From: a virus
Reading direction: 5' to 3' (one strand)
Virus record (IMG/VR): IMGVR_UViG_3300000366_000001
Location: 1-64,000 of that record
Length of the DNA stretch: 64,000 nt
In this document: positions 1-64,000 of the stretch, in pieces
Position numbering within the stretch: the first letter of the stretch is position 1
How the letters are laid out: the number at the start of each line of letters is the position of its first letter
Made by a program: the position numbers and the translations under genes
Notes under the pieces: generated by a model
Told to the model about the DNA's origin: nothing
Database searches by the model: none
The model's input: only the letters and a program-made list of their open reading frames with translations

Positions 1-1094
1 CTCGCCGAAACTCCAACTTGGTCACCTTGGAGCACAGAAAGCGCTCCTCCCGAGGAGCCGATGCCTTCTCGTCCTACCCTAGCTCCGTCTGCGTGTCCCG
101 TAATCTGCTGCATCTGGTCATCAGCAACCGCCCCGCTGTTCTCACCCGGCATCAGGTAGCGGTTTTCTGAGTTAATCAGGTTTATTATATTGCCTGCGAG
201 CGGGCCAGTCGCAATCTCGGCGGTAATCTCGATTGTAGGGCCGCTTCCTGTAATTGTTTCGTTGATCAGCAACCCCTCGTTAAACTGTCCAGCACCATCC
301 AGTCCTGCTGTGAGTTTTACGAATTTAGCATCGCCTGCGTTGCTGGGTTCTACAATTCCAGTTAGGTGGGTTGCAAGATTAAAAGTTTCGCCAATGGCTT
401 TTACAGTAAATGGTGAGACTGCGAAATCATCAAACTCCTGTTTGCGAAGCGGATGATCGGGATCAGTAGCCTCGCCAATTTTAAAGGTGCCGCCTGCGTT
501 ACGGACTGGCACGGTTTCGGCAGTGGCCTCGGTGTCTGTATCAGCTAGTCGCAACGGGTGCGCTGGGTCTGTTGCTTCACCCACTTTGAAAGTTCCACCT
601 GAATCTCGAACAGCGATAGCTCCTGAAACAGCGTTACTTAAAATATCGAAACTGGTTCCATTGTATTTTATTTTATAACGATCACCGTTTACAACAAATC
701 CATTAATATTAACTGCTGTTAATCCGTCAATAGATACCGTAGGATTGCTAACAGTGCTGTCTGCAATAGCAATAAATTCATATTCTGCGCCGTTTACATA
801 TTCTGTTGCCTGTGCAGTATAAAAACTAGATAACTCTATTGCGTTAGCAGTCCCACCGACAGACATCAAATGGCCTGAAACGGTTGCGTTATGAGTGCCA
901 GAAAGGCCTTTAACATTATAACCAGTCGTCAATACACGATCAGCAGTATCGTCTGTTGCACTGGAAACGACTCGCTTACTAGCCGCATTCTCTGCCGTAT
1001 TGAAATTACTATTCAGCTTCTGCCCTGCGGCGCGGGGTGTATCCCCCGTACCGTCATTAGGCGCTGATCCTACGTTAATTAATTGTATTGCCAT
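1..1094 (-). CDS. tail fibre protein, N-terminal 364 codons (ORF continues past the left edge)
   Basis: Own translation from ATG at 1094 gives MAIQLINVGSAPNDGTGDTPRAAGQKLNSNF..., a typical phage tail-fibre N-terminus. It stays open to position 1 and contains tandem GGTFK[VI]GEATDPxHPLR repeats. It is missing from the ORF track because it is open-ended. Confidence 0.7.
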   Translation of the reverse strand, partial: MAIQLINVGSAPNDGTGDTPRAAGQKLNSNFNTAENAASKRVVSSATDDTADRVLTTGYNVKGLSGTHNATVSGHLMSVGGTANAIELSSFYTAQATEYVNGAEYEFIAIADSTVSNPTVSIDGLTAVNINGFVVNGDRYKIKYNGTSFDILSNAVSGAIAVRDSGGTFKVGEATDPAHPLRLADTDTEATAETVPVRNAGGTFKIGEATDPDHPLRKQEFDDFAVSPFTVKAIGETFNLATHLTGIVEPSNAGDAKFVKLTAGLDGAGQFNEGLLINETITGSGPTIEITAEIATGPLAGNIINLINSENRYLMPGENSGAVADDQMQQITGHADGARVGREGIGSSGGALSVLQGDQVGVSA

Positions 1095-1105
1095 TTTATT
1101 TGCCT

Positions 1106-1450
1106 TTAGTTTATCGGTATGTTGATGGAAAGAGCGACTGCTTCTCCAAAAAGCGTCATTTGAAATATACCATGCTTAATGTATGGAGCTGCTATAGGTG
1201 CAACTCCTTCAATGTTAATGGGTAATTCCTTATAACCTGTAGCCGCTCCAAAATAAACGCCTGACCAGTCGTTAAAGGTATGGTCATAAGCAGCCATGTA
1301 AGACCTTTTGCTATAACTGTTAATCATAGTGCCCACTAATACATTATCATGCTGCACTGCTATTAGCTTATTAGCTGGAAACCCACCATTATTTAAGCCT
1401 TGTGTTGCAAGATGGGTTGTGAATAGGGCTGCTATTAGGGTTGTGCTCAT
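1106..1450 (-). CDS. hypothetical protein with signal-peptide-like N-terminus
   Basis: ORF track 114 aa; ATG verified; AAGGAG 8 nt upstream; hydrophobic N-terminus MSTTLIAALFTTHLATQG; lies between two tail-fibre genes. Confidence 0.6.
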   Translation of the reverse strand: MSTTLIAALFTTHLATQGLNNGGFPANKLIAVQHDNVLVGTMINSYSKRSYMAAYDHTFNDWSGVYFGAATGYKELPINIEGVAPIAAPYIKHGIFQMTLFGEAVALSINIPIN

Positions 1451-1532
1451 TGCTTATTCTCCTTTTGATGCAATGTTACAAAGGAGAGTAGATGGTTATT
1501 GTTTTTTAGTCAAGTTTTTTGGTTTTAATATT

Positions 1533-2474
1533 TTATACGTTATAGGTAATTGTATTGCCACCTGGCCAGGACTCAAGAGTTCGTCCAGTATTACTAAGAT
1601 CGGAGCCAATAGCATAGAATAATATTCTGCCGTTAGTCTGAACTTCAAATTTAACAATAAGTCCAGTAGCGTGCCCTGAAAATGTTATCATATTTTCAAT
1701 AGGCCTTGCCCAAGTTGGAAGAAAATCGACGGAAGTTCCACTAATACTGCTCGTGCTACCGGAGGTAGAAAGTCGACTCACTACAGTAATTGTAACTGTA
1801 TCGCCTATCCTGCATATTTTAAACTTACCCTGAGAGAAACTGCTGTCAGCTTCTTTTTCCAAAGAGTTATAATAAACACCACTAACAGCCCCATCTCCAA
1901 CTTGGGTAGAAGCCCTATCTAATCCCTCAACGCCTTTATCATAAGCCGTTTTAACAGTATTGGCCGTAGCCGCCTGAGTGGTGCTAGTAGAAGTTACAGT
2001 ATTATTAAGTGGCAACCTTTCTGCTGGAACAGTCCCATCATTCAGGTTACTAGCATTGCGGTAATAACTTGGCGACTGCCCACCAAGTTGAGCCGCATTA
2101 TCAGCATTATCAGCATTATCAGACGTAGCCGCATTACCGCTAATGCTTATATTATAAGTACCAGTTAATCTATTCGCGTCAACAGTTCCCTGAGTTAAGT
2201 TACTGGCATTATCAGCCCCTAAGTTAATCCTTGCATTAACAGCCGTTTCAGCACCAGTGCCACCACCACTCACCCCAATCAATTCTTTCTTGTAAGACAA
2301 TCCATTCCATCGATAAAAAGTATTACCCTCAAACTTTACAGCGTCAATAGGCAAGTTAGCGTTATTAACATCGACGCCTTTGAGCATCTTTACATTTGCA
2401 TTAACATTAGAGCGTATATCTTCAAAGTTAGAAGTTAACTCTGTCTGCAAGTTTGGTTTATTAAAATCAGCCAT
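1533..2474 (-). CDS. tail fibre protein
   Basis: 313 aa. Contains ASNLTQGTV / ASNLNDGTV motifs and TANTVKTAYD, as in phage tail fibres. Lies directly downstream of the host-specificity protein. Confidence 0.75.
   Translation of the reverse strand: MADFNKPNLQTELTSNFEDIRSNVNANVKMLKGVDVNNANLPIDAVKFEGNTFYRWNGLSYKKELIGVSGGGTGAETAVNARINLGADNASNLTQGTVDANRLTGTYNISISGNAATSDNADNADNAAQLGGQSPSYYRNASNLNDGTVPAERLPLNNTVTSTSTTQAATANTVKTAYDKGVEGLDRASTQVGDGAVSGVYYNSLEKEADSSFSQGKFKICRIGDTVTITVVSRLSTSGSTSSISGTSVDFLPTWARPIENMITFSGHATGLIVKFEVQTNGRILFYAIGSDLSNTGRTLESWPGGNTITYNV
2095..2121 (-). repeat. perfect 9-bp tandem repeat x3 inside the tail-fibre CDS
   Basis: GCATTATCA x3 on the plus strand, encoding in-frame DNA-DNA-DNA (protein SDNADNADNAAQ). 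Confidence 0.9.
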
Positions 2475-2494
2475 TACAATTCCTCAAATATAAA

Positions 2495-5400
2495 TTAAAA
2501 ACCTTCAGCAGACCAGCTAAATTCACCAACATCTCTATTACCGTTTATATCAAATAAATAAGCAGTAAACTCTGATTGATCGCCTGCATTATCAAAGTCA
2601 TACAATGCATATTTAGCAACTGTGCCATCAGTTTTAGCCGTCATGGTTATGCTCTGAACATCTAAGAAATTCTGGTTAAACACGACTACTTTGCCATCGG
2701 CGGCAACGTCTATTATACCATTCCCTGAGTCGTATTTTTTTCTTATATCAAGTTTAAACTGTATTGACTGTAATGTTTCTAAAGGTCGTATTGAGCCCGT
2801 TTTCTCTGTTAAGTTTATTCTAAATTTAACATATCTGAAATCTCTAAAGAATTGATTGGTGCCTGTAAAGTTATCATAAGTAATACCGTCTTGGCTCCTA
2901 CTTAAAATATACTCTTTATCAAGTCCATCAACAAGAGTTTCCCATGTATCCGTAACAGTGACACGAGTTGAATCAATTATCGTTCCGTAGTCAACAACTA
3001 CTTCATAATATCCACCTGAAACATAAGACTTTTGCATCCAGTATACATAACCTTGATCTATGACATCCTGCAATGTATATCCGCTATCAAATGTAATTAC
3101 ATCATTATCAAAAGTGTAATCATCAGTTGAATCAAAAGTATTTGGTATGCTTAGCTCTGATAAAAAATCAGCATATGTTTTGTTAGTGTCAACTGTAAAT
3201 AATACGCTTGTATCCTTTTGGATATCAAAAGTAAAATCAGCAGTCGTATCAAATGTTATTTCAGTTGTATCAAATGTTGCTGGTGTATCTCTGAAAAACT
3301 TACCGTTATTAGCATCACCGCTGTTTAAGTCTACAAGCTGATTATCAACTAATACATAATCAGGAGGCACATCAAGCTCTACTTTTAGTGACGATCTTTC
3401 ACCTATATTACCGGCAATATCAACAGGCTCAACATAATAAGTGTAGGTTCCTGCATCAGTCTCAAATCGAGTAAAAAAGGTTGTATAGGTATAACCTATT
3501 TTTTGGAATCCACCTACAACAGCCAGGGTTTCTTTGTAAACATTGTAATAATCAATCTTGAAGCCAGATACAGGTTCGCTCCAACGAAGGTTGATATTAT
3601 TGTCAATTGTCTCAGCATTTATGCCTGTAGGCTTGCTAGGGTTAACAATATTTACATTCAAAAGTGACGCATTTTCACTAAAATTATCAACAACGTCAAT
3701 CGCTTTTATGTGATATTGATAATTTCCTGACTCCAAAGGAGATACAAGTTTCTGATTAGTTCTAAGTCTATCTATCTTAAATCCAGAATCCCAATTAAAA
3801 CCTTTTCTTATTTCATACTCTTTGACATCAAGCTCTTCATTAGGCAGCCACTCTAACAAAATTCCATCTTTTTGCTGGATATAAGAAAACCCTTGCACGT
3901 TCTCGGGAGGGCTAGACTTGCCAATAATAAGCACATTATCCAAAAGCAAAAACTCGCCAGCAATACCAAACTCAGTTATAAACCTGATTCTAAAGTCATA
4001 GCTTTGTTCATCCTGCAAACCTGCAACATAAACAAAGTCATTGGTAAAATCGAAAGTTTCTTTTTTGTAATCTCCGGTGCTTCCAGATGATCTATACTGA
4101 ACCTGAATAAAACTAGGGCTAGGTCTTTTTTGCTGCCCAGCGATTGCTTCAGGCTCTTTTACAACAAAGCCAGCTCTTGTTATAAGAGATCCATCTTGAC
4201 CTATCAACAGAGCCTCTTCATCTGTTACAACAGATATTGCAACAGGTTTGGCCGGGTCTGCGTACTGATCTATAGATATAACCGAATCGACAGGGCTGTA
4301 ATCCTGAATAATTCCATTTTCAGCATCAAATATAGCAGGGTCTGCATAGTCAACCAATGCAACTTCGCAAGAATCATCAGTTCCAGGTGTTTTTTCTTTA
4401 ACGATATATTTTTGAGTTATTGATTCCGCATCAGTGCCAGCGATTGCAATATCACCGACCTGCAATTCAGAAGGAACAGCATTTAAAGTTAAAGTAGCAC
4501 CGTCAACAGAAAATACATCATAAACGCTCAAATCCTGAATTTCAGTTCCAGCATATCTAAATGTAATCTTTGTTGCGCTATCCAACTGAAACGCTTGATC
4601 TAACTCAACGTCATTACCCGATATGGATTTAACGCGAGAATAATGCAAGACACCTTGAATCTTGTCGTGCGTCATTGATACCACATCACCACGCCTAAAG
4701 TATTTATGCTCTATACCAGTGCTTACACGGTATTCTTCAGGGCGCAACACCATCTGAGCTAAAGCGTATTTAGCGTATCTGTAAACTTGGTCAGGGTCTG
4801 TTATGCCATCGCAATTAATATCCTGAATCAAGGAATCGTTAACAAGTACATCGTTATCATTACGCTTAATAATTACTTCATCGACGTTGTAGTTTTTATC
4901 CTTGTTGGCAAACTTGCAGCGCAAGGCATCAGGGATTCGAGCAAACGTCTTGCTTGCACTAAATCCATAAGTGTTAGCAGGTGTCAACCTTGATACAGCA
5001 GGCTTGCCAGGAGTGTCATAAATGATGCTGTACTTGCCATCAATCATAGAATTAGATGCACGTCCAGTACTTGCAATTTTACGCGCAAGCTCACCCACAG
5101 TAGTCTCATAATCGACTACCGTGTTATATCTGTATCTAGGCTCAAGAGTTGAACCATCTCTAGATAAAACCTGTTCATCGCAAACAGCAGCCCAATCTAG
5201 GAAAGCATCAAGGTCAATTATATCGCCCCAATCATCTACTTCTCCACCTGTATCGTCCGGTGCAGATTCAGCTTGTATAAATCGCTTGTTGGCTGGCCCT
5301 GTCAATAGCTTTAAGAATTCCCAAGCATTGTTACCTGAAGCGTCGTCATCTTCAATAAAGTCGTTATCTTCTTCTGAGTAGCGCTCGACAACAGAAGAGC

Positions 5401-7084
5401 AAACACAACTAAGGTTCTTAATGGTTTCGTTTAATTGATCGCTTGCCTTTATTTTAAGCGCGACATAACAAAATTCAGGAGGAAAAGGAACAATCTCATT
5501 GCCTTGATCATCCGTTCTTTGTATTGACCTGATATTGGTTACTGAAAACTTATCTCTTATCTTGCTATCATCTGTATCATCAGTAAGCCTTGTAACCCTT
5601 ACTTCATATGAACCTTTAGTAAGATCAGTGGCCTTTGTAGTATGAAAGTATCTTTCAGCAGAATCAGAAGTTATTGAAATAGGATTAGCGAACTCACTTA
5701 AAAAAGCGTTAGTAGTGCTTCCTGTAAGCTTGCCGTAATGTTTTGGCTTTTCCTTACGTGAGCCATATGTAAATCTATTCCATCCACCGACTTTTAAAAC
5801 AGTGCCGGTCAAGGTTACGTAGTCAGTACGGCCGAAAGAGTCAGTGGCTTTTGTACCTTTTAATTCAATAGATGAATAAACCGAATAAACATTATAGGTT
5901 CTTCCTGTTCCGTTAGTTATGACTCTGACCTCCTGTCCTGGAACGATATTAAAACCTGAAGGCAATACGATAAAGCAATCGTTGCACTGGTAGCTTTTTC
6001 TTTTTCTACGACCAGTGTGGTCATATCCATTATCAAATGTTCTACTGTATTGATCCAATACAATCTCGCAATTAGCGCCGTCCGTATTTGCATCAAAGCC
6101 AGTCCATTCAGAATCGCCAATCTTCCTATATTCAATCTGAACGTTTACCGTTCTATTTCTTCGCTTACCCTTATCATCAAATCGAACCAATCCATTAAAT
6201 GTTAGCTCTACGCCCAATTCTTCTGTATTTGGTGCGCTAGTGAATATCCTTGGCTCATCAGACTGTTTAATCAATACATTTTGCGGAGAATCTTGAATAT
6301 CACCTGTGACAAGAGTGATTTTATTGACAATATCAGAAGTCCACCCATCAGGGTCTTCTCTTCTTAAAGAATAAGCGGTATCTCTTTGATCTTGTATTTG
6401 AAGCTCATAATCTGTGAAATCTGTTAAAGGCTGGCTTCCAATCCTTATATTGTCTTCTGTTAACCCTTTAATAGGGCCGTACCCAAAGCAAAATACTTGA
6501 GTTAGCTGTACATCCTGACCATGAGCTTCACGGATAGGATTTGTAGCAAGAGGCGGTGTTACCTTAGTAGTGCCGATAAGGTAGGGTACAGGTGCGCCTG
6601 TTTTAATCGTGTTTTGAGTGCCACGAATATCTAGCGTAGAGGATTCTTTAGGGTCAGCTTTAGGCGTATCAGGAGCGTCTATAGGGATTATTTGCTGGGA
6701 TAAGTAGGTTGCTGCCATTGTTACACCGGCGCTAATGATCGCTGTGCCGAATGCGCCAGTCCCAAACGCGCCTGCTATTGCTGGAACAGCGTAGGCCTGA
6801 CCAGCCGCAACAAGTGCAACAGTTAACGCAGCACTTAAAGTGTTCTTGTTTTTAGGCTTTACATAAACCATGTACTCCCCTTCCTTGGGTCGAATTCCTT
6901 TCCAGTATTTCTGTTCAATAAAGAATAAAACGTCATCATTGCATTTATAAACAACTGACACGTCTTCACGTTCAAGATTACATTTGTCTTCTACAAACTC
7001 AAGAATAGACTTAGAGCCAGGCGCAAACTCACTGGTTCTTGTGACATCTATTAAAAATGGGTCAGCATAAATAACCTTGAACAT
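2495..7084 (-). CDS. host-specificity / central tail fibre protein (gpJ-like) with gpI-like N-terminal module
   Basis: 1529 aa, the largest ORF, placed after the distal tail genes. The N-terminal ~130 aa carry a Gly/Ala-rich hydrophobic stretch (AIAGAFGTGAFGTAIISAGV) like lambda tail-assembly protein I. Fibronectin-III-like repeats occur in the middle. Confidence 0.85.
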   Translation of the reverse strand: MFKVIYADPFLIDVTRTSEFAPGSKSILEFVEDKCNLEREDVSVVYKCNDDVLFFIEQKYWKGIRPKEGEYMVYVKPKNKNTLSAALTVALVAAGQAYAVPAIAGAFGTGAFGTAIISAGVTMAATYLSQQIIPIDAPDTPKADPKESSTLDIRGTQNTIKTGAPVPYLIGTTKVTPPLATNPIREAHGQDVQLTQVFCFGYGPIKGLTEDNIRIGSQPLTDFTDYELQIQDQRDTAYSLRREDPDGWTSDIVNKITLVTGDIQDSPQNVLIKQSDEPRIFTSAPNTEELGVELTFNGLVRFDDKGKRRNRTVNVQIEYRKIGDSEWTGFDANTDGANCEIVLDQYSRTFDNGYDHTGRRKRKSYQCNDCFIVLPSGFNIVPGQEVRVITNGTGRTYNVYSVYSSIELKGTKATDSFGRTDYVTLTGTVLKVGGWNRFTYGSRKEKPKHYGKLTGSTTNAFLSEFANPISITSDSAERYFHTTKATDLTKGSYEVRVTRLTDDTDDSKIRDKFSVTNIRSIQRTDDQGNEIVPFPPEFCYVALKIKASDQLNETIKNLSCVCSSVVERYSEEDNDFIEDDDASGNNAWEFLKLLTGPANKRFIQAESAPDDTGGEVDDWGDIIDLDAFLDWAAVCDEQVLSRDGSTLEPRYRYNTVVDYETTVGELARKIASTGRASNSMIDGKYSIIYDTPGKPAVSRLTPANTYGFSASKTFARIPDALRCKFANKDKNYNVDEVIIKRNDNDVLVNDSLIQDINCDGITDPDQVYRYAKYALAQMVLRPEEYRVSTGIEHKYFRRGDVVSMTHDKIQGVLHYSRVKSISGNDVELDQAFQLDSATKITFRYAGTEIQDLSVYDVFSVDGATLTLNAVPSELQVGDIAIAGTDAESITQKYIVKEKTPGTDDSCEVALVDYADPAIFDAENGIIQDYSPVDSVISIDQYADPAKPVAISVVTDEEALLIGQDGSLITRAGFVVKEPEAIAGQQKRPSPSFIQVQYRSSGSTGDYKKETFDFTNDFVYVAGLQDEQSYDFRIRFITEFGIAGEFLLLDNVLIIGKSSPPENVQGFSYIQQKDGILLEWLPNEELDVKEYEIRKGFNWDSGFKIDRLRTNQKLVSPLESGNYQYHIKAIDVVDNFSENASLLNVNIVNPSKPTGINAETIDNNINLRWSEPVSGFKIDYYNVYKETLAVVGGFQKIGYTYTTFFTRFETDAGTYTYYVEPVDIAGNIGERSSLKVELDVPPDYVLVDNQLVDLNSGDANNGKFFRDTPATFDTTEITFDTTADFTFDIQKDTSVLFTVDTNKTYADFLSELSIPNTFDSTDDYTFDNDVITFDSGYTLQDVIDQGYVYWMQKSYVSGGYYEVVVDYGTIIDSTRVTVTDTWETLVDGLDKEYILSRSQDGITYDNFTGTNQFFRDFRYVKFRINLTEKTGSIRPLETLQSIQFKLDIRKKYDSGNGIIDVAADGKVVVFNQNFLDVQSITMTAKTDGTVAKYALYDFDNAGDQSEFTAYLFDINGNRDVGEFSWSAEGF

Positions 7085-7177
7085 TAAAATAGCCTTATTG
7101 AAACTGATTTATTTAAACTATTTTAACACGTTTTTATTTCTAGATTTTTAGTAATAATATTTTTTATAAAAACCTTA

Positions 7178-7654
7178 TCACTGATCAAACAAGACAGGGA
7201 ATGAAGTTTGTGTAAACTTATCCTTTGGAAAAGAATCATTAAACAGCGTCTCAAAAGTCATGTCAAATGAAACTGACTGAGCATCCCAATTAGCATTAGA
7301 TAACTTAAACACATAAGGCCTTGCTCTTTCTGTGTATTGTGTTCCTGTGCTAGCTTCCTGCATAACCTGATAAACAGTGCATTTAATATCAGAATAACCT
7401 CGTGTCAAGTTTAAAAACTCGTTATTTACATCAGCAATAACCAATTTTGCTACTTGCGCTTCCCCAGCCAATTCTTTCGGTAAAGCAAAAGTAAATTGTG
7501 TCCTGTTAAAAACATCTCCGTTATAGGCAACATCCTTTGCGTTGTTAACAATTCTAAATACTTCTGTACCGGCCTCAATCTTAAGAAGGGTAAAGAAATA
7601 AGAATCAACATTTAAAGAAAAAAGCCTTTCCCTTATTGCAGCTGGCATAGCCAT
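7178..7654 (-). CDS. distal tail protein, DUF1833-like
   Basis: 158 aa. Sits between the NlpC/P60 gene and the gpJ-like gene. The N-terminus (AIRERLFSLNVDSYFFTLLKIE...VFRIVNN) resembles DUF1833 phage proteins. Confidence 0.55.
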   Translation of the reverse strand: MAMPAAIRERLFSLNVDSYFFTLLKIEAGTEVFRIVNNAKDVAYNGDVFNRTQFTFALPKELAGEAQVAKLVIADVNNEFLNLTRGYSDIKCTVYQVMQEASTGTQYTERARPYVFKLSNANWDAQSVSFDMTFETLFNDSFPKDKFTQTSFPVLFDQ

Positions 7655-7668
7655 TATTTATTGCTCCT

Positions 7669-8052
7669 TTAGTATTTAAAAAAACCAAGTATATTGCCTG
7701 AATATTCATTGTCTCTAATGCTTGAAACAACAGGGCTGCTATTTTTTATCATGTGAATAAAGCGCCTTGAGTCAATCATTACACCTATATGCCTAGAGGA
7801 ATACTCAGTCTTTAGTAAAACCAAGCAATACTTCTCAGGCTTATCAACCTGCTTAAATAAAGGCTTGCCCTTGCTTAGATTAACTGCTATTGAATTTTTA
7901 TCGTTAACATCATAATCAAATGAAGGAAGTCTTTTATTTAACTCTTTTTCATAAACATAAGATGCAAAATCATAACAATCATATTCTTTGTAATCAAGTC
8001 CAAGGTATTCCTCTGTGTTCATATTATTTATACTCTGATCAAGGCTGAACAA
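7669..8052 (-). CDS. NlpC/P60-family tail protein (gpK-like)
   Basis: Has a catalytic Cys context (YDCYDFASYVY) and His (RHIGVMI...FIHM). The track start is TTG at 8052; the first ATG is at 8022. Confidence 0.7.
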   Translation of the reverse strand: MFSLDQSINNMNTEEYLGLDYKEYDCYDFASYVYEKELNKRLPSFDYDVNDKNSIAVNLSKGKPLFKQVDKPEKYCLVLLKTEYSSRHIGVMIDSRRFIHMIKNSSPVVSSIRDNEYSGNILGFFKY

Positions 8053-8407
8053 TAAAATAAACTGATAAAGTTAAATAACGACCACCAAAAGAGCCAATTG
8101 AATAAGGTGGCGATTGTTCAGGATCAAACTTAACAAGCAACGTATTCAATTCATCCAGCGGGTCAGGGAATTCAAACTCCTGAGTACCTGAAATAATAGC
8201 GACATTAAAGAATGTTTTAAATGTTTGCAGTTGTGTAGCAGTCATCCTAAACGACCCGCTAATAATACGCCCTTCATACTGGCTTCTGGGTCGTGTTTGA
8301 GGCTCACCTACATCATAATCAGCGGTAATAATATCAGGATTGCCCGATTCTCGATAGCTGTCTTGTAAAAACTTTTGAGGCAATGAAAAAGGCCATATAG
8401 CAGCCAT
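8039..8407 (-). CDS. minor tail protein (gpM position)
   Basis: 122 aa; lies immediately downstream of the tape measure gene; ATG verified. Confidence 0.55.
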   Translation of the reverse strand: MAAIWPFSLPQKFLQDSYRESGNPDIITADYDVGEPQTRPRSQYEGRIISGSFRMTATQLQTFKTFFNVAIISGTQEFEFPDPLDELNTLLVKFDPEQSPPYSIGSFGGRYLTLSVYFIVQP

Positions 8408-8497
8408 AAAAGCACCTTTGATTATTTATATTGACTTATGATAACACTTTATTTTACTTTAAAGTAATTGGCTATACGTGATTTATATAAAGCGCAA

Positions 8498-11400
8498 TTA
8501 ACCGCCAACAGGTGTAACCCCGAACCTTGAGCGCATGCCCTGATCAGCCCTGCCTGAGCCGATTGCTTGGTTAACCTTGTTGGCAATGACCAAATCAATA
8601 TCCAGAGTATCACCATCTCTTCTACGTCCAGTTTCCTTCATTTGCATTGGCTCGCCAGACGTGTTGGTCAAGTTGACATTGACGTTTAATTCTTGTCCTG
8701 AACCGCCTGAAGAAGCGACACCTAAATCACCAGAAGATGTCCTTTTCAGAGGAAGGATAGCCTCAGGGCCAGCTTCACCCATCAAGCCAGCACCCATAGC
8801 AAAGCGTGTAGGGGTGTTAACTACTGAGTTAGAGTAGCCTGAAAGGCTGGGTAACCCGCCCTTAGCAAATCTCTGAACTTCACCGCCTACAAAGGCGTTA
8901 CCCTTGGCGCTAGGTGTGTCTGCGGTGGTTCCCGATCCACCAAAAGCACTACTGAAGGCATTAGCTAGCGGAGCAGTGACAGCAGCCCTGATTTGTATTC
9001 TAACAAGATCCGCAATAATGGCATTAGCTAAGTCTTTAAAGTTAAGCTTGCCCGTCATAACAAAGTCTGTCAACTGGTTTTCAAGGCCGCTTAACGTATT
9101 AGAAACAACATCAGCAAAGGCGGTTTCAAAATCATAAGCAGACTCAACATAATCATCTAATGCTTGTTTTACCTTGTGAACAGCAGGGACGCCACCCGTT
9201 AACTCTTGCATGTAAGCTCTTGCATCCTCTGCACTAAGATCACCCCTTGACAGGGCATCCATGACCTTTGAAGCTTCCCTTTGCAGCTCTCGCATAGGAT
9301 CTAGGCTATCTCTAGTTGCAGTCAACCAGTTTTGGTAGTCTGATTCTGCTTGCTTTACTGATTCGCTTTGATCCTTTATTTTATTTGTTGTTGTTACTAG
9401 ACTTTGAGCAAATTTAGCTTGTTCAGCGGTTCCACCGGCCATTAAAACATTGTATGCGGCAAGCTCACCAGAAGTCATGTTGAGTGTTCTAGCTTCTTCT
9501 ACAAGTCTATCTATTATCTTTTGTACTTTTTCAGAATTTTCTTCTGTTGAATCTGTGTTTTTGTCCTTAGATTCGCTATTTTTATCTTGCTCACCAGTCA
9601 GCTCTGCCAGTTTTCGCCGCAACTTTTCGACATTATCCGATTGTTCGCCAGTTGCTGATATCTGTTCGTTGATCGCGTCGATGGATCGCTGAAAACCTGC
9701 GACTGACTGCTCGTTGCCCTGCTGTTCAGCAATAGACATCTGCTCAAACATAACACGGCGCTGATCAAGCAACGAGTTAACATCGCTTGCAGCTTCAGCA
9801 GCGCGAATCTGGCCTTTCAGTGATTCAATTCGGTTTTGTTTTTGAGCATCGGTAAGCTTGCCTATCGTTCCATAAAGCTCTTCAGCTTGATTGCGCACAC
9901 TTTCAAGCTGATCAGCAGTTTCTTGAGCTTGTCTTCTGAATTGTATAAATGCAAGAGTAGCAGCCCCACCGATAGCAGTAGCAAGCAAGCCTACAGGGTT
10001 AGCCCTCATTGCAGCATTAAGCAATAATTGAGCCTTAGTAGCCAAAGCAGCCCTTGCCGTATAAAGGGTGATTGCGGTGGTCAATGTTCCGTAAGCGACA
10101 GCGGTAGAGGCGACAAAAGTAGCCGTTGTTTTCAGGATATCAGCAACGCTCTGAAGGCTATTTAGCTGATCTATAGTGTAATCATTAGACTCTGCGAACT
10201 CTTGCCCTAATCCATTCCATACGCTTAAAAGTCCAGCCGTATTAGTGATTAGGCTTTGCAGTGACGCTCCTAAACCAGACGAATCATTGAGACTAAGTAT
10301 GGTCTCCCCTACAGCACTATTCAGAGTCCTGAAAGAGTTGGCTAGACCTGCACTCATTGTCTTTGCCATTTTATCGGCAGCGCCCTCTGAATCCTGAAGC
10401 TCACTCGTTAATTCTGACATTCTGTCAGAGCCAGATGCAAGGATGTTAAAGGCAGGAGCCACCTCAGAGCCAAAAATCTTAAACGCATCAGCAGTGTCTA
10501 TATTGGCATCGCGTAACGTCTGCAATACATTTGTTAAGCCGTTTGTCTTAACATCAAGCTGATCTAATGTTAATCCGTAACTAGCAAGCCTCTTAGTGGC
10601 TTCTGGCGTGGCATTGGATAGCTGCCTAATCATACCAACCATTGCTCTACCGGCACGGCTAGACTGTATGCCAGAATCACCGAGTACGCCAATAGCTGCT
10701 GACAACTCTTCAATTCTTACGCCAGCCGACTGAGCCACAGGCGCGGCATAAGATAGAGCTTCACCCATTTGCTCTATATTCGTGTTGCTCCTTGATGCAG
10801 TTGCAGCCATTACATCATTAAGCTTGTTAAGCTCACTGACTTCCATTTGCATGCCGCCTAACGCATTCGACGCAATGTCAGCAGCACGCGCAAGGTCAAT
10901 GCCTCCAGCAGTAGCAAGAGAAAGAATCCCTGGAGTTGACTCAATAACCTCATTAACATCAAAGCCAGCTTGAGCTAGAAACGCCTGAGCATCGGCTGTT
11001 TGCTGTGCGCTAAAAATGGTTGTAGCACCCAAAGACCTTGACTGATCTTCAAGCGATTTCATTTGTGCCTCTGTAGCGCCAGAAATAGCTCTTAGTTTAT
11101 TTAGGCTTGTTTCAAACTGAGCTACTTGCTGTATTGAATCTCTTAATCCTACACCGATACCAATGGCCGCAAAAGATGCTGCTAGCGTCCTAACAACATC
11201 TCTAACATTGACAAGCCTATTGCCCATTTTTTTAGCGTTCTGGCTAACTTCATCGAACCTTGTTTCAGCACTTCTTAAAGCTGCCGAATGTTGATTTTGG
11301 CTAATTGTTCCTTTATCTAAAGCCTGATTAAGCTTTCTTAGTGTCGTATCGTATTTTAATTTAGCCCGTTCAGACTTGCTAGTCGTGCCAAGGCTTTGCA

Positions 11401-11566
11401 TTGTAATGCGTTCAGCTTTTGATAGCGAGCCATTATAATCAAGTAGAGTTTTCTTTGTTTTTTTAGTGCTTGAATCAAGCCCATTAAACTCTTTTTTAAG
11501 CTTATCTATAGACGCTTGAGCGTTGCCAGCGTCAACTGTTAAATTTATTCTTTTATTGATAGCCAT
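8498..11566 (-). CDS. tail tape measure protein
   Basis: 1022 aa. Ala/Gln/Ser-rich with coiled-coil and hydrophobic central segments. It follows the G/T chaperone pair. Confidence 0.9.
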   Translation of the reverse strand: MAINKRINLTVDAGNAQASIDKLKKEFNGLDSSTKKTKKTLLDYNGSLSKAERITMQSLGTTSKSERAKLKYDTTLRKLNQALDKGTISQNQHSAALRSAETRFDEVSQNAKKMGNRLVNVRDVVRTLAASFAAIGIGVGLRDSIQQVAQFETSLNKLRAISGATEAQMKSLEDQSRSLGATTIFSAQQTADAQAFLAQAGFDVNEVIESTPGILSLATAGGIDLARAADIASNALGGMQMEVSELNKLNDVMAATASRSNTNIEQMGEALSYAAPVAQSAGVRIEELSAAIGVLGDSGIQSSRAGRAMVGMIRQLSNATPEATKRLASYGLTLDQLDVKTNGLTNVLQTLRDANIDTADAFKIFGSEVAPAFNILASGSDRMSELTSELQDSEGAADKMAKTMSAGLANSFRTLNSAVGETILSLNDSSGLGASLQSLITNTAGLLSVWNGLGQEFAESNDYTIDQLNSLQSVADILKTTATFVASTAVAYGTLTTAITLYTARAALATKAQLLLNAAMRANPVGLLATAIGGAATLAFIQFRRQAQETADQLESVRNQAEELYGTIGKLTDAQKQNRIESLKGQIRAAEAASDVNSLLDQRRVMFEQMSIAEQQGNEQSVAGFQRSIDAINEQISATGEQSDNVEKLRRKLAELTGEQDKNSESKDKNTDSTEENSEKVQKIIDRLVEEARTLNMTSGELAAYNVLMAGGTAEQAKFAQSLVTTTNKIKDQSESVKQAESDYQNWLTATRDSLDPMRELQREASKVMDALSRGDLSAEDARAYMQELTGGVPAVHKVKQALDDYVESAYDFETAFADVVSNTLSGLENQLTDFVMTGKLNFKDLANAIIADLVRIQIRAAVTAPLANAFSSAFGGSGTTADTPSAKGNAFVGGEVQRFAKGGLPSLSGYSNSVVNTPTRFAMGAGLMGEAGPEAILPLKRTSSGDLGVASSGGSGQELNVNVNLTNTSGEPMQMKETGRRRDGDTLDIDLVIANKVNQAIGSGRADQGMRSRFGVTPVGG

Positions 11567-11598
11567 AATAAACCCGATTATAGAAAGCTTTATTTCCT

Positions 11599-11607
11599 AT
11601 TATAACA
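11599..11607 (-). promoter_or_regulatory. extended -10 promoter TGTTATAAT (late-type motif)
   Basis: Minus strand reads TGTTATAAT. It lies downstream of a terminator and 33 nt upstream of the tape-measure ATG. Confidence 0.55.
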
Positions 11608-11621
11608 TTTTTCAAGCAAAC

Positions 11622-11646
11622 GAAAAAACGGGGCTATTTGCCCCGC
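11622..11646 (-). terminator. rho-independent terminator
   Basis: Stem CGGGGC/GCCCCG with a 5-nt loop, followed by T6 on the minus strand. Confidence 0.65.
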
Positions 11647-11891
11647 TTTCTTTCATAAATTGTAGCTATATATTCTTCATCTATTGCATTAATTAACTCA
11701 TAAAAGTAAATCTCGCTTTCTAAGACAACTTCATAAACCCGTCTTAATGAATTGATTTCATCAAAGGATATTCTTTCGGGCACGCCATGTTCTAGTGAAT
11801 ACTTCCTCCACTTAAGTACATCAAAAAACCATGATATGCAAATATCAATGTTGTCATTAGATTCTGGAATTTCATATCCCTGGTATTCCAT
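11634..11891 (-). CDS. tail assembly chaperone, gpT-like part (probably expressed as a -1 frameshift extension of 11945..12328)
   Basis: The 85-aa ORF's frame stays open upstream to 11948 and is the -1 frame of the upstream chaperone ORF. Confidence 0.6.
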   Translation of the reverse strand: MEYQGYEIPESNDNIDICISWFFDVLKWRKYSLEHGVPERISFDEINSLRRVYEVVLESEIYFYELINAIDEEYIATIYERKRGK

Positions 11892-11944
11892 TAAAATCTT
11901 GATATTTTCTTCTGGCTCGTGCTGCCTAAAAAGAATATCCCTGA

Positions 11945-12328
11945 TTACTTTTTTGCTTGTTCTGAATCTTCAGTAATTGAATCAATAAGTCCAGTAGCAA
12001 GGTTGTAGCTATGTAAATAAATAGAAACAGCCAAGTCTTCGTTTTCAATATCTGAAAGGGCAAGGATAGCGTTTTTATGATTAAACTCTACTTCATTACC
12101 ATCTTCATCATAAACGCCTTCCCATCCAGTCATGTGAGTTTTTGCGAAAAATTCAATCTCTTGCGGGGTAAATAGTTCTGCCCTGTGGTTGCCAAGGTAT
12201 GACTCTAGCTTAGCCCTAAGATTAACTCGCAATGGCTGAATATGAAAAACCATCTCTTTACCATCTTCATCCTTGAAAACAAATGGCTCAAGGATTTTTT
12301 TCTCTTTTGATTTTTTACCTAGCTTCAT
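11945..12328 (-). CDS. tail assembly chaperone (gpG-like)
   Basis: 127 aa, acidic C-terminus, between the major tail and tape measure genes; ends in the slippery site. Confidence 0.7.
   Translation of the reverse strand: MKLGKKSKEKKILEPFVFKDEDGKEMVFHIQPLRVNLRAKLESYLGNHRAELFTPQEIEFFAKTHMTGWEGVYDEDGNEVEFNHKNAILALSDIENEDLAVSIYLHSYNLATGLIDSITEDSEQAKK
11948..11954 (-). other. programmed -1 ribosomal frameshift slippery heptamer A_AAA_AAG
   Basis: The zero frame reads gcA AAA AAG taa at the end of the 127-aa ORF. After a -1 slip the reading continues GTA ATC AGG ... in frame with the ATG at 11891. Confidence 0.65.
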
Positions 12329-12345
12329 ATCTTTTCACCTATAAT

Positions 12346-12371
12346 TAAAAATGGCTACCCGTAGGCAGCCA
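12346..12371 (-). terminator. rho-independent terminator after the major tail gene
   Basis: 8-bp stem TGGCTGCC/GGGTAGCCA followed by T5 on the minus strand. Confidence 0.6.
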
Positions 12372-12379
12372 TTATATCA
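12371..12379 (-). promoter_or_regulatory. extended -10 promoter TGATATAAT abutting the terminator hairpin
   Basis: Minus strand reads gTGATATAAT directly fused to the 5' arm of the hairpin. Confidence 0.45.
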
Positions 12380-12395
12380 CTATTAAACTTAACCC

Positions 12396-13583
12396 TTAAA
12401 CCGCTTCAATAAAAGTGACTTGCACGGTATAACCGGCTGAACTTTTACCATTGGCAGAATAAGAACCAGTGTTCTTCAGACTTTGACCGTTAGCACGCTC
12501 AGGCTGCGTTAGCTCTGTGTACTGAACAGACGGCATATAAACAATCAGTTTATTACCTTCTTGATCCTGAAAGATAGTCCCAAGGCTAAACAAGGTTTCA
12601 TTTTCAAGCTTATCTTTTTCAGAGTCAATGGCGGCTGCATTGGTAGCATCAACAAAGCTATTCAGGTTACCGGTAACATTGATAGCAGCATCAGAAATCA
12701 AGCAAGCACCGTCTTGACCGATTGCATATTCCATTGACAGGCCGTTATCAATGTTAACGCTAAAGTCTGTATAGCAAACGGTTGCAGGGTCTACGCGCTG
12801 ACCATCAATAATGTACTCGTTAACGCCTGAAACCGAGCCGATAATGCGGTCATTGCTGACAGGATTATCAGTAGAGCCAGCCACTTGGATAACTTGGTCA
12901 AGCTTAGATAAGCCCATCAAACTATAAGAGCTGGTAATCAGGCCGCCTGTAGGAGTGGTGAATTCAATGCTGCCCACCTGCATATCGTTAAACGTGCGGT
13001 AAAGCGTGTCAGAGGCGCTAGGAATACGCTCTTGCACGTACAAGGGCTGTACGTTGGCGCTATTGCGGATGTTAGAGCCTCTAATGGTAATACTGGCACC
13101 GGCAGCCTCAGTAGTAGGAGCAGGGCTTACAGTTACAGTACCATTATCTGTTTTTGTGACAACCTGGAACACCACATTATCATTGCTATCCGATCCAAAT
13201 ACTTGAAAGAAGTGGCCCGCCTCAATATCAGCAAAAGCTAAACTTTCAGTGTCGTCAATTTCATCAGTTGCAGCATCAAAGCTGATCGTTGAAGCCGTGT
13301 AATCCGTTTCGTCGTAGGTGTTCTGCATTGCAGACTTGACCAAAATCTTGACGGCTGCGTCATTCACAGGGAATTCAGCGTTTACACTGCCTTCAATGGT
13401 AGACTGAGTTTTGACGTTCAAAGGAGCCTGCCTAGTAGGATCGACTTCTTCTGATTGCGTCATTGTGATTGTTTTGTCAGAAATGACACCATCGGTACGG
13501 CGAACATTCGTCCATACGGGATTAGTGTCAGTTTCTGCCAACCATTGGGAAATTTTATTCCCTCGTACATTATCCATAGCCAT
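12396..13583 (-). CDS. major tail (tube) protein
   Basis: 395 aa; lies immediately upstream of the chaperone pair and is followed by its own terminator. The call is positional. Confidence 0.65.
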   Translation of the reverse strand: MAMDNVRGNKISQWLAETDTNPVWTNVRRTDGVISDKTITMTQSEEVDPTRQAPLNVKTQSTIEGSVNAEFPVNDAAVKILVKSAMQNTYDETDYTASTISFDAATDEIDDTESLAFADIEAGHFFQVFGSDSNDNVVFQVVTKTDNGTVTVSPAPTTEAAGASITIRGSNIRNSANVQPLYVQERIPSASDTLYRTFNDMQVGSIEFTTPTGGLITSSYSLMGLSKLDQVIQVAGSTDNPVSNDRIIGSVSGVNEYIIDGQRVDPATVCYTDFSVNIDNGLSMEYAIGQDGACLISDAAINVTGNLNSFVDATNAAAIDSEKDKLENETLFSLGTIFQDQEGNKLIVYMPSVQYTELTQPERANGQSLKNTGSYSANGKSSAGYTVQVTFIEAV

Positions 13584-13611
13584 TAGGTATATACCTCTTG
13601 TTTAAACAGTG

Positions 13612-14097
13612 TTAAAAATATCTCGCAAAAAAGCGATAACTTAGCCTAAGTTCTGACCATACTGATTCAGAGGTACTAAAAGGTTCTTCCGGTATTTTTA
13701 GTATATCTTTCTCAGTATAGATTCTGGCATTCCCCGCCGGAATTGACTCGAAATTAAAAGTATTATCTAAAGCACTTTCAATTTCATAAGATTGTTTGCT
13801 TGATTGGCCTCTAGGTGTAAATATACGGCAATTAAACATAAACGTTTCATCTTTCAATACATCATTTCCATTGCCTATAGTTGACGTTCTAACAGGCTGT
13901 CTTAATATCTTTGTAGTCATCCATAAAGTATCTGTAGGATGTCTTTGAACAATTTTTCCAGTTGCAAGATTAATGTACTCAGAGCTACCTATATCAGTTT
14001 CCTCTGAAGCGTAAAAAAGACCGTCCCTGAAATTGATATAAATATCTTCATTAAAGTTTTTGGCAAAGTATTCTAAGAAATCATCAGCAAAGCGCAT
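13612..14097 (-). CDS. tail terminator / neck protein (positional)
   Basis: 161 aa; contiguous with the head-tail joining genes. Confidence 0.45.
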   Translation of the reverse strand: MRFADDFLEYFAKNFNEDIYINFRDGLFYASEETDIGSSEYINLATGKIVQRHPTDTLWMTTKILRQPVRTSTIGNGNDVLKDETFMFNCRIFTPRGQSSKQSYEIESALDNTFNFESIPAGNARIYTEKDILKIPEEPFSTSESVWSELRLSYRFFARYF

Positions 14098-14502
14098 TTA
14101 TTTACCGTCCAATGTTCGTAAAGATTCAGAGGTAGCAATATCCATTATATCCCTGGCTCTAGCGCCTGATTCATCATAGCTAACTGTTGCTGCGTAGTGA
14201 TTACCTGGAACATCAGCCACGTTATTGTAAAGGCTTATTGAGGTGTTTCTTTTTAGTGTGAATTGCCTTGTAACCTGCTCTATATCGGCTACTGTTCCTC
14301 TAGCAAGCCCAGTATCAAACTCATTGCTATCAAAGTTGTTACCAACACCATCTATAGAGGCGTTCCAGTTACCCTTAAAACGCCCTGTATCCTCCGGTGA
14401 GGCAGGCATAACGGCTGCGGCTGCGTCATTGATCGACTTACTTATAAGACCGCTTATATCGCCTTCTATAGTGTCAAATATGTCATCGAAGTCAGAAGCC
14501 AT
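14098..14502 (-). CDS. HK97 gp10-family tail completion protein
   Basis: 134 aa; has the motif PEDTGRFKGNWNASIDG typical of the gp10 family. Confidence 0.6.
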   Translation of the reverse strand: MASDFDDIFDTIEGDISGLISKSINDAAAAVMPASPEDTGRFKGNWNASIDGVGNNFDSNEFDTGLARGTVADIEQVTRQFTLKRNTSISLYNNVADVPGNHYAATVSYDESGARARDIMDIATSESLRTLDGK

Positions 14503-14876
14503 TAGCGCCTCATCTGAATCATAGTAGTCAAGTCAATAGGGTCTGTGACTGATTCGACCACAATATAAGAGTTCGACTTCCATGTTACTTGAGTGCCGTT
14601 AGGTGGCGTTTTAAATTCTTCATTTAAGACTTTTGCAAATTGATCGTTGACCTGTATATCATCAAAAGAAACTGATTTAGGCTTATTTGATCCACCTGAA
14701 GAAACAGAAAAGCATTCAGCCGTGTGCGTTATTTTATTTGATGTAACGGTTCCGGTAGCAGGATCAAAACTAGAGCCTTGATCTTCTTCCCACGACAAAG
14801 TATAGACTGCATCGAAAAAAAAAGGATTTTGCCTAAAGTCTTTATATAGCTTTGTAAACTCTGAACGTGCGCCCAT
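14502..14876 (-). CDS. head closure / head-tail adaptor protein (positional)
   Basis: 124 aa; ATGA-type overlap with the next gene; contains a T9 run that encodes FFF. Confidence 0.5.
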   Translation of the reverse strand: MGARSEFTKLYKDFRQNPFFFDAVYTLSWEEDQGSSFDPATGTVTSNKITHTAECFSVSSGGSNKPKSVSFDDIQVNDQFAKVLNEEFKTPPNGTQVTWKSNSYIVVESVTDPIDLTTMIQMRR

Positions 14877-14909
14877 TATGTTTTATCTTTTTGTTTATTT
14901 GTATTTGTT

Positions 14910-14918
14910 ATTATAACA
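14910..14918 (-). promoter_or_regulatory. extended -10 promoter TGTTATAAT
   Basis: Same 9-mer as the other late-type sites; 34 nt upstream of the ATG at 14876. Confidence 0.55.
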
Positions 14919-14944
14919 TAATGTTTTAGGGTGGATTGTGGATA

Positions 14945-14970
14945 ACAAAAAAGCCCCAATTAAGGGGCTT
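14945..14970 (-). terminator. rho-independent terminator after the Rha gene
   Basis: Stem AAGCCCC/GGGGCTT with a 6-nt loop, then a T-run on the minus strand. Confidence 0.75.
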
Positions 14971-15011
14971 GGTTGTTTCAATGTAAGAGCCTTCCTTGGC
15001 CCTTTGAGGTT

Positions 15012-15674
15012 CTAAATTGAAAGAGCTAAAACACCAACCATTGCACCGGCACGATTTTTAGCTAGCTGATATATTTGCTTGTATTCCATGTTGGCTCGGA
15101 TACCGTCACGGATTGCAAGGTCTACGATTGTTTCTAATGCGGAAAGCTGTTTTAGCTGATCTGCATTTAGGTTATCCCGCTGTCCTGAATCAATCCCTAG
15201 CATAGAGTTAGTCATTTTGGTAACGTTCGCATAGTAGCGTTCTGCCGACTTGCTACCATGTGCGCTTGCGTATTCTACCAGCATCTTAATGCTATCGGTT
15301 TCAAGTCTGCGAACTTTCTTGCCTTCCACCCTTGCAGTGTCTCGCTCCGCAATATGCGCCTTTGCATCGCGGAACGCTTTTACCAAAGCTAGCTTTGCAG
15401 CAACAACCTTCGGATTGTTGCGCATCAATGTTAGCAGGAAGTAACATTGATCTTCTGTCAAAAGCGCATAGCGCGTTGCTTTAGCAAAGCCGCCCTGATC
15501 CAAGGCTTTACCCTTTTCCGTTTCAAACGGAAGTCGGGAAAGCTCAAGCAATTCAGTAGAATACTTGTCGATATTCTCAAGAATGGTACGGTGGCGGTGG
15601 TCAAGAAAAGATGACAGAAGGCGGGAGTCGGTGCGCAGTTCGTTTTTGATATTGGTGATTTCTAACTCTTGCAT
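15012..15674 (-). CDS. Rha-family phage regulatory protein
   Basis: The N-terminus (DSRLLSSFLDHRHRTILENIDKY) matches the Rha domain signature. The gene has its own promoter and terminator. Confidence 0.7.
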   Translation of the reverse strand: MQELEITNIKNELRTDSRLLSSFLDHRHRTILENIDKYSTELLELSRLPFETEKGKALDQGGFAKATRYALLTEDQCYFLLTLMRNNPKVVAAKLALVKAFRDAKAHIAERDTARVEGKKVRRLETDSIKMLVEYASAHGSKSAERYYANVTKMTNSMLGIDSGQRDNLNADQLKQLSALETIVDLAIRDGIRANMEYKQIYQLAKNRAGAMVGVLALSI

Positions 15675-15719
15675 AGTGCAACCTCTTTAGGTTTGATTTG
15701 TGCCGTTATCGGCTAGTTT

Positions 15720-15728
15720 ATTATACCA
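15720..15728 (-). promoter_or_regulatory. extended -10 promoter TGGTATAAT for the Rha gene
   Basis: Minus strand reads TGGTATAAT directly after the upstream terminator T-run. Confidence 0.5.
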
Positions 15729-15800
15729 TAAAAAAAGCTGTACACTCTTAGTCAGGTTGAGACGAGGTAGAAGTAACCTCCAAGACTAGAATGTACAGCT
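15729..15800 (-). terminator. long-hairpin terminator
   Basis: 9-bp outer stem AGCTGTACA/TGTACAGCT with further inner pairing, followed by T7 on the minus strand. Confidence 0.65.
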
Positions 15801-15915
15801 TGTTTTTAACTTCTTTTCTACGGGTCTGAATCCGTAAGCGTAGTATAACACACTTTCTTAAGACCGCAAGAAGTCTTTTCTAACAGATCTAGTTTAGCAT
15901 TGAATAAATCTAAAT

Positions 15916-16476
15916 TCAACCCCTCATCATCACATTCAATCGACCACTAAGCGAACCAATTATAAAGCTATCCATCAAGGCAGGAACCTCTTTAGCCAGC
16001 TTCTGTACTTTATTGGCACCCATCTGTTTACCTGGCTCGAAAAACTCTTGACTACCTAAGCCTTCAAAATCCTGTCTCTTTACGCCACTAATCGACGGGT
16101 CAGCAGAGGCAATATCCTTTTGAGTTACCCACCATGCCTGATAGATTGTGGCCTTAATCAACTGCTCAGGAAAAACGCTGTAATCTGTAATAGCAACGCC
16201 ACGATAATCATTAATGCCAGTGCGCGGAAACAGCAAGGCGTAATCCTGGTTATACAGCTCACCTAGCACTTTATCCTGAATTTCACCATCCAAGTAGCTA
16301 GTAGCATACAGCAAAGCTTTAGCAATATCCTCATCATCCTGCAAGCTAATATCTTTATAAGGATCAATGCCTAAAATCTCTTTATACCGTGCTACAGAAG
16401 CATAGCTGTTAGAACTAGCACCAGGTTCACTATTAACTGTAATGCTTCCAATCACTTCAACAGGCATCGTCTGCAT
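15916..16476 (-). CDS. head-tail connector protein (gp6-like)
   Basis: 186 aa; has a YASVARYKEILGID...DIAKALLYATSYLDG pattern. An alternative ATG at 16467 has a better RBS (AGAGGA). Confidence 0.55.
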   Translation of the reverse strand: MQTMPVEVIGSITVNSEPGASSNSYASVARYKEILGIDPYKDISLQDDEDIAKALLYATSYLDGEIQDKVLGELYNQDYALLFPRTGINDYRGVAITDYSVFPEQLIKATIYQAWWVTQKDIASADPSISGVKRQDFEGLGSQEFFEPGKQMGANKVQKLAKEVPALMDSFIIGSLSGRLNVMMRG

Positions 16477-16729
16477 CCTCTTTTATCTGACTTTCAAGCT
16501 TTCTTTCTAGCTCAAGCTTAATTAACTTGTTTTCTTTCCACTTGATTTTTATGACCAATATACCAATCAAGATACCAATAAAAGCAGACACCAGGCCTAG
16601 AGTGCTTTGGATGAAATCAAGACTAATAGCGCTTCCTAGAACCACAGTAAACGCGCTCACACCCTTTGCAGTCGCTGGATGGGCAACTATAGCGTTCGCT
16701 CCTTCCGCAACTTCTTTTAGTCCGCTCAT
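16457..16729 (-). CDS. holin-like membrane protein
   Basis: 90 aa with two hydrophobic helices followed by a highly charged C-terminus. Confidence 0.45.
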   Translation of the reverse strand: MSGLKEVAEGANAIVAHPATAKGVSAFTVVLGSAISLDFIQSTLGLVSAFIGILIGILVIKIKWKENKLIKLELERKLESQIKEDADDAC

Positions 16730-17139
16730 ACATCCTGCCTATAAAATCTGGAAATATATGCAGCATAACAACGGTAAACCAGATCGTTCCCGATATAAGA
16801 TAAAAAGTTATCTCTATTAGTTCCATCTGGAGCCACCGAAATAATAAACTTGAATACTAAAGCATACATTAGAATTGTTTGATAGAAGTTGTAATCAATG
16901 GCATACCAGTAAACATAAAGGCCATATATATGAAAGAAGCAAAGAGCAATGCTAACCACAGCATAAACCTTATATCTTATTCCGTCTTGCTTTATAGTAT
17001 AACTGCAAACAACTGCATCAAGGATAGATATAGAAAGGTAGTAAACGACATTTAGATCAATGCCGTTATACTGACCATCAAGGGTTGTGAATAAAATTTC
17101 TCCGAATAAATATTCGGATACGAAAATAAGGAAAAGCAT
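16726..17139 (-). CDS. multi-pass membrane protein
   Basis: 137 aa with about 4 hydrophobic segments; ATG verified. Confidence 0.6.
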   Translation of the reverse strand: MLFLIFVSEYLFGEILFTTLDGQYNGIDLNVVYYLSISILDAVVCSYTIKQDGIRYKVYAVVSIALCFFHIYGLYVYWYAIDYNFYQTILMYALVFKFIISVAPDGTNRDNFLSYIGNDLVYRCYAAYISRFYRQDV

Positions 17140-17260
17140 TCTTGTTTACTTGTATTTGCTTTTATTCGCTTTGCTTCCGCGCTTATTTTTCTTTGCTCGT
17201 GTTCCAGCCATTTTGTTTTACCTCTTGCTTGGTTGCTTTGATTTTTATTGTACAGTTATC

Positions 17261-17269
17261 ATTATAACA
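17261..17269 (-). promoter_or_regulatory. extended -10 promoter TGTTATAAT
   Basis: Same 9-mer, upstream of the membrane-protein / connector operon. Confidence 0.5.
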
Positions 17270-17436
17270 TGATATTTTATTTAAAATAAAAAGGCCTGCT
17301 AAGGGGCTTTGGCTATATTTGCATTGATGATTCAGTCAACATAATTCCTATAAAAAAACGCAGTCCCTCATAAGCTAGACAGCATTAAAATAATGCCTGA
17401 AAAGGCAAGTGCAATTCTATGATGCTGAATCATAAT

Positions 17437-17616
17437 TCACCTTAAAGCTTCAATAGATACGACCAGTGGCGAAACAATGCTTACAGACATTATTGCAAAG
17501 TGCAGCATACGTCCATAAATACATCCTTTTTTAAACGCTGAAATGACAATGGTGGCTACAGCATATCCACCTAAAGCTGAAAGCAGCATTGTTATCAGTG
17601 AATAAATTAGTGTCAT
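17437..17616 (-). CDS. small membrane protein (59 aa, below the ORF-track cutoff)
   Basis: Own translation MTLIYSLITMLLSALGGYAVATIVISAFKKGC...; ATGA overlap with the upstream stop. Confidence 0.5.
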   Translation of the reverse strand: MTLIYSLITMLLSALGGYAVATIVISAFKKGCIYGRMLHFAIMSVSIVSPLVVSIEALR

Positions 17617-17840
17617 TCGGAAACCTTTTTGACTTTTAATCGACTACGCTCGATTCTTCGCACCTCTTCCTTTATTTCATCGTCACTGGTTCGCTTTCGT
17701 AGGCCTTCGCTGTAGCCGTAATCCCATGCTTCTTTTGCAAGCCCGTATGGGTAGGGGTTAGTTAGGTTGCGCTTATCGTATCCATGACCGTAGCCCTGCT
17801 CATACGCCGTGCAAATCTCTAAAACTACCATACTTGTCAT
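17613..17840 (-). CDS. hypothetical protein
   Basis: 75 aa; ATG verified; tightly packed with its neighbours. Confidence 0.6.
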   Translation of the reverse strand: MTSMVVLEICTAYEQGYGHGYDKRNLTNPYPYGLAKEAWDYGYSEGLRKRTSDDEIKEEVRRIERSRLKVKKVSE

Positions 17841-18193
17841 AACATAACTCCATACACTTTCATTTCTTCAACGGCAACTGATTGCTCATCATCTTTTAGC
17901 TTATAAAGGTCTGCTACCAACTGAGCATCTTCTTCGCTAACCCAGCTACTATGACATTTTGCGCCTTCAAAGTCAGAAACAATCACAGAGTAAATAACCT
18001 GATGCCTTGGCAAAACGTCATCAACAGCTCTTTCAAATGAATTGCTAACTGACTCCTTTGTATCATTCAGCTTATCCAATAAATCAGAGCCATCCTTGTA
18101 ATCATTCATAAGAATTAGTCCTTGCGCTTTTTCCAAAAGGTCGAGTGCAGACTCTATATTTAAAACGTATTCAATTTTTTCTTCTCTTGTCAT
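17837..18193 (-). CDS. hypothetical protein
   Basis: 118 aa; ATG verified; 4-nt overlap with the next gene. Confidence 0.6.
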   Translation of the reverse strand: MTREEKIEYVLNIESALDLLEKAQGLILMNDYKDGSDLLDKLNDTKESVSNSFERAVDDVLPRHQVIYSVIVSDFEGAKCHSSWVSEEDAQLVADLYKLKDDEQSVAVEEMKVYGVML

Positions 18194-18213
18194 TTAACCG
18201 TTACTCCTATTAT

Positions 18214-18513
18214 TTAAGCGTAAGATTTCTCTGTCTTGATAGCCTCTTCTGGAGTAAATCCATCATTAAAGTATTCTTTCCACGTCTCTTGACTATCATA
18301 GTGACCAAGATAACTATACGATTCCCCAAACATCATTGCATGGTATTTAACAACCCTTAGCCAGCTATCAAAATCTACAAATACGGCAGCTTTAAGCTTG
18401 TCAAGCTCCCACCACATACAGCTAAGACTAGGTTCAGCTCCTGTGTTATTCACCATGGCTTCTTCAAGCGCCTTAACTTGATTAACGATACTACCTTGAT
18501 CCAATAAATTCAT
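18214..18513 (-). CDS. hypothetical protein
   Basis: 99 aa; ATG verified. Confidence 0.6.
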   Translation of the reverse strand: MNLLDQGSIVNQVKALEEAMVNNTGAEPSLSCMWWELDKLKAAVFVDFDSWLRVVKYHAMMFGESYSYLGHYDSQETWKEYFNDGFTPEEAIKTEKSYA

Positions 18514-18532
18514 ATTTTGTTTCCTCTTTAGT

Positions 18533-18778
18533 TTAAATATGATCCCAGATATTTAGATTATTTAGCTTTTCTTGAGTTTCTTCATCCAGTTCTTCAAAGC
18601 TCAAAGGCTCTCCTGAGCTAAAATGCGATACCAGCATCTCAAGGGGATCTTCAATATCTTTCAATCTTTCGTGCTTATCCCTAAAATCCATAGCCGCCGC
18701 TTTTACGTCCCGCTCAACTTCTTCATTGCTCCATTCTGTTTCGTAGATGAATTTGCACAAATATTCCCAGTTATTCAT
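18533..18778 (-). CDS. hypothetical protein
   Basis: The track start at 18787 is GTG. The first ATG at 18778 (MNNWEY...) has AAGGG upstream. Confidence 0.55.
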   Translation of the reverse strand: MNNWEYLCKFIYETEWSNEEVERDVKAAAMDFRDKHERLKDIEDPLEMLVSHFSSGEPLSFEELDEETQEKLNNLNIWDHI

Positions 18779-18790
18779 AGCTAACACCCT

Positions 18791-18961
18791 TTAGTTTTTA
18801 GCAGCATAAATGATGATCTTAAAAAGCTCAATAGTCAACTCCTTAACAACATTAAACAAACCTATCACAGCAAACGCAACTAGTGCCAATAAAGCAAGGG
18901 CAAAAGGCGAAACCAATAGCGCACCAAGAGCATATTGAATTACTGTGTAAAATGCACTCAT
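18791..18961 (-). CDS. small membrane protein (56 aa)
   Basis: Own translation MSAFYTVIQYALGALLVSPFALALLALVAFAVIG...; ATGA overlap with the upstream stop. Confidence 0.45.
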   Translation of the reverse strand: MSAFYTVIQYALGALLVSPFALALLALVAFAVIGLFNVVKELTIELFKIIIYAAKN

Positions 18962-19524
18962 ACCTTATCCCACCATGACGGAACCCACTCATCAATAACT
19001 TTAACAATCTGATAATGGTAGTCCCACTCGCAATCTGAAGAAAAGTCTACTCCTTTCAAAGCAACCTGTAAAGCTTCATCGTATGTTAGCCCTTCCTTGA
19101 CCAGCTCTGATCCGTTAAGGACTAGATATTCTTCTTTGGGTTCTTTGTTTAAGGAAGCATCAGAAGCAACCTTGTTGTAAAGCTCTAAAAACTCATCATC
19201 TGTAAAACTATCAATCCATTTTTTCGATGATTCTAGCATTTCCTTTTCGTTTTCAGATAGGCAATGTAGTTCATGTGGCGGCTCAATCATGGACTCATAG
19301 GTATCCTTGATACTATGTGATAGATCAGTATTTTTATCCCTGAGAAGCCTAAGAGCAAGATCATCATTACCCTTGCTTCGCAAATAACCTACAGCTATCT
19401 TTTTCAAACCAACCTTATCTATCAACTCGTCAAAATCCTCGATAGCATTTTCTACTCTTCTATTTCTCCACCTGTCCTTAAATATCTCTCTAACCTTTTC
19501 ATTATCAACCTTAATCATAACCAT
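18958..19524 (-). CDS. hypothetical protein
   Basis: Start moved to the ATG at 19524 (MVMIKVDNEK...), preceded by GAAGAGGAG and overlapping the upstream stop. Confidence 0.55.
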   Translation of the reverse strand: MVMIKVDNEKVREIFKDRWRNRRVENAIEDFDELIDKVGLKKIAVGYLRSKGNDDLALRLLRDKNTDLSHSIKDTYESMIEPPHELHCLSENEKEMLESSKKWIDSFTDDEFLELYNKVASDASLNKEPKEEYLVLNGSELVKEGLTYDEALQVALKGVDFSSDCEWDYHYQIVKVIDEWVPSWWDKV

Positions 19525-19709
19525 CACTCCTCTTCTTCTGTTTTCGGCACTGCAACAATCTTGCAATATTCATTTCTCGGTAAAGACTTTTCGCATTCTT
19601 CAATTATATTCTGGGCCTCCAGTCCCTTTACGCAAGCTTCATTCATGATATCATCAATCACCAATATAGTAAGGATACAGCCTGCTAAAAAAGATACAAA
19701 CCACCCCAT
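19524..19709 (-). CDS. small membrane protein
   Basis: ATG at 19709 (MGWFVSFLAGCILTILV...) with GGAGGG upstream; the track start is TTG. Confidence 0.55.
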   Translation of the reverse strand: MGWFVSFLAGCILTILVIDDIMNEACVKGLEAQNIIEECEKSLPRNEYCKIVAVPKTEEEE

Positions 19710-19785
19710 ACTGCCCTCCAAAAATTAGCCAAAAAAAATCCCACTACCCAAGGGTAGCAGGATCAAATCAAAAGTCAAACTTTTT

Positions 19786-20103
19786 TTATTGTTTTTCTTC
19801 AGTCTTTTCAGAAGCAGGCTTTCGGCCACGCTTTACTACTGGTTTTTCTTCAGGTTCTTTAGGCATTGGCTCATCTGCCTTGCTATCATTTTTTATAACT
19901 TCGATCCCTGATTCTTCAGCCCACCTGGAAATACTTTTGTTGCCTGTTGTGTTTACAATCGCGTTACAGCTATCCTTGAATCCATATTCCATTGATCCAT
20001 TAGAAAAGATAACTTTATTACCCTTAGACTCAAGGTCTCCCTTAAGGATCATATCTGATCGTTCAGGTCGTCCATTTCGTACAAAAAGAATTATTTTTTT
20101 CAT
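19786..20103 (-). CDS. hypothetical protein downstream of the capsid gene
   Basis: 105 aa with a Lys/Glu/Pro-rich C-terminal tail. Confidence 0.6.
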   Translation of the reverse strand: MKKIILFVRNGRPERSDMILKGDLESKGNKVIFSNGSMEYGFKDSCNAIVNTTGNKSISRWAEESGIEVIKNDSKADEPMPKEPEEKPVVKRGRKPASEKTEEKQ

Positions 20104-20114
20104 CTTAACCCCGT

Positions 20115-20138
20115 CAAAAAAGCGACCCGAAGGCCGCT
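20115..20138 (-). terminator. rho-independent terminator after the major capsid gene
   Basis: Stem AGCGGCC/GGTCGCT with a UUCG loop, then T6 on the minus strand. Confidence 0.75.
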
Positions 20139-20155
20139 GTTCTTGAATTTATTTA

Positions 20156-21136
20156 TCAATCTGCTGCTTCAGTCTCAACCAAAGATGCAGCGATAAGCTT
20201 ATCATCTGATACCTGAGACCAGTTAGCAGAAGTATGCAGGGCGGCATCTGTTGGGTTGTTACCAGCAGCGGTATCCCAAGCAAAGCCTTTAACGTTAATC
20301 ATGGTGTTAGTTTCACCCTGATAACGATAACCCAAGTTCTCTAGGCCTGTTACTCGGTCAATAACCAGTTCGCGACCAGAACGCTCGATAACAGAACCTG
20401 CACCTTGAGTCATTGCAAGGACGCGATTCTTAAGGTCACCGGCACCAGCATCATAACGCAGAGCTGATACGTCAGACACAATGATAGGCTTGCCTAGTGC
20501 AGCACCTTGTCCACCGGATACGATAGTAACACCTGCAACAGTGTCCATCTTGTAGTTATCAAGACCATCTTCAACAAGATCAAAGAACGCTTCAGAGTTC
20601 ATCATGTAAGCGCCAACATTGCGATACTGGTCACCAAACAGACGCTGCGCAGCGACGAGATGCTTGTAGTTGGTAGTTGCGGTGTTCTGAGTATCGCTCT
20701 TCATTGCAGAAGTGCCATCAACAGCAGCAACAATAGCGCCAACAAGCAAATCAAGACCACGAGCAATGAAGTCACCTGCAAACTGCTGACCCAAGATGTT
20801 AGCCATCTCATCAACAGAACGACCACGGCGCTTAAATGCTTCGTCAGGCTCAAATACTGGCCCCACCTTGTGAGCAACATCCACACCAACGTACTCATTC
20901 AGAGCCATACGCAGGTCAGTTGCAGCGGTATCGACGGAAATATCGCGGCGGGTAATCAGAGAGCCTACACGATCATACATAGCCTCTTTGATATAGTCGC
21001 CCATGTAGTCCTCAGAGCCAATAAGCAGGGTGCCATTGGAACCTTGGTTAAATACATCGACATTACGTGCCAGTTCTTCAATTACACCTAGATAAAACTC
21101 TTCTTGATAAGTAGGAGTCAACAGGTTAGTAGCCAT
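20156..21136 (-). CDS. major capsid protein
   Basis: 326 aa; follows the scaffold gene and is followed by a strong terminator. The call rests on position and composition. Confidence 0.75.
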   Translation of the reverse strand: MATNLLTPTYQEEFYLGVIEELARNVDVFNQGSNGTLLIGSEDYMGDYIKEAMYDRVGSLITRRDISVDTAATDLRMALNEYVGVDVAHKVGPVFEPDEAFKRRGRSVDEMANILGQQFAGDFIARGLDLLVGAIVAAVDGTSAMKSDTQNTATTNYKHLVAAQRLFGDQYRNVGAYMMNSEAFFDLVEDGLDNYKMDTVAGVTIVSGGQGAALGKPIIVSDVSALRYDAGAGDLKNRVLAMTQGAGSVIERSGRELVIDRVTGLENLGYRYQGETNTMINVKGFAWDTAAGNNPTDAALHTSANWSQVSDDKLIAASLVETEAAD

Positions 21137-21224
21137 TATTTATACCTCTTTATTGGTTAGATTGGCTGACAAAATTGCGCTTTTGCGCTTCTTTATGCCA
21201 GCCGCTCTAAACGACTGGCTAAAA

Positions 21225-22046
21225 TTATTTACTTTGCTTTTTAAGCAATTCTGCATAGGCTTCGCGGCCATTATCCCTGATAAAGTTGATTTTATCCTCT
21301 TGATTCCATTTTGTAGGATCACCAGAGGGAACACCATCGCCACCATTGCCGCCTTTGTAACCCGAGCCTGAACCACCCTTCCAGAAAAGCCCGTGGTTGA
21401 TCTTCTGTTTTGCATAAAAGTCTTCAAACTTTACAAAAGATCCATCGGCAGAGACCATCCGCTTGCCTTTATCGTCTAGCGCGTAGACAGTGCCGGTTGC
21501 TTCGTCAATGTCTGCTTTGTTCCCATACAGGGCTGCAAAATCGCTAAAGTATTCGTTCTTAAAGCTTTCGTCTTGAGAAACCAGGTCTTTTAGATACTGG
21601 TTTTTCTTCAAGCCCATCTTTTCTTGCTCTACAGCTTGCAGCTTCTGTTCAAGTTCTTCTGCACGAGTTGACGTAGCTTTTAGACGCTCTTCATATTGCT
21701 CTTGAGTTTCATTCCAAGCCTTTCGCTGACCTTCCATAAGCATATTCATGGCTTGCTCGGTCTTTCCCTGCATAAGCAGGTCTGTAAGCTCGTCTTTCTT
21801 TCGCTGCTCTTCAAAGCGCTTGTATTCTTCAAACTTTTCAGGGTCTAAGCCTTTAATGCTCTGCTCTAAATCACGCTTCTCTTGAAGAATCTGATCTCGG
21901 TTACTCAGGATTTTTTCTTTTTCCTGACTCCACTCCTGCTGAAGCTCTTGCTTTAGCTGGGCGCGAATATCATCAGGTGAAATCTGCTTATCCTGTTTAG
22001 CCGGTTCTACTGCTTGGTCTACTTGACCTGTATCTGTATCGCTCAT
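21225..22046 (-). CDS. scaffolding protein
   Basis: 273 aa; strongly charged, with Glu/Lys/Gln coiled-coil character; lies between the portal and capsid genes. Confidence 0.7.
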   Translation of the reverse strand: MSDTDTGQVDQAVEPAKQDKQISPDDIRAQLKQELQQEWSQEKEKILSNRDQILQEKRDLEQSIKGLDPEKFEEYKRFEEQRKKDELTDLLMQGKTEQAMNMLMEGQRKAWNETQEQYEERLKATSTRAEELEQKLQAVEQEKMGLKKNQYLKDLVSQDESFKNEYFSDFAALYGNKADIDEATGTVYALDDKGKRMVSADGSFVKFEDFYAKQKINHGLFWKGGSGSGYKGGNGGDGVPSGDPTKWNQEDKINFIRDNGREAYAELLKKQSK

Positions 22047-22108
22047 ATCAAAATCACCTACTGGTGTTGTTTAAAATTTAAAGGTTTACTTAACCTTAAT
22101 GTAATTAC

Positions 22109-22117
22109 ATTATAACA
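22109..22117 (-). promoter_or_regulatory. extended -10 promoter TGTTATAAT
   Basis: Same 9-mer, upstream of the scaffold gene. Confidence 0.5.
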
Positions 22118-22172
22118 TACTTGCATTTTCATTAATTTTAAAGTTAATTAAGATCAATAATAAAATAAGATG

Positions 22173-23651
22173 TTATAATTGCTTCCCCTCATCTATCTCT
22201 GACTGCTGACTATCTTCAATATCCCCAGGCTCGCCAGCCTCTTCTTTATTATCGGTTAGCTCTTCTATTGCTTTATTTATTAGTTCGGCATCGGATTCAT
22301 AATCGTAATTCCTTGGCAATATGTTCTGCTGTATTAATACAGAGGCGGCTGCTTTTTTAGAAATAATGTTTGCCAATGATGCCTCTATAGCCACCCTAGC
22401 TTTTCTGTCATTGTCGCTTAGATCAAAGTCAGAGCTAGTCGTGATCTCTGGAATTAAGTCCTGCATCGGATAATAAGAAGCCATAATTGAAACGATGCGT
22501 TGCACATGCTGAGTAATCGCTGATGCAAACCCTCTTAAAGCAGCATTTGAACCTGCCGCATCAATGGCTTTCTCTGTCGCTGTAACATTGCCAGATGGCC
22601 TGATTGCGGAAGAGTCAACAGAAAAGCTTGATATGCGATATTCAATATCCTTGATAGTTTCCCTTGCCTGTTCAATAGGTGCAGCGTCTGCTTGAATCCA
22701 TTTTATATCTGCATCCTTTAATGTCTCAGGGTTTTTGTCGTCCAGAATGATAGCTTGCCAAGCCGCCAAAGCGGTCACTTTAATATCATCTGGAAGCCCT
22801 TTGCCGAATAGCATTGGAGTCAATGCGTAGTGCAAGTTGTTTTTAACATCACTGCTAACCTGAAAGTGCTCTATTGTCAATTCTGCAAGGCCCTGGTAAG
22901 GGCTTTCTGCAAGAAGAGTGCCTTTCTTGTTAGTATAAATAATAGAAACAGGGAGTTCATCAGTTACCCGCTTTGTTCCATTATCCTTATATCTTACTAT
23001 TTCGCCTTTGTCTTCAGGCTCATCATTCTCATCAATATAAAGAGCCCATGAGGTAGGCGTTATTTCCCAATAAGCATTTTTTGTTCCTGCCTGATTCATT
23101 TCATCGGAATCAGTAAAGATAGTGTCTTGCCACTTAAGCCTTGTAAGCCTTCCTGTACGCCTATTTATATCAAAATCAAGAACAGCATCTATATCAATCT
23201 CTTTTACAAAGGGCCTGCTATCCTCTGATATAAAGTCAACAAAGCAAAGAGCAACCCCCTTAAATAAAGAGCTTTGAAGCTGGTCTTTAGCCAAAACGTC
23301 AATGTTTTTTCCTTCCAAGTCCATATCATCAAGAAAAATATAAAACTCATCCGGCAGCGGCTGATTATCTTCTTGTTCTATTTTTATGGGAGCAGATATG
23401 ACTTTACCGGTATCGGACTCAATAGCTCTTTTATAGTAGTTAACCAGGAAAGATTGATTGATCCTATTGATATAAACATGATCCGGCTCTTCTGGGAATT
23501 TAGGAAGGTAAAGAGACTGCTTTGCAGTTGTATTTACAAGAGGCGAAAACATAGCGCCGCCACGAACAGACCTTAGACCATTGATTAGATCTCTGTTAAG
23601 CCTGTTTCTTGCGTATTGCTCGATAAAATAAGGCGAACGGCTTTGTTCCAT
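22173..23651 (-). CDS. portal protein
   Basis: 492 aa; lies upstream of scaffold and capsid; acidic C-terminus. The call is positional. Confidence 0.7.
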   Translation of the reverse strand: MEQSRSPYFIEQYARNRLNRDLINGLRSVRGGAMFSPLVNTTAKQSLYLPKFPEEPDHVYINRINQSFLVNYYKRAIESDTGKVISAPIKIEQEDNQPLPDEFYIFLDDMDLEGKNIDVLAKDQLQSSLFKGVALCFVDFISEDSRPFVKEIDIDAVLDFDINRRTGRLTRLKWQDTIFTDSDEMNQAGTKNAYWEITPTSWALYIDENDEPEDKGEIVRYKDNGTKRVTDELPVSIIYTNKKGTLLAESPYQGLAELTIEHFQVSSDVKNNLHYALTPMLFGKGLPDDIKVTALAAWQAIILDDKNPETLKDADIKWIQADAAPIEQARETIKDIEYRISSFSVDSSAIRPSGNVTATEKAIDAAGSNAALRGFASAITQHVQRIVSIMASYYPMQDLIPEITTSSDFDLSDNDRKARVAIEASLANIISKKAAASVLIQQNILPRNYDYESDAELINKAIEELTDNKEEAGEPGDIEDSQQSEIDEGKQL

Positions 23652-23687
23652 AAAAAAATACCCGCTAACTGTTAGGTTTAACGGGTA
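23652..23687 (-). terminator. hairpin plus T7 abutting the portal ATG
   Basis: Stem TACCCG/CGGGTA (6 bp, large loop), then T7, then ATG. Confidence 0.4.
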
Positions 23688-23695
23688 TTATAACA
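23687..23695 (-). promoter_or_regulatory. extended -10 promoter TGTTATAAT fused to the hairpin 5' arm
   Basis: Minus strand reads TGTTATAAT followed directly by ACCCG... Confidence 0.5.
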
Positions 23696-23728
23696 TAGCT
23701 GTTTTTTCTAATTGTTGGTGTTTGTTTT

Positions 23729-24097
23729 TCAGTCCTTTAAGGATTCAAGCCTTGAAACAATATAGCCATAAGCAAAGTTAAGTTGATCCTTACTTAAGCC
23801 TTTTAGGGTAATTGCTAATTCCTTTTGCCATTTTTCTTCCTGTTCCATTTCAATCTGTTTACCGAATGCTTCGGCTGGATGGTTTTTTTCAGTCTTTTTT
23901 TTGCTTTCGTAAAAAGCAGTCCAGTCGCGGTAGGCGATGATGTCTCCTTCGCTACCTGACCATTCCCAGCACCACCCTTGAGGGGTTTTATCTCTCTCAA
24001 TCTTTCCATCACGGAATTTCACTTCAACATCCCGTGATGGAACTGGGCATTCATCTGTTTCGGATTCCCATTCAATCCACTCTGGCTCATTTTTCAT
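23729..24097 (-). CDS. hypothetical protein
   Basis: The track start is TTG. The ATG at 24097 (MKNEPEWIEW...) has GAGGAA upstream. Confidence 0.55.
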   Translation of the reverse strand: MKNEPEWIEWESETDECPVPSRDVEVKFRDGKIERDKTPQGWCWEWSGSEGDIIAYRDWTAFYESKKKTEKNHPAEAFGKQIEMEQEEKWQKELAITLKGLSKDQLNFAYGYIVSRLESLKD

Positions 24098-24122
24098 TTG
24101 TTTTTCCTCGCTCAATTAAAAA

Positions 24123-24440
24123 TCACTTCGGAATCAAATCAGCCCTGCGAACATTGATATGCTCACCCGCATCAATGCAGATAGCCACGCTTGTAGGCAG
24201 GTATAGATCATCTGCAAACCATTGGCGCATCATAATATCAGGCGTTAGATAAAACGCTCGACCTTTAGGCACCTTATATAGCACTCCATTATGATCTTCC
24301 CATACTCCGATCAACTGTAGCTTTGACTCATCATAATAGCATTGAACCAGCTTAATAAAAAGCGTCTTGTTAGCTTTTTTGTCATCAAAGTAAATGACTG
24401 CTTTTAGATCACTTCCAGGTTTTCGATAAATTTTTAACAT
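24123..24440 (-). CDS. hypothetical protein
   Basis: 105 aa; ATG verified. Confidence 0.6.
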   Translation of the reverse strand: MLKIYRKPGSDLKAVIYFDDKKANKTLFIKLVQCYYDESKLQLIGVWEDHNGVLYKVPKGRAFYLTPDIMMRQWFADDLYLPTSVAICIDAGEHINVRRADLIPK

Positions 24441-24634
24441 TGTAGCTCCTCTGTTTTATAGCCAGTGACAAGCCATTTGCCCTGACTAAATTTACTATCA
24501 ACCTTAAATCCGTATGCGTTTAGCAGGCTGATAGCTGCGTTTCTTTCGTCTGCATTGTAACAGACTTTTGATGCCTTCGCAGTGCCGTTTTCTTGCATGA
24601 TTACAAGCTTGTTTTTCTCTAGTAAATCTCTCAT
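24434..24634 (-). CDS. hypothetical protein
   Basis: 66 aa; ATG verified. Confidence 0.55.
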   Translation of the reverse strand: MRDLLEKNKLVIMQENGTAKASKVCYNADERNAAISLLNAYGFKVDSKFSQGKWLVTGYKTEELQC

Positions 24635-24654
24635 TTTATTTACTCCTCAAAAGT

Positions 24655-24861
24655 TTATCGCCTAAAAATAGAGATGATAGCGCCAATCATCATCATTGTA
24701 AAGAAAACAATCATCGCAAGGGCAACGTAACCAAAATACACGATCACGACAGCGGGTGAAAACAGCCTCTCAACAAAACTAGGCTTTTGCCCATAATCAA
24801 GATTAGCAAAGATCAAAAAGCCAACGATAGTGTATAAGGCAAAAGCCAGGAATGTTAGCAT
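24655..24861 (-). CDS. small membrane protein
   Basis: 68 aa with two hydrophobic helices. Confidence 0.55.
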   Translation of the reverse strand: MLTFLAFALYTIVGFLIFANLDYGQKPSFVERLFSPAVVIVYFGYVALAMIVFFTMMMIGAIISIFRR

Positions 24862-25256
24862 TGCTTTACTCCTTTGATGATCGTTTCTATTTTGTCGCCA
24901 GTGGTTGTAGGTACGACAATATCAGCAGTCACAAGATTAGAATCCTTTAGGATATCTTCAGTTGATACGCCTTTCGCCTTGGCAAGCAAATCAACATGAT
25001 GCTCAAGATCATGGATATATTTATATAATGTAAAAGCTTCTTTCCATTTACCTGATTTATCAATCTGCTCTGGCGAAACTTCTCCAGTCCCGTCACAGAA
25101 TTCACATTCTTCTTCTTTTTCAGCATCGCAGCAATCACAATAAGTAACAATATCGCCATCACCATCGCAATAAGGGCATTCAAGATTAACAACTTCATGC
25201 AAAGCATCACTAACTCGGATGTCCAGCCATGTTTCGTAATCGTTAAATCTGTTCAT
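24855..25256 (-). CDS. zinc-ribbon (CxxC-rich) protein
   Basis: Contains CPYCDGDGD...CDCCD...CEFCDGTGE, a DnaJ-type Cys cluster. Confidence 0.6.
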   Translation of the reverse strand: MNRFNDYETWLDIRVSDALHEVVNLECPYCDGDGDIVTYCDCCDAEKEEECEFCDGTGEVSPEQIDKSGKWKEAFTLYKYIHDLEHHVDLLAKAKGVSTEDILKDSNLVTADIVVPTTTGDKIETIIKGVKQC

Positions 25257-25260
25257 AACA

Positions 25261-25422
25261 TTATGCTCCTGTAGTCATAATACGAACAACCATTTCTTCA
25301 ATTGAAGTATAAAAAAGAAATAGAGATAAAGCTAAAAGCATTGAAGCAATCTTTACATTTCCACAATGATAGTTGAGAACCGCAATAAACACATCAAAGC
25401 ATGCAAGCAACAGATAAATCAT
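25261..25422 (-). CDS. small membrane protein (53 aa)
   Basis: Own translation MIYLLLACFDVFIAVLNYHCGNVKIASMLLALSLFLFY... Confidence 0.4.
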   Translation of the reverse strand: MIYLLLACFDVFIAVLNYHCGNVKIASMLLALSLFLFYTSIEEMVVRIMTTGA

Positions 25423-25425
25423 TCT

Positions 25426-25662
25426 TCAATCTCCCCTCAGTTCAGAATAATACTCTAGGGCATTTTTGCTGCTCTTGCGTTCAACAACCTCATAGTCAGT
25501 TACGCCCATCTTCCCTAGTATTCTCTGAGCTGCAAGGTAGGCAGCTTTTTCGCTTGCGTAATGTGCATGTGTCTGCATAGCATGAGCCATACCCTCGTTA
25601 ACGTCCCACACAATACCCTTAAACATTCTGTTTTTCTCAATGACTGAAAGTCTGTATTTCAT
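25426..25662 (-). CDS. hypothetical protein
   Basis: Start moved to the ATG at 25662 (MKYRLSVIEK...) with GGAGAT upstream. It is the first gene after cassette copy 1. Confidence 0.55.
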   Translation of the reverse strand: MKYRLSVIEKNRMFKGIVWDVNEGMAHAMQTHAHYASEKAAYLAAQRILGKMGVTDYEVVERKSSKNALEYYSELRGD

Positions 25663-25734
25663 CTCAATATCTCCAAAAAAAGTTAGTCTCAATCAACAAT
25701 CGAAGCTTAGCATACTAAAAAACACCACGCAAGG

Positions 25735-25989
25735 CTATTTTTTGATTTTTTGCATTTATTTTAATGCGTGTGCGGGGTAAGAGTAAGAGTGGGTATCAGG
25801 AAGTGGTGTCTGTACCCTGTACTATATATAAAAAATAAAAAAATATAAAAAATACTATACTACTACGTAGTAGACACCCCTCAACACCCTTCCAAGCCTT
25901 ACCACACTTGCCTTTCAGTATATTAGCATCTTCTAAATTAGAAAATGATTAATTGACATTTATTGGCTATTTATTGGTATTTTTTGACC
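25735..25989 (-). repeat. intergenic cassette, copy 1 of 4
   Basis: On the plus strand it shares this layout with the other copies: CTATTTTTTG, then a G/T/A-rich arm (GGGGTAAGAGTAAGAGTGGGT). Next comes a ~50-bp A/T core, then a C-rich arm (ACACCCCTCAACACCC). It ends with the near-palindrome TTAGCATCTTCTAA and phased TTGAC / TTATTGG boxes. Confidence 0.85.
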
Positions 25990-26083
25990 ATTAAATAATG
26001 CTGATTTTGCTGCTTTGGTGGCTATATCCTGGTTTCGCTGGTTGCCAGAGTCTGATTTTAGTCGGTCTGGGGTAATTTAGGCC

Positions 26084-26110
26084 GATAAAAAAAGGGCTTT
26101 AATAGCCCTT
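26084..26110 (-). terminator. rho-independent terminator
   Basis: Stem AAGGGCT/AGCCCTT followed by T7 on the minus strand. Confidence 0.7.
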
Positions 26111-26129
26111 TGTGGTTTTGTTTGGATTG

Positions 26130-26519
26130 CTATACCTTGCAAAAATCAACTGTCTCTGAGTAGTAGCCATTACTTGATCCATACCATCGGATTGTTACTC
26201 CACCTTTGCGCGTATCAATCTTGTAAAAAGTCCAAGTGAATGATTCGTCTTCGTACTCAGGGCCGTCAACTCCATCGGGTGTTTCGCAGGTACCGTGAAT
26301 AACTTCCTCAGCTACAAGGATAGTGCTGCCAATAATATCATCCAGATCCCCGCACACATCCTCAATGTAGACATCTTCGCAGCAATCTTGGCTGTGAAAC
26401 AGTCTGTAAATTTCTCCATCAGTTGTGGTGAAAATAAGTTCTTCATTGTCTTGGTTTTCCAAGCTAACCAAAACTTTACCTTTAAGCTCTTTAAATTCTA
26501 TATATCTAATCACATTCAC
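26130..26519 (-). CDS. hypothetical protein
   Basis: 129 aa; GTG start (alternative GTG at 26513) after GAGAGGAA. Confidence 0.55.
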   Translation of the reverse strand: MNVIRYIEFKELKGKVLVSLENQDNEELIFTTTDGEIYRLFHSQDCCEDVYIEDVCGDLDDIIGSTILVAEEVIHGTCETPDGVDGPEYEDESFTWTFYKIDTRKGGVTIRWYGSSNGYYSETVDFCKV

Positions 26520-26824
26520 TTCCTCTCGTTAAACTGGTCTCAAAAATCAATTCTACGCCAAATTTCCCCACGAATTCGCTTAGGAAATAGAGTTGTCGCT
26601 ACTAAGCAGTTCATTCTCCATGGCAAGACTGTTATTTTTATCTGATACTGCTCAAATAGCTTTCCATCACCCCTAAGAAACAAATCCAAAGCGTCCCTGC
26701 ACGACATACCTCTGTTAAAACACCCTCTAAATCGCTCTATTTTGCCCTGTGAGGCGTTTATTTAAAAAAATTGTATCAGTGCATGAGTTACAAAATAAGA
26801 CGCTTAGAAGCGCTTAAAACGGCT

Positions 26825-27328
26825 TTAAGGCAGTTTGGCTAATCCATCGTCGTAGATTCGGCCTAACCCTGTTCTTACTGCGTGGTTATCCCAGAGACAG
26901 CCAGCCTTTTCTATCTCCTCATCAATCCATTTGTCGCGGTCTGACTTGATGGGCTCGAATGATGCGGTTGGCATATCCGCTGTATCAACGTGGTCTTTGT
27001 CTTTATTCCAAAATACCACTTGATTTGCGCCTCTTCTGTACTGGATGATTTCTACTTCGGCATGGAAGCAGCCTCCCCAATACATATCACACACCGTCCC
27101 AACAGGTGGCAAGCCTTGGCCAGTCCATTCGGGTGTTGATGATTCGGGACGCATTTCGAAGTCAAAGCGCCATTTGTGAATATTTATATCCTCATAGCGT
27201 CTTGATCTATGCCAGTTTCCTCTGTGCCAGCAAAAGTACTCTCCATTCTCATGCTTCCTGAAGCCACCGAAGTGATAAAACTGAGCGTCCGCTGGTGCTG
27301 TTTTCCAATCAGGTTTGTTAGTCATCAT
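26825..27328 (-). CDS. hypothetical protein
   Basis: ATG at 27328 (MMTNKPDW...) after AGGTGG; the track start is TTG. Confidence 0.6.
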   Translation of the reverse strand: MMTNKPDWKTAPADAQFYHFGGFRKHENGEYFCWHRGNWHRSRRYEDINIHKWRFDFEMRPESSTPEWTGQGLPPVGTVCDMYWGGCFHAEVEIIQYRRGANQVVFWNKDKDHVDTADMPTASFEPIKSDRDKWIDEEIEKAGCLWDNHAVRTGLGRIYDDGLAKLP

Positions 27329-27339
27329 TTTGCCACCTA

Positions 27340-27567
27340 TCAAATTGATAATGTTAATGCTCTGCCATTTTCAGGCTCACTGCTGTATACAGTAACGCCA
27401 ATAATTGAGAACCAGCCGCTTGAACTGCTATCCACAAGATCCTTATCCCTTGCTTCTTCTAGAAGATCATCAAAATGTTCGCCAGCATTGATATGAGATA
27501 CAAACCCCATATCAATAAATTTTAGGATCGTATCTAGGTTACTGTCTAGCACTATTTCTATACTCAT
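27340..27567 (-). CDS. hypothetical protein
   Basis: ATG at 27567 (MSIEIVLD...) after GAGAGGTG. Confidence 0.55.
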   Translation of the reverse strand: MSIEIVLDSNLDTILKFIDMGFVSHINAGEHFDDLLEEARDKDLVDSSSSGWFSIIGVTVYSSEPENGRALTLSI

Positions 27568-27872
27568 TTGCTCACCTCTCTCCAATATTGTTTAATTAAA
27601 TCTGAATCACTAGCCTCTTCAATCATGCTAACAACAGGGAAGCACAAAGGCAAGTTATTTTTTCTTTTCGCCACCAGATACCCCTTAGCAGAATCCACGT
27701 ACTCGAAAAATCGCCAATCGCAAATATCATAGCTGCAAGTCAACTTACGATAACTGCACCCATCCGCAATATCAAAAGTAACAGGAAAACGTCTAATTCT
27801 TCGATTCGCGTAATTCTTCATAAACGGTTTGCTATCCGAATAGCCTGGATATCGTTTTCTTGATCTGCTCAT
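27564..27872 (-). CDS. hypothetical basic protein
   Basis: ATG at 27872 (MSRSRKRYPGY...) after GGAGG. It is the first gene after cassette copy 2. Confidence 0.55.
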   Translation of the reverse strand: MSRSRKRYPGYSDSKPFMKNYANRRIRRFPVTFDIADGCSYRKLTCSYDICDWRFFEYVDSAKGYLVAKRKNNLPLCFPVVSMIEEASDSDLIKQYWREVSK

Positions 27873-27933
27873 TTCTTTCGGCCTCCATAACCAACAAGCT
27901 AAAACCTTAACAGACCGCCAATAGCAAAGCAAA

Positions 27934-28196
27934 TTATTTTTTGCATTTTTTGAATTAATTATTTGTGTGTGGGCGGTAAGTAGTAGGTAGTGGGTGTGAA
28001 CCCTACCTCTGTAAGAGGTACTAGTATATTTAATAAAAAAATATATTTAATAATAATATACACCTACGGTGTACCCTCTAACACCTCTACAGACACCGCC
28101 ATTGCTGACTTTCATCTAATACCTGACTAAAATGGTAGGTTTCTATTTTTTGCTATTAATTGACTTTTTTAGGGTATTTATTGACATTTTTTGACT
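27934..28196 (-). repeat. intergenic cassette, copy 2 of 4
   Basis: Same layout as copy 1. Its core CTAGTATATTTAATAAAAAAATATATTTAATAATAATATA is nearly identical to copy 3. TTGAC boxes lie at 28160, 28181 and 28191. Confidence 0.85.
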
Positions 28197-28295
28197 CTTG
28201 ATTATTGGCGGTTTTGGCTAGGATATAGATAAAAGCAATCATTTACTATTTAGATATAGGTAAAATCTATCGGCCTGACCATAATCCAGCCACAA

Positions 28296-28318
28296 AAAAA
28301 AGGGCTAAAAAGCCCCTT
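28296..28318 (-). terminator. probable terminator
   Basis: Short GGGC/GCCC stem followed by T8 on the minus strand. Confidence 0.45.
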
Positions 28319-28350
28319 AATTGTATTTTTTGGATTAAATTATTTTTTGA

Positions 28351-28767
28351 TTATTCGATAAGGTGCCTTGCAATTCTCTTCAGTTTCTCCTCATCTGATC
28401 CTTTCAGAATTACCACAACACCATCGTTAAAATTAATGCTTAACTCTACTTCTTGGTTTGACTTGTTTTCCTGGCCAGGCTTTCGGTTAGGATTGATTTC
28501 TTTCTCTACTTTATTGCTGCAATACCCACCTTCTCCGAAAAAGTCATGCTTGTTAAGCCTGATTGGATTATCAGGAATATCTACTCCAGCCCAAATACCA
28601 AAAGAACCTGAATATTTAAGAATAAAAGCTTCTTCTGTAACATGTAAATCACCGCAATCAACCTTGCACCCGATATGTTCAGCCATTGCTTCAGCGGCCT
28701 GGTTAATCTCTTCCTCTGACCAGCCCCTAACATCTACGTAATGGTTTTTAATTATCTTTTTCATCAT
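28351..28767 (-). CDS. hypothetical protein
   Basis: 138 aa; ATG verified. Confidence 0.6.
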   Translation of the reverse strand: MMKKIIKNHYVDVRGWSEEEINQAAEAMAEHIGCKVDCGDLHVTEEAFILKYSGSFGIWAGVDIPDNPIRLNKHDFFGEGGYCSNKVEKEINPNRKPGQENKSNQEVELSINFNDGVVVILKGSDEEKLKRIARHLIE

Positions 28768-28915
28768 TCAATCCCTCGTGCTGTTCGCTACAAACTTGAT
28801 ACTTTTCACCGCTTGACAACTCAACTTCAATAGAATTTTTCCTATTGCAAATAAGGCGCTTTATTGCCTCCCTTCCAGACTTATCATCCCTAATCTTACT
28901 TGCCAGCTTAGACAT
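28748..28915 (-). CDS. small hypothetical protein (55 aa)
   Basis: Own translation MSKLASKIRDDKSGREAIKRLICNRK...; GGAG lies very close to the ATG. Confidence 0.35.
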   Translation of the reverse strand: MSKLASKIRDDKSGREAIKRLICNRKNSIEVELSSGEKYQVCSEQHEGLNDEKDN

Positions 28916-28927
28916 TACTCCAACTAA

Positions 28928-29254
28928 TCAATAAAAGCTACCAAATTGTGCCTTGAAAGGCTTTGTATTGCCCTGTAAGCCTCGTTCTTGAATCAAATCT
29001 TGCAATGCACCCGACTTGCCATCATTAGCCCTGTAAAGCCATCTTCCACACTTAACGTACAACTGATAGTTAACAAGGCTTTCACCATTAATCCTATATC
29101 CCAGTTTTTTCTTAATCGCCTCTGACCGCATAAAGTCAATGCCGTTTTTAGTTAAGGATTCTTTAACAAGCTTTGAACTTCTTTCAGTCTGATAGAAGAA
29201 ACTTGCAATACTGCAAAGAAACACAACAAAAGCAATAGAAATATAAAAGTACAT
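28928..29254 (-). CDS. membrane-anchored hypothetical protein
   Basis: 108 aa with an N-terminal hydrophobic helix. Confidence 0.6.
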   Translation of the reverse strand: MYFYISIAFVVFLCSIASFFYQTERSSKLVKESLTKNGIDFMRSEAIKKKLGYRINGESLVNYQLYVKCGRWLYRANDGKSGALQDLIQERGLQGNTKPFKAQFGSFY

Positions 29255-29274
29255 AAAAATTCTCCAATAGTTTT

Positions 29275-29508
29275 TTAACTCAAAGCCTTCACAAGGTCAG
29301 CTAAAAGCTTCTCTTTAGCCTCGCCAGCAACGCCATGATAAAGCAAGTCATAGCATCTTTCAAGCAATAAATGCTGATTTTCAAGCTGATCTATCGCGTT
29401 ATTCAAGAGCAATGAAATAGCTACAGGATCAGGAACATAATCTTCATTCTTTAGAATTCTCCAGTCATTGTAGGCAGTTAAACCCTTAATCGTATCTAGT
29501 GTGGTCAT
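29275..29508 (-). CDS. hypothetical protein
   Basis: 77 aa; ATG verified. Confidence 0.55.
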   Translation of the reverse strand: MTTLDTIKGLTAYNDWRILKNEDYVPDPVAISLLLNNAIDQLENQHLLLERCYDLLYHGVAGEAKEKLLADLVKALS

Positions 29509-29684
29509 TTGATTAACTCCTTCAGCCTATCCACTAAAACTTGCAGCTTTTCATGTTCCTCTTCAGCCTGCCTTAATGCTTCATCTCTCTCAATAGCCAG
29601 CAAGTAAAGAGTGGCAAGCGCTTCTTTATTTTTTGTGGTTGTTGCGACTGGTTCCAGATATAAGAATGCTTCTTCTATATTCAT
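29505..29684 (-). CDS. hypothetical protein
   Basis: ATG at 29684 (MNIEEAFLYL...) after GGAGAA; the track start is TTG. Confidence 0.5.
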   Translation of the reverse strand: MNIEEAFLYLEPVATTTKNKEALATLYLLAIERDEALRQAEEEHEKLQVLVDRLKELIK

Positions 29685-29696
29685 TGTTTTCTCCAA

Positions 29697-29704
29697 ATTA
29701 TACA
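29697..29704 (-). promoter_or_regulatory. extended -10 promoter TGTATAAT
   Basis: Follows the terminator T-run directly. Confidence 0.45.
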
Positions 29705-29728
29705 AAAAAGCCGCTAATTAAAGCGGCT
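29704..29728 (-). terminator. rho-independent terminator
   Basis: Stem AGCCGCT/AGCGGCT followed by T6 on the minus strand. Confidence 0.7.
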
Positions 29729-29740
29729 AATGGTTAATCT

Positions 29741-30058
29741 TTATGCTCTTTTTTCAGCTTCCTTCTTCAATTCAGCATACAGAGCCTTAACGTAAGCAAG
29801 CGCTTTTTTTGCTTGTACTTCTTCGCTTTCGTAATCCTCGTGGATTGAATAAAGCGCATCTTCTTTAGCATCAACGACTTCGTTGGCACCATCAACCTCA
29901 ATAACCGGCATGTCATCATTACCCATTGTGCCATCAAAGATAGCCTCTTCCATCAAAGCGTTAACCGCTTCCTCCTTGCTTTCTTCAATATCATAATCAG
30001 CAAAGTCTGAGTTGTATTTTTTGTGCCAGTGCAGGTTGCTAATGTTTGAATGAATCAT
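29741..30058 (-). CDS. hypothetical acidic protein
   Basis: 105 aa; ATG verified. Confidence 0.6.
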   Translation of the reverse strand: MIHSNISNLHWHKKYNSDFADYDIEESKEEAVNALMEEAIFDGTMGNDDMPVIEVDGANEVVDAKEDALYSIHEDYESEEVQAKKALAYVKALYAELKKEAEKRA

Positions 30059-30114
30059 CTTGTATCTCCTAAGTGTTTTCTGGTTTAAGGGGCTGCGTTT
30101 CCCCTATGTCTTGT

Positions 30115-30143
30115 ATATTAATCCCTATGAGCTTAAGTGTCAA
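30115..30143 (-). promoter_or_regulatory. sigma70-type promoter TTGACA-17-TAATAT
   Basis: -35 at 30143-30138 and -10 at 30120-30115 on the minus strand. Confidence 0.65.
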
Positions 30144-30161
30144 ACACTTTTCTTCAAAAAG

Positions 30162-30347
30162 TTAAGAAAAATATCCAGGGCTAAAATGCTTGGCCTTGTG
30201 CCTGACCTTGCCTTCATTGATAAGGTCGTAGTTAACAATCAATGCACCGTTAAAACTTGACAGCTCGGTTACATGGACGCTTTCAAGTCGCACTGAATCA
30301 ATGTTAGCAATGATTGACTTTAGCTGGTCTTTGTTTGGTTTGTTCAT
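30162..30347 (-). CDS. hypothetical protein
   Basis: 61 aa; ATG verified. Confidence 0.5.
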   Translation of the reverse strand: MNKPNKDQLKSIIANIDSVRLESVHVTELSSFNGALIVNYDLINEGKVRHKAKHFSPGYFS

Positions 30348-30558
30348 CTGATTAAACCCCTATTATGTGCCTATAATCATGCGCTTAGGCAATATGTAAT
30401 CATCAATCCGCACCTGGCTTAGTTGAAATGCCCGAACAGCTTAGGCTCTTTAATGCAACCTAAGCCCTAATGTTGCATATACTTTTTTGGAGAACAGTAT
30501 CGGTATACGATCATTATTAAGCTACTTTTAACGCCCCTTCCTTGGGGCTGTTTGCTTA

Positions 30559-30771
30559 TTATGACGCAGGCACAACTTTGCCGCCTGATGCAAACATCTT
30601 TTCAATGGCTTGATTGGCCTCTTCAACGCTAACGCAGCCTGCGTTATTCCATCCGTTGCCGCCATTTTGCACGATGCTGATTTTATCGTGTCCTTCATAG
30701 CTGATGAATTGTATTTCACCGCCGTTTACTGCGATCTGGATTACTTGGTTCTGGTTGGCTTGGATTTTCAT
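30559..30771 (-). CDS. hypothetical protein
   Basis: 70 aa; ATG verified. Preferred over the overlapping 63-aa ORF in another frame. Confidence 0.55.
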   Translation of the reverse strand: MKIQANQNQVIQIAVNGGEIQFISYEGHDKISIVQNGGNGWNNAGCVSVEEANQAIEKMFASGGKVVPAS

Positions 30772-30807
30772 GTTCTTATCTCCTAGGTTGTTCGCTTCAG
30801 TAAGATC

Positions 30808-30836
30808 ATAGTATCAACACCCACACCAAAGCGCAA
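30808..30836 (-). promoter_or_regulatory. sigma70-type promoter TTGCGC-17-TACTAT
   Basis: Spacing counted on the minus strand. Confidence 0.45.
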
Positions 30837-30854
30837 CCCTTTTTTAAACTTTTT

Positions 30855-32402
30855 TCACCCGTAGCTTACACGGCCTGAGCTTCTCTTTCTCTGATTGGCT
30901 ATTCGATACCTGAATGCATCATAGTCGTGATCAGGTGCATCGCTATCAATGTCATCAGGGTTCTTGCTATCCCTTGGCAGCACAGGAAATCGGCTAATAA
31001 AACCTCGACAATAATCAAACACATAAAATCCAGGTTTTTCACCTATTCCGCTTTCATTTTTGCTTGCATCTAAAGAAGCCTCCAGGTAATCACAAATCAA
31101 TGCAGCGCCGCTAACCCTTGAACCTGGCTTCTTGTCGCTTGTAGTCCATCTAACACCCTCTGTTTTCATCTTGTCTGCTATCGTATGCCCGTCACTAATG
31201 TTGTTTATTGCGTTGTCAGCAGGGCCTGGGTTTACTTTTCCGATAACTAATCCAGGTTTAAAGTTTATGGTTCCAAGCATTTTGAACGGCTGATCAACAT
31301 CAACGCCCCTGATCCTTGCATCAATCCATTTAACGCCCTTTGCTACTTTAGTGCTTGTATATCTAATGCCCTTGTTGTCCTCTCCCTCTTCATTACCGTA
31401 CCATTCTCCTATCAGAAAAACATCTCCCTTGCAGGTTGGTTTTGTTGACCCGTCCGGCATCTCGATATCAGAGCCGTCTGACTCAGCAAACCACAAATTA
31501 GAAAAAGGAGCTGACTCACCCCAATCATGCGAGCGATCAATGTACCAGCTCTTAGGTATTTTAAACGGCTTAACAACGTGAACGTGCTCATCCCACAGGT
31601 AGTCAAAGCGACCTCCAGCAGTCACAGACCAATCGCCCTCAATCCAGGCTTTTCTTTTATTTCGATCCTTTATGCTCAACAGCTTGGCTATATACATATC
31701 ATCGAGATAAGGGTTTTCCATGTAAGAACCAAAAATTCTAACTTGCACCCTTGTCAAGCTTTTTGTTTTACCTGTTTGCGGGTTAAGAACCTCATAGGTT
31801 CTCTTTACTGGAGTTCCAGCGGGTGCAGGATCAATAAACCTCTTTTTAACCCAGCTATGACCAGGGCCGTAAGGGTTGGTTGTGCTGAATATCTCAACAG
31901 GTATTGGAGGTAACTTACCTTGCAGTTCTTTAGGAACTTGGAATGATGACCGGTTGCATGAAAGCATAGCTTCATAGCATTTATCATCAGCATAAGATGT
32001 CAATTCTTCCCAGCTAATATATGGCAATTCTTGGCCGTGATAACTCCAATAATCATCCTCTTTTTTAAAGTTTCTGAACAGAAGCTCTTCACCTGTGGCA
32101 AACACCCACTTAAGGTCGCCTTTAGATGCAAGGAATTTAGCGTCTGGAAATATCTGAGGAAACCATCTCTTAGACTTGGAAATTATATCTTCAAGGTCTT
32201 TATATTCTTTTCTGAAGATCACACCCCTCCAGTATTGACCATAGCCAATGCCAACGCGATTAGCAAATCTCATAAGAGTGGTATCTGATTTTCCAGGCCC
32301 CCTTGTCCCCTCATATAGAATCTCATCAAACGGGCATGTTAGCGCTAGAGTCTGGCTGCCAGGAAGAGGCTTCCATATAATTTTTACATTTTCTTCGGAC
32401 AT
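30855..32402 (-). CDS. terL: terminase large subunit
   Basis: 515 aa; Walker A motif GTRGPGKSD near the N-terminus; lies directly downstream of the small subunit. Confidence 0.85.
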   Translation of the reverse strand: MSEENVKIIWKPLPGSQTLALTCPFDEILYEGTRGPGKSDTTLMRFANRVGIGYGQYWRGVIFRKEYKDLEDIISKSKRWFPQIFPDAKFLASKGDLKWVFATGEELLFRNFKKEDDYWSYHGQELPYISWEELTSYADDKCYEAMLSCNRSSFQVPKELQGKLPPIPVEIFSTTNPYGPGHSWVKKRFIDPAPAGTPVKRTYEVLNPQTGKTKSLTRVQVRIFGSYMENPYLDDMYIAKLLSIKDRNKRKAWIEGDWSVTAGGRFDYLWDEHVHVVKPFKIPKSWYIDRSHDWGESAPFSNLWFAESDGSDIEMPDGSTKPTCKGDVFLIGEWYGNEEGEDNKGIRYTSTKVAKGVKWIDARIRGVDVDQPFKMLGTINFKPGLVIGKVNPGPADNAINNISDGHTIADKMKTEGVRWTTSDKKPGSRVSGAALICDYLEASLDASKNESGIGEKPGFYVFDYCRGFISRFPVLPRDSKNPDDIDSDAPDHDYDAFRYRIANQRKRSSGRVSYG

Positions 32403-32429
32403 AAAAAAGCCCTCCTTAAATAGAGGGCT
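32403..32429 (-). terminator. hairpin plus T6 that contains the terL Shine-Dalgarno sequence
   Basis: Stem AGCCCTC/GAGGGCT; the 3' arm carries AGGAGGG 7 nt before the ATG. Confidence 0.55.
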
Positions 32430-32438
32430 ATTATAACA
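32430..32438 (-). promoter_or_regulatory. extended -10 promoter TGTTATAAT fused to the hairpin 5' arm
   Basis: Same 9-mer immediately upstream of the hairpin. Confidence 0.5.
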
Positions 32439-32447
32439 TTTATAGCA

Positions 32448-33044
32448 TTATTCTTCAGATATGCTTTTTGCATCACTCTTAAGCTTATCCTGCTGTTTCT
32501 CTGCCATCCTTTCCCATTCACTATGATCTACAGATGCGGGAGCAAGCAAAACGCCAGAAGTTTGAATGTCTGCTTTTATGTTCTGATCAATACTTTGATT
32601 TTCCTTAATTTGAAGATCTCTGGCAATAAGATTGGCATTGAAAAATCCAGTTGATGCACCAGAAAACTTCTGTTCAAACATAATATCCTGAATGAATTTC
32701 ATTACCTCAGAATATTCCGGCCTTTTTTTATAATCATACCAACTTTGTTCATTAATTCCGGTATGGACATAAAAGCCTGAAAGAGTATAAGGCCTTGGAT
32801 GAGTAACAGATGATTTGGTTATTTCGCCTTGAGCATGGAAGACTTTTTCTTCAATTAAAGGGTTTTCGTCTGCCCATTTAAAATAGTCGCAAGCTGCATT
32901 AAGCATATCTTTAGGTGTTGGAAAAATCCTTTTCTTTCCTATTGTCCCTCTCTCTACAGCAATCCTCCACAATCCATTTCCGATAGCAAAGCGCCCATCA
33001 TTTTCTCTTTCTTCTTTAATGGCTGGCTTTTGTTCTTCAGCCAT
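32448..33044 (-). CDS. terS: terminase small subunit
   Basis: Motif ACDYFKWADENPL is typical of small terminases. ATG at 33044 follows AGAGGTGG. Confidence 0.7.
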   Translation of the reverse strand: MAEEQKPAIKEERENDGRFAIGNGLWRIAVERGTIGKKRIFPTPKDMLNAACDYFKWADENPLIEEKVFHAQGEITKSSVTHPRPYTLSGFYVHTGINEQSWYDYKKRPEYSEVMKFIQDIMFEQKFSGASTGFFNANLIARDLQIKENQSIDQNIKADIQTSGVLLAPASVDHSEWERMAEKQQDKLKSDAKSISEE

Positions 33045-33079
33045 AATAACCACCTCTTTAAATTTAATTGATTGTGACT

Positions 33080-33088
33080 ATTATAACA
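33080..33088 (-). promoter_or_regulatory. extended -10 promoter TGTTATAAT
   Basis: Same 9-mer, upstream of terS. Confidence 0.5.
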
Positions 33089-33094
33089 TAGTTT

Positions 33095-33520
33095 TTAATT
33101 TAAAATTTCTACAAGTTTTAACTCTGATTCGCGATCAAACATAGGCACAATATAAACAGTCCCTTGCTCATCTTCATCTTCACAGCCGTCATAACCCATC
33201 TTTACGGCACACTCCCCACGCTTGCCTTGAAGCCACCAGCTATCGTATCCATCAGCTCCATCAAGGCTCCACTCGCTTTCACTGCCATCTAACAAGCCTT
33301 CCGCAAAATCTTCATCGACATCAAAGCGCTCTGCAATCTCTGCGATGATCTCATCATCGTTCAGCTCTCTTGCTACAACACAATCAAAAGAAGCTTCATA
33401 AACGTAAACACTGGCATCTGACATTTGGTAAACGTCATCAGAGAAAAACAGGCAGTCTCCAGAAGTTCCATGTTTGTTAATGCTGCCTTCTTCGATTTTG
33501 TTTGGGCTTGTGTGGAACAT
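33095..33520 (-). CDS. highly acidic hypothetical protein
   Basis: 141 aa; very Asp/Glu-rich (DEDFAEGLLDGSESEW, CEDEDEQG). Confidence 0.6.
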   Translation of the reverse strand: MFHTSPNKIEEGSINKHGTSGDCLFFSDDVYQMSDASVYVYEASFDCVVARELNDDEIIAEIAERFDVDEDFAEGLLDGSESEWSLDGADGYDSWWLQGKRGECAVKMGYDGCEDEDEQGTVYIVPMFDRESELKLVEILN

Positions 33521-33549
33521 TTTCTTAATCTCCTGTAGTTGATAAGTGA

Positions 33550-33578
33550 ATTCTATTCCTTAACAACGCACCTGTCAA
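33550..33578 (-). promoter_or_regulatory. sigma70-type promoter TTGACA-17-TAGAAT
   Basis: -35 at 33578-33573 and -10 at 33555-33550. Confidence 0.65.
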
Positions 33579-33586
33579 CCTTTTTC

Positions 33587-33733
33587 CTAACTTTCTTCAG
33601 CCCTTTTCGCTTGTGTTTTTAATAGAGTTTCCAAGTGGCTCTTAAGATCAAAGTAAAGTAAACTACAAGAGGTTTCCAGATTGATATGCTCAATAGTCTT
33701 GTTAATAGCATGTTGTAATTCTTGATTGGTCAT
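33587..33733 (-). CDS. small hypothetical protein (48 aa)
   Basis: Own translation MTNQELQHAINKTIEHINLE...; AAGGAA upstream. Confidence 0.4.
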   Translation of the reverse strand: MTNQELQHAINKTIEHINLETSCSLLYFDLKSHLETLLKTQAKRAEES

Positions 33734-33894
33734 GGTGTTTCCTTTTGGTCTGATTTTAATTCTTAAAAATTATAGGCTCACTCCCTTAAGAAAGAAAGCC
33801 TTTATTTAGTCTTCATGCTGTTTGTGACTCATGGAATACATAGGTAGTCTTGGTAAACATTTTGCCAGTCTTTTCGTTGGCGATCCAAGTTACT

Positions 33895-33923
33895 ACCTTA
33901 ACGCCTTTTTAGCGTGGTGTCAA
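33895..33923 (-). promoter_or_regulatory. sigma70-type promoter TTGACA-17-TAAGGT
   Basis: -35 at 33923-33918 and -10 at 33900-33895. Confidence 0.5.
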
Positions 33924-33934
33924 TGCTTTTTTTA

Positions 33935-34123
33935 TTAAAAAATACTTGTCACCTCGACTATCGGATCACCTTTCTTTAAGTCATTGAATTCTGAAGTGCA
34001 GAAGTAAAAACTATCATGGGTCAAGCTCTCTGAAAACTGAGCCGCTGCAATAAAAGTCCGGCTTGCGCGAATGATAGTGTCGTCTTCCTTGCTTACCGTG
34101 TAAACTGTTTCTTTTTTAGCCAT
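33935..34123 (-). CDS. hypothetical protein
   Basis: 62 aa; ATG verified. Confidence 0.55.
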   Translation of the reverse strand: MAKKETVYTVSKEDDTIIRASRTFIAAAQFSESLTHDSFYFCTSEFNDLKKGDPIVEVTSIF

Positions 34124-34161
34124 CTTCTTAATCTCCTAGGTGGTTTGCTTCAATAGTTAGT

Positions 34162-34189
34162 ATTCTACAGTCTTTTTACGGCTTGTCAA
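34162..34189 (-). promoter_or_regulatory. sigma70-type promoter TTGACA-16-TAGAAT
   Basis: -35 at 34189-34184 and -10 at 34167-34162. Confidence 0.65.
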
Positions 34190-34309
34190 CATCTTTTATC
34201 TATCCAAATCACTTTTATTGTCAAGCAAATCATTTAAACGTCTGATTGCAGCCTGGTAGCCATGCTTTTGCATATCATTATTTTCCTTGGTGCTGCTCAT
34301 GTACAGGTG

Positions 34310-34564
34310 TTAATTTCCAGCGGCTTCGATTTCCGCTGGAGACACGACCACCGTCTTATCGGTGAAGCTAAGCTTGTTGCGCAGTTGTCCCGCATTTTTC
34401 CCGCGAGTCACTGGGTTGAACTCAGCACCAGTCACGTTCATTGATCCATCGTCGTTACGGGACGCATAATAAAGCCTGAAATTTTCGGATTCTTTGCCCA
34501 GCTTCTTCATGGCTGCCTTGCCGAAGTTGGTTTCTTCAAAGATTTTAGGTGTCATATCTGGCAT
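34310..34564 (-). CDS. hypothetical protein
   Basis: ATG at 34564 (MPDMTPKIF...) after GGAGAA. Confidence 0.55.
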   Translation of the reverse strand: MPDMTPKIFEETNFGKAAMKKLGKESENFRLYYASRNDDGSMNVTGAEFNPVTRGKNAGQLRNKLSFTDKTVVVSPAEIEAAGN

Positions 34565-34584
34565 GTTGTTTCTCCACAATTAAA

Positions 34585-34692
34585 TTAACAAACCGTTGCA
34601 CGGGTCTCAACCAGCCCGTGAACGGGGCGATAGTTCTCTTGCACTGTTTCTTCGGCTTGATGTATTACTGATTGTAGTTCATTGTTATTCAT
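34585..34692 (-). CDS. small hypothetical protein (35 aa)
   Basis: Own translation MNNNELQSVIHQAEETVQENYRPVHGLVETRATVC; AGGAGA lies 7 nt upstream. Confidence 0.45.
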   Translation of the reverse strand: MNNNELQSVIHQAEETVQENYRPVHGLVETRATVC

Positions 34693-34726
34693 GTCGTTTA
34701 TCTCCTGATCTCGAGTTGATAGGCGT

Positions 34727-34755
34727 ATCTTATCCTTCAGATAATTCAATGTCAA
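34727..34755 (-). promoter_or_regulatory. sigma70-type promoter TTGACA-17-TAAGAT
   Basis: -35 at 34755-34750 and -10 at 34732-34727. Confidence 0.65.
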
Positions 34756-34818
34756 TACAAGGGCTAAATAGGTTTGCCCACTTCACCGTGGAAATATGGC
34801 CCACCAACGAAAACAAAA

Positions 34819-35568
34819 CTAACCGCCTAACTTTCCTTCCCCGTACCATGATGCGATAATCTCGTTAATCCTGTCCAATATATCCATTCTTTTAAACCAC
34901 AAATGACAATTGCCATTTTTAAACATCTTGATCTTTAAATATTCGTTTTCATATTCTTTGCTGTTTCTTGCCTGCCTTAACTCATAAGAAAAACCATGCT
35001 CTTTAAATTCTTTGCCGTCTAATGTTTTAATAATGCGGTCAAGGTCGTTTATTTCTCCTTCATTATAATGGTTAAGCATCAAGTCACCAAAGGAGCAAAC
35101 AAACCAATTAGTTAATATAATTTTCTTGCTTACTTTAAATGCGTCATTTGTTTTGTATTTTCCTTCTAATCTTTTAAACAGATTGACTAATCCTCGATTA
35201 AAAAAGTGTTCTGCATTGTGATAGCTGCTAATTAAAGTCTCCCTGATGTTATCCATTGTAAACTCAGGTGGATTCTTTTCAAGGCTCATATCAAAATCAT
35301 TACGGGCTACTTTATCCATGTATTTATTGAATCCGGTTTTATTGATTGCGTGTCTCCAGAACCGGCGGTCTAATTCTTTCCTGAATTCATCAGGACATTT
35401 CAAGGAGCTGTTAAAAGCAAGAGGGTATAAATAATTACCCATCTGATTACAAACATCCTGAGACTTTTGCATAGTCTTGTAGGCGTGTATATGCAAGTCT
35501 AAAGCTTTATCTCTTGCTTCTACTATGTCTTCAAGCGTCTTAATGTGTGCTAGTGCTGTGGATTGCAT
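34819..35568 (-). CDS. DUF4942-like protein (tentative)
   Basis: 249 aa. The C-terminal pattern KMFKNGNCHLWFKRMDILDRIN resembles the DUF4942 signature as I recall it. Confidence 0.5.
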   Translation of the reverse strand: MQSTALAHIKTLEDIVEARDKALDLHIHAYKTMQKSQDVCNQMGNYLYPLAFNSSLKCPDEFRKELDRRFWRHAINKTGFNKYMDKVARNDFDMSLEKNPPEFTMDNIRETLISSYHNAEHFFNRGLVNLFKRLEGKYKTNDAFKVSKKIILTNWFVCSFGDLMLNHYNEGEINDLDRIIKTLDGKEFKEHGFSYELRQARNSKEYENEYLKIKMFKNGNCHLWFKRMDILDRINEIIASWYGEGKLGG

Positions 35569-35631
35569 TTTTTTGCTCCTTATGTTTTTTTGATGCTAGG
35601 TAAAGATTAACGCCATCCTTGGCATTGTTAT

Positions 35632-36336
35632 TTACTCAGGACGACTAATGAATTTGAATTTTGCATTTGGAGCAAAGACATCACCCGCATCGTCTTCGCA
35701 AAGCTCTACCTTAGATTTATCTGAGCTTAATATCGCGTTTACCTCATACCGTTTTCCTTTGGCTGTAAATCCAGAATCTTCAATACACTCAACAATATCC
35801 CCTTTTTTCCAGGTGTTAGGATCATAAATATCAACTCCTTCAGGGATATTGTTGTTTTCGTTTCTATTAAAAACGCCAACAGTGCAAGAAAACCCTGTAT
35901 TGTCTTCAATAAGACGCTCTAGCTGTCCTGTAAGCGATTCTAGGCGCTGATCCATATCAGCAGTCAGGTTTAGCAGTTCTTTAGCTTCTAGCTCCGTTTC
36001 TGTGCGCTGGCATGATAGCTCCTTGATGCTAGCTAGTAGCTGGTCAAGATTGTTTTGTTCGCTGTTGCTATTTTCGCTATTTTTGCATGGATCGTCAATA
36101 ACTGTAAAATCAAATCCCCAGTTCATAGAAGGAATATCTCCATCCTCATCTTTAGGGCCGATGATTGCATCATCGCCAGAAATCACATAAGCACACCCAG
36201 CATTGAAAGACCAGTGATCATGTAGGAGGCTAGTAAACCCATTAAACAAAACCTTTTTACCTACCATATCCTTGTTGATAGGCCATTCTAGTTTTTTGTT
36301 GCTTGTTTCATTTTTCTTGTTACCTGTGTCATTCAT
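35632..36336 (-). CDS. hypothetical protein with central coiled coil
   Basis: Start moved to the ATG at 36336 (MNDTGNKK...) after GAGGAT. It is the first gene after cassette copy 3. Confidence 0.55.
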   Translation of the reverse strand: MNDTGNKKNETSNKKLEWPINKDMVGKKVLFNGFTSLLHDHWSFNAGCAYVISGDDAIIGPKDEDGDIPSMNWGFDFTVIDDPCKNSENSNSEQNNLDQLLASIKELSCQRTETELEAKELLNLTADMDQRLESLTGQLERLIEDNTGFSCTVGVFNRNENNNIPEGVDIYDPNTWKKGDIVECIEDSGFTAKGKRYEVNAILSSDKSKVELCEDDAGDVFAPNAKFKFISRPE

Positions 36337-36426
36337 ATCTATATCCTCAAGCTTTGGTTTCTGCGCCTGCCGACAAAAGCAAGCCCAACACGACAAAGCC
36401 TAAACCATTCATCCAGAACAGTCAAT

Positions 36427-36683
36427 CTATTTTTTGAATTATTTTCTGCGGGTGAAGGGTAAGTAGGTAACTGGTAGTGGTTGCTAGTGCTCGAGATAGT
36501 CTCTCTAGTATATTTAATATAAAAAATAGTTTTTAATATAATAATAGAGTAGTACAGACACCCATAACACCCCTGTAAACCAGTACTGACAGGGCTTTCA
36601 ATACATTAGCAGTTGCTAAATTAGCAAATGATTTATTGACTTTTTAGCAGGGTCAAAAAATGCTTTTTTTGGAATTATTGACC
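36427..36683 (-). repeat. intergenic cassette, copy 3 of 4
   Basis: Same layout as copies 1 and 2. Palindrome TTAGCAGTTGCTAA lies at 36606-36619. The string GCATTTTTTGACCCTG...AAGTCAAT is shared with copy 4. Confidence 0.85.
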
Positions 36684-36778
36684 TTTTTTGGCGGCTGATT
36701 TTCTGGATTTTGGTTGAATTTTGCCTTTCTGTCTGGATAGGGTGCCTGTTTTTGGCTGTCAGCTCAGGAAAATAAAGC

Positions 36779-36801
36779 GAAAAAAAGCCCCTTATTGGGG
36801 C
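36779..36801 (-). terminator. rho-independent terminator
   Basis: Stem GCCCC/GGGGC followed by T7 on the minus strand. Confidence 0.65.
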
Positions 36802-36821
36802 GTAATAGCTAAAAAAACAAT

Positions 36822-37073
36822 TTAATCAACCCAACACCCTTCAGCTAAATCCACTTTTCCATCCACGTAAAGCTTTGTTTGTTCAGGCCAACTATTCAGC
36901 CTACAATTTATTGGCTTGTCGCCCATTGCAAGAATTCCATCTTCAAGGATGGTGTATTGCGGTGTTTTGTTTATTTCTGGTTCCGGTTGATTTTTTTCAA
37001 GACCGCTGACAACCATAAATAGCATAACAAAAAAGCAAGCAACACAAAACAAGAGTAACAAGAACCCTTTCAC
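36822..37073 (-). CDS. small secreted/membrane protein
   Basis: 83 aa; GTG start in a GTGA overlap with the upstream stop; hydrophobic N-terminus KGFLLLLFCVACFFVMLFMVV. Confidence 0.5.
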   Translation of the reverse strand: MKGFLLLLFCVACFFVMLFMVVSGLEKNQPEPEINKTPQYTILEDGILAMGDKPINCRLNSWPEQTKLYVDGKVDLAEGCWVD

Positions 37074-37375
37074 AAGCCACCCCCATAAATATTAACAATG
37101 ACCTCAGATATATCATAAGCTTTAGCTGGATTATCAACAAAGCTCAATTTTTTAATTGCGTTAAATGTTTCTACGACTTCAGTGTTTACATTACTAAAGA
37201 TTATGTTTTTATTGATTTTACAAGCAACTTTAATATCTTTAGTCTTGCTATCCTCAATAACAAAAGCTGTTTCATCCTCTGTCTCACCTACAATAAAACA
37301 AGGTTTAAAGTTATTATTATAACTGTAGCTGTAAAAGCATTTAATTCCAGTTTTTGGTATATATCCGGTGTCCAT
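37070..37375 (-). CDS. hypothetical protein
   Basis: ATG at 37375 (MDTGYIPK...) after AAGGA; the track start is TTG. Confidence 0.55.
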   Translation of the reverse strand: MDTGYIPKTGIKCFYSYSYNNNFKPCFIVGETEDETAFVIEDSKTKDIKVACKINKNIIFSNVNTEVVETFNAIKKLSFVDNPAKAYDISEVIVNIYGGGL

Positions 37376-37386
37376 ATTGATATCCT

Positions 37387-37536
37387 TTAACAATTAAACA
37401 ATAAATAAAGATCAGACTTTTTAATAAGGAAAATATCATTACCAGAGCGCTTTATATCGGCTCCTTTTCCTTTTGCATAGCTGTATTCAACTTCGGTTAG
37501 ATCAACTTTCACATAATCTCGACTGTCGAATTTCAT
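37387..37536 (-). CDS. small hypothetical protein (49 aa)
   Basis: Own translation MKFDSRDYVKVDLTEVEYSYAKGKG... Confidence 0.35.
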   Translation of the reverse strand: MKFDSRDYVKVDLTEVEYSYAKGKGADIKRSGNDIFLIKKSDLYLLFNC

Positions 37537-37537
37537 A

Positions 37538-37789
37538 TCAGTAATACCTTTTCAATTCAGTTAATGAGCCAGTGCGTTTAATCTTTACGCGCCTTTTGTG
37601 CCTTGAATAAATCGCTTCAAAACCATATCCATTTGAATACTTTTTTATTTGTATAGCGGGTCTTACTGGATTACTACAATTAATCCACATTAAGCCAGTA
37701 ACCTTAAATTTATTATTATTATGTGCTATCATCTGCAAATTATCACAGAGATGTGCTTTAGCTTCTTTCTTTGTTTTAAAATTATTCAT
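37538..37789 (-). CDS. hypothetical basic protein
   Basis: 83 aa; ATG verified. Confidence 0.55.
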   Translation of the reverse strand: MNNFKTKKEAKAHLCDNLQMIAHNNNKFKVTGLMWINCSNPVRPAIQIKKYSNGYGFEAIYSRHKRRVKIKRTGSLTELKRYY

Positions 37790-37803
37790 CTACTTGAAAT
37801 TCC

Positions 37804-38256
37804 TTATTGTATATCTAAAAGCCGTTTAACTTGACTCAAGTATAATCGAAATTCTTTAACGTTGTCAACCTTTTTTCCTTTGAAATGATACGGCTTTTTA
37901 CGCTTCCTGAATCGCTCACAGATACGCGCAAGGTTATGCCGATAATCTTTAACGGTAGGCTGGTAGTCGTTTAAGAAGTGGGCTGGTACATTTTCGGTAG
38001 TGCTATGATAAAGCTGGATTTTAATTCCTCTGCTGATGCACTCTTCCCGTGCCTGTTCAAACTGCCGGTTAGTCCATAGTAGGTGTTTACGACAAAACAG
38101 CACATGGCCTGTTTTAAGCTGGTAGCTTGACGGTGCCTTGCTGGCATTATCCTTTCCCTGTAGCAGTTCATTTTGTGGCCTTAATCCTTCCCTGTGAGCT
38201 GCTATCAGGTGTTCGTCTAGCAGTAGTTTTGCTGGTATGCAGTTGATTCTAGTCAT
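37804..38256 (-). CDS. denV: pyrimidine-dimer DNA glycosylase (T4 endonuclease V family)
   Basis: The N-terminus MTRIN...LLDEHLIAAHREGLR parallels T4 DenV ([26 protein letters not shown]). Confidence 0.75.
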   Translation of the reverse strand: MTRINCIPAKLLLDEHLIAAHREGLRPQNELLQGKDNASKAPSSYQLKTGHVLFCRKHLLWTNRQFEQAREECISRGIKIQLYHSTTENVPAHFLNDYQPTVKDYRHNLARICERFRKRKKPYHFKGKKVDNVKEFRLYLSQVKRLLDIQ

Positions 38257-38657
38257 GGGGTTTTTGCTCCTATATGGATCATCTTAGCGCTTGCTAGATC
38301 TATCGTCTTTTGGCACAGGTTAACATCAAACATGGCAATATGGCAATCTTTTTTGTCCAGCCCAAGACTGCCAGCAAGCCATTGATAGGCTTTTGATCTT
38401 GTCATTTTTCTGGTCTTCCATAAAATGTCAAAAGCAACATGGGCTTTACTCCGAATAGCTCTAAGCTCTGCATTCGCAAGCGTTCCCAACGGCTTTACAG
38501 TGCCTTTATGACAGCCAACAAAGGCGGGTTCATGACCATTATCACAATAGTAAAATCTGAGGCAATACAGGTCAGTCCGATGAGGATAAATTTTATCGCC
38601 ACTTACTAGCAATGCCTCTCCACCACAATAAGGGCATATTACTGTCTTCTGGTGCAT
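38253..38657 (-). CDS. zinc-finger protein, DUF3268-like
   Basis: Has CPYCGG...YYCDNGH...VGCHKGT..PLGTLANAELR...AH..FD..W...CHIAMFD. Confidence 0.65.
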   Translation of the reverse strand: MHQKTVICPYCGGEALLVSGDKIYPHRTDLYCLRFYYCDNGHEPAFVGCHKGTVKPLGTLANAELRAIRSKAHVAFDILWKTRKMTRSKAYQWLAGSLGLDKKDCHIAMFDVNLCQKTIDLASAKMIHIGAKTP

Positions 38658-38739
38658 TGATTGATCTCCTAATTGATTTTGGCTAGTCTAATCGGTTTTT
38701 GTGTTGGTGGCAAGGGTTTTAGGTATTGTATTTTAGGTA

Positions 38740-38764
38740 ATAACAAACCGGCTCTTTGGCCGGT
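38740..38764 (-). terminator. possible terminator
   Basis: Stem ACCGGC/GCCGGT followed by TTTGTTATT on the minus strand. Confidence 0.4.
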
Positions 38765-38843
38765 GTGGATTATTTTTCTGGTGGCGGGAAGATGGTCATA
38801 ACCGCTCGATAAGCCGGATTCTGGCGAACCGGCTATCTCGGTG

Positions 38844-39038
38844 TTATGCGGACGCAGCGAACCACCAGCCGAAAGCAAAATACGCTGCCCAAACGAATCC
38901 AATAGGCAACAACCAAGACAACCGGAAAATAGCTCCGAAGTCGTAATCTCCAGATCGCTCGTATGGACGACACATCATTCCTAAACATGCCAGCGTTAAA
39001 ACGCACGGCACCCAAAACACAGAAACTGTAAATACCAT
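38844..39038 (-). CDS. small membrane protein
   Basis: ATG at 39038 (MVFTVSVFWVPCVLTLACLGMM...) after GGGAGA. Preferred over two overlapping ORFs. Confidence 0.5.
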   Translation of the reverse strand: MVFTVSVFWVPCVLTLACLGMMCRPYERSGDYDFGAIFRLSWLLPIGFVWAAYFAFGWWFAASA

Positions 39039-39113
39039 TTCAATCTCCCGCCCGCAGGGCATAACAAAAAGCTTAAAGTGGACGCATAAGAATGCGAAAT
39101 TTATGTGTAAATT

Positions 39114-39317
39114 CTAGTACACCATAACGAAATTTTTACAATCTCCCGTATGACGCCACCCATTAGATGAAATAGCTTCTCTACAGCATCGGGTTGCAGG
39201 ATCGACCTCAGCAATACTGAAGCTTATATTATGACTTTTGGAAATGTTCTCAACTATCTTTTCCAGATGTTCAGGTGAAACGCCACTTACTTCTGCAGAA
39301 ATTCGATGTATTATCAT
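39114..39317 (-). CDS. hypothetical protein
   Basis: 67 aa; ATG verified. Confidence 0.55.
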   Translation of the reverse strand: MIIHRISAEVSGVSPEHLEKIVENISKSHNISFSIAEVDPATRCCREAISSNGWRHTGDCKNFVMVY

Positions 39318-39348
39318 GCTCTTACCCTAATTTTCAAATTATAATTTA

Positions 39349-39678
39349 TTATTGCACAAGATAAACTTCACCACCAGCCTTAACAGACTTAACAGTCTCA
39401 AGGTTGATTGACCGCCAGCATTTGTAATCTGGCTCACCTTTACGCTTAAGGGTAATATCCATTACTGATAACAGGTTAGGATTGTTCTTTTTGCGCGTCT
39501 CAACGGCCTGCTTGGTTGATTCTGACTTGTACGACTCTACCAACCCTTTTACAAACTTAGGGTTGAAGCTCATAACCCTCTCTGATCCATCTTTCTTGAT
39601 AAAGGTAACGCGCATAATGCGGCTACCTGATTGCTGGATTAATTCGCGAATCTGCTGAATGTCTTTGATGGTTTTCAT
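39349..39678 (-). CDS. hypothetical protein (DUF2693-like, tentative)
   Basis: 109 aa; pattern MRVTFIKKDGSERVMSF. Confidence 0.5.
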   Translation of the reverse strand: MKTIKDIQQIRELIQQSGSRIMRVTFIKKDGSERVMSFNPKFVKGLVESYKSESTKQAVETRKKNNPNLLSVMDITLKRKGEPDYKCWRSINLETVKSVKAGGEVYLVQ

Positions 39679-39708
39679 GTTTTTATCTCCTGAGTTGGTA
39701 TGTCTAGT

Positions 39709-39737
39709 ATCTTACTGACTTTATTCTATGATGTCAA
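39709..39737 (-). promoter_or_regulatory. sigma70-type promoter TTGACA-17-TAAGAT
   Basis: -35 at 39737-39732 and -10 at 39714-39709. Confidence 0.65.
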
Positions 39738-39749
39738 CAGATTTTAAAT

Positions 39750-39980
39750 CTATTTCTTCTGCAAGAAAATATTTTTCATAGCGTAACAAATTCTATTAAG
39801 CTTAGGTTTAAACTTTAGTTTTACTCCAATACCGCTAGGACTATCTATCACATACTCTACCTTGCTGATGTCAACTCGGTATGATCTACCCTTTCCAGGC
39901 TTTGAATACTTAAATACCTCTTTCTCGTGATATGCGTCTTGCTTTACTGAATCTAAAATCATAGATTTATAATTGCTCAT
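39750..39980 (-). CDS. hypothetical protein
   Basis: 76 aa; ATG verified. Confidence 0.55.
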   Translation of the reverse strand: MSNYKSMILDSVKQDAYHEKEVFKYSKPGKGRSYRVDISKVEYVIDSPSGIGVKLKFKPKLNRICYAMKNIFLQKK

Positions 39981-40022
39981 CTTGGCTTTCTCCTAGTTGC
40001 TTTGTTGTTTGACTGTATGAGT

Positions 40023-40051
40023 ATATTAATCCTTACCGTTTATCGTGTCAA
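40023..40051 (-). promoter_or_regulatory. sigma70-type promoter TTGACA-17-TAATAT
   Basis: -35 at 40051-40046 and -10 at 40028-40023. Confidence 0.65.
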
Positions 40052-40058
40052 CCACTTT

Positions 40059-40274
40059 TCACATAAAAATACTAAAAATCATGTATGTGATAGCCGATAA
40101 CCATAAAAAATCAAGAAATCCACCTAGTTCAGATTGATCCACGCTTCTGCCTGAAAGCAAGCCAGAAAGTTTAACAATAGTATTTTTAATCCCAAAAGAA
40201 AGTCCGTACCCAAGAATTATTGACAATAACATATAATCAAACTGCGTTGCGTTTTCAGCAAAAATATCAATCAT
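40059..40274 (-). CDS. small membrane protein
   Basis: 71 aa with two hydrophobic helices. Confidence 0.55.
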   Translation of the reverse strand: MIDIFAENATQFDYMLLSIILGYGLSFGIKNTIVKLSGLLSGRSVDQSELGGFLDFLWLSAITYMIFSIFM

Positions 40275-40307
40275 TGGTAATTCCTTCTATTTGTTAATGT
40301 GCTCTTA

Positions 40308-40335
40308 GTTTTACATTAAAATCAAAGACTGTCAA
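40308..40335 (-). promoter_or_regulatory. sigma70-type promoter TTGACA-16-TAAAAC
   Basis: -35 at 40335-40330 and -10 at 40313-40308. Confidence 0.55.
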
Positions 40336-40363
40336 CCATTTTTTTTCAAAAAACCTTAAAAAA

Positions 40364-40717
40364 TCACCCTACACGCTTCACAGTTTCGACAAAGCTAACC
40401 AAGGCATAAAGTCCAGGCGCACCATCAGACTCTATCCAGCGCTCTTTCATGTAGTTAGCCAGTCTTGAGCAAGCCACCACGTTACCTTTAACATAACCCT
40501 TGTTAGCGTCTATACGGTCTATTGTGCGGTCTGTTTGTCTTTGACTGTTACCACGGCAAGCGGTTAGAGAAATTCCCGTGTAAAAGCATTTGTTATGGCT
40601 TAGTAAAGCCTTAACGTCATCAAGGTTTAAGTCGAACTGAATGTTACGCTCATGGGCCGACTTGTGCAGCTGGAAATACTTATCTCTAGCTCTTTGTGCT
40701 GGTGTCTTGCTGATCAT
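40364..40717 (-). CDS. HNH-family endonuclease-like protein
   Basis: Has CFYTG...TIDRIDANKGYVKGNVVACSRLANYMK, the DRID...N variant of the HNH motif. Confidence 0.5.
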   Translation of the reverse strand: MISKTPAQRARDKYFQLHKSAHERNIQFDLNLDDVKALLSHNKCFYTGISLTACRGNSQRQTDRTIDRIDANKGYVKGNVVACSRLANYMKERWIESDGAPGLYALVSFVETVKRVG

Positions 40718-40766
40718 TTTATACTCCTTGTTGGTCTGCTTTTTGTGTTTAGCCTTTCTACTTAAC

Positions 40767-41006
40767 CTATCCTCTCATATAGCTATCAGCCAGGTCAAGG
40801 CTTTTTTGTATTGCTTCTTCTAATTGCTTATCGTCAACCAATAACTTAATTCTATTAACGACTCCGGTAAGCAAAATTATTGCATCTTTCTCCCCTAATG
40901 CTAATTCAGCGCAATCGTGAATAGCATCGGTATAGCCTTTGTTGTATTCTGTTGTCCTGGGTTTTTCAATATCTAAAATTGATTGCCTAAGTGTTGTTGT
41001 GTTCAT
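40767..41006 (-). CDS. hypothetical protein
   Basis: 79 aa; ATG verified. Confidence 0.55.
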   Translation of the reverse strand: MNTTTLRQSILDIEKPRTTEYNKGYTDAIHDCAELALGEKDAIILLTGVVNRIKLLVDDKQLEEAIQKSLDLADSYMRG

Positions 41007-41040
41007 AAAAAAGCCCCTATTAAAAGGGGCTAGTTTAGCA
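41007..41040 (-). terminator. hairpin plus T6 abutting the ATG, preceded by TGCTAAACT
   Basis: Stem AGCCCCT/AGGGGCT (41012-41031). An extended -10-like TGCTAAACT lies at 41040-41032. Confidence 0.5.
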
Positions 41041-41056
41041 TTAATGTTTTGACTAT

Positions 41057-41347
41057 CTATACCTTAATGCTGCATTTTACTTTCATAGATCCTTCATTGT
41101 CAACAAGGACACCATCGCATTCAACATGACAATAATCATCGGTAATTTTTTCGATCAAATTACCGCAGAATGATTTAACTGTGATAATAGTAAAATCACA
41201 TTGATTAATATGGTTTTTAATTTTATTGATATCTAAATCTGCATCACACTCCTCGAAAACACAGGCTTTAAATTTATCCATCAAGCTATTTGCCAGTAGG
41301 GTTTTACCCGAACCAGATTTACCGCTAACAACAATTAGTTTATTCAT
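41057..41347 (-). CDS. small P-loop NTPase
   Basis: ATG at 41347; Walker A motif GKSGSGKT in MNKLIVVSGKSGSGKTLL. Confidence 0.6.
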   Translation of the reverse strand: MNKLIVVSGKSGSGKTLLANSLMDKFKACVFEECDADLDINKIKNHINQCDFTIITVKSFCGNLIEKITDDYCHVECDGVLVDNEGSMKVKCSIKV

Positions 41348-41391
41348 ATATAATCCTGTTTTTTTTGAGTTTAAAATTAAAAGCAATAAGT

Positions 41392-41763
41392 TTAAAAGTT
41401 TTCACGCATCTGTTTTACTTTTTCCTCCGGTACGTCATGCACATTTTGAAATTTACCTTGACAGGTTAACAACCTGAACTTCGCGAGTTTTTTATTGCGC
41501 CTTTCAATCATTTGCTTGAGCTGTTCATTTTTGCTTTCCTCTGTGGCTGTTAATTTTCGTACTTTGTGTAGAAGAAGATAAGCACCCTGCGTTCCATCAC
41601 ATAGTCGGTATTGATCATTTTCGCCTTTAAACAAAGGCGTATCAGAGCCATCATATCCAAACAGCTCGACAATCTTCCCTTCCTTGAATCCACAAGAAGA
41701 TTCCAGTATCTCGAACTTATCGCCGACTTGATAGCCCAGCTTATCGCAAGGTGTTTTATTCAA
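41392..41763 (-). CDS. hypothetical protein
   Basis: 123 aa. Only a TTG start is available. An out-of-frame ATG ATT GAA TAA mini-ORF overlaps that start. Confidence 0.5.
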   Translation of the reverse strand: MNKTPCDKLGYQVGDKFEILESSCGFKEGKIVELFGYDGSDTPLFKGENDQYRLCDGTQGAYLLLHKVRKLTATEESKNEQLKQMIERRNKKLAKFRLLTCQGKFQNVHDVPEEKVKQMRENF

Positions 41764-41880
41764 TCATTTTGTACGTCCTCTTTCGTGTTGTGTTTAATTA
41801 GGTTTTTTTGCGACCAATCCTTCATTATTTTGTGTATCAATAGACCACTGATACCAAAAGGCGATTGCTTCAATGTGGTA

Positions 41881-41909
41881 ATTTTAGCCCAGCTAGACAC
41901 CTATTGCAA
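41881..41909 (-). promoter_or_regulatory. sigma70-type promoter TTGCAA-17-TAAAAT
   Basis: -35 at 41909-41904 and -10 at 41886-41881; leader of about 110 nt. Confidence 0.55.
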
Positions 41910-42155
41910 GCTCTTTTTTTTAAAATATATTCTCGATCAAAAGTAATTTTTATGATATCCCTTAATATCTATCAGAGCTTTACGCTGAAAGATCTTAACC
42001 CTTCTGGTCTTGCCCGTGCTCTTTACTTCCAGTCTGCTCAATAATCCACTTTCTAACCTCTTGATAATCCTTGTAGATAAGATCATCATTTGGAAAATGG
42101 TTAGGCGCTTCTTTGTCAATAAGTATTTTTTTATCTTGTTTACCCTCCAACAATT

Positions 42156-42183
42156 AAAAAAGCCACACCCGAAGGCATGGCTT
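42156..42183 (-). terminator. rho-independent terminator after the glutaredoxin gene
   Basis: 10-bp stem with a UUCG loop. It includes two G.U pairs that are valid only on the minus strand. T6 follows. Confidence 0.7.
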
Positions 42184-42209
42184 AAAGATACTACTGTTAG
42201 CTTTTGGTG

Positions 42210-42434
42210 TCAAGCTTTTTCAGATAAAAGCCTAACCAAATCATCATAGCCACCCACATGCTTTCCATCAAAAAACACTTGTGGCACCGTTTCAGGCTCA
42301 TACCCAAGCAGTTCGCACATTTCATCAATCGCTTCCACTGTATCAATATCCTTAAATTGATAGTCTTTTCCCTGTAACGCCTCCTTTGCCTTCTGACAAA
42401 AGCTGCACCAATCTGCACCGTAAATCACAAACAT
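42210..42434 (-). CDS. glutaredoxin / NrdH-like redoxin
   Basis: ATG at 42434 (MFVIYGADWCSFCQKAK); CxxC motif; adjacent to the RNR genes. Confidence 0.8.
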   Translation of the reverse strand: MFVIYGADWCSFCQKAKEALQGKDYQFKDIDTVEAIDEMCELLGYEPETVPQVFFDGKHVGGYDDLVRLLSEKA

Positions 42435-42445
42435 AATCAATCCCC

Positions 42446-44134
42446 TTATTGGCAGGCCGAACACTCATCTTTCGATGCTTGCACATTAGCCTTGCTGTAA
42501 ATGTAATAAAGCCCCAGGATATTGGGATCAAGAAACGCTTTTTTATGCACTCCATTGATATATCCTTCATCTTCACCCGCTGAAAAAAACAGGTTCAGGC
42601 TTTGCCATTGGTCGATAAACTTGCCCCTTGTTGACGCTTCACGGATAATTGCATTCTGGTCAATCTCAAAGGCAGTACGCAAAGCGAGTTTTTCTTCATC
42701 AGTAAGGCAGTCCAGTCCCTGAACGCTACCCATAGCATCCCTGACTTGCTCTATATTCGCTTTTGTATAACAACCCTTATCTTTCAACAGTTTCAAAAGA
42801 ACAGGGCTTACACGGTCAACCTCACCGGCCGGTGTGCGTTGAGTATAAACAAAAGCAGTATCAGGGTTAATGCCTTCTGAAATACCACCCATAATCAAGG
42901 CCGTTGATTTTGTTGGCGCTACAGCAAGCCTATGCGTATTTGCCATGCCGTAACCCTTCATAAACTCAGGCTCACCGTACACTGAAGCAATCCATTGTGA
43001 CGCTTTACGGCTGTCTTTGTCCAGCTTGTCGAACAACTTGACGTTGAAGAAGTGTGCTTTCAAACTATCAAACGGGATCATGTTTTGCTGTAAATAGGTG
43101 TGATAACCACAAACACCCAAGCCAAGAGCGCGGCTTTTCTTAGTGAACCTTACAGCCTTTTCTAGCCCCTTGATATTCTTTGCACGTTCTAAAAACTCTT
43201 GCACCACGCAATCAAGGAAAACAGTGGCCTCAAATACAGAATCCGTGTCTTTCCATTCATCATACTTGGCAGCATTCATGCTTGAAAGGACACAAGTAAA
43301 CGTGTGATCCTTGTCAGAGAATAGGGCTATTTCACTGCATAATTGACTTGACTTGATAGTTAAGTCTTGATCTTTGTACCACTGTGGGCGCTTTGCATTA
43401 GCCTTATCAATAAACCAATAGTAGCCTTTTCCGGTTGGCATTTTAGTGGTCATGGCCTTAGCATAGCGCCGGATTGCTTCAGGGTCTTTATTTACCAAAG
43501 CATCGATAAAGGCATCTGGTATATTCCATCCGATATTGTTACCATCTGGATTGTGCTTCAGGTAGGTGCAAACCTCATCAAAATCACCATGATCTATAGG
43601 TAGGTATCCTGCCCATGATCCACGCCTTGCAGTGCCTTGCACCACATATTCCATATCTTTCTGGAAGCCTTCAATAATCGGCATCACGCCTGAAGCATGC
43701 CCACCAATAGAAATGCGCTCGCCTCTTGGACGAACATCACCCAAGTAGGACGCAGTACCAAACCCCATCTTGGTTAACATAGCTACTTCTTGTTTGCATT
43801 CATAAATATCATACAGGTCATCAGCCATGTAATTACCAGCGCAAGACACCGTTAATCCTCGATTAGTGCCAGTATTAGCAAGTACAGGCGTAGAAGGGCT
43901 TAACCAGCCCCTCCAAAGAAGTTTAAAGAACTTGGAGTACCATTCTTGAGGGTCTGGCGTATGCGCTGCTAGAGTCTTTGCAATACGCTCATATTGCTCT
44001 TTAGGCGTCTTGGCTTGATAGAGATATTTTTCTTTAAACATCTGCCAGCCAGCCGTACTGAACCATTCAGGCATAGTGCCTTCTGCCTGCATCTTCTTGC
44101 GTTCTTCTGATAGCTTGTTGTAAATGTTTGTCAT
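42446..44134 (-). CDS. nrdA: ribonucleotide reductase large subunit (class I, no long ATP-cone)
   Basis: 562 aa; C-terminal Cys pair ...DECSACQ; paired with an NrdB-like gene. Confidence 0.8.
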   Translation of the reverse strand: MTNIYNKLSEERKKMQAEGTMPEWFSTAGWQMFKEKYLYQAKTPKEQYERIAKTLAAHTPDPQEWYSKFFKLLWRGWLSPSTPVLANTGTNRGLTVSCAGNYMADDLYDIYECKQEVAMLTKMGFGTASYLGDVRPRGERISIGGHASGVMPIIEGFQKDMEYVVQGTARRGSWAGYLPIDHGDFDEVCTYLKHNPDGNNIGWNIPDAFIDALVNKDPEAIRRYAKAMTTKMPTGKGYYWFIDKANAKRPQWYKDQDLTIKSSQLCSEIALFSDKDHTFTCVLSSMNAAKYDEWKDTDSVFEATVFLDCVVQEFLERAKNIKGLEKAVRFTKKSRALGLGVCGYHTYLQQNMIPFDSLKAHFFNVKLFDKLDKDSRKASQWIASVYGEPEFMKGYGMANTHRLAVAPTKSTALIMGGISEGINPDTAFVYTQRTPAGEVDRVSPVLLKLLKDKGCYTKANIEQVRDAMGSVQGLDCLTDEEKLALRTAFEIDQNAIIREASTRGKFIDQWQSLNLFFSAGEDEGYINGVHKKAFLDPNILGLYYIYSKANVQASKDECSACQ

Positions 44135-44177
44135 TTGTTTTGTGTCCTGCTGTTAATGTTTTTGGCTTTAATAATAA

Positions 44178-45173
44178 TCAGAAAGTAAACGCAGACTCAG
44201 ACCACGCCCGTTCATACTGATTGCCTTGTGAACTAAAAAAGTCTTGCATTTGATATCCGTTAATGCCCTTGTAAAACCATTCTGCAATAGGATTGTACTC
44301 GACACTATACAGGTTTTCATACCCCATATTACGCAGACATACGTTAATTCTGGACTGGACAAAATGCTCTAGTTGATTAGCTGTGATTGATTCAATTCGA
44401 CCTTTTTCAAATATCTTTTTGATAATCTGTTGCTCGTGCTGATAAACAACTTCAGCAGCCGAATAAATGTCTTTCTTTAGCTTATCAAGGTATTGATCAT
44501 CAATCAATCCGGCTTCATACATTTCATGCTTTAGTTGCTTAAATAGCCAGCCAGCAGCTTCAGAGTGCAAAGCTTCGTCACGGGCAGAAAAGTTAATCCC
44601 TGATACTACGTTAAGAAGCTTATTTTTCCCCTGGCTCTGAAAGTGCTTTAGGAATGCAAAGGACGAATACAGAACAGCGCCTTCACCAAACGTAAATGCA
44701 CCCAAAGCCTTCAGGTCGTCATCAGAAGTAAGGACGTTATGCAGAAATGAAATTCGCTCTACTAAAACAGGGTCTTCTTTGTATTCGTCATAAAACTCAT
44801 CAGTTGCAAGCCCAAGTTCTTCATTTAGCTTTGCATAGAACTTGCCGTGAACCTGCAACTCAATAGCAGCAAACATAGCAGCCATAGGCTGAATGTCAGC
44901 CGGTCTAGGAAACTTCTTAAATACAAAGTTGAGCCAAAATTCATCGCCGATAATCTGCTCGTATTTAGTAAACAGCTTTAATACAGTAATAACACCATGA
45001 CGCTCTGATTCTGTCATGTTTACGAGAATATCTTGTTTGTCCTTTTGAACCTTTACCTCGTTATGAGGCCAGAATATATTAGCTTGTTTATCTGCAAAAT
45101 CTACAGCTTGCGGATAGTCCACTGTAAATGTTTCTTTAGGAGTTTTCATCCTAACTTGATTGCTTGAATCCAT
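44178..45173 (-). CDS. nrdB: ribonucleotide reductase small subunit
   Basis: 331 aa; ferritin-like Glu/His motifs (EALHSEA); C-terminal ...AWSESAFTF. Confidence 0.8.
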   Translation of the reverse strand: MDSSNQVRMKTPKETFTVDYPQAVDFADKQANIFWPHNEVKVQKDKQDILVNMTESERHGVITVLKLFTKYEQIIGDEFWLNFVFKKFPRPADIQPMAAMFAAIELQVHGKFYAKLNEELGLATDEFYDEYKEDPVLVERISFLHNVLTSDDDLKALGAFTFGEGAVLYSSFAFLKHFQSQGKNKLLNVVSGINFSARDEALHSEAAGWLFKQLKHEMYEAGLIDDQYLDKLKKDIYSAAEVVYQHEQQIIKKIFEKGRIESITANQLEHFVQSRINVCLRNMGYENLYSVEYNPIAEWFYKGINGYQMQDFFSSQGNQYERAWSESAFTF

Positions 45174-45196
45174 AATAAACCACCAATTACCAGAGA

Positions 45197-45220
45197 CAAA
45201 AAAAGCGCAGCTTGTGCGCT
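45197..45220 (-). terminator. rho-independent terminator
   Basis: Stem AGCGCA/TGCGCT followed by T7 on the minus strand. Confidence 0.65.
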
Positions 45221-45242
45221 TGCTATTTAATTCTTTTAATCT

Positions 45243-45467
45243 TTACTGCTCAAGACAATTCAAGTATTTCATAAGCAGTGTAAAATTTTCTTTTGTTGTT
45301 ACCACTTCTTGACTTTCATTATACCAAAATCTCAGGCCACTAGGTTCAGCGCAAACTTGATTACTTTGATCTTTTGCTGTCAGAAGACTGCATCCGGTCA
45401 TCAGGCTTATCACCAAAACGGTCATTAACCCACTTAACAGGATCTTCTTGTATTTCGTTTTGGTCAT
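45243..45467 (-). CDS. lipoprotein (o-spanin-like or surface-exclusion type)
   Basis: Internal ATG at 45467 gives MTKTKYKKILLSGLMTVLVISLMTGC with lipobox LMTGC; AAGGA upstream. Confidence 0.6.
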   Translation of the reverse strand: MTKTKYKKILLSGLMTVLVISLMTGCSLLTAKDQSNQVCAEPSGLRFWYNESQEVVTTKENFTLLMKYLNCLEQ

Positions 45468-45561
45468 TAGTGTACCGATCCTTTTTATCTTGTTTTTTCT
45501 TGAGATTGAACTTTTCAGCAATGAAAACAAGGATAAATAATATTTTGTCAAGTATTGTCAT
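45361..45561 (-). CDS. possible i-spanin-like protein overlapping the lipoprotein gene
   Basis: ATG at 45561 gives MTILDKILFILVFIAEKF..., followed by a charged tail. It overlaps the lipoprotein ORF by 107 nt in another frame. Confidence 0.35.
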   Translation of the reverse strand: MTILDKILFILVFIAEKFNLKKKQDKKDRYTNDQNEIQEDPVKWVNDRFGDKPDDRMQSSDSKRSK

Positions 45562-45616
45562 GTTTCGGCCTTGCTTGTAAAACAAATAGCATAAAAAGGC
45601 ATCCTTGCCCTGTTTT

Positions 45617-45817
45617 TTAATGCTCCTGCTTGTCTGTTTTGTTTGTTTCAACAATAACACGATCATTCGGGGTAAACTTACTAATTAAGTCGTAAATCTT
45701 ACCAAAGAAGTTGGCGTATTTTGGTGTTGGCAAAAATCTCGCAAGCATTGCCAGAGCACCAAAAACAGCCAGGGCTGCCTGCAATATTTCATCCCAATTA
45801 CTGACAATAAATTCCAT
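45617..45817 (-). CDS. small single-pass membrane protein (holin-like)
   Basis: 66 aa; TM segment ILQAALAVFGALAMLARFL. Confidence 0.45.
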   Translation of the reverse strand: MEFIVSNWDEILQAALAVFGALAMLARFLPTPKYANFFGKIYDLISKFTPNDRVIVETNKTDKQEH

Positions 45818-45866
45818 AATAAAACCTCATTTAAAAGTTAAACAAGGCTTTATTTTAACATGGATA

Positions 45867-46289
45867 TCAAAATTTACCAGTATGACCAAAACCGTTTTCG
45901 CCGCGTTCCGTTTCCTTGAATTCTTCCTTGATAAATGTAGCCTCTACCATTTCATGGAAAACAATTTGACCGATACGCTCACCGGCTTTAATTGTAACAG
46001 GTTCGTTTGACAGGTTCCAGAAATTCCAAATCATATTACCTGTGTAATCCTTGTCAATAATGCCAACACTGTTGAGTAGGATCAGTCCGTTTTTGTTACA
46101 CAATGAGCTTCTTGGCACCGCCGTATAAAAGTAATCCTGAATAGGCTGTAGCTTGGTAGGCGTTGTCACCTTGCCAACCTGATGAGGTTTGATAAATAAA
46201 TCTTCTTTAGAAACAACATCATAGCCAGCAGATTCCTCTGATCCCCTGGTAGGCTTTTCGCCATTGTACCTCACTACCACTTTTTTCAT
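45867..46289 (-). CDS. dut: dUTPase (trimeric type)
   Basis: Motifs AGYDV, GIIDKDYTG, RIGQIVF and ERGENGFGHTG. Confidence 0.85.
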   Translation of the reverse strand: MKKVVVRYNGEKPTRGSEESAGYDVVSKEDLFIKPHQVGKVTTPTKLQPIQDYFYTAVPRSSLCNKNGLILLNSVGIIDKDYTGNMIWNFWNLSNEPVTIKAGERIGQIVFHEMVEATFIKEEFKETERGENGFGHTGKF

Positions 46290-46513
46290 TTGATTATTTT
46301 CCTTTTGTTAAAGCCATTAAAAAACCTTCGCCATATATAACCCCTCGCCACTGATACCACCGTAAAAGTTAATGTAATAGCTATATTGTCATGTGCGCTT
46401 ACTTGGATCTCCCATAACGGGACTATAACATAAGACCAAAGCAATAGCGATACTAAAAACCCTGACCCTACGTTAAGAATCTGTTCAATTAGACTCTGTT
46501 TTCGGCTTTGCAT
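46286..46513 (-). CDS. small membrane protein
   Basis: 75 aa with two hydrophobic helices. Confidence 0.55.
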   Translation of the reverse strand: MQSRKQSLIEQILNVGSGFLVSLLLWSYVIVPLWEIQVSAHDNIAITLTFTVVSVARGYIWRRFFNGFNKRKIIK

Positions 46514-47286
46514 TGTTCTACCATTCTCTGACCAAAAAACACAACCTTTTCAGAGTCATAAAGTCCGTCTGTATATCCTTTTTTAGTGCCGCCTAGCCTG
46601 GCCGCACACTTCCGCCAGATTGCTTTAAATGCGTTACCCTCTGCATAATTCATATGCAAGGCTTCAATGATGTCATTACATTCAGCTTCGTAAGCTTCTG
46701 GTAATGTTGTCGGTTTGTTAATCTTTACCTTGTAGTAACTAACTGATCCGCCTGTGTATTCTTCTTCTGGATGATCCTTAAAATCAACATCAGCAGGATT
46801 ATACCAGGGCTTTTGCGGAATAGGGTATTTTTCGTCCGACTTAACACCATGTTCGACAGCATCAAGCCACTGATCTTCTTTATCCCAAAAATACTCCTTT
46901 CCATCTTCAATCTTAAGCCAATTACAGATAGTAAATTGACCACATTCAAAGTCAACATGAGTTGCGTCTTCAGGTGGCTCACCTGAATTATGGATCATAC
47001 CAGCAAAATGCTCTTGATATTTTTTATCAAGAGTAGTGAGTTTTGGCTGGTCTTTCATTGGGTGGCATTCGATTGAACTCTTGCCCTTTGATATAACGTA
47101 CCAAAACCCATGGCCTTGCGGGGTTTCTTCCCAGACAAAACATCCGTAAAGGTTAGTGTCATCATCAAGCGCGATCCCACTATCAATAACTCTCTGCAAT
47201 TCGTAAACCGCAGCATTATGGCCGATCACATTGGCAACCCGCTCAAAACAAGCTAGGTCGATAGGATGTAGCTCTTCTTTTTTCAT
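46489..47286 (-). CDS. hypothetical protein with DUF3310-like C-terminal domain
   Basis: ATG at 47286 after GGAGG. The C-terminal pattern is GGSVSYYKV...AEGNAFKAIWRKCAARLGG. Confidence 0.55.
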   Translation of the reverse strand: MKKEELHPIDLACFERVANVIGHNAAVYELQRVIDSGIALDDDTNLYGCFVWEETPQGHGFWYVISKGKSSIECHPMKDQPKLTTLDKKYQEHFAGMIHNSGEPPEDATHVDFECGQFTICNWLKIEDGKEYFWDKEDQWLDAVEHGVKSDEKYPIPQKPWYNPADVDFKDHPEEEYTGGSVSYYKVKINKPTTLPEAYEAECNDIIEALHMNYAEGNAFKAIWRKCAARLGGTKKGYTDGLYDSEKVVFFGQRMVEQCKAENRV

Positions 47287-47300
47287 CTGAAAACCTCCAG

Positions 47301-47570
47301 TCAATCATAAACTTTAATGTTTCTGCCAGACCTTACCGCATCCTGCTCTTTCTCATGCTCTGCCCTGCAACTCCAATCCTCCTCAGCTTCACAGTATGCC
47401 GATTCGTAATCTGGTAAAGCCTCACTGCAATATAGGCACTTGTTAACTATAGCGTGTTTCTGCATGGATTGCAAGCGTTCTTTCTCTCTTTCTTTTGCCA
47501 GGTTGAAAGAAAAAAGCGACCTTTCCAGATGCCGCTCATTTTCTTTTTGTGCAATATCTATTTCGTCCAT
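47301..47570 (-). CDS. TraR/DksA-family zinc-finger protein
   Basis: N-terminal DEIDIAQKENERHLE followed by a C4 cluster (CLYCSE...C..C). Confidence 0.65.
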   Translation of the reverse strand: MDEIDIAQKENERHLERSLFSFNLAKEREKERLQSMQKHAIVNKCLYCSEALPDYESAYCEAEEDWSCRAEHEKEQDAVRSGRNIKVYD

Positions 47571-47620
47571 TTTATTAAAGCCTTATTGTTAATTAAATAA
47601 GGCTATTTTAGCATGGCTGA

Positions 47621-47938
47621 TTAAAATAAATTTAATTGATTTTTGTTTTGGTGCATTGCTTCTATTTGATCAACCATACACTGGTTCCAATTACTAGACT
47701 CAAAGCCCAATGATTTTAGATTATGGTCGTTTTTAAGTATAGCCAAAGCTATCCTTTTATAAGTTGGAACCCTATTTGAGTTAACCAGTTGATCTGGAAC
47801 CTCCTCTCCATCAGGAATACCACTCGAATAACATTTGTCCATCCACATCTTTTCGTAAGCCTTTATTTTCGATGTAATGCTTCTCCCATAATCTAATTGC
47901 TGAATCTGCCTCTTTGTTTGCCAAAAATCGCTGCTCAT
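47621..47938 (-). CDS. small protein sharing the KR[IF]A..ILKNDH motif with the IbrA-like C-terminus
   Basis: Has VPTYKRIALAILKNDHNLKSLGF, compared with TSWKRFAVTILKNDHTCKYMGL in 49205..50527. It overlaps the upstream ORF by 128 nt; an alternative ATG lies at 47848. Confidence 0.5.
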   Translation of the reverse strand: MSSDFWQTKRQIQQLDYGRSITSKIKAYEKMWMDKCYSSGIPDGEEVPDQLVNSNRVPTYKRIALAILKNDHNLKSLGFESSNWNQCMVDQIEAMHQNKNQLNLF

Positions 47939-48242
47939 CTGTAAGATACCCCCACGCTTTTCTAGTAATATCTTGAGGGCAGCTTAAAGCCATTGCACAT
48001 GCTGCATGACCAATCCATGCCCTTCTATTTATATTTTCGTCTGTTAGTGCGTTCTCACAACTAAAGATCCACTCTTCAGTTACGCTTTTCATGTATTTTC
48101 CGTATAAATAATGATCTCCTGTGAACTCAATAGCTTTTTCAAGCATTTCCTTTTTATTATTGCAGGTAGACCACATCCCTTGGCCTACCTCCTCCCACTT
48201 CCAGAACGGATGAGCAATATGCTCAAATTTCCTCTTTACCAT
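47811..48242 (-). CDS. hypothetical protein
   Basis: 143 aa; ATG verified. It overlaps the ParB-like gene end by 20 nt. Confidence 0.55.
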   Translation of the reverse strand: MVKRKFEHIAHPFWKWEEVGQGMWSTCNNKKEMLEKAIEFTGDHYLYGKYMKSVTEEWIFSCENALTDENINRRAWIGHAACAMALSCPQDITRKAWGYLTDEQRFLANKEADSAIRLWEKHYIENKGLRKDVDGQMLFEWYS

Positions 48243-48798
48243 AAATATCTTCTTCTACAACCTCCCAGCTATCTGAAAAATCCTTGTTTTGAAATAAAGC
48301 TGCTACACCTGTAATCTGTTTTAACCTAAGAAGCTCATCCTTACTCATACCTATATGGTCACATATCCACCTGTCCCCCTTACCCATCTCAACAAGCTCT
48401 GCTACAATCGTGCTCATTAGCTCTATACTATGAGTGCCCCTAGCCCTGTTATGACGAATTGTTGAGGCCATCCTGTTATCCATAGTCTTGTTTAAGACTA
48501 CAATAGGAAGCATTCCTTGCTCCCTTTGATAAACCCTCTTACTTGTCTTCAGTGTTAAATAACGGTGAAAGCCATCAATGACAACATATTGATCTTTATC
48601 TTCATCATAAACAGTTACAACAGGTTGAGTATAACCATCCTCCCATATTGATGTCTCAAGCAGCTCCATTTCTGGCGGCGCAACGCTATTAGGATTATAG
48701 TCGTTAGCCGTAACTTTTTCCACTGGAACCCGTAGAACATTGTAAACAGGAGAAACAAAACCTGACTCAAAATCTTTATTATCGTGGTGGTTTTCCAT
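48223..48798 (-). CDS. ParB-like nuclease domain protein (IbrB-like)
   Basis: Has NPNSVAPPEMELLETSI...IDGFHRY...RHNRARGTH; ATG at 48798 after GAGG. Confidence 0.7.
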   Translation of the reverse strand: MENHHDNKDFESGFVSPVYNVLRVPVEKVTANDYNPNSVAPPEMELLETSIWEDGYTQPVVTVYDEDKDQYVVIDGFHRYLTLKTSKRVYQREQGMLPIVVLNKTMDNRMASTIRHNRARGTHSIELMSTIVAELVEMGKGDRWICDHIGMSKDELLRLKQITGVAALFQNKDFSDSWEVVEEDIYGKEEI

Positions 48799-48815
48799 GC
48801 AAAGCCTCATCTCAA

Positions 48816-49205
48816 TTATTTTACACAAAACACTTCGTAACTTCCATCCTCATCATGGACTTCATTTCCAGTCAGAGGCGGGTTAAAAACACAAAGCAAA
48901 ACAGTCTCATCAATTGCCTCAAAAAAGTGCGGGTCATTCTCATCTAAAATGTAAGTTGTATCTGGAGTAATAATAAACTCCTCTCCGGTTTTAGCGTTTG
49001 TAAGCACCGCTTTACCCTTTACACAGTAACAGCTTTCAAGATGATTCTTGTAGTGCTGAAAAACCCTTCCAGCATCTGGACTTATCACGGTTTTTGTGAA
49101 GGTGTAACCCATTTTATCTTCCAGCAAAATTATGCGGTTACTTACGCCAGCATGAAATTCAACTTTCCTGCTTTCTGGCAATTGATTGGTTTTGATTACT
49201 TTCAT
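48816..49205 (-). CDS. ectoine-synthase-like cupin (EctC family)
   Basis: HYKNHLESCYCVKGKAVL...PDTTYILDENDPHFF...LLCVFNPPLTGNEVHDEDGSY aligns by eye with Halomonas EctC (HYKHHFEAVYCIEGEGEV...PGDIYILDQHDEHLL...[21 protein letters not shown]). Confidence 0.7.
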   Translation of the reverse strand: MKVIKTNQLPESRKVEFHAGVSNRIILLEDKMGYTFTKTVISPDAGRVFQHYKNHLESCYCVKGKAVLTNAKTGEEFIITPDTTYILDENDPHFFEAIDETVLLCVFNPPLTGNEVHDEDGSYEVFCVK

Positions 49206-50527
49206 TATTTATCACCCTTCTTGTTTAGATTATTGTATTTTTTCTGTATCTGCTTCTGTCTTGCAGCCTGCTCTTTAGTTGGAGCAAGACCCATATACTT
49301 ACAAGTATGATCGTTCTTTAAAATTGTCACTGCAAACCTTTTCCAGCTAGTTACATCTGAATTGTTGCAAGACAGCATATCCAAGTGATCTGGTGGAGTT
49401 TTTATTTTAACTCTACGTAAATCTTTTCTACCGTGACTGGTATATCCGTTCACAGTGAATTTTACACCTGCACTGTTTAGTTCGTCAATAGTTTTTTCTG
49501 GCAATCCGCGCCCCACTCTACCCCAATATCTTATAGATTGAATGAAGCGCCCCTTAAAATTTTCTGCGGTTTCCTCCGGCAAGGTATCGAGCAAAAACTT
49601 AACAAAGCTTTTCCATGTATGACCTTTTGGAAGACTTATATTTCTGTAATTAAGCTGCTTACCATAGGTAACCATAAAATTAGCCCCGTTAACTCTAGCG
49701 CAAAGCCTTGCCCAAATATGAGGATCTATAACCCTATAAAGGTTTAGGCTGGCCTTTGCCTCACTCATAAATGGTGACGCTACCCGCATAGATCCAACTG
49801 GTACACCAGCCTTGTAAAAAACATCATACAGCTTGTTGTAGTCCCACTCAAACTTAGCATTAGCAGCCCATACATCATCAGTGCGCCAATCATAAATAGG
49901 GTAACAATTAAAAACATTTTTAGTGTTTTTCTTTGTCCAGGCGTAACCATCAAGCATCTCCTTTCTATCGTTCATAATGGCTCTAAATCGGTTGAGGCTT
50001 TCTTGCGTCCTAATGCCAATAAGGTTGGCTGTTTTTTTTCCTTCGGCATACCACTCTGCAAACATATCCCAAAAGTGATCGTACTGCATGTTTTCTACAA
50101 ATTTATCCCCGAAAGGATGATTTTCAAAATTTACAACATAGTCATCTTCCGGCATTGGCCTTATCCATCTATCTTTATCACCCTCTCCCCAGCACTGCCA
50201 ATCTTGATCGTAAGCAGAAACGGTGCATGGTAATGTTATTGGCATGCAGCACCAATATACATCAAGATAATCCGAGTTATCTTTCAATATTCTGTGCATA
50301 AATTCAAGGCTTAAGTCATAATTTGCCTCGTTATCCATTATCTGAATACCAAGCTTTTTCTTTACATTGTTCTTTTTCATATAGTCAAGGCAAAGATTAA
50401 GCATTATCCCAGAGTCCTTGCCGCCTGAAAAAGAAAGATAGACCTTTTCAAAGTTATTAAAAATGTAATCTATGCGCTCCATAGATGCATCATATACGTT
50501 TTTACCTCTGTTGTATTGCCTGCGCAT
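49205..50527 (-). CDS. PAPS-reductase-fold protein with DUF3440-like C-terminus (IbrA-like)
   Basis: N-terminal PP-loop context YLSFSGGKDSG; 440 aa; ATG at 50527 after AAGGAG; TAATG junction with the cupin gene. Confidence 0.75.
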   Translation of the reverse strand: MRRQYNRGKNVYDASMERIDYIFNNFEKVYLSFSGGKDSGIMLNLCLDYMKKNNVKKKLGIQIMDNEANYDLSLEFMHRILKDNSDYLDVYWCCMPITLPCTVSAYDQDWQCWGEGDKDRWIRPMPEDDYVVNFENHPFGDKFVENMQYDHFWDMFAEWYAEGKKTANLIGIRTQESLNRFRAIMNDRKEMLDGYAWTKKNTKNVFNCYPIYDWRTDDVWAANAKFEWDYNKLYDVFYKAGVPVGSMRVASPFMSEAKASLNLYRVIDPHIWARLCARVNGANFMVTYGKQLNYRNISLPKGHTWKSFVKFLLDTLPEETAENFKGRFIQSIRYWGRVGRGLPEKTIDELNSAGVKFTVNGYTSHGRKDLRRVKIKTPPDHLDMLSCNNSDVTSWKRFAVTILKNDHTCKYMGLAPTKEQAARQKQIQKKYNNLNKKGDK

Positions 50528-50582
50528 CAACTCAACTCCTTAGCCAATTCAATTAACCTGTTCATTTTACCCGATCCGATTC

Positions 50583-50616
50583 CAAAAAAAATACCCTCGT
50601 TAACTTCTGAGGGTAT
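50583..50616 (-). terminator. rho-independent terminator
   Basis: Stem ATACCCTC/GAGGGTAT followed by T8 on the minus strand. Confidence 0.7.
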
Positions 50617-50639
50617 TCTATTATCACTAATTCCAAAAG

Positions 50640-51800
50640 TCAACACATTTCCGGCGTAATCCGCAACCTTCCCACTTCACCGTATTCAGTATGGTAGGTA
50701 ATGACCTGTGCTGACCTTTGGCTAATCCAACCGCCATGCGCTGCATAAGCGTCTGTGGCGGCCAAAGTCTGGTGTTGCTCAACTATCATCAGATTGTTTT
50801 CTTTAACGTCTTTAGAGTGCCTATGACCTAGATGGGCATAGCTGTACTTTGTACGCCCGAACATATCCCTAAATTTAGCTGCAAAAACATCAGCCACACT
50901 TCCAACGCCTTTACGGTGTCCATGATGAAAGAATAGGCTGTTATTACCAAACTCATAAGCGTAATAAACGTCAGGGCTTGTTTCAACTGTTACCCTGTCG
51001 TTTAAGCTGTAGAAGTGCGAAAACAGCTCTCTAAGCCACGCAGATGAAGCCATATCATGGTTTCCCTGGGCATGAACGATATGCACGTATTCGTGCTTTT
51101 CTAGCAGCATATCAACGACTTTAGTGAGCACCTTGATAGCTACCCTGACTACGTTTTGAAATCGCGTATCTGCATCAAGAATATGCTTGTGTTGTGGTGT
51201 TACCGCTTCTAATCCATCATAATGAAGCAAGTCTGCAATATTTGCCAAGATAGCCGTTTCTGAGTCGGGCGATTGCTTAATAGCTTGTTTAAACCAGTTG
51301 ACAAGTAAGGATTCAGCTTTCTCAATATCCCAATCCTCATTACCTGTTTCTTCACCCCATGCGTACATGCCAAGGTGGTAATCTGTAATTACATAAAGAT
51401 TCAGTAAGTCTTGATTGCTTGATTCCTTTGATTGGACTGGATAGCTTGCTTTCGGCTCTACCGACTCTTTCAGGGCTTCTATAGCGGCTTCCATAACCTT
51501 AAACTGGTCTTCTGCTTTCTTGTCAGTCTTAACCCATTGCAGTCTTGGCTTTCCCAAGTCATCATAAAGTGTGCTTGTTCCTTTTACAAAATGGGTATCA
51601 GGAGCTACCTTAGTCATACCCTTGTCAGGTGCATAACCTTGCAGGGCAGCCCTATCCTTTACGCGGTTAACCTGACGCTTCAGTGTTGTTCTATCCTTAC
51701 CTAAAAGCCTTGCAGCGGCATTAAGCGTACCTTTTTCAAGGTAGGCTTTAACTGATTCCGTCTCATGGTCTGTCCTGCAAAACTCAATTAATTTATCCAT
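50640..51800 (-). CDS. HTH domain fused to a calcineurin-like metallophosphoesterase
   Basis: N-terminal LNAAARLLGKDRTTLKRQVNR. Phosphoesterase motifs DYHLG, GNHD and GHRH. Confidence 0.65.
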   Translation of the reverse strand: MDKLIEFCRTDHETESVKAYLEKGTLNAAARLLGKDRTTLKRQVNRVKDRAALQGYAPDKGMTKVAPDTHFVKGTSTLYDDLGKPRLQWVKTDKKAEDQFKVMEAAIEALKESVEPKASYPVQSKESSNQDLLNLYVITDYHLGMYAWGEETGNEDWDIEKAESLLVNWFKQAIKQSPDSETAILANIADLLHYDGLEAVTPQHKHILDADTRFQNVVRVAIKVLTKVVDMLLEKHEYVHIVHAQGNHDMASSAWLRELFSHFYSLNDRVTVETSPDVYYAYEFGNNSLFFHHGHRKGVGSVADVFAAKFRDMFGRTKYSYAHLGHRHSKDVKENNLMIVEQHQTLAATDAYAAHGGWISQRSAQVITYHTEYGEVGRLRITPEMC

Positions 51801-51978
51801 TCTCTTTAACCTTTTGCTCTAAATAAAGAATATACTCTAGCATCTTTTCATGGTGACTGGATAATCTAAAGCATTCTGAATCTCTGTTTTTTCTGTAATC
51901 TTCTAGCAATTTACTATCAAGTCTTTCACCCTGGCAAAATCCTTTTCGCCATTCGTTTCTTTGATTAACTAGGTTCAT
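51793..51978 (-). CDS. hypothetical protein
   Basis: 61 aa; overlaps both neighbours by a few nt. Confidence 0.5.
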   Translation of the reverse strand: MNLVNQRNEWRKGFCQGERLDSKLLEDYRKNRDSECFRLSSHHEKMLEYILYLEQKVKENG

Positions 51979-52433
51979 TTTTCCAGATTATCTTCAACCA
52001 TTTTCATGGCAAAGGTATCAAATACTTTAACTTCGCCACCTGTGCATGAATCTCGTGTCATAGCGTACTCTACAGCCTCCTTTGCATTCATTCCAAAGTC
52101 AATAGCTGCCATAGCAAAGGGCGCTCCTGATCCAATCGAATAGCTGTTTAAATGATCTATGCTGTTTTTGTAAACCCCGCCTTCTTCACTCTGAGAAAGA
52201 ATGAATACACCTTCACTCTCTGCAATGATGATATTTGCCTCTAATAGATATTCGTGCATAGCTTGGTCTGAAATTGAAATAAGTTTATCAATATCGCAAG
52301 GGATGCCAGCACCAAAATAGTAGGCGTTATTGGAAACAACAAATTTATCCACATTTTCAGAAAGGATGATATTTCCGCTTGATTCTCTTGAGTCACAAGC
52401 AATATAGCGGCCATCAAATGCGATTGTAGTCAT
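51975..52433 (-). CDS. proteasome-type Ntn hydrolase (HslV-like)
   Basis: MTTIAFDGRYIACDSRESSGNII... parallels the HslV N-terminus (TTIVSVRRNGHVVIAGDGQ), with Thr directly after Met. Confidence 0.65.
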   Translation of the reverse strand: MTTIAFDGRYIACDSRESSGNIILSENVDKFVVSNNAYYFGAGIPCDIDKLISISDQAMHEYLLEANIIIAESEGVFILSQSEEGGVYKNSIDHLNSYSIGSGAPFAMAAIDFGMNAKEAVEYAMTRDSCTGGEVKVFDTFAMKMVEDNLEK

Positions 52434-52447
52434 TTAGTTATTCCTGG

Positions 52448-52975
52448 TTATTGGTAGGTCAGTGCGTAAGTCAATCTAGGTTCAGCTATACCAGTACCAT
52501 AGCATATATTTTTACCTTTGAAAACCCGTGTACCGTAACTTCCAACCTCAAAACCATTAATCTCTAGATCTAATCCTGACTCGGTTTTTACGGTTGTCAG
52601 CTTTTCTGTAAACTGTCTAAAGAATCCTTCTGCATCTTTTTTTACAGACTTATATTCATATGAACCGATTACAAACAATTCTATCTTCAAGAATATTCTG
52701 AAATGATACTCATCTAAAACAGGTTCATCACGATAGCACGGGGTTATCGCTTGATACCTGCCATCGCCAATATCATTATTAATGATACGCTGAAAAAATG
52801 ACTGCTCAGCACTAGCCACATAACAGAGACCATTATGTTTCAAATCTTCCCTTGATTCAGGTTTAGTAAAGTCGCTTACCATTTCATCCACAAGCATAGG
52901 CACTGATACAGGCTCGTAGCCAAGTAACTGATACCATTGCATGGCATTAAGAATTTTTAAAGAGTCAACTATCAT
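52448..52975 (-). CDS. minimal class-II aminoacyl-tRNA-synthetase-like catalytic core
   Basis: 175 aa. Motif-2-like CYRDEPVLDEYHFRIFLKIELF (compare SerRS CFRSEAGS...HQFDKVEMV). Motif-3-like GTGIAEPRLTYAL. Confidence 0.55.
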   Translation of the reverse strand: MIVDSLKILNAMQWYQLLGYEPVSVPMLVDEMVSDFTKPESREDLKHNGLCYVASAEQSFFQRIINNDIGDGRYQAITPCYRDEPVLDEYHFRIFLKIELFVIGSYEYKSVKKDAEGFFRQFTEKLTTVKTESGLDLEINGFEVGSYGTRVFKGKNICYGTGIAEPRLTYALTYQ

Positions 52976-53223
52976 TTTCTATACCCCGATTTAAATGCTA
53001 GTTTTGTAGCATCTGACATCGCTTTAAGGTCATTCATTTTCATCCCGAACTTAAATTCAATATACCCCTCTATTGCCCCATACATATCTGACAGCTCTAC
53101 CAACTCCATAATAAGGTTGCCTTGCTCTTGAGACTCTAAAACCTCATCAGCCTCTTCCATTACTTTGGAGAAATGACCGTAGACACCTTTTTTAATAACT
53201 CTATTATGATAACTCATAAACAT
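52972..53223 (-). CDS. MazG-like NTP pyrophosphohydrolase
   Basis: 83 aa; has EEADEVLE...ELVELSD acidic helices. Confidence 0.55.
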   Translation of the reverse strand: MFMSYHNRVIKKGVYGHFSKVMEEADEVLESQEQGNLIMELVELSDMYGAIEGYIEFKFGMKMNDLKAMSDATKLAFKSGYRK

Positions 53224-53256
53224 TCCTTAATTCAATTATGATTCAAGCATTTTTGT

Positions 53257-53826
53257 TTATGACAAAAATACTTGCTGCTTGATTACAATAATATTAACAA
53301 TAGCTGAAACATATTTAGCCTGATGGATTGCATCGTCTAGGGCATAATGCGGAACACCTGAAAACGGCATTTCTTTTTTAGCGTTATACCCAATCATTTC
53401 ACCTAGCTCAACAACAGTCCTGACATCCCTTTCATTCCAGAACTTCCAAGGGTTATTGAGTCCTACTTTATCAAAGGAGTTTTTAAGGATGCCTAAGTCA
53501 AAGGTAGCACCGTTGCCCCAAGGCTTAGCCTGCTTTGAGTTATCGTAAACAAAAGAGCGTAAGGACTCCAAAACCTCTTTCAAGTCTCTTGCCTTTTTGT
53601 TGTCTTTAAACTTATTTCTAGCATCATCTGACTGCTTTAACCACCATAAAATGGTATCCGCATCTGCATGGATGCCGTATTTAGATGATGATTCTAGGCT
53701 AATTTGCTCATAAAACTTTGCACCTGTCTCACCTGTTTTAGGCTCAAAAAAGCAAGCCCCGATAGCAATAATCGGTGAGTTGTTGGTGTTCCCCATTGTT
53801 TCTAAGTCAATCATTAGATTTTGCAT
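53257..53826 (-). CDS. DEDDh 3'-5' exonuclease
   Basis: ExoI motif MIDLETMG and ExoIII motif HYALDDAIH. Confidence 0.75.
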   Translation of the reverse strand: MQNLMIDLETMGNTNNSPIIAIGACFFEPKTGETGAKFYEQISLESSSKYGIHADADTILWWLKQSDDARNKFKDNKKARDLKEVLESLRSFVYDNSKQAKPWGNGATFDLGILKNSFDKVGLNNPWKFWNERDVRTVVELGEMIGYNAKKEMPFSGVPHYALDDAIHQAKYVSAIVNIIVIKQQVFLS

Positions 53827-53846
53827 GGTTTTTCCTTTCTATATAG

Positions 53847-53870
53847 CAAAAGGCCCCTTTTTACAGGGGC
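53847..53870 (-). terminator. probable terminator
   Basis: Stem GCCCC/GGGGC followed by a T-run on the minus strand. Confidence 0.5.
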
Positions 53871-53887
53871 ATAACTTATTCTTACCA

Positions 53888-54976
53888 CTACAACCGCATA
53901 GGCATGACAACCATCTCTGTATCGCCGTCCTTAATAAGCATTGGAGCCGCTGGGTCGTCTTTCATCCAAACAACAACCTCATCAGATTCCACTTTATTGA
54001 CTGCATCAGTCAGGTATTGAGCATTAACACCGATTTCAATTTCATGGTCAGACACGCAGTTAACGTACTCGTTACCCTGTGAATTATTACCACCTGATAC
54101 AGTGATACTGCACTCAGAATCTTTTACCAGTAAACGCAAAGGCGTAGTCTTACCGTTACCGAAAACAGAGGCGCGTGATACAGCGTCTTTAATTTCCTTG
54201 CCAATAAATGTAAAATCCAAGTCATTACCTTTTGGAATTACACGCTCATAATCAGGGTATCGGCCTTCAATAAGCTGCGTCTGAAACTCAACTTGCTCAT
54301 CCGAGAATCGAACAAAGTTATGGGCAACCTGCATAACCACTTCTTTATCTTCAACGCATCGGATGAAACCAGCAATAGAGTCGTTAGGAATAATAAGAAT
54401 ACGATCTTTTTCCAATTCGCTATTGCAGGAAACTTCGATTTTTATTAAGCGGTGACCATCTGTAGCAACGACATGCATCCGGTCTTCTTTAACGTCCAAA
54501 GCCACCCCGTTCAGGTAATGGCGAACATCGTTCTGACCTGCCATTGCGCTGGCTTTTTTTATGGACTCTAGAACTGATTTACCTTCAAAGGTGATCTTTC
54601 TATCATCTTCTAGGTCGTTAGGTAGAGGGTAGTCGTTAGGATTCAGAACAGACAGCTTACCTTTTGATCGGGCGCAACTGACTTTGGCGTGATCTTCTTC
54701 AAAGTTAATCTTGATGGTCTGATCGTCTTTGTATTTAGCAGTCAGCTTATGCAACTTTTCAAATTCTACAGTTGCTAAAATGTCGCCAGAGTTTGGTGCT
54801 TCGATTGTATAGCTAATCACTTGCACAAGATCATTAGCAGTGAATTTAACCTTACCGCTGTCAACAGATTGAACCAGGGCATGTTTCAAAATCTCCTGGG
54901 TTGACTTGCTCTTTACGGCTGTCTGGATATGCTCAAGAGCCGTTTTAAAATCCTTCACATTTGCTGATAGATTCAT
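53888..54976 (-). CDS. dnaN: DNA polymerase III beta-type sliding clamp
   Basis: 362 aa; N-terminus FKTALEHIQTAVKSKSTQEILKHALV resembles DnaN; length fits a three-domain clamp. Confidence 0.75.
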   Translation of the reverse strand: MNLSANVKDFKTALEHIQTAVKSKSTQEILKHALVQSVDSGKVKFTANDLVQVISYTIEAPNSGDILATVEFEKLHKLTAKYKDDQTIKINFEEDHAKVSCARSKGKLSVLNPNDYPLPNDLEDDRKITFEGKSVLESIKKASAMAGQNDVRHYLNGVALDVKEDRMHVVATDGHRLIKIEVSCNSELEKDRILIIPNDSIAGFIRCVEDKEVVMQVAHNFVRFSDEQVEFQTQLIEGRYPDYERVIPKGNDLDFTFIGKEIKDAVSRASVFGNGKTTPLRLLVKDSECSITVSGGNNSQGNEYVNCVSDHEIEIGVNAQYLTDAVNKVESDEVVVWMKDDPAAPMLIKDGDTEMVVMPMRL

Positions 54977-55386
54977 CAGAATAATTCCTCTTGCTTGGTT
55001 GAATTTAAGTTTGTTTCATAGAAAGTACGGTCAGGATTATAGTCCATCCCGTAAAGGCTTGCAACTTTATTTGCATTGTGCCCTTTCCTGATTAGATTCA
55101 TGGCCCTTTCAATCTCTTCCGCTGTTACGTGATCGTGTGCCTCTGATAGCAGACCAAAGGCTCTAGCTGCGTTCTGCAACGACCATGCCGTTACCATTAG
55201 CGCTTCTGCTAGCTCGTCAAACTCTACGTATCCGTAAAAAATCTTTACCGCGTGTTGCTGGTCGTAACTGTATTCTGAAGGCAGTAAGTCTCTGTAGCCA
55301 ATAAGTTCAGGCTCCGTTTTGCCTGGGATTTTTCCAGGTTTATTGAAAAACGGTTTCATCTTTTCTGATAGCAGTCTTGAGTTCAT
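54976..55386 (-). CDS. hypothetical protein
   Basis: 136 aa; ATG verified. Confidence 0.6.
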   Translation of the reverse strand: MNSRLLSEKMKPFFNKPGKIPGKTEPELIGYRDLLPSEYSYDQQHAVKIFYGYVEFDELAEALMVTAWSLQNAARAFGLLSEAHDHVTAEEIERAMNLIRKGHNANKVASLYGMDYNPDRTFYETNLNSTKQEELF

Positions 55387-55404
55387 TAGTCTGTTTCCTT
55401 AAAA

Positions 55405-55436
55405 TAAAAAAGCCCTTGATTTCTAAGTCAAGGGCT
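55405..55436 (-). terminator. 9-bp hairpin plus T6 (phoH terminator)
   Basis: Stem AGCCCTTGA/TCAAGGGCT. Confidence 0.65.
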
Positions 55437-55465
55437 ATATTAAAGGAAGTTTTTTATTGTGTCAA
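55437..55465 (-). promoter_or_regulatory. sigma70-type promoter TTGACA-17-TAATAT abutting the hairpin
   Basis: -35 at 55465-55460 and -10 at 55442-55437. The predicted start site falls inside the hairpin 5' arm. Confidence 0.55.
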
Positions 55466-55492
55466 GATTTTTTTATTATTAAATTTACTTTT

Positions 55493-56170
55493 TTAATCAA
55501 ATCTTTCGATCCACCACCTACAAACATCTGAACGCTGGCAATCTTCAATATCAAATTCGATAACCTTAATGTTGTCGGGCTGCTCTGATTTCAAATGGTT
55601 AAGTAGGTATGCAAGCCCTGATTCTTCATCAAGATTGCATTGCTTAATATCTCCATTGATAATCAGCTTGCAGTTAACGCCTGTTCTTGTGACCAGCATT
55701 CTAGCCTGACTAACAGTCATCTCCTGCGCTTCGTCAACGATGATCCAACAATTATCATAACTAGCGCCTTGCATCATCTGTAATACACCAACTTCAATAT
55801 TGCCTTTTCTAAGGTCACACTGAAGCTTACCCTTGCCGATCCTGTCACCAATAATTTCAAGTGGTCGCTTAGCCCAAGGTTCAGTTTTCTCTTGCTCTGT
55901 ACCTGGCAAATGCCCTATATCATCGCCATTAGGAACCATTGGTCTAGAGATAACAATTTTGTTACTTGCTGCTTTTAGATACCAGTCCGATGCTTTACCA
56001 AAACTAATAAAAGATTTACCTGTCCCCGCCGGCCCCGTTAAAACAATATGCTCTACTTCGGTATTATCAATCGCATCAACTAATTGCTTTTGATTGCTTG
56101 TAATTCCTCTGATTGGGCGTTTTTTGGGTTCAAGCGCAACAATGTTATCTTTATGTTTTGGTTTAGCCAT
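55493..56170 (-). CDS. phoH: PhoH-like ATPase
   Basis: Walker A motif LTGPAGTGKSF and Walker B motif IIVDEAQ. Confidence 0.85.
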   Translation of the reverse strand: MAKPKHKDNIVALEPKKRPIRGITSNQKQLVDAIDNTEVEHIVLTGPAGTGKSFISFGKASDWYLKAASNKIVISRPMVPNGDDIGHLPGTEQEKTEPWAKRPLEIIGDRIGKGKLQCDLRKGNIEVGVLQMMQGASYDNCWIIVDEAQEMTVSQARMLVTRTGVNCKLIINGDIKQCNLDEESGLAYLLNHLKSEQPDNIKVIEFDIEDCQRSDVCRWWIERFD

Positions 56171-56195
56171 TTGTATAGCCTTATTTTTTTGGTTA

Positions 56196-56228
56196 TAAAA
56201 AAAGGCTTACTGAATTAACAGCAAGCCT
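56196..56228 (-). terminator. rho-independent terminator
   Basis: Stem AGGCTTGCTG/CAGTAAGCCT followed by T7 on the minus strand. Confidence 0.7.
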
Positions 56229-56234
56229 TTGGTT

Positions 56235-56693
56235 TTACTTATTATGAATTTCGATATAGATAGGCACGTCATCCTCAAGCAATGGCTCTAATCTTTTATA
56301 AAGCCGCTCATAAGACACTACAGAAGCTGATCCCTCTGCGTTTTCGCCTGGAACCAGTGGCCTAACACCATCGTTTACAAGAATACATCCGTCCGAGTTT
56401 CTTTCAAAGTTTCCGACATGAATGTAAATATAACTGAACCCTGGAACGTCCTGTAATTCAATATGCCAGCTAAACCAGTTAAACCTTTCACGATACCTTT
56501 CTGTTAAAGGTGAAAGAGTGCGCCTGAATTTTAGCCGGTAACGACCCATAGGGATTCGTGTTTCACCGTCCACTTTTACATCACGATGCTCGTCTTCAAT
56601 CGTAAAGCAGAAGTGCTCGTTGTCGATTTCAAGTCGGCCTAGCGTTGAATCTTCGTTTTCGTAAAAACGGTATAGTTTTAGTGGTTTATCCAT
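56235..56693 (-). CDS. DUF5675-like protein with YkuD-like H...S.GC motif
   Basis: Has STLGRLEIDNEHFCFTIED...IPMGRY...IYIHVGNFERNSDGCILV. Confidence 0.55.
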   Translation of the reverse strand: MDKPLKLYRFYENEDSTLGRLEIDNEHFCFTIEDEHRDVKVDGETRIPMGRYRLKFRRTLSPLTERYRERFNWFSWHIELQDVPGFSYIYIHVGNFERNSDGCILVNDGVRPLVPGENAEGSASVVSYERLYKRLEPLLEDDVPIYIEIHNK

Positions 56694-56717
56694 AGTGGTA
56701 TTTTACCATAGTTAGTT

Positions 56718-57677
56718 TTAATATTTATATTCCCAGCAAGCGTTATCAGGGATAAGTTGTCGGTGCTGAATCCATCCTTTAAAGTTGCCTGACCATAAGT
56801 GACCATTTTTATCCAAATGAGTAACGCCTTCTTGCTCAAGCAATTTCAGCAATCCTTCATCGTTGTTAATATCGGCATGATCCATAGGCTTAGCCTGATG
56901 TTCTACTGGCGAAGCGTGTTTTGGCTCATCTTCAATGAGCTGATTATACAAAACCTTATCAGTGTCATACAGCGCTGCTTTTTTGTCGTGATTGTCGTAG
57001 CTGCTACGCGCACAACGAGCCGCTGAACACTGTAAAGCCTGTTCAACAGTAAGCTCTGATCCATCGTTATCAAAGTATTTTAAAGCCCCATCAACACGTT
57101 CACGTTTAACGTATGGAACATGCCATTCACCTGAATGCAATTCACTTGGCAATGAATTAAGATGAGCAGAATACATGCATTTAGCAAGCTCATAAATATC
57201 CTTTTGAGCGTCTTTGTGAATCCTCAGATTGTAGAAGTTGTCGCCTTCTGTAAAGGTGATTGTTTCCCTGACAAACTGCCAAGGATTAAGCAGTCTGTTA
57301 GCCCATTCTTTATGTGCCCCTGCCTTTTCAGCTAGGTAATGAGTAAAGCAGGCCGGATACCTTGCAACCTTCCATAACCAGCGACCAAACCCTTTCCATT
57401 TCATTTCATTGTCTGCAACCATGCCTTTCTGTTTACTTCCAAACCAAACAGGGATATAAGGATCTGACAAGACTTCTGACCTGATTTTATTCATAGGAAT
57501 TGCTCGATTGCTTTTCACACCTCGACTAAATAGCCTGTGACGTAATGCTTCAGCGTGAACAACAAGCCCATACTTTACATTGAATGTAATAATCCTGCTA
57601 TCTGGATTATTTTTATTAACTGAATACTGAACAACTTCAGCTTCAATTCCATTCTTTCCTTGCGATTTTACACCCAT
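56718..57677 (-). CDS. thyX: FAD-dependent thymidylate synthase ThyX-like (long form)
   Basis: Exact ThyX signature RHR-x2-S-x4-S-x-R in EALRHRLFSRGVKSNRA; 319 aa. Confidence 0.75.
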   Translation of the reverse strand: MGVKSQGKNGIEAEVVQYSVNKNNPDSRIITFNVKYGLVVHAEALRHRLFSRGVKSNRAIPMNKIRSEVLSDPYIPVWFGSKQKGMVADNEMKWKGFGRWLWKVARYPACFTHYLAEKAGAHKEWANRLLNPWQFVRETITFTEGDNFYNLRIHKDAQKDIYELAKCMYSAHLNSLPSELHSGEWHVPYVKRERVDGALKYFDNDGSELTVEQALQCSAARCARSSYDNHDKKAALYDTDKVLYNQLIEDEPKHASPVEHQAKPMDHADINNDEGLLKLLEQEGVTHLDKNGHLWSGNFKGWIQHRQLIPDNACWEYKY

Positions 57678-58250
57678 TTATTCAACCCCAAAGTTTTCAA
57701 TCAAATTAAAAATAAACCCGCTATGATCCTTGCAGAATTTATTAACGCTTTCTGCATAAGCAATACCATCCTTATCAGGCTTTTTATTCTGTTTTAGTTT
57801 CAACACGACAGAATCAAAATACCCATCTTTATATTCTTCAATGCTGATCCCGATAGCGCCTACAAAAATCTTTTTATCGGTATAAACAATAGGGTAATCA
57901 GGAATTACAAAGCAGCTTTTAACTTGCTTTCCATTACCTTTAGCAAAGGCAAAGTTGCAGTTATCAATATTTGTTTCTGTAAAATCGCATCCAAAAAGAT
58001 CAGCATGGACAAAGCTAGCTTTATCAAGATTCGATCCTGATAAGTTAGCGTTAATCAGCTTTGCCTTGTTAAAGGTGGCGTCTGCTAAATCGCATCCTGA
58101 TAAATTAGCGCCCTGCAAATCGCTTGACTCAAAAAGAGGATTCTTTAAATCAAAACCTCTAAAGTCAAAACTATTTAAGGTTAGCTCCATCAAGTCAGTA
58201 AATCCAATCTTTTCGTTATTACTGATAGCCTTTTCTATTAATTCTTTCAT
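57678..58250 (-). CDS. pentapeptide-repeat protein
   Basis: Consecutive A(D/N)LXX units: SDLQGANLSGCDLADATFNKAKLINANLSGSNLDKASFVHADLFGCDF. Confidence 0.8.
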   Translation of the reverse strand: MKELIEKAISNNEKIGFTDLMELTLNSFDFRGFDLKNPLFESSDLQGANLSGCDLADATFNKAKLINANLSGSNLDKASFVHADLFGCDFTETNIDNCNFAFAKGNGKQVKSCFVIPDYPIVYTDKKIFVGAIGISIEEYKDGYFDSVVLKLKQNKKPDKDGIAYAESVNKFCKDHSGFIFNLIENFGVE

Positions 58251-58262
58251 AAGAGACCACCC

Positions 58263-58475
58263 TCAGTGAACCGCTTCATCGGCTTCTGGCTGCAAGATGC
58301 TTCCAGAATCATAATTTAAAACAGCATTATTTTGTGGTACGCGATACACGCATTCCGAGATTCCACCAGAGAGCATTAAAACCATAAATAAGTGGCATAC
58401 TTCACTTGTAAACTCTCTTTCTTCCATGCCTTCCAATTCTTTGCAAACTAGCTCTAGCGTTTCATCTGTAATCAT
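58263..58475 (-). CDS. hypothetical protein
   Basis: 70 aa; ATG verified. Confidence 0.55.
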   Translation of the reverse strand: MITDETLELVCKELEGMEEREFTSEVCHLFMVLMLSGGISECVYRVPQNNAVLNYDSGSILQPEADEAVH

Positions 58476-58494
58476 TATTATGTCCTTTGTTTAG

Positions 58495-58893
58495 TTAAAA
58501 TGGTATCCGGTCATCATTGCCGTTGACCATTGGATAAAATATAGACGATACTTCAGATTGCATACCGCCTTTCGTTCTATATTCACCGTATTGAGTCAAA
58601 CGATCTAATGACGTATGAACAGGACACATTCTATCATTTATGATGTAGCGCAGTACAGTTTTATTTTGATTGGTCTGTAAGAAGTAATCAAGCATGTTAT
58701 CAATGTCGCATGAGCTGGTTACGATCAATTCACCGGCATTGGTCTGCACTGTTGCCCATAGATTATAAGGTTCTGGCTGCAATGCAACTGATTTAACTTC
58801 AAGGTACTGGTGCCCTGATCCATTATAATCTGGAAAAAATAAAACTTTTGCGTTTGTCAGGTTGTTAATAACTTCTTGCTGCAATGGTAGCAT
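58495..58893 (-). CDS. hypothetical protein
   Basis: ATG at 58893 (MLPLQQEVINN...) after AAGGAG; the track start is TTG. Confidence 0.55.
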   Translation of the reverse strand: MLPLQQEVINNLTNAKVLFFPDYNGSGHQYLEVKSVALQPEPYNLWATVQTNAGELIVTSSCDIDNMLDYFLQTNQNKTVLRYIINDRMCPVHTSLDRLTQYGEYRTKGGMQSEVSSIFYPMVNGNDDRIPF

Positions 58894-58910
58894 TTTATTG
58901 TTGCTCCTTT

Positions 58911-59261
58911 TTATTGAATATATTTCCAATCAGTAACTCTTTTAACCTCAAAACCCATAGGCTCATCTAAAAACTTTTTTGATCTTTTATTAAAGTAAGC
59001 AGTTGATATGTTGTTAAAGTTATCTTTCACTATAACTTGAATGCTTACATACTCTGTTTCAGGAAAGCCATGCTGTAGGCTAACCCAGCCATCTTCAGAC
59101 AACCTTTTAATCGAAAGATCAAGCATTTGGCCTAGCTCTCTAGGCACTATTCCAGCTTCTTCCATTGTTCGCTCATCCGCTCCCCTACGCCAGTCTTGAT
59201 AGCGTTGAAGGTAATCTGACAGCTCTTTGTTTGTTGTGTTTTCCAATTCCTCACTATTCAC
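58911..59261 (-). CDS. hypothetical protein
   Basis: 116 aa; GTG start in a GTGA overlap with the resolvase stop. Confidence 0.5.
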   Translation of the reverse strand: MNSEELENTTNKELSDYLQRYQDWRRGADERTMEEAGIVPRELGQMLDLSIKRLSEDGWVSLQHGFPETEYVSIQVIVKDNFNNISTAYFNKRSKKFLDEPMGFEVKRVTDWKYIQ

Positions 59262-59785
59262 ACTAAACCCCTTCTTCTCAAGTCTTTTAATCCGTACAGT
59301 GCAATAGCGATTGCATCGGTACGCCCGTCTTTAATGCCGCCTCTTGAGCCAGTATAAAGGGTTTGCTGTTCAGGGTAAATAGACTTTACCATATCAATGG
59401 TCTTATCTTTCTTCTTTCCTGTAGCGCCTCCCTGCACGTTTAAAGCACGCTTCCATACTTGAGGCGTAACCAGTCTGAAATTATCATCTTTCATTCTCAT
59501 GGCTAAAAGATATTGATAAACAGCACAACCAACAGGATGGTAATGACCTCCCTGAACAAAAGCCGTTTGCATGGTTGACTTTCCCCTTATACCCCTGACT
59601 TCCTCAAGGTAAATGTAATCCGGCTCATTTTCCATTATGATCTTAAAAAGATCGAAAACATCAACATGCTTTATTTTAAACTTATCAACAAAAGGCATAT
59701 CATAACAGTTAAGAAGGCTCCCTTTATCGTTTATAAAGGCTAATGCTCCTGTAGCTCCTGAATCAATGCCTAGAATAGTTGCCAT
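59258..59785 (-). CDS. RuvC-like Holliday junction resolvase
   Basis: Has ILGIDSGATGALAF (first catalytic Asp) and ...GRTDAIAIALYG. Confidence 0.75.
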   Translation of the reverse strand: MATILGIDSGATGALAFINDKGSLLNCYDMPFVDKFKIKHVDVFDLFKIIMENEPDYIYLEEVRGIRGKSTMQTAFVQGGHYHPVGCAVYQYLLAMRMKDDNFRLVTPQVWKRALNVQGGATGKKKDKTIDMVKSIYPEQQTLYTGSRGGIKDGRTDAIAIALYGLKDLRRRGLV

Positions 59786-59796
59786 ATTATACCTTT

Positions 59797-59958
59797 TTAT
59801 CGTTTAAGTAAAGCGTATTTAACAGCCGCCTTTCTTTCAGTCTTTGATACCTGATAGCGTTTTAACTCTTTTAACGCCGGCCTTACTTGGTTGTTAGTTA
59901 ATGATGGCGGCTTAATGCCAATGTAATAAGCTGAATAAATGTCTTCGTACATTTTCAT
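59797..59958 (-). CDS. small hypothetical protein (53 aa)
   Basis: Own translation MKMYEDIYSAYYIGIKPPSLTNNQVRPALKELKRYQ...; GGAGAC upstream. Confidence 0.45.
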   Translation of the reverse strand: MKMYEDIYSAYYIGIKPPSLTNNQVRPALKELKRYQVSKTERKAAVKYALLKR

Positions 59959-60003
59959 TGTCTCCAAAAATAAAACATCAAGGAAAGCTTAACCCACCAC
60001 AAC

Positions 60004-60135
60004 CTAGAAATCAAGGCCTAAACCAAAAAAATCCACCTCTTTTGGTGGATTCTTCTTTTGCTCTTTTTTCTTATCCTTGAAAACCTTGGCCTTGTTGAAT
60101 TTGCGGCTATGCTTTGCTACTGGATTGTGCTTCAT
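60004..60135 (-). CDS. 43-aa lysine-rich peptide (possible ArfA-like ribosome-rescue factor)
   Basis: MKHNPVAKHSRKFNKAKVFKDKKKEQKKNPPKEVDFFGLGLDF; GGAGA lies 6 nt upstream. It is the only part of the 101-aa track ORF that does not overlap tRNAs. Confidence 0.45.
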   Translation of the reverse strand: MKHNPVAKHSRKFNKAKVFKDKKKEQKKNPPKEVDFFGLGLDF

Positions 60136-60160
60136 TGTTTTATCTCCAATAGGATTAAAT

Positions 60161-60237
60161 TGGTACGCTAGGCAGGACTTGAACCCGCAACCTAGTGGGT
60201 AGAAACCACTTGCTCTATCCAGTTGAGCTACTAGCGT
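60161..60237 (-). tRNA. tRNA-Arg (anticodon UCU)
   Basis: Hand-folded cloverleaf. Acceptor ACGCTAG/CTAGCGT, D stem GCTC/GAGC, anticodon stem AGTGG/CCACT with loop TTTCTAC, T arm GCGGG-TTCAAGT-CCTGC, CCA encoded. Confidence 0.85.
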
Positions 60238-60239
60238 AT

Positions 60240-60311
60240 TGGAAGGCAGGACGGGACTCGAACCCGTATTATCTGGGCTTGCAATCCAGTACTTAACCAG
60301 TTCAGCCACCT
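60240..60311 (-). tRNA. tRNA-Cys (anticodon GCA), short D arm
   Basis: T arm ACGGG-TTCGAGT-CCCGT, anticodon loop TTGCAAG, acceptor with two G.U pairs and one mismatch, 3-bp D stem, CCA encoded. Confidence 0.65.
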
Positions 60312-60552
60312 ACCCATAAAAACAAGGAGAGCGCCCCTTGCAGTGCCCTCCAAGGCCATAACCTGACGGCATAGGTCGGCTAAAAAACCAACTATAGCAC
60401 CAGCCTGATAAACATGCTATAGCGACTCTCGCTATTTGAGCATCACCCTACAAGGATTTGTTGGGGATAGGCTTGCGGGGTAATCTATGACTTACTGTTA
60501 ATGCAATGACTGTATTTTTTTTGCCAATGGTTCGCAGTAGGTCTTATTTTAT

Positions 60553-60628
60553 TGGTCGGAATTAAAGGACTCGAGCCTTTGACCCCCTGATCCCAAATCA
60601 GGTGCTCTACCAACTGAGCTAAATTCCG
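60553..60628 (-). tRNA. tRNA-Pro (anticodon UGG)
   Basis: Acceptor CGGAATT/AATTCCG, D stem GCTC/GAGC, anticodon stem CCTGA/TCAGG with loop TTTGGGA, T stem AAAGG/CCTTT, CCA encoded. Confidence 0.85.
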
Positions 60629-60633
60629 TAAAC

Positions 60634-60706
60634 TGGTGGACGCACAGGAATCGAACCAAGATCAAGCGATTATGAGTCGCACGATTTTACCTTTAATCTA
60701 TAGTCC
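60634..60706 (-). tRNA. tRNA-Met-like element (CAU), degenerate - possibly a pseudogene or a tRNA-like processing signal
   Basis: Good anticodon arm (GCGA-CTCATAA-TCGC), GGTTCGATTCC T-loop box and terminal CCA. However only 4 of 7 acceptor pairs and 2-3 of 5 T-stem pairs form. Confidence 0.4.
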
Positions 60707-61324
60707 CATTAAGCTTTTTTTCTACTCTGACAAGCAATTGCATGAATTTTATAATTAAATAATAATGCAGCGGCCTGGTAATCCAGATCCTTGATTATTG
60801 CGCCCGAATTCTCAGACGACTAATACTGCATTGGTGAAGGGTTCGTCTCTTATACGATAACACCCTTGAAAACAAAGGCTTAGCTCCTGAACCCTTCCCA
60901 ATGACTAGCAGATATACCGCTGCTAGTGCCGGTAATGCAGTGGCCGGTGCTGATCCCGGCACATCCTATGATGCCTGCTGTGCAGTATTAAGGACACCTC
61001 CCCGACAGGTTTTGGCGCATCAGCCTGCGCATTCACTGCATCAGGAAGGATTCTGTGCTGAGTCGAACAGCACTCACTACTTACAGTAGTCGCATATCTC
61101 ATTCAGGATTTACGGCCGATATTTACCTGAACCCCTTTTGCTAGCATCACCGCTATGCTTCAGAACCCTTCCCGATGCCCACTCCTTTTTAGCGGCGAGT
61201 GGGTTTCCGCTTTAGCAACCCGCAATAGTGTGCATAATAACGCCAAGTTTCGCAAGGATTCCCAGCTTGCTCCATGAGCTTCAGGGGCCGTTTAGCGGGT
61301 GTTGTTGCTTTTTTATCTTTCTAG
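60707..61324 (-). ncRNA. candidate large structured non-coding RNA (~600 nt), class unknown
   Basis: No credible ORF and higher GC than the flanks. A consensus promoter sits just upstream. Many hand-found helices include a pseudoknot and long-range pairs. G.U pairs and a UUCGACU loop favour the minus strand. Confidence 0.55.
60727..60755 (+). promoter_or_regulatory. plus-strand promoter-like CTGACA-17-TATAAT (antisense to the RNA candidate)
   Basis: -35 at 60727-60732 and -10 at 60750-60755; function uncertain. Confidence 0.3.
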
Positions 61325-61330
61325 GCTGTA

Positions 61331-61358
61331 ATTGTACCACACTTTTTTGTGTCGTCAA
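61331..61358 (-). promoter_or_regulatory. sigma70-type promoter TTGACG-16-(TGg)TACAAT
   Basis: -35 at 61358-61353; extended -10 TGGTACAAT at 61339-61331. It points into the ORF-free region and the tRNA array. Confidence 0.7.
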
Positions 61359-61377
61359 ACACTTTTTTAAAATTTTT

Positions 61378-62055
61378 TTAGGTCATCACCTCCAGCGCCT
61401 TATTGATCTTGACTTCAAAGTCTTTTAGTACCGATTCATTCCAATGTAGCATTGATCCAGAACGTTTGCAATAGGGTTTCCCTTTATTTGTTGGCTTCCA
61501 CAGCGGCATCTTGTGTTTGCTGTAACAGCGAACTTGTAGACCTAACGCCATAAGGATATTGTTCATAGTGTGCGAACCAATGCCACCCATCCTTTCTGAC
61601 AAGTCCTTTACTTTTACGTACTGCCTAATAGGGATAGCCATAGAGTCAATTTTAGCTGACAAGCCAGCAATCATTTGCTTCAATTCTTCCGCTTGCTCTG
61701 ATTGCTGGACGCTATAGCTTCCTGACTTGCGGATAGAGGGCAGGACTTCGCTGTGAATCCAACGGTTCAGCTTCTTGCTTGTTTCCGTGTTGGATCGGCT
61801 AACAAGATAGGTTACGGCTGGATCACTAATAATTGTTGTTTCTTTTACACCGAATCCAGTTTCAAGGTGGGTAGTCCTTGTATACCCAGCTCCAAAAACA
61901 TCCTCAATAGTGCTGCGCGCAATAGCCGGACGTGTAGTACTGCCCATAGAGTCAAGGACATCGCGCAACACAAACCATACCGAATCGTCTTGGCTGTCAC
62001 CTACAGTCCTTACGCTAGCGCCTTCTTCAAAACTAAAAACCTGCAATGCAGTCAT
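61378..62055 (-). CDS. BRO-N / antirepressor-type protein
   Basis: ATG at 62055 after AGAGGTGG. LQVFSFEEGASVRTVGDSQDDSVWFVLRDV is a typical Bro-N domain. Confidence 0.75.
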   Translation of the reverse strand: MTALQVFSFEEGASVRTVGDSQDDSVWFVLRDVLDSMGSTTRPAIARSTIEDVFGAGYTRTTHLETGFGVKETTIISDPAVTYLVSRSNTETSKKLNRWIHSEVLPSIRKSGSYSVQQSEQAEELKQMIAGLSAKIDSMAIPIRQYVKVKDLSERMGGIGSHTMNNILMALGLQVRCYSKHKMPLWKPTNKGKPYCKRSGSMLHWNESVLKDFEVKINKALEVMT

Positions 62056-62212
62056 CTTTACCACCTCTTTATTCTGATTAAGTGGCTTTAATCTAGCCTT
62101 TTCCACCAAAAAGATCAAGTCTTTTTCAGCATCATCCCCATAAAAATCAACCTGCCAACAGATAAAGATTCTCATTCTCTAGCTTGAAGGCCGAAAAAGC
62201 CATTTTAAGAAA

Positions 62213-62470
62213 GTCAAAAATTCCGTTTAATGCATTTTTTGACCCTGTGGATAAGTCAATTATTCTTTTGCTTAATTAGTGATTGCTAATATGGCCTAAG
62301 CCACACAGATCAAGGCTTACAGTTAAAACAAGTGTTTGATAGACTCCCTGTATATTATATATAAAAGAATTTTTTAATTATTACATATAGTAGTACCTTC
62401 ACACAGTGGTAGAGACACCACCCTCTACCTCTTACCCACCCACACCTAATAAATTTAATCCAAAAAATAG
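62213..62470 (+). repeat. intergenic cassette, copy 4 of 4 (inverted relative to copies 1-3)
   Basis: The reverse complement matches the other copies: CTATTTTTTGGATT...GGTGTGGGTGGGTAAGAGGTAGAGGGTGGTGTCT, A/T core, near-palindrome TTAGTGATTGCTAA (62276-62289), and GTCAA boxes at 62213, 62240 and 62255. Confidence 0.85.
62336..62364 (+). promoter_or_regulatory. candidate promoter TTGATA-16/17-TATATA inside cassette copy 4
   Basis: -35 at 62336-62341; the A/T-rich -10 candidates make the exact register ambiguous. Confidence 0.35.
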
Positions 62471-62580
62471 GCTGTGATATCATGGCTGCTTTCTGGTGGT
62501 GGATTTTTTTGGGTAGCGGCTGACAGAATGGTAGCGTCCTGCTAGGCTTTGTGGAAATTAACTGGAGGGAGAAAGGCAGA

Positions 62581-62811
62581 ATGAAACACATTCACAGCGA
62601 TGAATATTTTGAGTTACAGAATTTCATCAAGGAAGCTAAACAGAACTTTGAGGTTAATCCAAAAAACAACAGCTTTTCTAGCTCAGAGATAAAGGCAGGG
62701 TGTTACCTTGCAATGCGGTGGGGATTGGGCGCAGACTCTATGCTTGTATTCAAGCTATCAGATGACCTAGAGCCTTTCGTTATTGGTAATATTATTGGAG
62801 ATAATCAATAA
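62581..62811 (+). CDS. hypothetical protein
   Basis: ATG at 62581 (MKHIHSDEYF...) after GGAGGGA; the track start is GTG at 62551. Confidence 0.6.
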   Translation: MKHIHSDEYFELQNFIKEAKQNFEVNPKNNSFSSSEIKAGCYLAMRWGLGADSMLVFKLSDDLEPFVIGNIIGDNQ

Positions 62812-63011
62812 TGCTAAACGCTATCAAAGCCATCCTTGCGCTATTGCGTTACGGAAAAATTACTAGCAGAATCGTGAGCTATGAATGCAACTGCATTTCA
62901 GAAGTTGCTTTTCTTGACAGAAAAGGCCGATATGTAGGTTACTGGGCTTTTGGTGACTTTGATCCAAGCTTACCGTATCAAGGTCAGCAATGGTGGAGAT
63001 TTTCAGAATGA
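62811..63011 (+). CDS. hypothetical protein
   Basis: 66 aa; the ATG overlaps the upstream stop (TAATG). Confidence 0.55.
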   Translation: MLNAIKAILALLRYGKITSRIVSYECNCISEVAFLDRKGRYVGYWAFGDFDPSLPYQGQQWWRFSE

Positions 63012-63448
63012 GCACAATCAACTTCATAAGCAGGCATGATGCTAAAATTCTCTTGCAGGTAGGATTCCCATCAAGCACGGCGTTGATTAGCGTTAGTGAC
63101 ACAATGGAAGAAAGGAAAGAGATATTTTTCCTTGCAAAGTCTAAAGGTGTACCGGCTTTTGTGTGTGTTGCCAAGGATATTGATAGCGATGAATCAGGGT
63201 TTACGGTTGATCTAGCCACTTCTATGCAGGTGTTTATTTCGGAGTCAATCCAAGCCAAAGAAAATATCATTGTCCACTGCCTTGCAGGTGTATCCAGATC
63301 AGGAGCTATTGCAAAGTGGATCAATGACTATTACAATCTAGATGACTGGTACTTGAACGACTACAAAGGTCACAATAAGTACATTTACGAAATAATGAAT
63401 GAAGCGGCTGGCATAAGCTTGGCTGCACGATATCGGGAAATGGAGTAA
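63008..63448 (+). CDS. Cys-based (dual-specificity / PTP-like) phosphatase
   Basis: Active-site loop VHCLAGVSRSGA = HCx5R(S/T); ATG at 63008 in an ATGA overlap. Confidence 0.7.
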   Translation: MSTINFISRHDAKILLQVGFPSSTALISVSDTMEERKEIFFLAKSKGVPAFVCVAKDIDSDESGFTVDLATSMQVFISESIQAKENIIVHCLAGVSRSGAIAKWINDYYNLDDWYLNDYKGHNKYIYEIMNEAAGISLAARYREME

Positions 63449-63453
63449 GCAAA

Positions 63454-63909
63454 ATGAACAGAGAAATTAAGTTTAGGGCTTGGGATAAGTCAATTAACCA
63501 TATGAGTGATGTTGGCGAAATTCATTATTGCCAAGGCGGAATAAAGGTGTTCGGCGCTGGCTTCTACCTGGGTAATGGGTGGGCAACAGAGGCTAATGGA
63601 CATAAGCATGATTGCGATGTTGATTTAATGCAATTCACAGGACTGCTAGACAGCAACGGAAAAGAAATCTATGACGGCGATATTGTCAAGGTTTTTGATG
63701 AGTGCTTTCCAGAAGAATTTAGTATTGGTAAAGTCGAGTGGGGCGGTGCTGACTATCCGGCCTATGATATTTACGTTCCGTCTACAAAGCAAAACATGGA
63801 ACTTGAAAACTTCTGCGAGGACTATAACAGCCTTGCCGGTGATATTTTCTGCATCGAGGTGATCGGCAATATTTACGAAAACCCTGAATTACTTGAGACA
63901 AAAAAATGA
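63454..63909 (+). CDS. YopX-family protein
   Basis: MNREIKFRAWDK...LMQFTGLLDSNGKEIYDGDIV is the classic YopX N-terminus. Confidence 0.75.
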   Translation: MNREIKFRAWDKSINHMSDVGEIHYCQGGIKVFGAGFYLGNGWATEANGHKHDCDVDLMQFTGLLDSNGKEIYDGDIVKVFDECFPEEFSIGKVEWGGADYPAYDIYVPSTKQNMELENFCEDYNSLAGDIFCIEVIGNIYENPELLETKK

Positions 63910-64000
63910 ATCATAAAAAAATAACTATCACTTACTACGAAATAAGCTTGCAAACTACCAATAGGGCAATGCCTTTTCGTTTAGATGACTTTTTGAAAGG
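63906..64000 (+). CDS. hypothetical protein, partial (runs off the right edge)
   Basis: ATG in an ATGA overlap with the YopX stop; MNHKKITITYYEISLQ... Confidence 0.4.
   Translation, partial: MNHKKITITYYEISLQTTNRAMPFRLDDFLK

Follow-up and report, generated by a model that had tools for sequence, protein, structure and literature searches.

An ectoine synthase-like iron cupin encoded in a conserved phage cassette with an IbrA-like PP-loop enzyme and a ParB-fold protein

In a 64,000-nucleotide stretch of viral DNA (positions 1 to 64,000 of IMG/VR record IMGVR_UViG_3300000366_000001, hereafter the window), a 129-aa protein of the ectoine synthase (EctC) family is encoded as the second member of a tightly packed cassette of five genes. 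These specify, in order, an IbrA-like PP-loop enzyme with PAPS_reduct and DUF3440 domains, the EctC-like protein, an IbrB-like protein of the ParB/Srx fold, and two small proteins of 143 and 105 aa. Because this five-gene cassette is conserved and the EctC-like protein is fused to the ParB-fold protein in about half of its relatives, the phage protein very probably does something other than make ectoine. The reading that we favour, with slightly better than even confidence, is that it would be an accessory enzyme recruited to a phage module of the IbrA/IbrB type and is not there for ectoine.

The EctC-like gene, read directly from the sequence, occupies positions 48816..49205 of the minus strand, running from an ATG start to a TAA stop, and its translation contains all three strings that a first-pass annotation of this DNA had quoted when it proposed an EctC homologue of 129 aa. 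That proposal rested on a comparison by eye with Halomonas EctC, in place of which we aligned the protein to the EctC structures from Paenibacillus lautus and Sphingopyxis. The homology is borne out by a match to Pfam Ectoine_synth PF06339 (E 6.4e-38, 130.3 bits against a cut-off of 27), in which residues 1-124 align with profile positions 1-124 of 127, and by matches to the PDB entries 5ONO/5ONN/5ONM and 5BXX (E 4e-23 to 7e-22). This family match is far above chance, and since solved EctCs are matched at 4e-23 the fold of the protein can be regarded as safe. The signature that is matched end to end is that of EctC and not of another cupin family, and the metal-binding residues Glu57, Tyr85 and His93 are present. 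The NCBIfam ectoine synthase model PRK13290 is passed only just, with 129.4 bits against a cut-off of 128. PHROGs holds no family for the protein, PADLOC returned nothing for it, and it has no Pfam match to the Fe(II)/2-oxoglutarate dioxygenases of the TET/JBP type.

The first-pass annotation had described the EctC homologue as solitary and as translationally coupled to a PP-loop enzyme. The coupling is real: the stop codon of the upstream gene (49207-49205) overlaps the ATG of the EctC-like gene (49205-49203) in a TAATG junction at 49203..49207 on the minus strand, and the upstream product carries PAPS_reduct and DUF3440 domains with an intact SGGKDSG motif. The word solitary holds insofar as no EctA or EctB accompanies the gene, and fails in that EctC belongs obligately to a unit of five genes and is often a fusion domain of a ParB-fold protein. 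That annotation had overlooked the ParB-fold gene downstream, the fusion of EctC to ParB in many relatives and the two further small genes. Upstream of the cassette, a 109-nt gap contains a promoter-like site (TTGACT-17-TAGAAT, 50615..50643, minus strand), which is identified by consensus alone, such sites being no more numerous here than expected from shuffling. The cassette is surrounded by genes for replication and nucleotide metabolism, encoding an SbcD-like exonuclease, a DnaQ-like exonuclease, a beta clamp, RNR and a dUTPase. Among the roughly 40 window ORFs scanned, a subset of all ORFs, none gave a match to a gene of a known DNA-modification pathway, Dnd and Dpd included. A nucleotide search of positions 44000-54000 against GenBank phages gave no match; the phage is not close to any cultured one.

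The first cassette gene (49205..50530, minus strand) encodes the IbrA-like protein of 441 aa, in which Pfam recognises a DUF3440 domain (E 1.6e-61) as well as a PAPS_reduct domain (E 3.5e-9) and which falls in PHROG 2302 (E 1.7e-112). In an AF2 model of the protein (pLDDT 71) the N-terminal 235 aa or so adopt a PP-loop fold, for which Foldseek returned PAPS/APS reductases, CysD, FAD synthase, TilS, TtuA, NcsA and LarE (E 4e-5 to 1e-3); the DUF3440 half found no Foldseek match, and a PDB sequence search with the IbrA-like protein gave nothing significant. With its SGGxDS motif and adenine-nucleotide alpha-hydrolase fold the protein qualifies as a PP-loop ATP pyrophosphatase. Across 79 cassette sequences the SGGKDSG loop is invariant and 171 of the 441 residues are at least 97% conserved, and Cys94, Cys102, Cys113 and Cys277 are invariant only in the EctC-linked clade of IbrA proteins. 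Similarity to DndC is weak: the equivalog model TIGR03183 scores 20.9 bits, below its cut-off of 290, and the PADLOC matches to DndC are local only. The family is large, with more than 7,500 protein clusters matching the window protein at E<=1e-10. To our knowledge no biochemistry is known for the IbrA/IbrB family, and DUF3440 is mentioned only in passing in the literature.

The third gene, an ORF at 48223..48828 (minus strand) if read from TTG 48828 and more likely started at ATG 48810 or 48798, encodes the IbrB-like protein. Its match to Pfam ParB_N (E 1.1e-4) scores 22.6, below the cut-off of 26.3, and its PDB matches (Noc, ParB, SbnI) are weak; its assignment to PHROG 2159 is strong (E 8e-78). 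The protein has DGFHR where ParB has GERRxR, and RMASTIRHNRARG is invariant. At the canonical ParB CTPase clamp boxes (box I ..PR, box II GERRxR) the aligned letters are YNPNS and DGFHRY. A PAPS_reduct+DUF3440 gene adjoining a ParB_N gene on the same strand defines a module of the IbrA/IbrB type, to which the cassette belongs by Pfam, by PHROGs 2302 and 2159 and by kept adjacency. In 50 of 104 distinct loci EctC and ParB form a single in-frame polypeptide with the cupin at the N-terminus of the ParB-fold protein, and about half of the cassettes are unfused. Fused examples include Gaia gp104, labelled "ectoine synthase/ParB multidomain protein" in GenBank, and P0075, which contains both PF06339 and PF02195. 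The 90% cluster of Gaia gp104 comprises only Gaia and Nebkiss. We found no study of Gaia gp104 and no paper that combines ectoine synthase with ParB or PAPS reductase, and EctC is not among the fusions listed in a survey of ParB-fold proteins.

The two small genes are part of the conserved arrangement. The fourth (o143, 47811..48242, minus strand), of unassigned function, is found in 84 cassette loci and has 555 homologues, none with a Pfam domain; its AF2 model (pLDDT 89) is all-helical with a disordered tail, Foldseek against the PDB gave no match below E 1, and a PDB sequence search yielded nothing significant. The fifth (o105, 47621..47938, minus strand), found in 81 loci, copies a C-terminal motif of IbrA, KRIALAILKNDH..LGF, with Leu replacing Cys, and aligns with Pfam DUF3440 at profile positions 145-177 (E 3e-7). 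In the window the two genes overlap by 128 nt in the +1 frame, and a +1-frame overlap of 92-128 nt is kept in 20 of 25 loci, Gaia and XCL1123 among them; in one locus (L086) they are fused in frame.

About 150 viral contigs share the cassette order, and so do Pseudoalteromonas phage XCL1123 and the Mycobacterium phages Gaia and Nebkiss, cultured phages of a gammaproteobacterium and an actinobacterium. Among 80 IMG/VR loci found through EctC, an IbrA-like gene lies directly upstream in 78 (64-76% identity) and a ParB gene directly downstream in 78 (59-83% identity). The reverse test, starting from IbrA (at least 67% identity), found EctC in 68 of 69 further loci. Genes called independently on an ENA assembly contig of 79.6 kb showed the same order, and the same protein is present on a Tara Oceans scaffold (L314). 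The cassette is not tied to salty habitats, since Gaia was isolated from soil in Pittsburgh and contigs of MAGs assigned to Gallionella, Flavobacterium, Sediminibacterium and Pelobium carry it. Rare variants have a GNAT (an acetyltransferase in locus L298) or a peroxiredoxin in the EctC slot. Most IbrA/IbrB pairs lack EctC, which is therefore an add-on whose step may be peripheral; in Streptococcus phages such EctC-less pairs follow an SNF2 helicase. Two further candidates were rejected, namely MT835761 ("Bacteriophage sp.", human faeces), considered as a fifth phage case, which is a high-GC bacterial ectB-ectC fragment with the Trp present, and a locus from a CPR MAG (L092), whose orphan EctC resembles the bona fide enzymes and lies in bacterial surroundings, not in the cassette. 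Several observations hint at a link to DNA: the replication-gene setting, the SNF2 helicase beside EctC-less pairs, the weak similarity to DndC and the ParB precedent of the 5mYOX enzymes discussed below.

The absence of EctA and EctB from the 64 kb, also claimed in the first-pass annotation, was upheld by two approaches. A tblastn search of the window with EctA and EctB from an ectABC locus (L131) verified by Pfam GNAT and Aminotran_3 gave no match even at E<=10, and with profile HMMs built from 58 EctA and 62 EctB sequences the lowest E-values over all 567 six-frame segments of the window were 0.41 (EctA) and 1.4 (EctB). Neither gene was found in 82 viral loci, and EctB adjoins ectC in 64 of 80 bacterial and archaeal loci. 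In a neighbour-joining tree the viral EctCs form a clade of their own apart from all other EctCs (bootstrap 95/100), with a mean identity of about 41% to the cluster-encoded proteins.

Active-site residues were compared between 88 sequences of the viral clade and 64 sampled cluster-encoded EctCs. Glu57, Tyr85 and His93, which bind the iron in EctC, occur in the window protein as in all 88 clade members, and Ser22, Arg24, Thr39, Tyr52, His55 and Cys61 are likewise invariant in the clade, as is the C-terminal lid motif with Glu115 and His117 across these divergent sequences. In P. lautus numbering, the EctC residues kept in the phage protein are Ser23, Arg25, Thr40, Tyr52, His55, Cys61, Phe106 and the C-terminal lid motif. 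The 129-aa protein is probably metal-loaded and catalytically competent. The substrate-binding set of EctC is Trp21, Arg25, Asn38, Thr40, Tyr52 and Glu57 (PMC6344544), of which the phage protein retains all but Trp21, which is lost, and Asn38, in whose place it has Thr. Trp-21, found in all 64 cluster-encoded EctCs, occurs in none of the 88 viral sequences (a gap in 47, Phe in 40, Met in 1); the window protein, which contains no Trp at all, has Gly20 or a gap at this position. In P. lautus EctC the W21A mutant retains 9.7% of activity (PMC6344544). Position 38 is Thr in 73 of the 88 viral sequences, including the window protein, as opposed to His or Asn in cluster-encoded EctCs (His in 57 of 64), and Val-59 of the latter is Cys throughout the viral clade. 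The amino-acid head-group holders Ser-23, Arg-25, Thr-40 and Tyr-52 are all retained. The earlier suggestion of a substrate other than N-gamma-acetyl-diaminobutyrate thus gains from the loss of Trp-21, from Cys59 (88 of 88) and from the lock to IbrA/IbrB-type partners, and loses from the retention of the head-group holders; together with Phe-106 these would accommodate an amino-acid-like small molecule equally well whether it is free or tethered.

The module is probably directed at nucleic acid or nucleotides, and a sequence of steps can be proposed for it. Enzymes such as TilS, QueC, GMP synthase and the thiouridylases carry out ATP-dependent adenylation followed by coupling to an amine or sulfur nucleophile. 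The IbrA-like enzyme would similarly spend ATP on adenylating a carbonyl or carboxyl group, which would then be joined to an amine or perhaps to a sulfur nucleophile. The Fe centre of the EctC-like domain would then act as a Lewis acid for EctC-type chemistry on that product, an amine attacking an amide carbonyl intramolecularly with loss of water to give a cyclic amidine, or the reverse hydrolysis. Its substrate would probably still be amino-acid-like and either bulkier or tethered, because the head-group residues are kept, the pocket-closing Trp is lost and a new Cys appears in the barrel. Finally, the ParB-fold partner may bring the enzyme to its target or activate it there, the target most likely being a nucleotide or phage DNA, by analogy with DpdB for DpdA and with the ParB-like activator of the phage Fe/2OG thymine dioxygenases. 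Carried to its end, this scheme would make the cassette an undescribed phage pathway to a hypermodified base or nucleotide bearing an amino-acid-derived cyclic amidine, attached by the PP-loop enzyme, closed by EctC and delivered to DNA by ParB. In this complete form we consider it rather unlikely; if it were true, a biochemical function would for the first time be assigned to the widespread IbrA/IbrB family and to orphan EctC-type proteins.

Cupins joined to DNA-binding domains are often sensor domains, and the EctC-like protein could accordingly be a non-catalytic cupin that binds a small molecule or metal and controls IbrB and IbrA as regulators of phage or prophage expression. The N-terminal position of the cupin in the fusions and the tolerance of the EctC slot to replacement by a GNAT or a peroxiredoxin are in keeping with such a role, which is nevertheless distinctly unlikely, as the EctC catalytic residues other than Trp-21 are invariant in 88 sequences, a constraint tighter than ligand binding usually needs, and the partners are enzymes with intact catalytic motifs (SGGKDSG). 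The retained head-group ligands point to another alternative, a pathway to a free small molecule in which IbrA would take the place of EctA by acylating or amidating a diamino acid at the expense of ATP, the ParB/Srx protein would be a kinase or NTPase like SbnI or SerK, and EctC would close the ring of an ectoine-like cyclic amidine serving as a signal, protectant or anti-defence compound. PP-loop enzymes often adenylate carboxylates or carbonyls to yield amides and amidines, and the IbrA fold matches TilS and NAD synthetase; the ParB-fold protein is weakly similar to the serine kinase SbnI, and L298 has a GNAT acetyltransferase in the EctC slot. Against this stand the lack of an aminotransferase, as a source of the diamino acid, in the window or the loci, the many IbrA/IbrB pairs without EctC, the genomic setting of DNA replication or an SNF2 helicase, and the action on DNA of those ParB-fold partners of phage enzymes that have been studied so far (PMC13229309), and we regard the pathway as unlikely.

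The most conventional interpretation is that of an osmoprotection AMG, an ordinary ectoine synthase cyclising host-made N-gamma-acetyl-diaminobutyrate so that more ectoine is available during infection. The strong match to EctC, which extends to every Fe ligand and to most of the residues that bind substrate and product, fits it, as does the origin of many relatives in marine metagenomes; a bacterial orphan EctC can make ectoine in a heterologous host (PMC5924519), so residual activity is possible, and the EctC of two CPR phages was read in 2025 as an AMG for hyperosmotic resistance (PMC12647753). A gene copied from a host in this manner would not be expected to be locked between IbrA-like and ParB-like genes (78 of 80 and 68 of 69 loci) or fused to ParB in 50 of 104. 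The viral clade is moreover monophyletic, with a mean identity to cluster-encoded EctCs of only about 41%, it lacks in all 88 members the Trp-21 that is important for activity, the cassette occurs in soil mycobacteriophages and freshwater lineages, and none of the 82 viral loci searched contains EctA or EctB. Taken together, these observations make the osmoprotection role very unlikely.

An accessory role in an IbrA/IbrB-type module, which we prefer, has consequences for annotation. EctC serves as the diagnostic enzyme for ectoine production, and its viral copies have recently been presented as osmoprotection AMGs (PMC12647753); we read the main viral EctC clade, with several hundred metagenomic sequences and three cultured phages, as something else, and automated labels such as "L-ectoine synthase" and "cysH/PAPS reductase AMG" probably mislead when they are given to phage contigs. 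The orphan EctC question becomes experimentally tractable, given a clade with fixed partners, a Rosetta-stone fusion and diagnostic active-site changes, and the EctC-bearing variant would in turn narrow the chemistry of IbrA/IbrB to one involving an amine together with an amide or carbonyl. Mycobacterium smegmatis, for which phage recombineering is routine, is a host of both Gaia and Nebkiss, and XCL1123 is also in culture.

In family, in fold as judged by sequence and in size, the phage protein resembles the characterized EctCs (PF06339; 5ONM/5ONN/5ONO from P. lautus, 5BXX from Sphingopyxis alaskensis), at an identity of about 40%. It differs from the EctC of ect clusters, which is encoded with ectA and ectB, in lacking both and in being flanked by IbrA-like and ParB-like genes and often fused to ParB. 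Bacterial orphan EctCs are similarly encoded outside ect clusters and diverged, with the metal and most substrate ligands kept (Kurz 2010; Czech 2018/2019; PMC5924519, PMC6344544). The one from Pseudomonas syringae can make ectoine in a heterologous host (PMC5924519), and orphans are described as retaining the Trp, in some cases two residues away from its usual place (PMC5924519, PMC6344544). The orphan "group 1" of the ectoine literature, which comprises Mycobacterium abscessus only, might conceivably represent a prophage version of the cassette; viruses, ParB and PP-loop partners are absent from that literature. The 11 bacterial orphans that we sampled, 9 of them with the Trp, have no IbrA or ParB neighbours, whereas the phage clade is separate and lacks the Trp.

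The phage 5mYOX systems likewise place an iron jelly-roll or cupin-type enzyme beside a dedicated ParB-fold partner without canonical ParB features, and a 5mYOX enzyme that modifies DNA bases was found experimentally to need its ParB-like protein on dsDNA (O'Toole et al. 2026, PMC13229309). The 5mYOX enzymes are Fe(II)/2-oxoglutarate dioxygenases oxidising thymine, whereas EctC belongs to another cupin family and catalyses an Fe-dependent cyclodehydration without oxidation; the 5mYOX systems have no PP-loop enzyme, and the DNA target demonstrated for them is one that we infer for the cassette. In DndB/DndC (phosphorothioation) and DpdB/DpdA (7-deazaguanine), too, a ParB-fold protein is paired with a nucleic-acid-modifying enzyme, and DndC, a PP-loop ATPase resembling PAPS reductase, shares the SGGKDS motif with the IbrA-like protein; unlike the cassette, these systems have no cupin, and no Dnd partners were seen in the window ORFs scanned. 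With the IbrA/IbrB pairs of prophages and phages the cassette has in common FSGGKDSG, Cys95, RVASPF and NDHxCK, and the ParB partners of the Streptococcus and Lactobacillus phage pairs are 57-59% identical to its ParB. In those ordinary pairs the two genes are directly adjacent, without EctC, o143 or o105, and the EctC-linked IbrA clade is set apart from ordinary IbrA by four extra invariant cysteines.

The 129-aa protein encoded by the ATG-to-TAA ORF at 48816..49205 (-), whose translation contains the protein strings quoted in the first-pass annotation, has a full-length match to the Pfam family Ectoine_synth (PF06339; E 6.4e-38; 130 bits, gathering score 27), lies barely above the cut-off of the NCBI ectoine synthase subfamily model (129.4 bits; cut-off 128) and matches, with E values of 4e-23 to 7e-22, the EctC structures solved for Paenibacillus lautus (5ONM/5ONN/5ONO) and for Sphingopyxis alaskensis (5BXX). 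These matches bear out the proposed homology to EctC, and we regard membership of the EctC family as virtually certain. The gene is translationally coupled to that of a PP-loop enzyme, as had also been proposed: at the TAATG junction (49207-49203) the stop codon of the upstream gene overlaps the EctC-like ATG. The upstream gene (49205-50530 (-)) encodes an IbrA-like protein of 441 aa, which combines a PAPS_reduct with a DUF3440 domain and has its SGGKDSG PP-loop intact. EctA and EctB queries were taken from a verified ectABC locus of Pseudogracilibacillus auburnensis (L131), in which a GNAT and a class-III aminotransferase are encoded directly upstream of ectC; by tblastn they gave zero matches in the 64-kb window even at E<=10, and profile HMMs built from 58 EctA and 62 EctB sequences reached best E values of 0.41 and 1.4, respectively, against its six-frame segments. 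Every particular of the earlier observation, the absence of EctA and EctB included, was confirmed.

Directly downstream of the EctC-like gene lies that of an IbrB-like ParB-fold protein (48223..48828 (-); ParB_N E 1e-4, PHROG 2159 E 8e-78; likely ATG at 48810 or 48798), followed by genes for a 143-aa protein (o143; 47811..48242 (-)) and a 105-aa protein (o105; 47621..47938 (-)), found in 84 and 81 loci, respectively. The five cassette genes run in the same direction, each overlapping or abutting the next, and 5' of them a 109-nt gap holds one putative promoter-like site. The cassette is placed in the replication and nucleotide-metabolism region of the phage, in the neighbourhood of SbcD-like and DnaQ-like exonucleases, a beta clamp, PhoH, a ThyX-like protein, RNR and dUTPase. 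Just upstream of the cassette region we also noted an HslV-like peptidase (51975-52433 (-); PHROG 1040 E 7e-31) and a fragment-sized class II aminoacyl-tRNA-synthetase-like protein of 175 aa (52448-52975 (-); PHROG 4806 'histidyl tRNA synthetase' E 2.6e-49, Pfam tRNA-synt_2 E 2.5e-5). The 319-aa protein at 56718-57677 (-) matches the ThyX family only, and weakly (Pfam Thy1 E 2.7e-7; PHROG 85 'thymidylate synthase' E 1.9e-75), and a 249-aa DUF4942 protein (34819-35568 (-)) has a weaker PHROG match carrying a DNA methyltransferase annotation; both could bear on possible DNA modification by the window phage.

When 50,697 GenBank phage records were searched by tblastn with the EctC-like protein, five matched: Pseudoalteromonas phage XCL1123, Mycobacterium phages Gaia (two records) and Nebkiss, and MT835761. 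XCL1123 carries PAPS reductase, EctC and ParB in this order as three separate genes; in Gaia and Nebkiss, EctC and ParB are fused in one 299-aa protein, gp104, which adjoins gp103, annotated 'PAPS reductase', and whose 90% cluster holds these two phages only. MT835761 ('UNVERIFIED: Bacteriophage sp.', human faeces) was rejected as a phage case: its EctC match lies in an ectB-ectC fragment of high GC content that has the canonical Trp and looks bacterial (actinobacterial type), so that misassignment of the record, or contamination at the ectB-ectC end, is probable. A scan of IMG/VR with the EctC clade alignment yielded 229 viral stretches, and in 78 of the best 80 loci, which were examined, an IbrA-like gene lies directly upstream (64-76% identity) and a ParB gene directly downstream (59-83%). 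Both exceptions are found at a contig end or close to one: L012 is truncated 5', but L045 has 6 kb of DNA upstream in which there is no IbrA match, and it may truly depart from the IbrA linkage. A reverse scan anchored on the IbrA-like protein found EctC in 68 of 69 further loci. On a 79.6-kb ENA contig, gene calls made independently give the order DUF3440, Ectoine_synth, ParB_N with a beta clamp nearby, as in the window, and the protein of this contig is also found on a 2.4-kb Tara Oceans scaffold. Among distinct sequences, EctC and ParB share one reading frame in 50 of 104, the window and XCL1123 having the split form. The linkage of EctC to the IbrB-like protein is obligate and often takes the form of a fusion, and the EctC-like protein very likely functions with IbrA/IbrB.

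Cassette-linked EctCs form a group of their own. Scanning one genome per species for EctC gave 80 loci, of which the top five (47-63% identity) are MAG contigs with the entire cassette, four of them about 5 kb long; the remaining 75 (<=51% identity) are without the cassette, EctB adjoining ectC in 64 and EctC being an orphan in 11. A neighbour-joining tree of 145 distinct EctC sequences set the cassette-linked proteins apart from all others (bootstrap 95/100), with mean identities of 58% inside the viral clade and 41% between it and the cluster-encoded EctCs. Positions of the P. lautus structure (PMC6344544) were then mapped onto the alignment of 88 viral-clade and 64 cluster-encoded sequences. 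The Fe ligands Glu57, Tyr84 and His92 (P. lautus numbering), as well as Ser23, Arg25, Thr40, Tyr52, His55 and Cys61, are 100% conserved in both sets; Phe106 is Phe in all 64 cluster-encoded proteins and Phe (81) or Trp (7) in the viral ones. Trp21, present in 64 of 64 cluster-encoded EctCs, is Trp in no viral sequence (gap 47, Phe 40, Met 1), and Val59, equally invariant in the former, is Cys in 88 of 88 viral proteins; position 38 is His (57), Asn (6) or Ser (1) in the cluster-encoded set and Thr (73), His (10), Asn (3) or Cys (2) in the viral one. On this alignment the pocket change is diagnostic of the viral clade. The window protein, whose sequence has no Trp anywhere, has neither Trp21 nor an ectAB context, both of them defining features of genuine ectoine synthases. 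In P. lautus EctC, the W21A mutant keeps 9.7% activity and a Trp flip is credited with a driving role in ring closure (PMC6344544). Position 59 lies on the same strand as an iron ligand, two residues after it, and because beta-strand side chains alternate, its side chain should point into the barrel. As judged from these residues, the viral clade has preserved the metal centre and the alpha-amino-acid head-group contacts, lost a lid-like aromatic and gained a thiol, a pattern consistent with a catalytically active enzyme whose substrate differs and is probably larger or tethered. We consider it fairly probable that the physiological substrate of the window protein is other than N-gamma-ADABA.

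The IbrA-like partner is strongly conserved, 171 of its 441 residues being at least 97% identical in 79 cassette sequences, with about 68-70% identity among the mycobacteriophage, Pseudoalteromonas phage and window proteins. In an AF2 model (pLDDT 71) its N-terminal ~235 residues resemble PAPS/APS reductases, CysD and the FAD synthase PAPS domain as well as TilS, TtuA, NcsA and LarE; the DUF3440 half gave no structural match. It has matches at E<=1e-10 in more than 7,500 protein clusters, and 224 GenBank phage records carry a relative; most of these are plain IbrA/IbrB pairs without EctC, as in Streptococcus thermophilus and Lactobacillus phages. Upstream of the pair, Streptococcus phage CHPC877 has an SNF2 helicase gene and a Lactobacillus phage a gene of similar size. 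In a large group of IMG/VR relatives (L250-L291, many with sample ids in the 33000290xx series), which are 60-61% identical to the Streptococcus phage IbrA, an IbrB/ParB partner was not detected in the vicinity, so IbrA can occur alone; in one of them (L257) the gene adjoins tyrosine-recombinase-like genes. The PP-loop, Cys95, RVASPF and a C-terminal NDHxCK motif are invariant family-wide, whereas Cys94, Cys102, Cys113 and Cys277 are invariant in the EctC-linked clade only, EctC-less relatives having Val/Ile, Thr, Pro and Ile/Val at these positions. The extra cysteines co-occur with EctC Cys59 and, together with Cys95, produce a CC-x6-C-x10-C pattern, possibly a metal or Fe-S site peculiar to this clade. 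PAPS_reduct genes of viruses, among them a DUF3440-bearing clade, are routinely scored as 'cysH' sulfur-assimilation AMGs (bioRxiv 10.1101/2021.01.05.425418, PMC10434257); to judge from their intact ATP-type PP-loop, their ParB partner and the cassette around them, IbrA-type proteins are apparently mislabelled in this way.

In the ParB-fold protein, the RMASTIRHNRARG motif is invariant, and YNPNS and DGFHRY stand at the sites of the canonical nucleotide-binding ..PR and GERRxR motifs; by these replacements it is not a standard CTPase clamp, and to the eye it looks nearer in style to DndB, DpdB and Srx. The EctC position is filled in single cases by a 1-Cys peroxiredoxin (L187, IMGVR_UViG_3300049489_000692, 3868-4617; AhpC-TSA E 2.6e-24) and by a GNAT acetyltransferase (L298, IMGVR_UViG_3300010261_000001, 5301-5795; E 2.6e-11), which suggests that the IbrA-IbrB gap is an interchangeable accessory-enzyme slot. 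The o143 protein, with 555 homologues, has no Pfam domain, and its confident all-helical AF2 model (pLDDT 89) is without a structural neighbour in the PDB. The o105 protein repeats the IbrA C-terminal motif (Pfam DUF3440 positions 145-177, E 3e-7), with Leu in place of the invariant IbrA Cys410. The two genes (window 47621-48242 (-); 7254-7836 in L002, 8909-9518 in L001 and 3853-4503 in L086, all loci from other records) overlap by 92-128 nt, with o105 shifted to the +1 frame, in 20 of the 25 loci that were examined, the finished Gaia and XCL1123 genomes among them. Conservation of o143 stops (Trp119) roughly where that of o105 starts (Gly18), and in L086 both are joined in frame as a 217-aa protein; the overlap could reflect a programmed +1 frameshift that yields a fusion, or else disordered tails that are overprinted.

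We propose that the PP-loop enzyme would adenylate a carbonyl or carboxyl and then attach an amine-bearing amino-acid-like group, or possibly sulfur; that the EctC domain would carry out an Fe-assisted dehydrative ring closure of this product to a cyclic amidine, or the reverse hydrolysis; and that the ParB-fold protein would direct this chemistry to DNA, or regulate it. Only tentatively do we suggest DNA or a nucleotide as the target. A 2025 paper, according to which the ectoine synthase gene was previously known only from prokaryotic genomes, read a viral 'ectoine synthase' as an osmoprotection AMG (PMC12647753). For the viral clade, the fixed IbrA/ParB partners and EctC-ParB fusions, the monophyly of the viral EctCs, the loss of Trp21 and the occurrence of the cassette in soil and freshwater lineages argue against that role. 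Possibly the EctC domain is instead a non-catalytic, ligand-sensing cupin that controls IbrB/IbrA, but the fully conserved catalytic set would point to turnover. A free small-molecule pathway making an ectoine analogue fits the retained contacts for an amino-acid head group, the SbnI-like traits of the ParB-fold protein and the GNAT variant in the EctC slot; it is at odds, however, with the lack of a diamino acid source and with the DNA-centred genomic setting.

A phage EctC domain as such is not new, since gp104 has been labelled 'ectoine synthase/ParB multidomain protein' in GenBank from 2014. Our literature search found no paper analysing this protein, and the EctC fusion is absent from the list of a recent survey of ParB-fold fusions. 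New here are a viral EctC clade, defined as monophyletic, together with its cassette of five genes and fusion rate of roughly 50%, the diagnostic EctC residues and the co-varying IbrA cysteines. The cassette makes both orphan EctC function and IbrA/IbrB function experimentally approachable in cultured phages. A review of ectoine describes a most-basal EctC-like 'group 1' confined to strains of Mycobacterium abscessus in which a normal EctC is present as well (PMC5924519, section 6.3); given the Gaia/Nebkiss fusion, these proteins may be prophage copies of the cassette. The bacterial orphan EctC-type proteins of the ectoine literature, in contrast to the viral clade with its lost Trp and IbrA/ParB neighbours, keep the Trp and have unrelated neighbours. 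The nearest experimental precedent for the proposed mode of action is a subclass of phage Fe/2OG thymine dioxygenases, shown in 2026 to require a neighbouring ParB-like activator for activity on dsDNA (PMC13229309); DpdB/DpdA and DndB/DndC are other pairs of a ParB-fold protein with a modifier (PMC12839542).

Follow-up and report, generated by a model that had tools for sequence, protein, structure and literature searches.

A predicted minimal class II aaRS core paired with a MazG-like protein in large phages, Saccharibacteria and DPANN archaea

Introduction

What is a class II aaRS reduced to 175 residues for, and why is it encoded next to a MazG-like gene in a virus? The question is raised by one locus (region 51975-53223) in the window, by which we mean the whole 64,000-nucleotide stretch analysed here (IMG/VR virus record IMGVR_UViG_3300000366_000001, positions 1 to 64,000). 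A preliminary description had read three small genes at this locus as one operon encoding an HslV-like protease, a class II synthetase-like core and a MazG-like hydrolase. It had proposed that the core aminoacylates a non-tRNA acceptor and that it is coupled to the protease.

There is precedent for aaRS-derived cores with acceptors outside tRNA charging. AsnA, EpmA (PoxA/GenX) and GluQRS are cores without anticodon-binding domains whose acceptors are ammonia, a protein lysine and a modified nucleobase, and AsnA is a tRNA-independent paralogue of the class II core. The SerRS-like amino acid:[carrier protein] ligases (Bradyrhizobium Bll0957, Agrobacterium Atu2573) use a truncated core to transfer a small amino acid to a non-tRNA acceptor. 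These ligases are ~300 aa long, descend from the methanogen-type SerRS, which is zinc-dependent, and have a carrier-protein gene beside theirs. HisZ, a paralogue of the class II aaRSs, controls an enzyme of nucleotide metabolism, and the next step of its pathway belongs to HisE, a member of the MazG family.

Results

All three ORFs lie exactly where the preliminary description had placed them, and all are on the minus strand (Table 1). Its listing therefore reversed the transcriptional order, which from 5' to 3' is the MazG-like gene (83 aa), the mini class II aaRS core (175 aa) and the HslV-like gene (152 aa). The matches obtained for the three genes are not chance. The MazG-like and core genes overlap by an ATGA start/stop junction and, judging from this junction, are predicted to be translationally coupled. 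The spacer between the core and HslV-like genes is 14 nt long and contains AGGA. No terminator-like sites were found among the three genes, and the HslV-like gene, which is co-directional with the other two, is probably co-transcribed with them. Translation of the MazG-like gene probably starts at its second ATG (53217), yielding a protein that begins MSYH, because AAGGA lies directly against the first ATG and M(S/G)YH is how homologues start.

Table 1. Genes and junction at the locus, with the evidence for each assignment.
Feature	Coordinates	Strand	Evidence
MazG/HisE-type all-alpha NTP pyrophosphohydrolase-like protein, 83 aa as called	52972..53223	-	phrog_6408, invariant metal motif, AF2/Foldseek
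Minimal SerRS-like class II aaRS catalytic core, 175 aa	52448..52975	-	phrog_4806, PDB profile, AF2/Foldseek, conservation
HslV/proteasome-beta-type Ntn-hydrolase-like protein, 152 aa	51975..52433	-	phrog_1040, Pfam Proteasome, beta5 alignment
ATGA start/stop overlap, MazG-like gene/aaRS-core gene	52972..52975	-	sequence reads ...AGA AAA TGA / ATG ATA GTT

Megablast returned no close relatives of this phage, and its top protein identities do not exceed 54%. When four small proteins were submitted to a PADLOC defence-system search, there were zero matches. Exonucleases, clamp and PhoH genes flank the cassette in this window.

The AF2 model of the 175-aa protein has a pLDDT of 96.8 and a pTM of 0.91. 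A Foldseek search of the PDB with this model returned 643 matches at E ≤ 0.001. The best 50 of these 643 are PylRS and SerRS catalytic domains (TMq 0.63-0.76), and the top PylRS and SerRS matches reach TMq 0.72-0.76; model and matches together give the antiparallel beta-sheet fold of class II enzymes. The PDB profile search retrieved SerRS (2dq3, 9e-7) and PylRS (1e-5), along with PheRS and AspRS. Aligned to E. coli SerS with hhalign (88% probability), the core pairs SAE with TAE, TPCYRDE with TPCFRSE and FLKIE with FDKVE, and motif 3 is aligned locally. Its best Pfam match is tRNA-synt_2 (PF00152, the D/K/N core family), which it scores at 24.0 bits, below the cut-off of 25. In a BFVD search the first canonical match was a giant-virus SerRS, and an NCBIfam search with the core gave no match; a fused archaeal relative scores 18 bits against serS (TIGR00414), for which the cut-off is 301.65. 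Structure and profile searches place the protein with PylRS and SerRS, not in an unrelated fold. Sequence and model together indicate that it is a real, stripped-down class II aaRS catalytic core with a predicted intact adenylate-forming active site.

Every class II catalytic domain that the core matched in the PDB is larger than the core itself (the PylRS domains have 246-282 residues). The core begins at motif 1 and has no match to PF02403, the N-terminal coiled-coil tRNA-binding domain of SerRS; for comparison, a true SerRS encoded at another locus (L090) contains both PF02403 and PF00587. The preliminary description had remarked on the small size and on the absence of anticodon-binding and editing domains, and we agree on both points, extending the second to tRNA-binding domains.

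Conservation was assessed in 250 diverse relatives, taken from cellular loci and from clusters at 50% identity. Motif 1 is represented by G19-Y20...P26, with G19 kept in 88% and P26 in 97% of the relatives, and is followed by a TxE-like element, S55-A56-E57. Motifs 2 and 3, already recognised in the preliminary description, are present here and conserved in the relatives. Motif 2 is P79-C80-x-R82...F95-x-K97-x-E99 (CYRDEP...HFRIFLKIELF) and motif 3 is G160-T161-G162-x-A164-x-P166-R167 (GTGIAEPRL), with the element D136...E143-x-G145-S146 preceding the latter. S55, E57, P79, C80, R82, F95, K97, E99, E143, S146, T161 and R167 are ~100% invariant. H91, a histidine in 89% of members, stands where E. 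coli SerS has the second arginine of motif 2. This arginine functions in ATP handling in SerS, so the core may handle ATP differently from canonical enzymes. By alignment, the pocket residues of the core appear equivalent to the serine-binding residues of SerRS, whose roles reportedly come from the T. thermophilus SerRS-seryl-adenylate structures of Belrhali et al. The loop of motif 2 (RDEPVLDEYH) is acidic as well as short, and the family has a median pI of 5.0. R82 and R167 correspond to the two invariant class II arginines, the 'arginine tweezers', whose generic roles are described in PMC8821087. As far as alignment assigns them, the residues that in class II enzymes hold ATP and the carboxylate and amino groups of the amino acid are all invariant across the family.

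This family, phrog_4806 (match to the core, 2.6e-49), is present in 274 GenBank phage records, its carriers there being large phages of Escherichia, Acinetobacter and Caulobacter. At E ≤ 1e-30 it comprises 1,179 clusters, nearly all of 175-200 aa, and the rule across the family is that no tRNA-binding domain is appended. Longer members have N- or C-terminal extensions; with the MazG and alpha-CTD fusions, considered below, set aside, these are mostly mutually unrelated and uninformative.

The 83-aa protein matches phrog_6408 at 2e-28. Scores against the curated family models lie below their cut-offs, both for Pfam PRA-PH (PF01503; E = 0.027, 15.3 bits vs 21.3) and for TIGR03188 (E = 8e-4, 19.5 bits vs 42.7). 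The MazG metal motif, E23-E24-x-x-E27...E43-x-x-D46, is invariant among 35-79 partners, as are Y5, H6, K20, T73, F77, G80 and R82. AF2 predicts a three-helix protein (pLDDT 90.8), for which the top Foldseek match is the PRA-PH structure 2a7w (prob 0.98), followed by the MazG structures 3cra and 7yh5 and by 1vmg, with E-values of 0.7-3. The metal motif supports the earlier assignment of this protein as MazG-like, with a metal site that is predicted to be intact, and the top-ranked structures, all PRA-PH or MazG, agree with it. In some jumbo phages a cupin-like domain is fused to MazG; no such domain is encoded within this window.

We next compared loci that carry the core. An ORF scan placed a MazG-like gene directly upstream or downstream of the core in 77 of 80 viral loci, and a re-check of the same loci found an intact adjacent MazG-like gene in 78, plus one remnant. 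The 4-nt overlap seen here recurs in 19 of them. In species-representative cellular genomes (Saccharibacteria, DPANN archaea and prophages), 19 of 21 loci have a MazG-like gene with the core. The two are also fused, with the aaRS core first at seven loci (L054, P0229, P0153, P0172, P0186, P0155 and P0189) and at all six archaeal loci, and in the opposite order, MazG first, at P0221. All-vs-all clustering of ORFs in the 80 loci revealed no third conserved gene beyond the pair, and the gene downstream of the cassette varies in nearly every lineage. The conserved unit is the two-gene cassette of MazG-like protein and core, to which the HslV-like gene does not belong. We are highly confident that the pair is a real module of two physically coupled enzymes. 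The three-gene operon first proposed holds in so far as the genes are contiguous with no terminator between them; what it treated as incidental, the MazG-like gene, is half of the conserved unit. The co-occurrence across phage genomes that had been suggested as a check is found at these loci for the MazG-like gene and rarely for the HslV-like gene.

The HslV-like protein was correctly described at its N-terminus, MTTIAFDGRYIACDSRESSG, with a threonine nucleophile exposed after the methionine: Thr2 aligns with the mature Thr1 of proteasome beta5. The beta5 alignment in the PDB covers TT...D-S-R...K and GSG...GG-V-V-F, and the protein has the MTT N-terminus, D14-S-R, K30 and G-S-G of Ntn-hydrolases. 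It matches the family models Pfam Proteasome (PF00227; 22.8 bits vs a cut-off of 22.4) and phrog_1040, 'peptidase HslV family' (7e-31). These features liken it to HslV and proteasome beta, although at 152 aa it is shorter than the 171-residue HslV chain 1m4y_A, which it matches weakly. Among the 80 related loci, an HslV-like gene lies within 4 kb of the core in 8 and is adjacent to it in none; none of the 21 cellular loci has such a gene. The HslV-like family occurs mainly in Salmonella, Pseudomonas and Vibrio phage records of ~40-90 kb. The HslV-like gene is an unrelated neighbour outside the conserved module. We rejected the coupling of the HslV-like protein to the core, claimed in the preliminary description, on synteny, on the different phage spectrum and on the absence from cellular loci.

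Elsewhere, the surroundings of the cassette include nucleotide-related genes. RNR, helicase and NrdD/G genes surround it in phage KMB37 and glutaredoxin-related genes in phage Kimel, and MazG, dNMP kinase and ThyX genes lie near it in phage RXM. In Saccharibacteria it is preceded by a P-loop gene resembling nucleoside/nucleotide kinases. In DPANN archaea it is followed by an overlapping radical-SAM gene, whose best resemblances, all sub-threshold, include MoaA, viperin, NrdG2 and QueE. This nucleotide-related context is lineage-restricted and could stem from the shared ancestry of a few MAGs.

Discussion

The core resembles bacterial-type (class IIa) SerRS most closely in profile, and shares with it (T/S)AE, TPC(F/Y)R(S/D)E, F-x-K-x-E-(L/M), E-x-x-S and G-(S/T)-G-x-A-x-x-R. 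Unlike SerRS, it has 175 aa instead of ~430, has no N-terminal coiled-coil arm, has all its loops trimmed and has a MazG-like enzyme as obligate partner. In structure its best match is PylSc of class IIc (2zce and others, E 1e-9, TMq 0.72-0.75), which likewise stands alone as a catalytic core and lacks a classical anticodon-binding domain. However, PylSc has ~250-280 aa, its hydrophobic pocket is deep, and additional elements in it contact tRNA; its identity to the core is 14%, and the pocket signature of the core is SerRS-like. The amino acid:[carrier protein] ligases share with the core the concept of a truncated SerRS-type core that serves a non-tRNA acceptor, but the cassette has no conserved carrier-protein gene. 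AsnA, EpmA and GluQRS belong to other subclasses, have ~300-330 aa and are not known to be coupled to a MazG enzyme. Kinship of the core with the carrier-protein ligases, AsnA or EpmA was considered and rejected, as none of these was retrieved by the PDB profile search (E ≤ 10); GluQRS is also missing from its matches.

We tentatively favour, at close to an even chance, the reading that the cassette encodes an amino-acid-adenylating ligase and an NTP pyrophosphohydrolase, with an acceptor other than tRNA. Its parts differ in strength. That the core is an active adenylating enzyme is likely, and with somewhat less assurance we think that its acceptor is probably not tRNA. The core, probably as a motif-1 dimer, would convert a small alpha-amino acid and ATP to aminoacyl-AMP and PPi. 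Because it lacks every tRNA-binding appendage, including the N-terminal arm of SerRS, it would then transfer the acyl group to some nucleophile other than tRNA. The non-tRNA acceptor of the preliminary description is in this respect a reasonable reading of the missing domains, and we keep it as a proposal. In the same complex, the MazG-like subunit would cut the alpha-beta bond of a nucleoside triphosphate, possibly a modified one, and this step would either make or process the nucleotide partner of the ligase reaction. Such a cassette might serve the nucleotide-linked metabolism of replicators that depend on host pools, namely large phages, Saccharibacteria and DPANN archaea. We hold it rather unlikely that the acceptor is itself a nucleotide or nucleotide derivative. 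It would be a long shot that core and MazG-like protein make up one enzyme (a single polypeptide in DPANN archaea) that aminoacylates a free nucleotide or nucleotide-derived acceptor.

Alternatively, the core could aminoacylate, or otherwise act on, the CCA end of tRNA or of a tRNA-like RNA, with accessory domains or a factor in trans providing RNA binding, while the MazG-like protein would act on a nucleotide or RNA-end by-product. A class II core normally binds A76, and the carriers are mostly large, tRNA-rich phages. Three tRNA genes lie ~7 kb from the cassette in this window, and at four of 60 loci (L017, L026, L044 and L046) the cassette sits within a tRNA cluster. In Justusliebigvirus the gene directly downstream encodes YqeY (GatB-C-like; PF09424, 4.6e-7), and in phiCbK-like/CcrColossus-type phages the core carries a fused RNAP alpha-CTD (helix-hairpin-helix) domain. 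However, YqeY and alpha-CTD are each restricted to a single lineage, and tRNA genes occur within 4 kb of the cassette at 10 of the 60 loci; linkage to tRNA clusters, tried as a candidate association, is weak at best. The short, acidic motif-2 loop and the low pI of the family also argue against RNA as substrate. The N-terminal arm of SerRS, a critical contact for tRNASer according to PMC8821087, is absent, and as a rule the family has no other RNA-binding domain. These data make action on tRNA unlikely.

If the core were instead a HisZ-like regulatory subunit, it would sense an amino acid or ATP and control the MazG-like enzyme allosterically, with no acyl transfer, so that clean-up of the nucleotide pool would be tied to amino-acid status. 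HisZ offers a precedent, being a paralogue of the class II core that operates together with a nucleotide-metabolising enzyme; the best family matches of the partner are to HisE/PRA-PH (PF01503, TIGR03188 and, in structure, 2a7w), and obligate pairing and fusion would suit an enzyme and its regulator. Against this, it is the entire catalytic set, beyond the ligand pocket, that is invariant in the 250 sequences, and no hisG-like neighbour of the cassette was seen in the locus comparison. Kinship with HisZ or HisRS, suggested by the PHROG label and listed as a candidate placement in the preliminary description, was also rejected: neither appears among PDB profile matches at E ≤ 10, where SerRS, PylRS, PheRS and AspRS appear instead. 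A purely regulatory core is therefore quite doubtful.

An AsnA-type synthetase was another of the placements that had been put forward. Here the core would adenylate a carboxylate that is attacked by an amine or ammonia to yield an amide, for example an amino-acid amide, and the MazG-like protein would only supply or remove nucleotides. AsnA itself is the precedent, the best Pfam match of the core is to the D/K/N family PF00152, and a salvage or biosynthetic step would suit the auxotrophic CPR and DPANN carriers. We nevertheless consider this reading improbable, since AsnA structures are missing from the PDB profile matches, the signatures (TxE, FxKxE, ExxS, GTGxAxxR) are SerRS-like and not class IIb-like, and the near-obligate fusion or coupling to MazG would be left unexplained. 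Finally, it is scarcely credible that the HslV-like self-compartmentalising protease receives proteins or metabolites tagged by the mini-aaRS, or that the two cooperate in some other way: the three genes are contiguous and co-directional here, but the protease gene is a rare, never adjacent neighbour of the core elsewhere, its family lives mainly in other phages, and the gene after the cassette varies by lineage.

The cassette bears on several wider questions. Among natural class II synthetase cores whose active site is complete and strongly conserved, this one, at 175 residues, is about the smallest. It offers a natural test of the minimal protein needed for amino-acid activation, and so touches the debates on 'urzymes' and on the origin of aaRSs. 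Its pairing or fusion with a MazG/HisE-type protein gives a two-enzyme module represented by more than 1,000 sequence clusters, found in many E. coli and Acinetobacter phages that are candidates for therapy and also in genome-reduced Saccharibacteria and DPANN archaea. If the acceptor did prove to be a nucleotide, the module would represent an unrecognised, aaRS-derived chemistry of nucleotide aminoacylation common to DPANN archaea, CPR bacteria and large phages; of the active class II synthetase cores that occur naturally, this one would be the smallest.

The literature on the core family that we found consists of annotation-level mentions, with no functional study or biochemistry of any member. 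The family is already catalogued, as PHROG 4806, and its members are labelled inconsistently as "histidyl" or "seryl tRNA synthetase". The 'histidyl' label is probably explained by the HisE-like partner and the parallel with HisZ. Both database names mislead the interpretation of phage genomes.

Gene layout in the window

Three ORFs are packed tightly within positions 51975-53223 of the window, all on the minus strand (Table). The 83-aa and 175-aa genes share an ATGA overlap, and a 14-nt spacer with AGGA lies ahead of the 152-aa gene. Because we found no terminator-like site between them, co-transcription of the three genes is plausible. In the 83-aa ORF, a second in-frame ATG lies six bases after the first (53217-53223). 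Since AAGGA abuts the first and homologues begin M(S/G)YH, translation probably starts at the second, at 53217, giving MSYH. Upstream of the three ORFs are genes for an Rv2179c-like 3'-5' exonuclease, a DnaN-type clamp and PhoH; downstream are a 61-aa ORF, with no match in Pfam, PHROG or PADLOC, and an SbcD-like exonuclease gene. The window element is a tailed phage. Megablast found no close GenBank relative, and its top protein identities are ≤54%.

Table. Features of the window and of homologous loci (L-numbers)
Feature	Locus	Position	Strand	Remarks
83-aa MazG-like protein	window	53223..52972	-	first of three in transcriptional order
175-aa mini core	window	52975..52448	-	second
152-aa HslV-like protein	window	52433..51975	-	third
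61-aa ORF	window	51793-51978		overlaps HslV-like gene end by 4 nt, SbcD-like gene start by 8 nt
PAPS-reductase/DUF3440 (IbrA-like) gene	window	49205-50530		PF11922, 1.6e-61
129-aa ORF	window	48816-49205		directly after PAPS-reductase/DUF3440 gene
tRNA genes Arg-UCU, Cys-GCA, Pro-UGG	window	60161-60628	-	~7 kb upstream of cassette
MazG-like remnant, 37 aa	L018	3853-3963		upstream of intact core
YqeY-domain protein, 144 aa	L001	4589-5023		E. coli phage KMB37; same in L051, L056
Core with alpha-CTD-like domain	L075, L081	3743-4597 (both)		domain N-terminal
Full-length SerRS	L090	798-2093		PF02403 + PF00587
Radical-SAM gene	L089	3786-4472		PF04055 + Fer4_12
Radical-SAM gene	L092	3810-4475		PF04055 + Fer4_12
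Radical-SAM gene	L100	3794-4477		PF04055 + Fer4_12
AAA_28, MazG, core	L096	2094-2750, 2741-3004, 3001-3546		apparent three-gene operon; AAA_28 and MazG overlap
AAA_28 P-loop gene	L108	1411-2595		opposite strand
Cupin-like/MazG fusion	L037	3163-3990
Cupin-like/MazG fusion	L057	3058-4005
Cupin-like/MazG fusion	L060	2773-3591
Cupin-like/MazG fusion	L070	2950-3855
Cupin-like/MazG fusion	L077	4555-5424
Cupin-like/MazG fusion	L006	3319-3993
Cupin-like/MazG fusion	L088	2172-2990
Cupin-like/MazG fusion	L095	1722-2621
Cupin-like/MazG fusion	L106	2076-2873

The conserved unit is a two-gene cassette

By tblastn, the core is present in 274 GenBank phage records, mainly of large Escherichia, Acinetobacter and Caulobacter phages, where it is named histidyl-tRNA synthetase, seryl-tRNA synthetase or hypothetical protein. 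At E<=1e-30, an exhaustive profile search gave 1,179 clusters of 50% identity, almost all of them 175-200 aa long. We called ORFs in 80 IMG/VR loci and searched them with iterated HMMs. The ORF scan placed a MazG-like ORF in 77 of the 80, and 78 carry an intact copy once that of L015, recovered on re-check, is counted. The gene is almost always directly upstream of the core (4-nt overlap in 19 loci) or directly downstream, and the two are fused once (L054). Family representatives include six aaRS->MazG fusions and one MazG->aaRS fusion (P0221), and the pairing also occurs in the annotated phages KMB37, Vibrio phage 2.275.O and Kimel. Core and partner are coupled or fused near-obligately. Rare partnerless loci could show whether the core works alone: L018, from a phage record of ~164 kb, has only a remnant, and L008, L097 and L099 have no MazG-like partner within the fetched flanks.

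The preliminary description had treated all three window genes as one operon. They are contiguous and co-directional, but the coupling to the protease did not survive comparison: an HslV-like gene lies within 4 kb of the core in only 8/80 loci, at 3.3-4.3 kb, and is adjacent in none. Most phage records that carry the HslV-like family are from Salmonella, Pseudomonas or Vibrio phages and ~40-90 kb long, and we rejected the family as a cassette member. Clustering all ORFs of the 80 loci revealed no third conserved gene, and the gene downstream of the cassette varies in nearly every lineage. Because the MazG-like pairing is near-constant, the HslV-like gene rarely near and no third gene conserved, the conserved unit is the two-gene cassette, and the protease beside it is a local juxtaposition. 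PADLOC showed no kinship to defence systems.

The 152-aa protein belongs to the proteasome-beta/HslV-type Ntn hydrolases (Pfam Proteasome, 22.8, cut-off 22.4; phrog_1040, 7e-31). When aligned with beta5, it has Thr2 opposite the mature Thr1 and keeps the D-S-R, K and GSG elements.

Two lineage-specific additions were seen. In Justusliebigvirus phages only, the cassette is directly followed by a YqeY-domain protein annotated 'GatB' (PF09424, 30.4 bits, cut-off 27). In phiCbK-like Caulobacter phages of the CcrColossus/CcrPW type, the core carries an RNA-polymerase-type alpha-CTD-like domain (helix-hairpin-helix; PF03118, 3e-6), which is why GenBank calls the whole protein an RNAP alpha C-terminal domain protein.

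The core is a SerRS-like catalytic domain

The core matches phrog_4806 at 2.6e-49, labelled 'histidyl tRNA synthetase', and Pfam tRNA-synt_2 at 24.0 bits (cut-off 25). Used as a profile against the PDB, a 51-sequence family alignment matched SerRS (2dq3, 9e-7) and PylRS (1e-5), with weaker matches to PheRS-alpha and AspRS; HisRS, HisZ, AsnA, EpmA and aa:CP ligase were not among its matches. An AlphaFold2 model built with this alignment (pLDDT 96.8, pTM 0.91) has the expected order of strands and helices. In Foldseek it matched PylRS and SerRS catalytic domains in the PDB (TMq 0.72-0.76); among viral models, uncharacterised phage proteins led, followed by giant-virus SerRS.

By hhalign, the core aligns with E. 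coli SerS at 88% probability, motif 3 being aligned locally. SerS PTAE corresponds to SAE (S55-E57), TPCFRSE to TPCYRDE (R82), FDKVE to FLKIE (F95, K97, E99), GSGLAVGR to GTGIAEPR (T161, R167) and, matched by eye, YDLEVW...EISSCSN to LDLEIN..EVGSY (D136, E143, S146). Conservation across 250 diverse relatives is 100% at S55, E57, P79, C80, R82, F95, K97, E99, E143, S146, T161 and R167, and 97% at P26 of motif 1. In T. thermophilus SerRS-adenylate structures, the amino group and hydroxyl of serine are contacted by several positions: the TxE element, the FxKxE Glu, the Ser that follows the Mg-binding Glu, and the motif-3 Thr/Ser. All are retained in the core. H91 departs from SerRS, being His in 89% of members where E. 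coli SerS has a second motif-2 arginine. As described in PMC8821087, the motif-2 arginine contacts the ATP alpha-phosphate and the carboxylate of the amino acid, and the motif-3 arginine contacts adenine and the gamma-phosphate. These data show that the class II adenylation site of the core is intact.

The core begins at motif 1 and stops eight residues past the motif-3 arginine, so it lacks the tRNA-binding arm, described as the critical SerRS-tRNA contact (PMC8821087); anticodon-binding and editing domains are also absent. The preliminary description of this protein is confirmed, including its motifs 2 and 3, and its fold is that of a class II aaRS nearest SerRS and PylRS.

The partner is MazG-like

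Curated models match the 83-aa protein below threshold (PF01503, 0.027; TIGR03188, 8e-4; both HisE/PRA-PH), and it matches phrog_6408, of unassigned function, at 2e-28. Across 35-79 partner sequences, no variation occurs in the MazG metal signature E23-E24-x-x-E27 ... E43-x-x-D46 or at Y5, H6, K20, T73, F77, G80 and R82. The model has three helices (pLDDT 90.8), and its top Foldseek ranks, 2a7w (prob 0.98), 3cra, 7yh5, 2yxh and 1vmg, are all PRA-PH/MazG, with the weak E-values expected of so small and helical a protein. The invariant signature and these ranks support the earlier MazG-like assignment, with HisE the nearest flavour and a predicted MazG site that is intact.

The cassette also occurs in cellular genomes

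In a pattern-limited scan that covered a single genome of each prokaryotic species, we found 21 loci: four from Saccharibacteria, six from archaeal MAGs (mostly Nanoarchaeota and Woesearchaeota) and several from bacteria in what looks like a prophage context. Of these 21 loci, 19 have the partner, and in the six archaeal ones it is always fused to the core, giving aaRS::MazG proteins of 267-274 aa. Some copies, at least, are cellular: the one in L090 is flanked by a canonical SerRS and the one in L108 by a Mur ligase. The L090 Nanoarchaeota MAG encodes full-length SerRS ~0.9 kb upstream of the fusion; the core thus coexists with a normal SerRS and is not its replacement.

In three DPANN loci, a radical-SAM gene (~225 aa) overlaps and follows the fusion; its product fits no curated subfamily and has sub-threshold likeness to MoaA, viperin, NrdG2 and QueE, among others. 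In Saccharibacteria, a nucleoside/nucleotide-kinase-like P-loop AAA_28 gene precedes MazG->core in L096, and another lies nearby in L108.

Proposed activity

We propose that the core would activate a small alpha-amino acid, given its serine-like pocket, to aminoacyl-AMP. Because it has no tRNA-binding element, it would hand the acyl group to an acceptor other than tRNA, while the MazG-like subunit of the same complex would hydrolyse an NTP or modified NTP. Phage neighbours of the cassette include RNR, NrdD/G, glutaredoxin and dNMP-kinase, and we lean toward reading the lineage-restricted DPANN, Saccharibacteria and phage contexts as pointing toward nucleotide metabolism.

Action on tRNA is unlikely, although the Justusliebigvirus YqeY protein, the alpha-CTD fusion and the location of the cassette inside tRNA clusters in 4/60 loci hint at a nucleic-acid acceptor. 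A HisZ-like sensor is slightly more doubtful still, as the catalytic residues are completely invariant.

Adenylation with transfer to a non-tRNA acceptor would place the finding, as we rate it, among tRNA-independent aaRS paralogues, an already known kind; its interest lies elsewhere than in the protease link. We found no functional study of the cassette in the literature, only annotation-level mentions: in phage RXM the core gene was read as a genuine SerRS, and a comparative paper on jumbo phages (PMC7824862) gives no description of the pair.

A cupin-like domain is fused to some partners

The MazG-like domains of some jumbo phages and rhizobial (prophage-like) loci carry, on either side, a fused His-rich cupin-like domain of ~190 aa with the motifs FGLGFIQLK...HFW...HDHRY...ILKG...FH. 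The domain has no Pfam match and is absent from the window. It matches phrog_4784 (function unassigned) at 7e-13 and, weakly, phrog_4786 'cysteine dioxygenase', and it may add a third, optional enzyme to the pathway.
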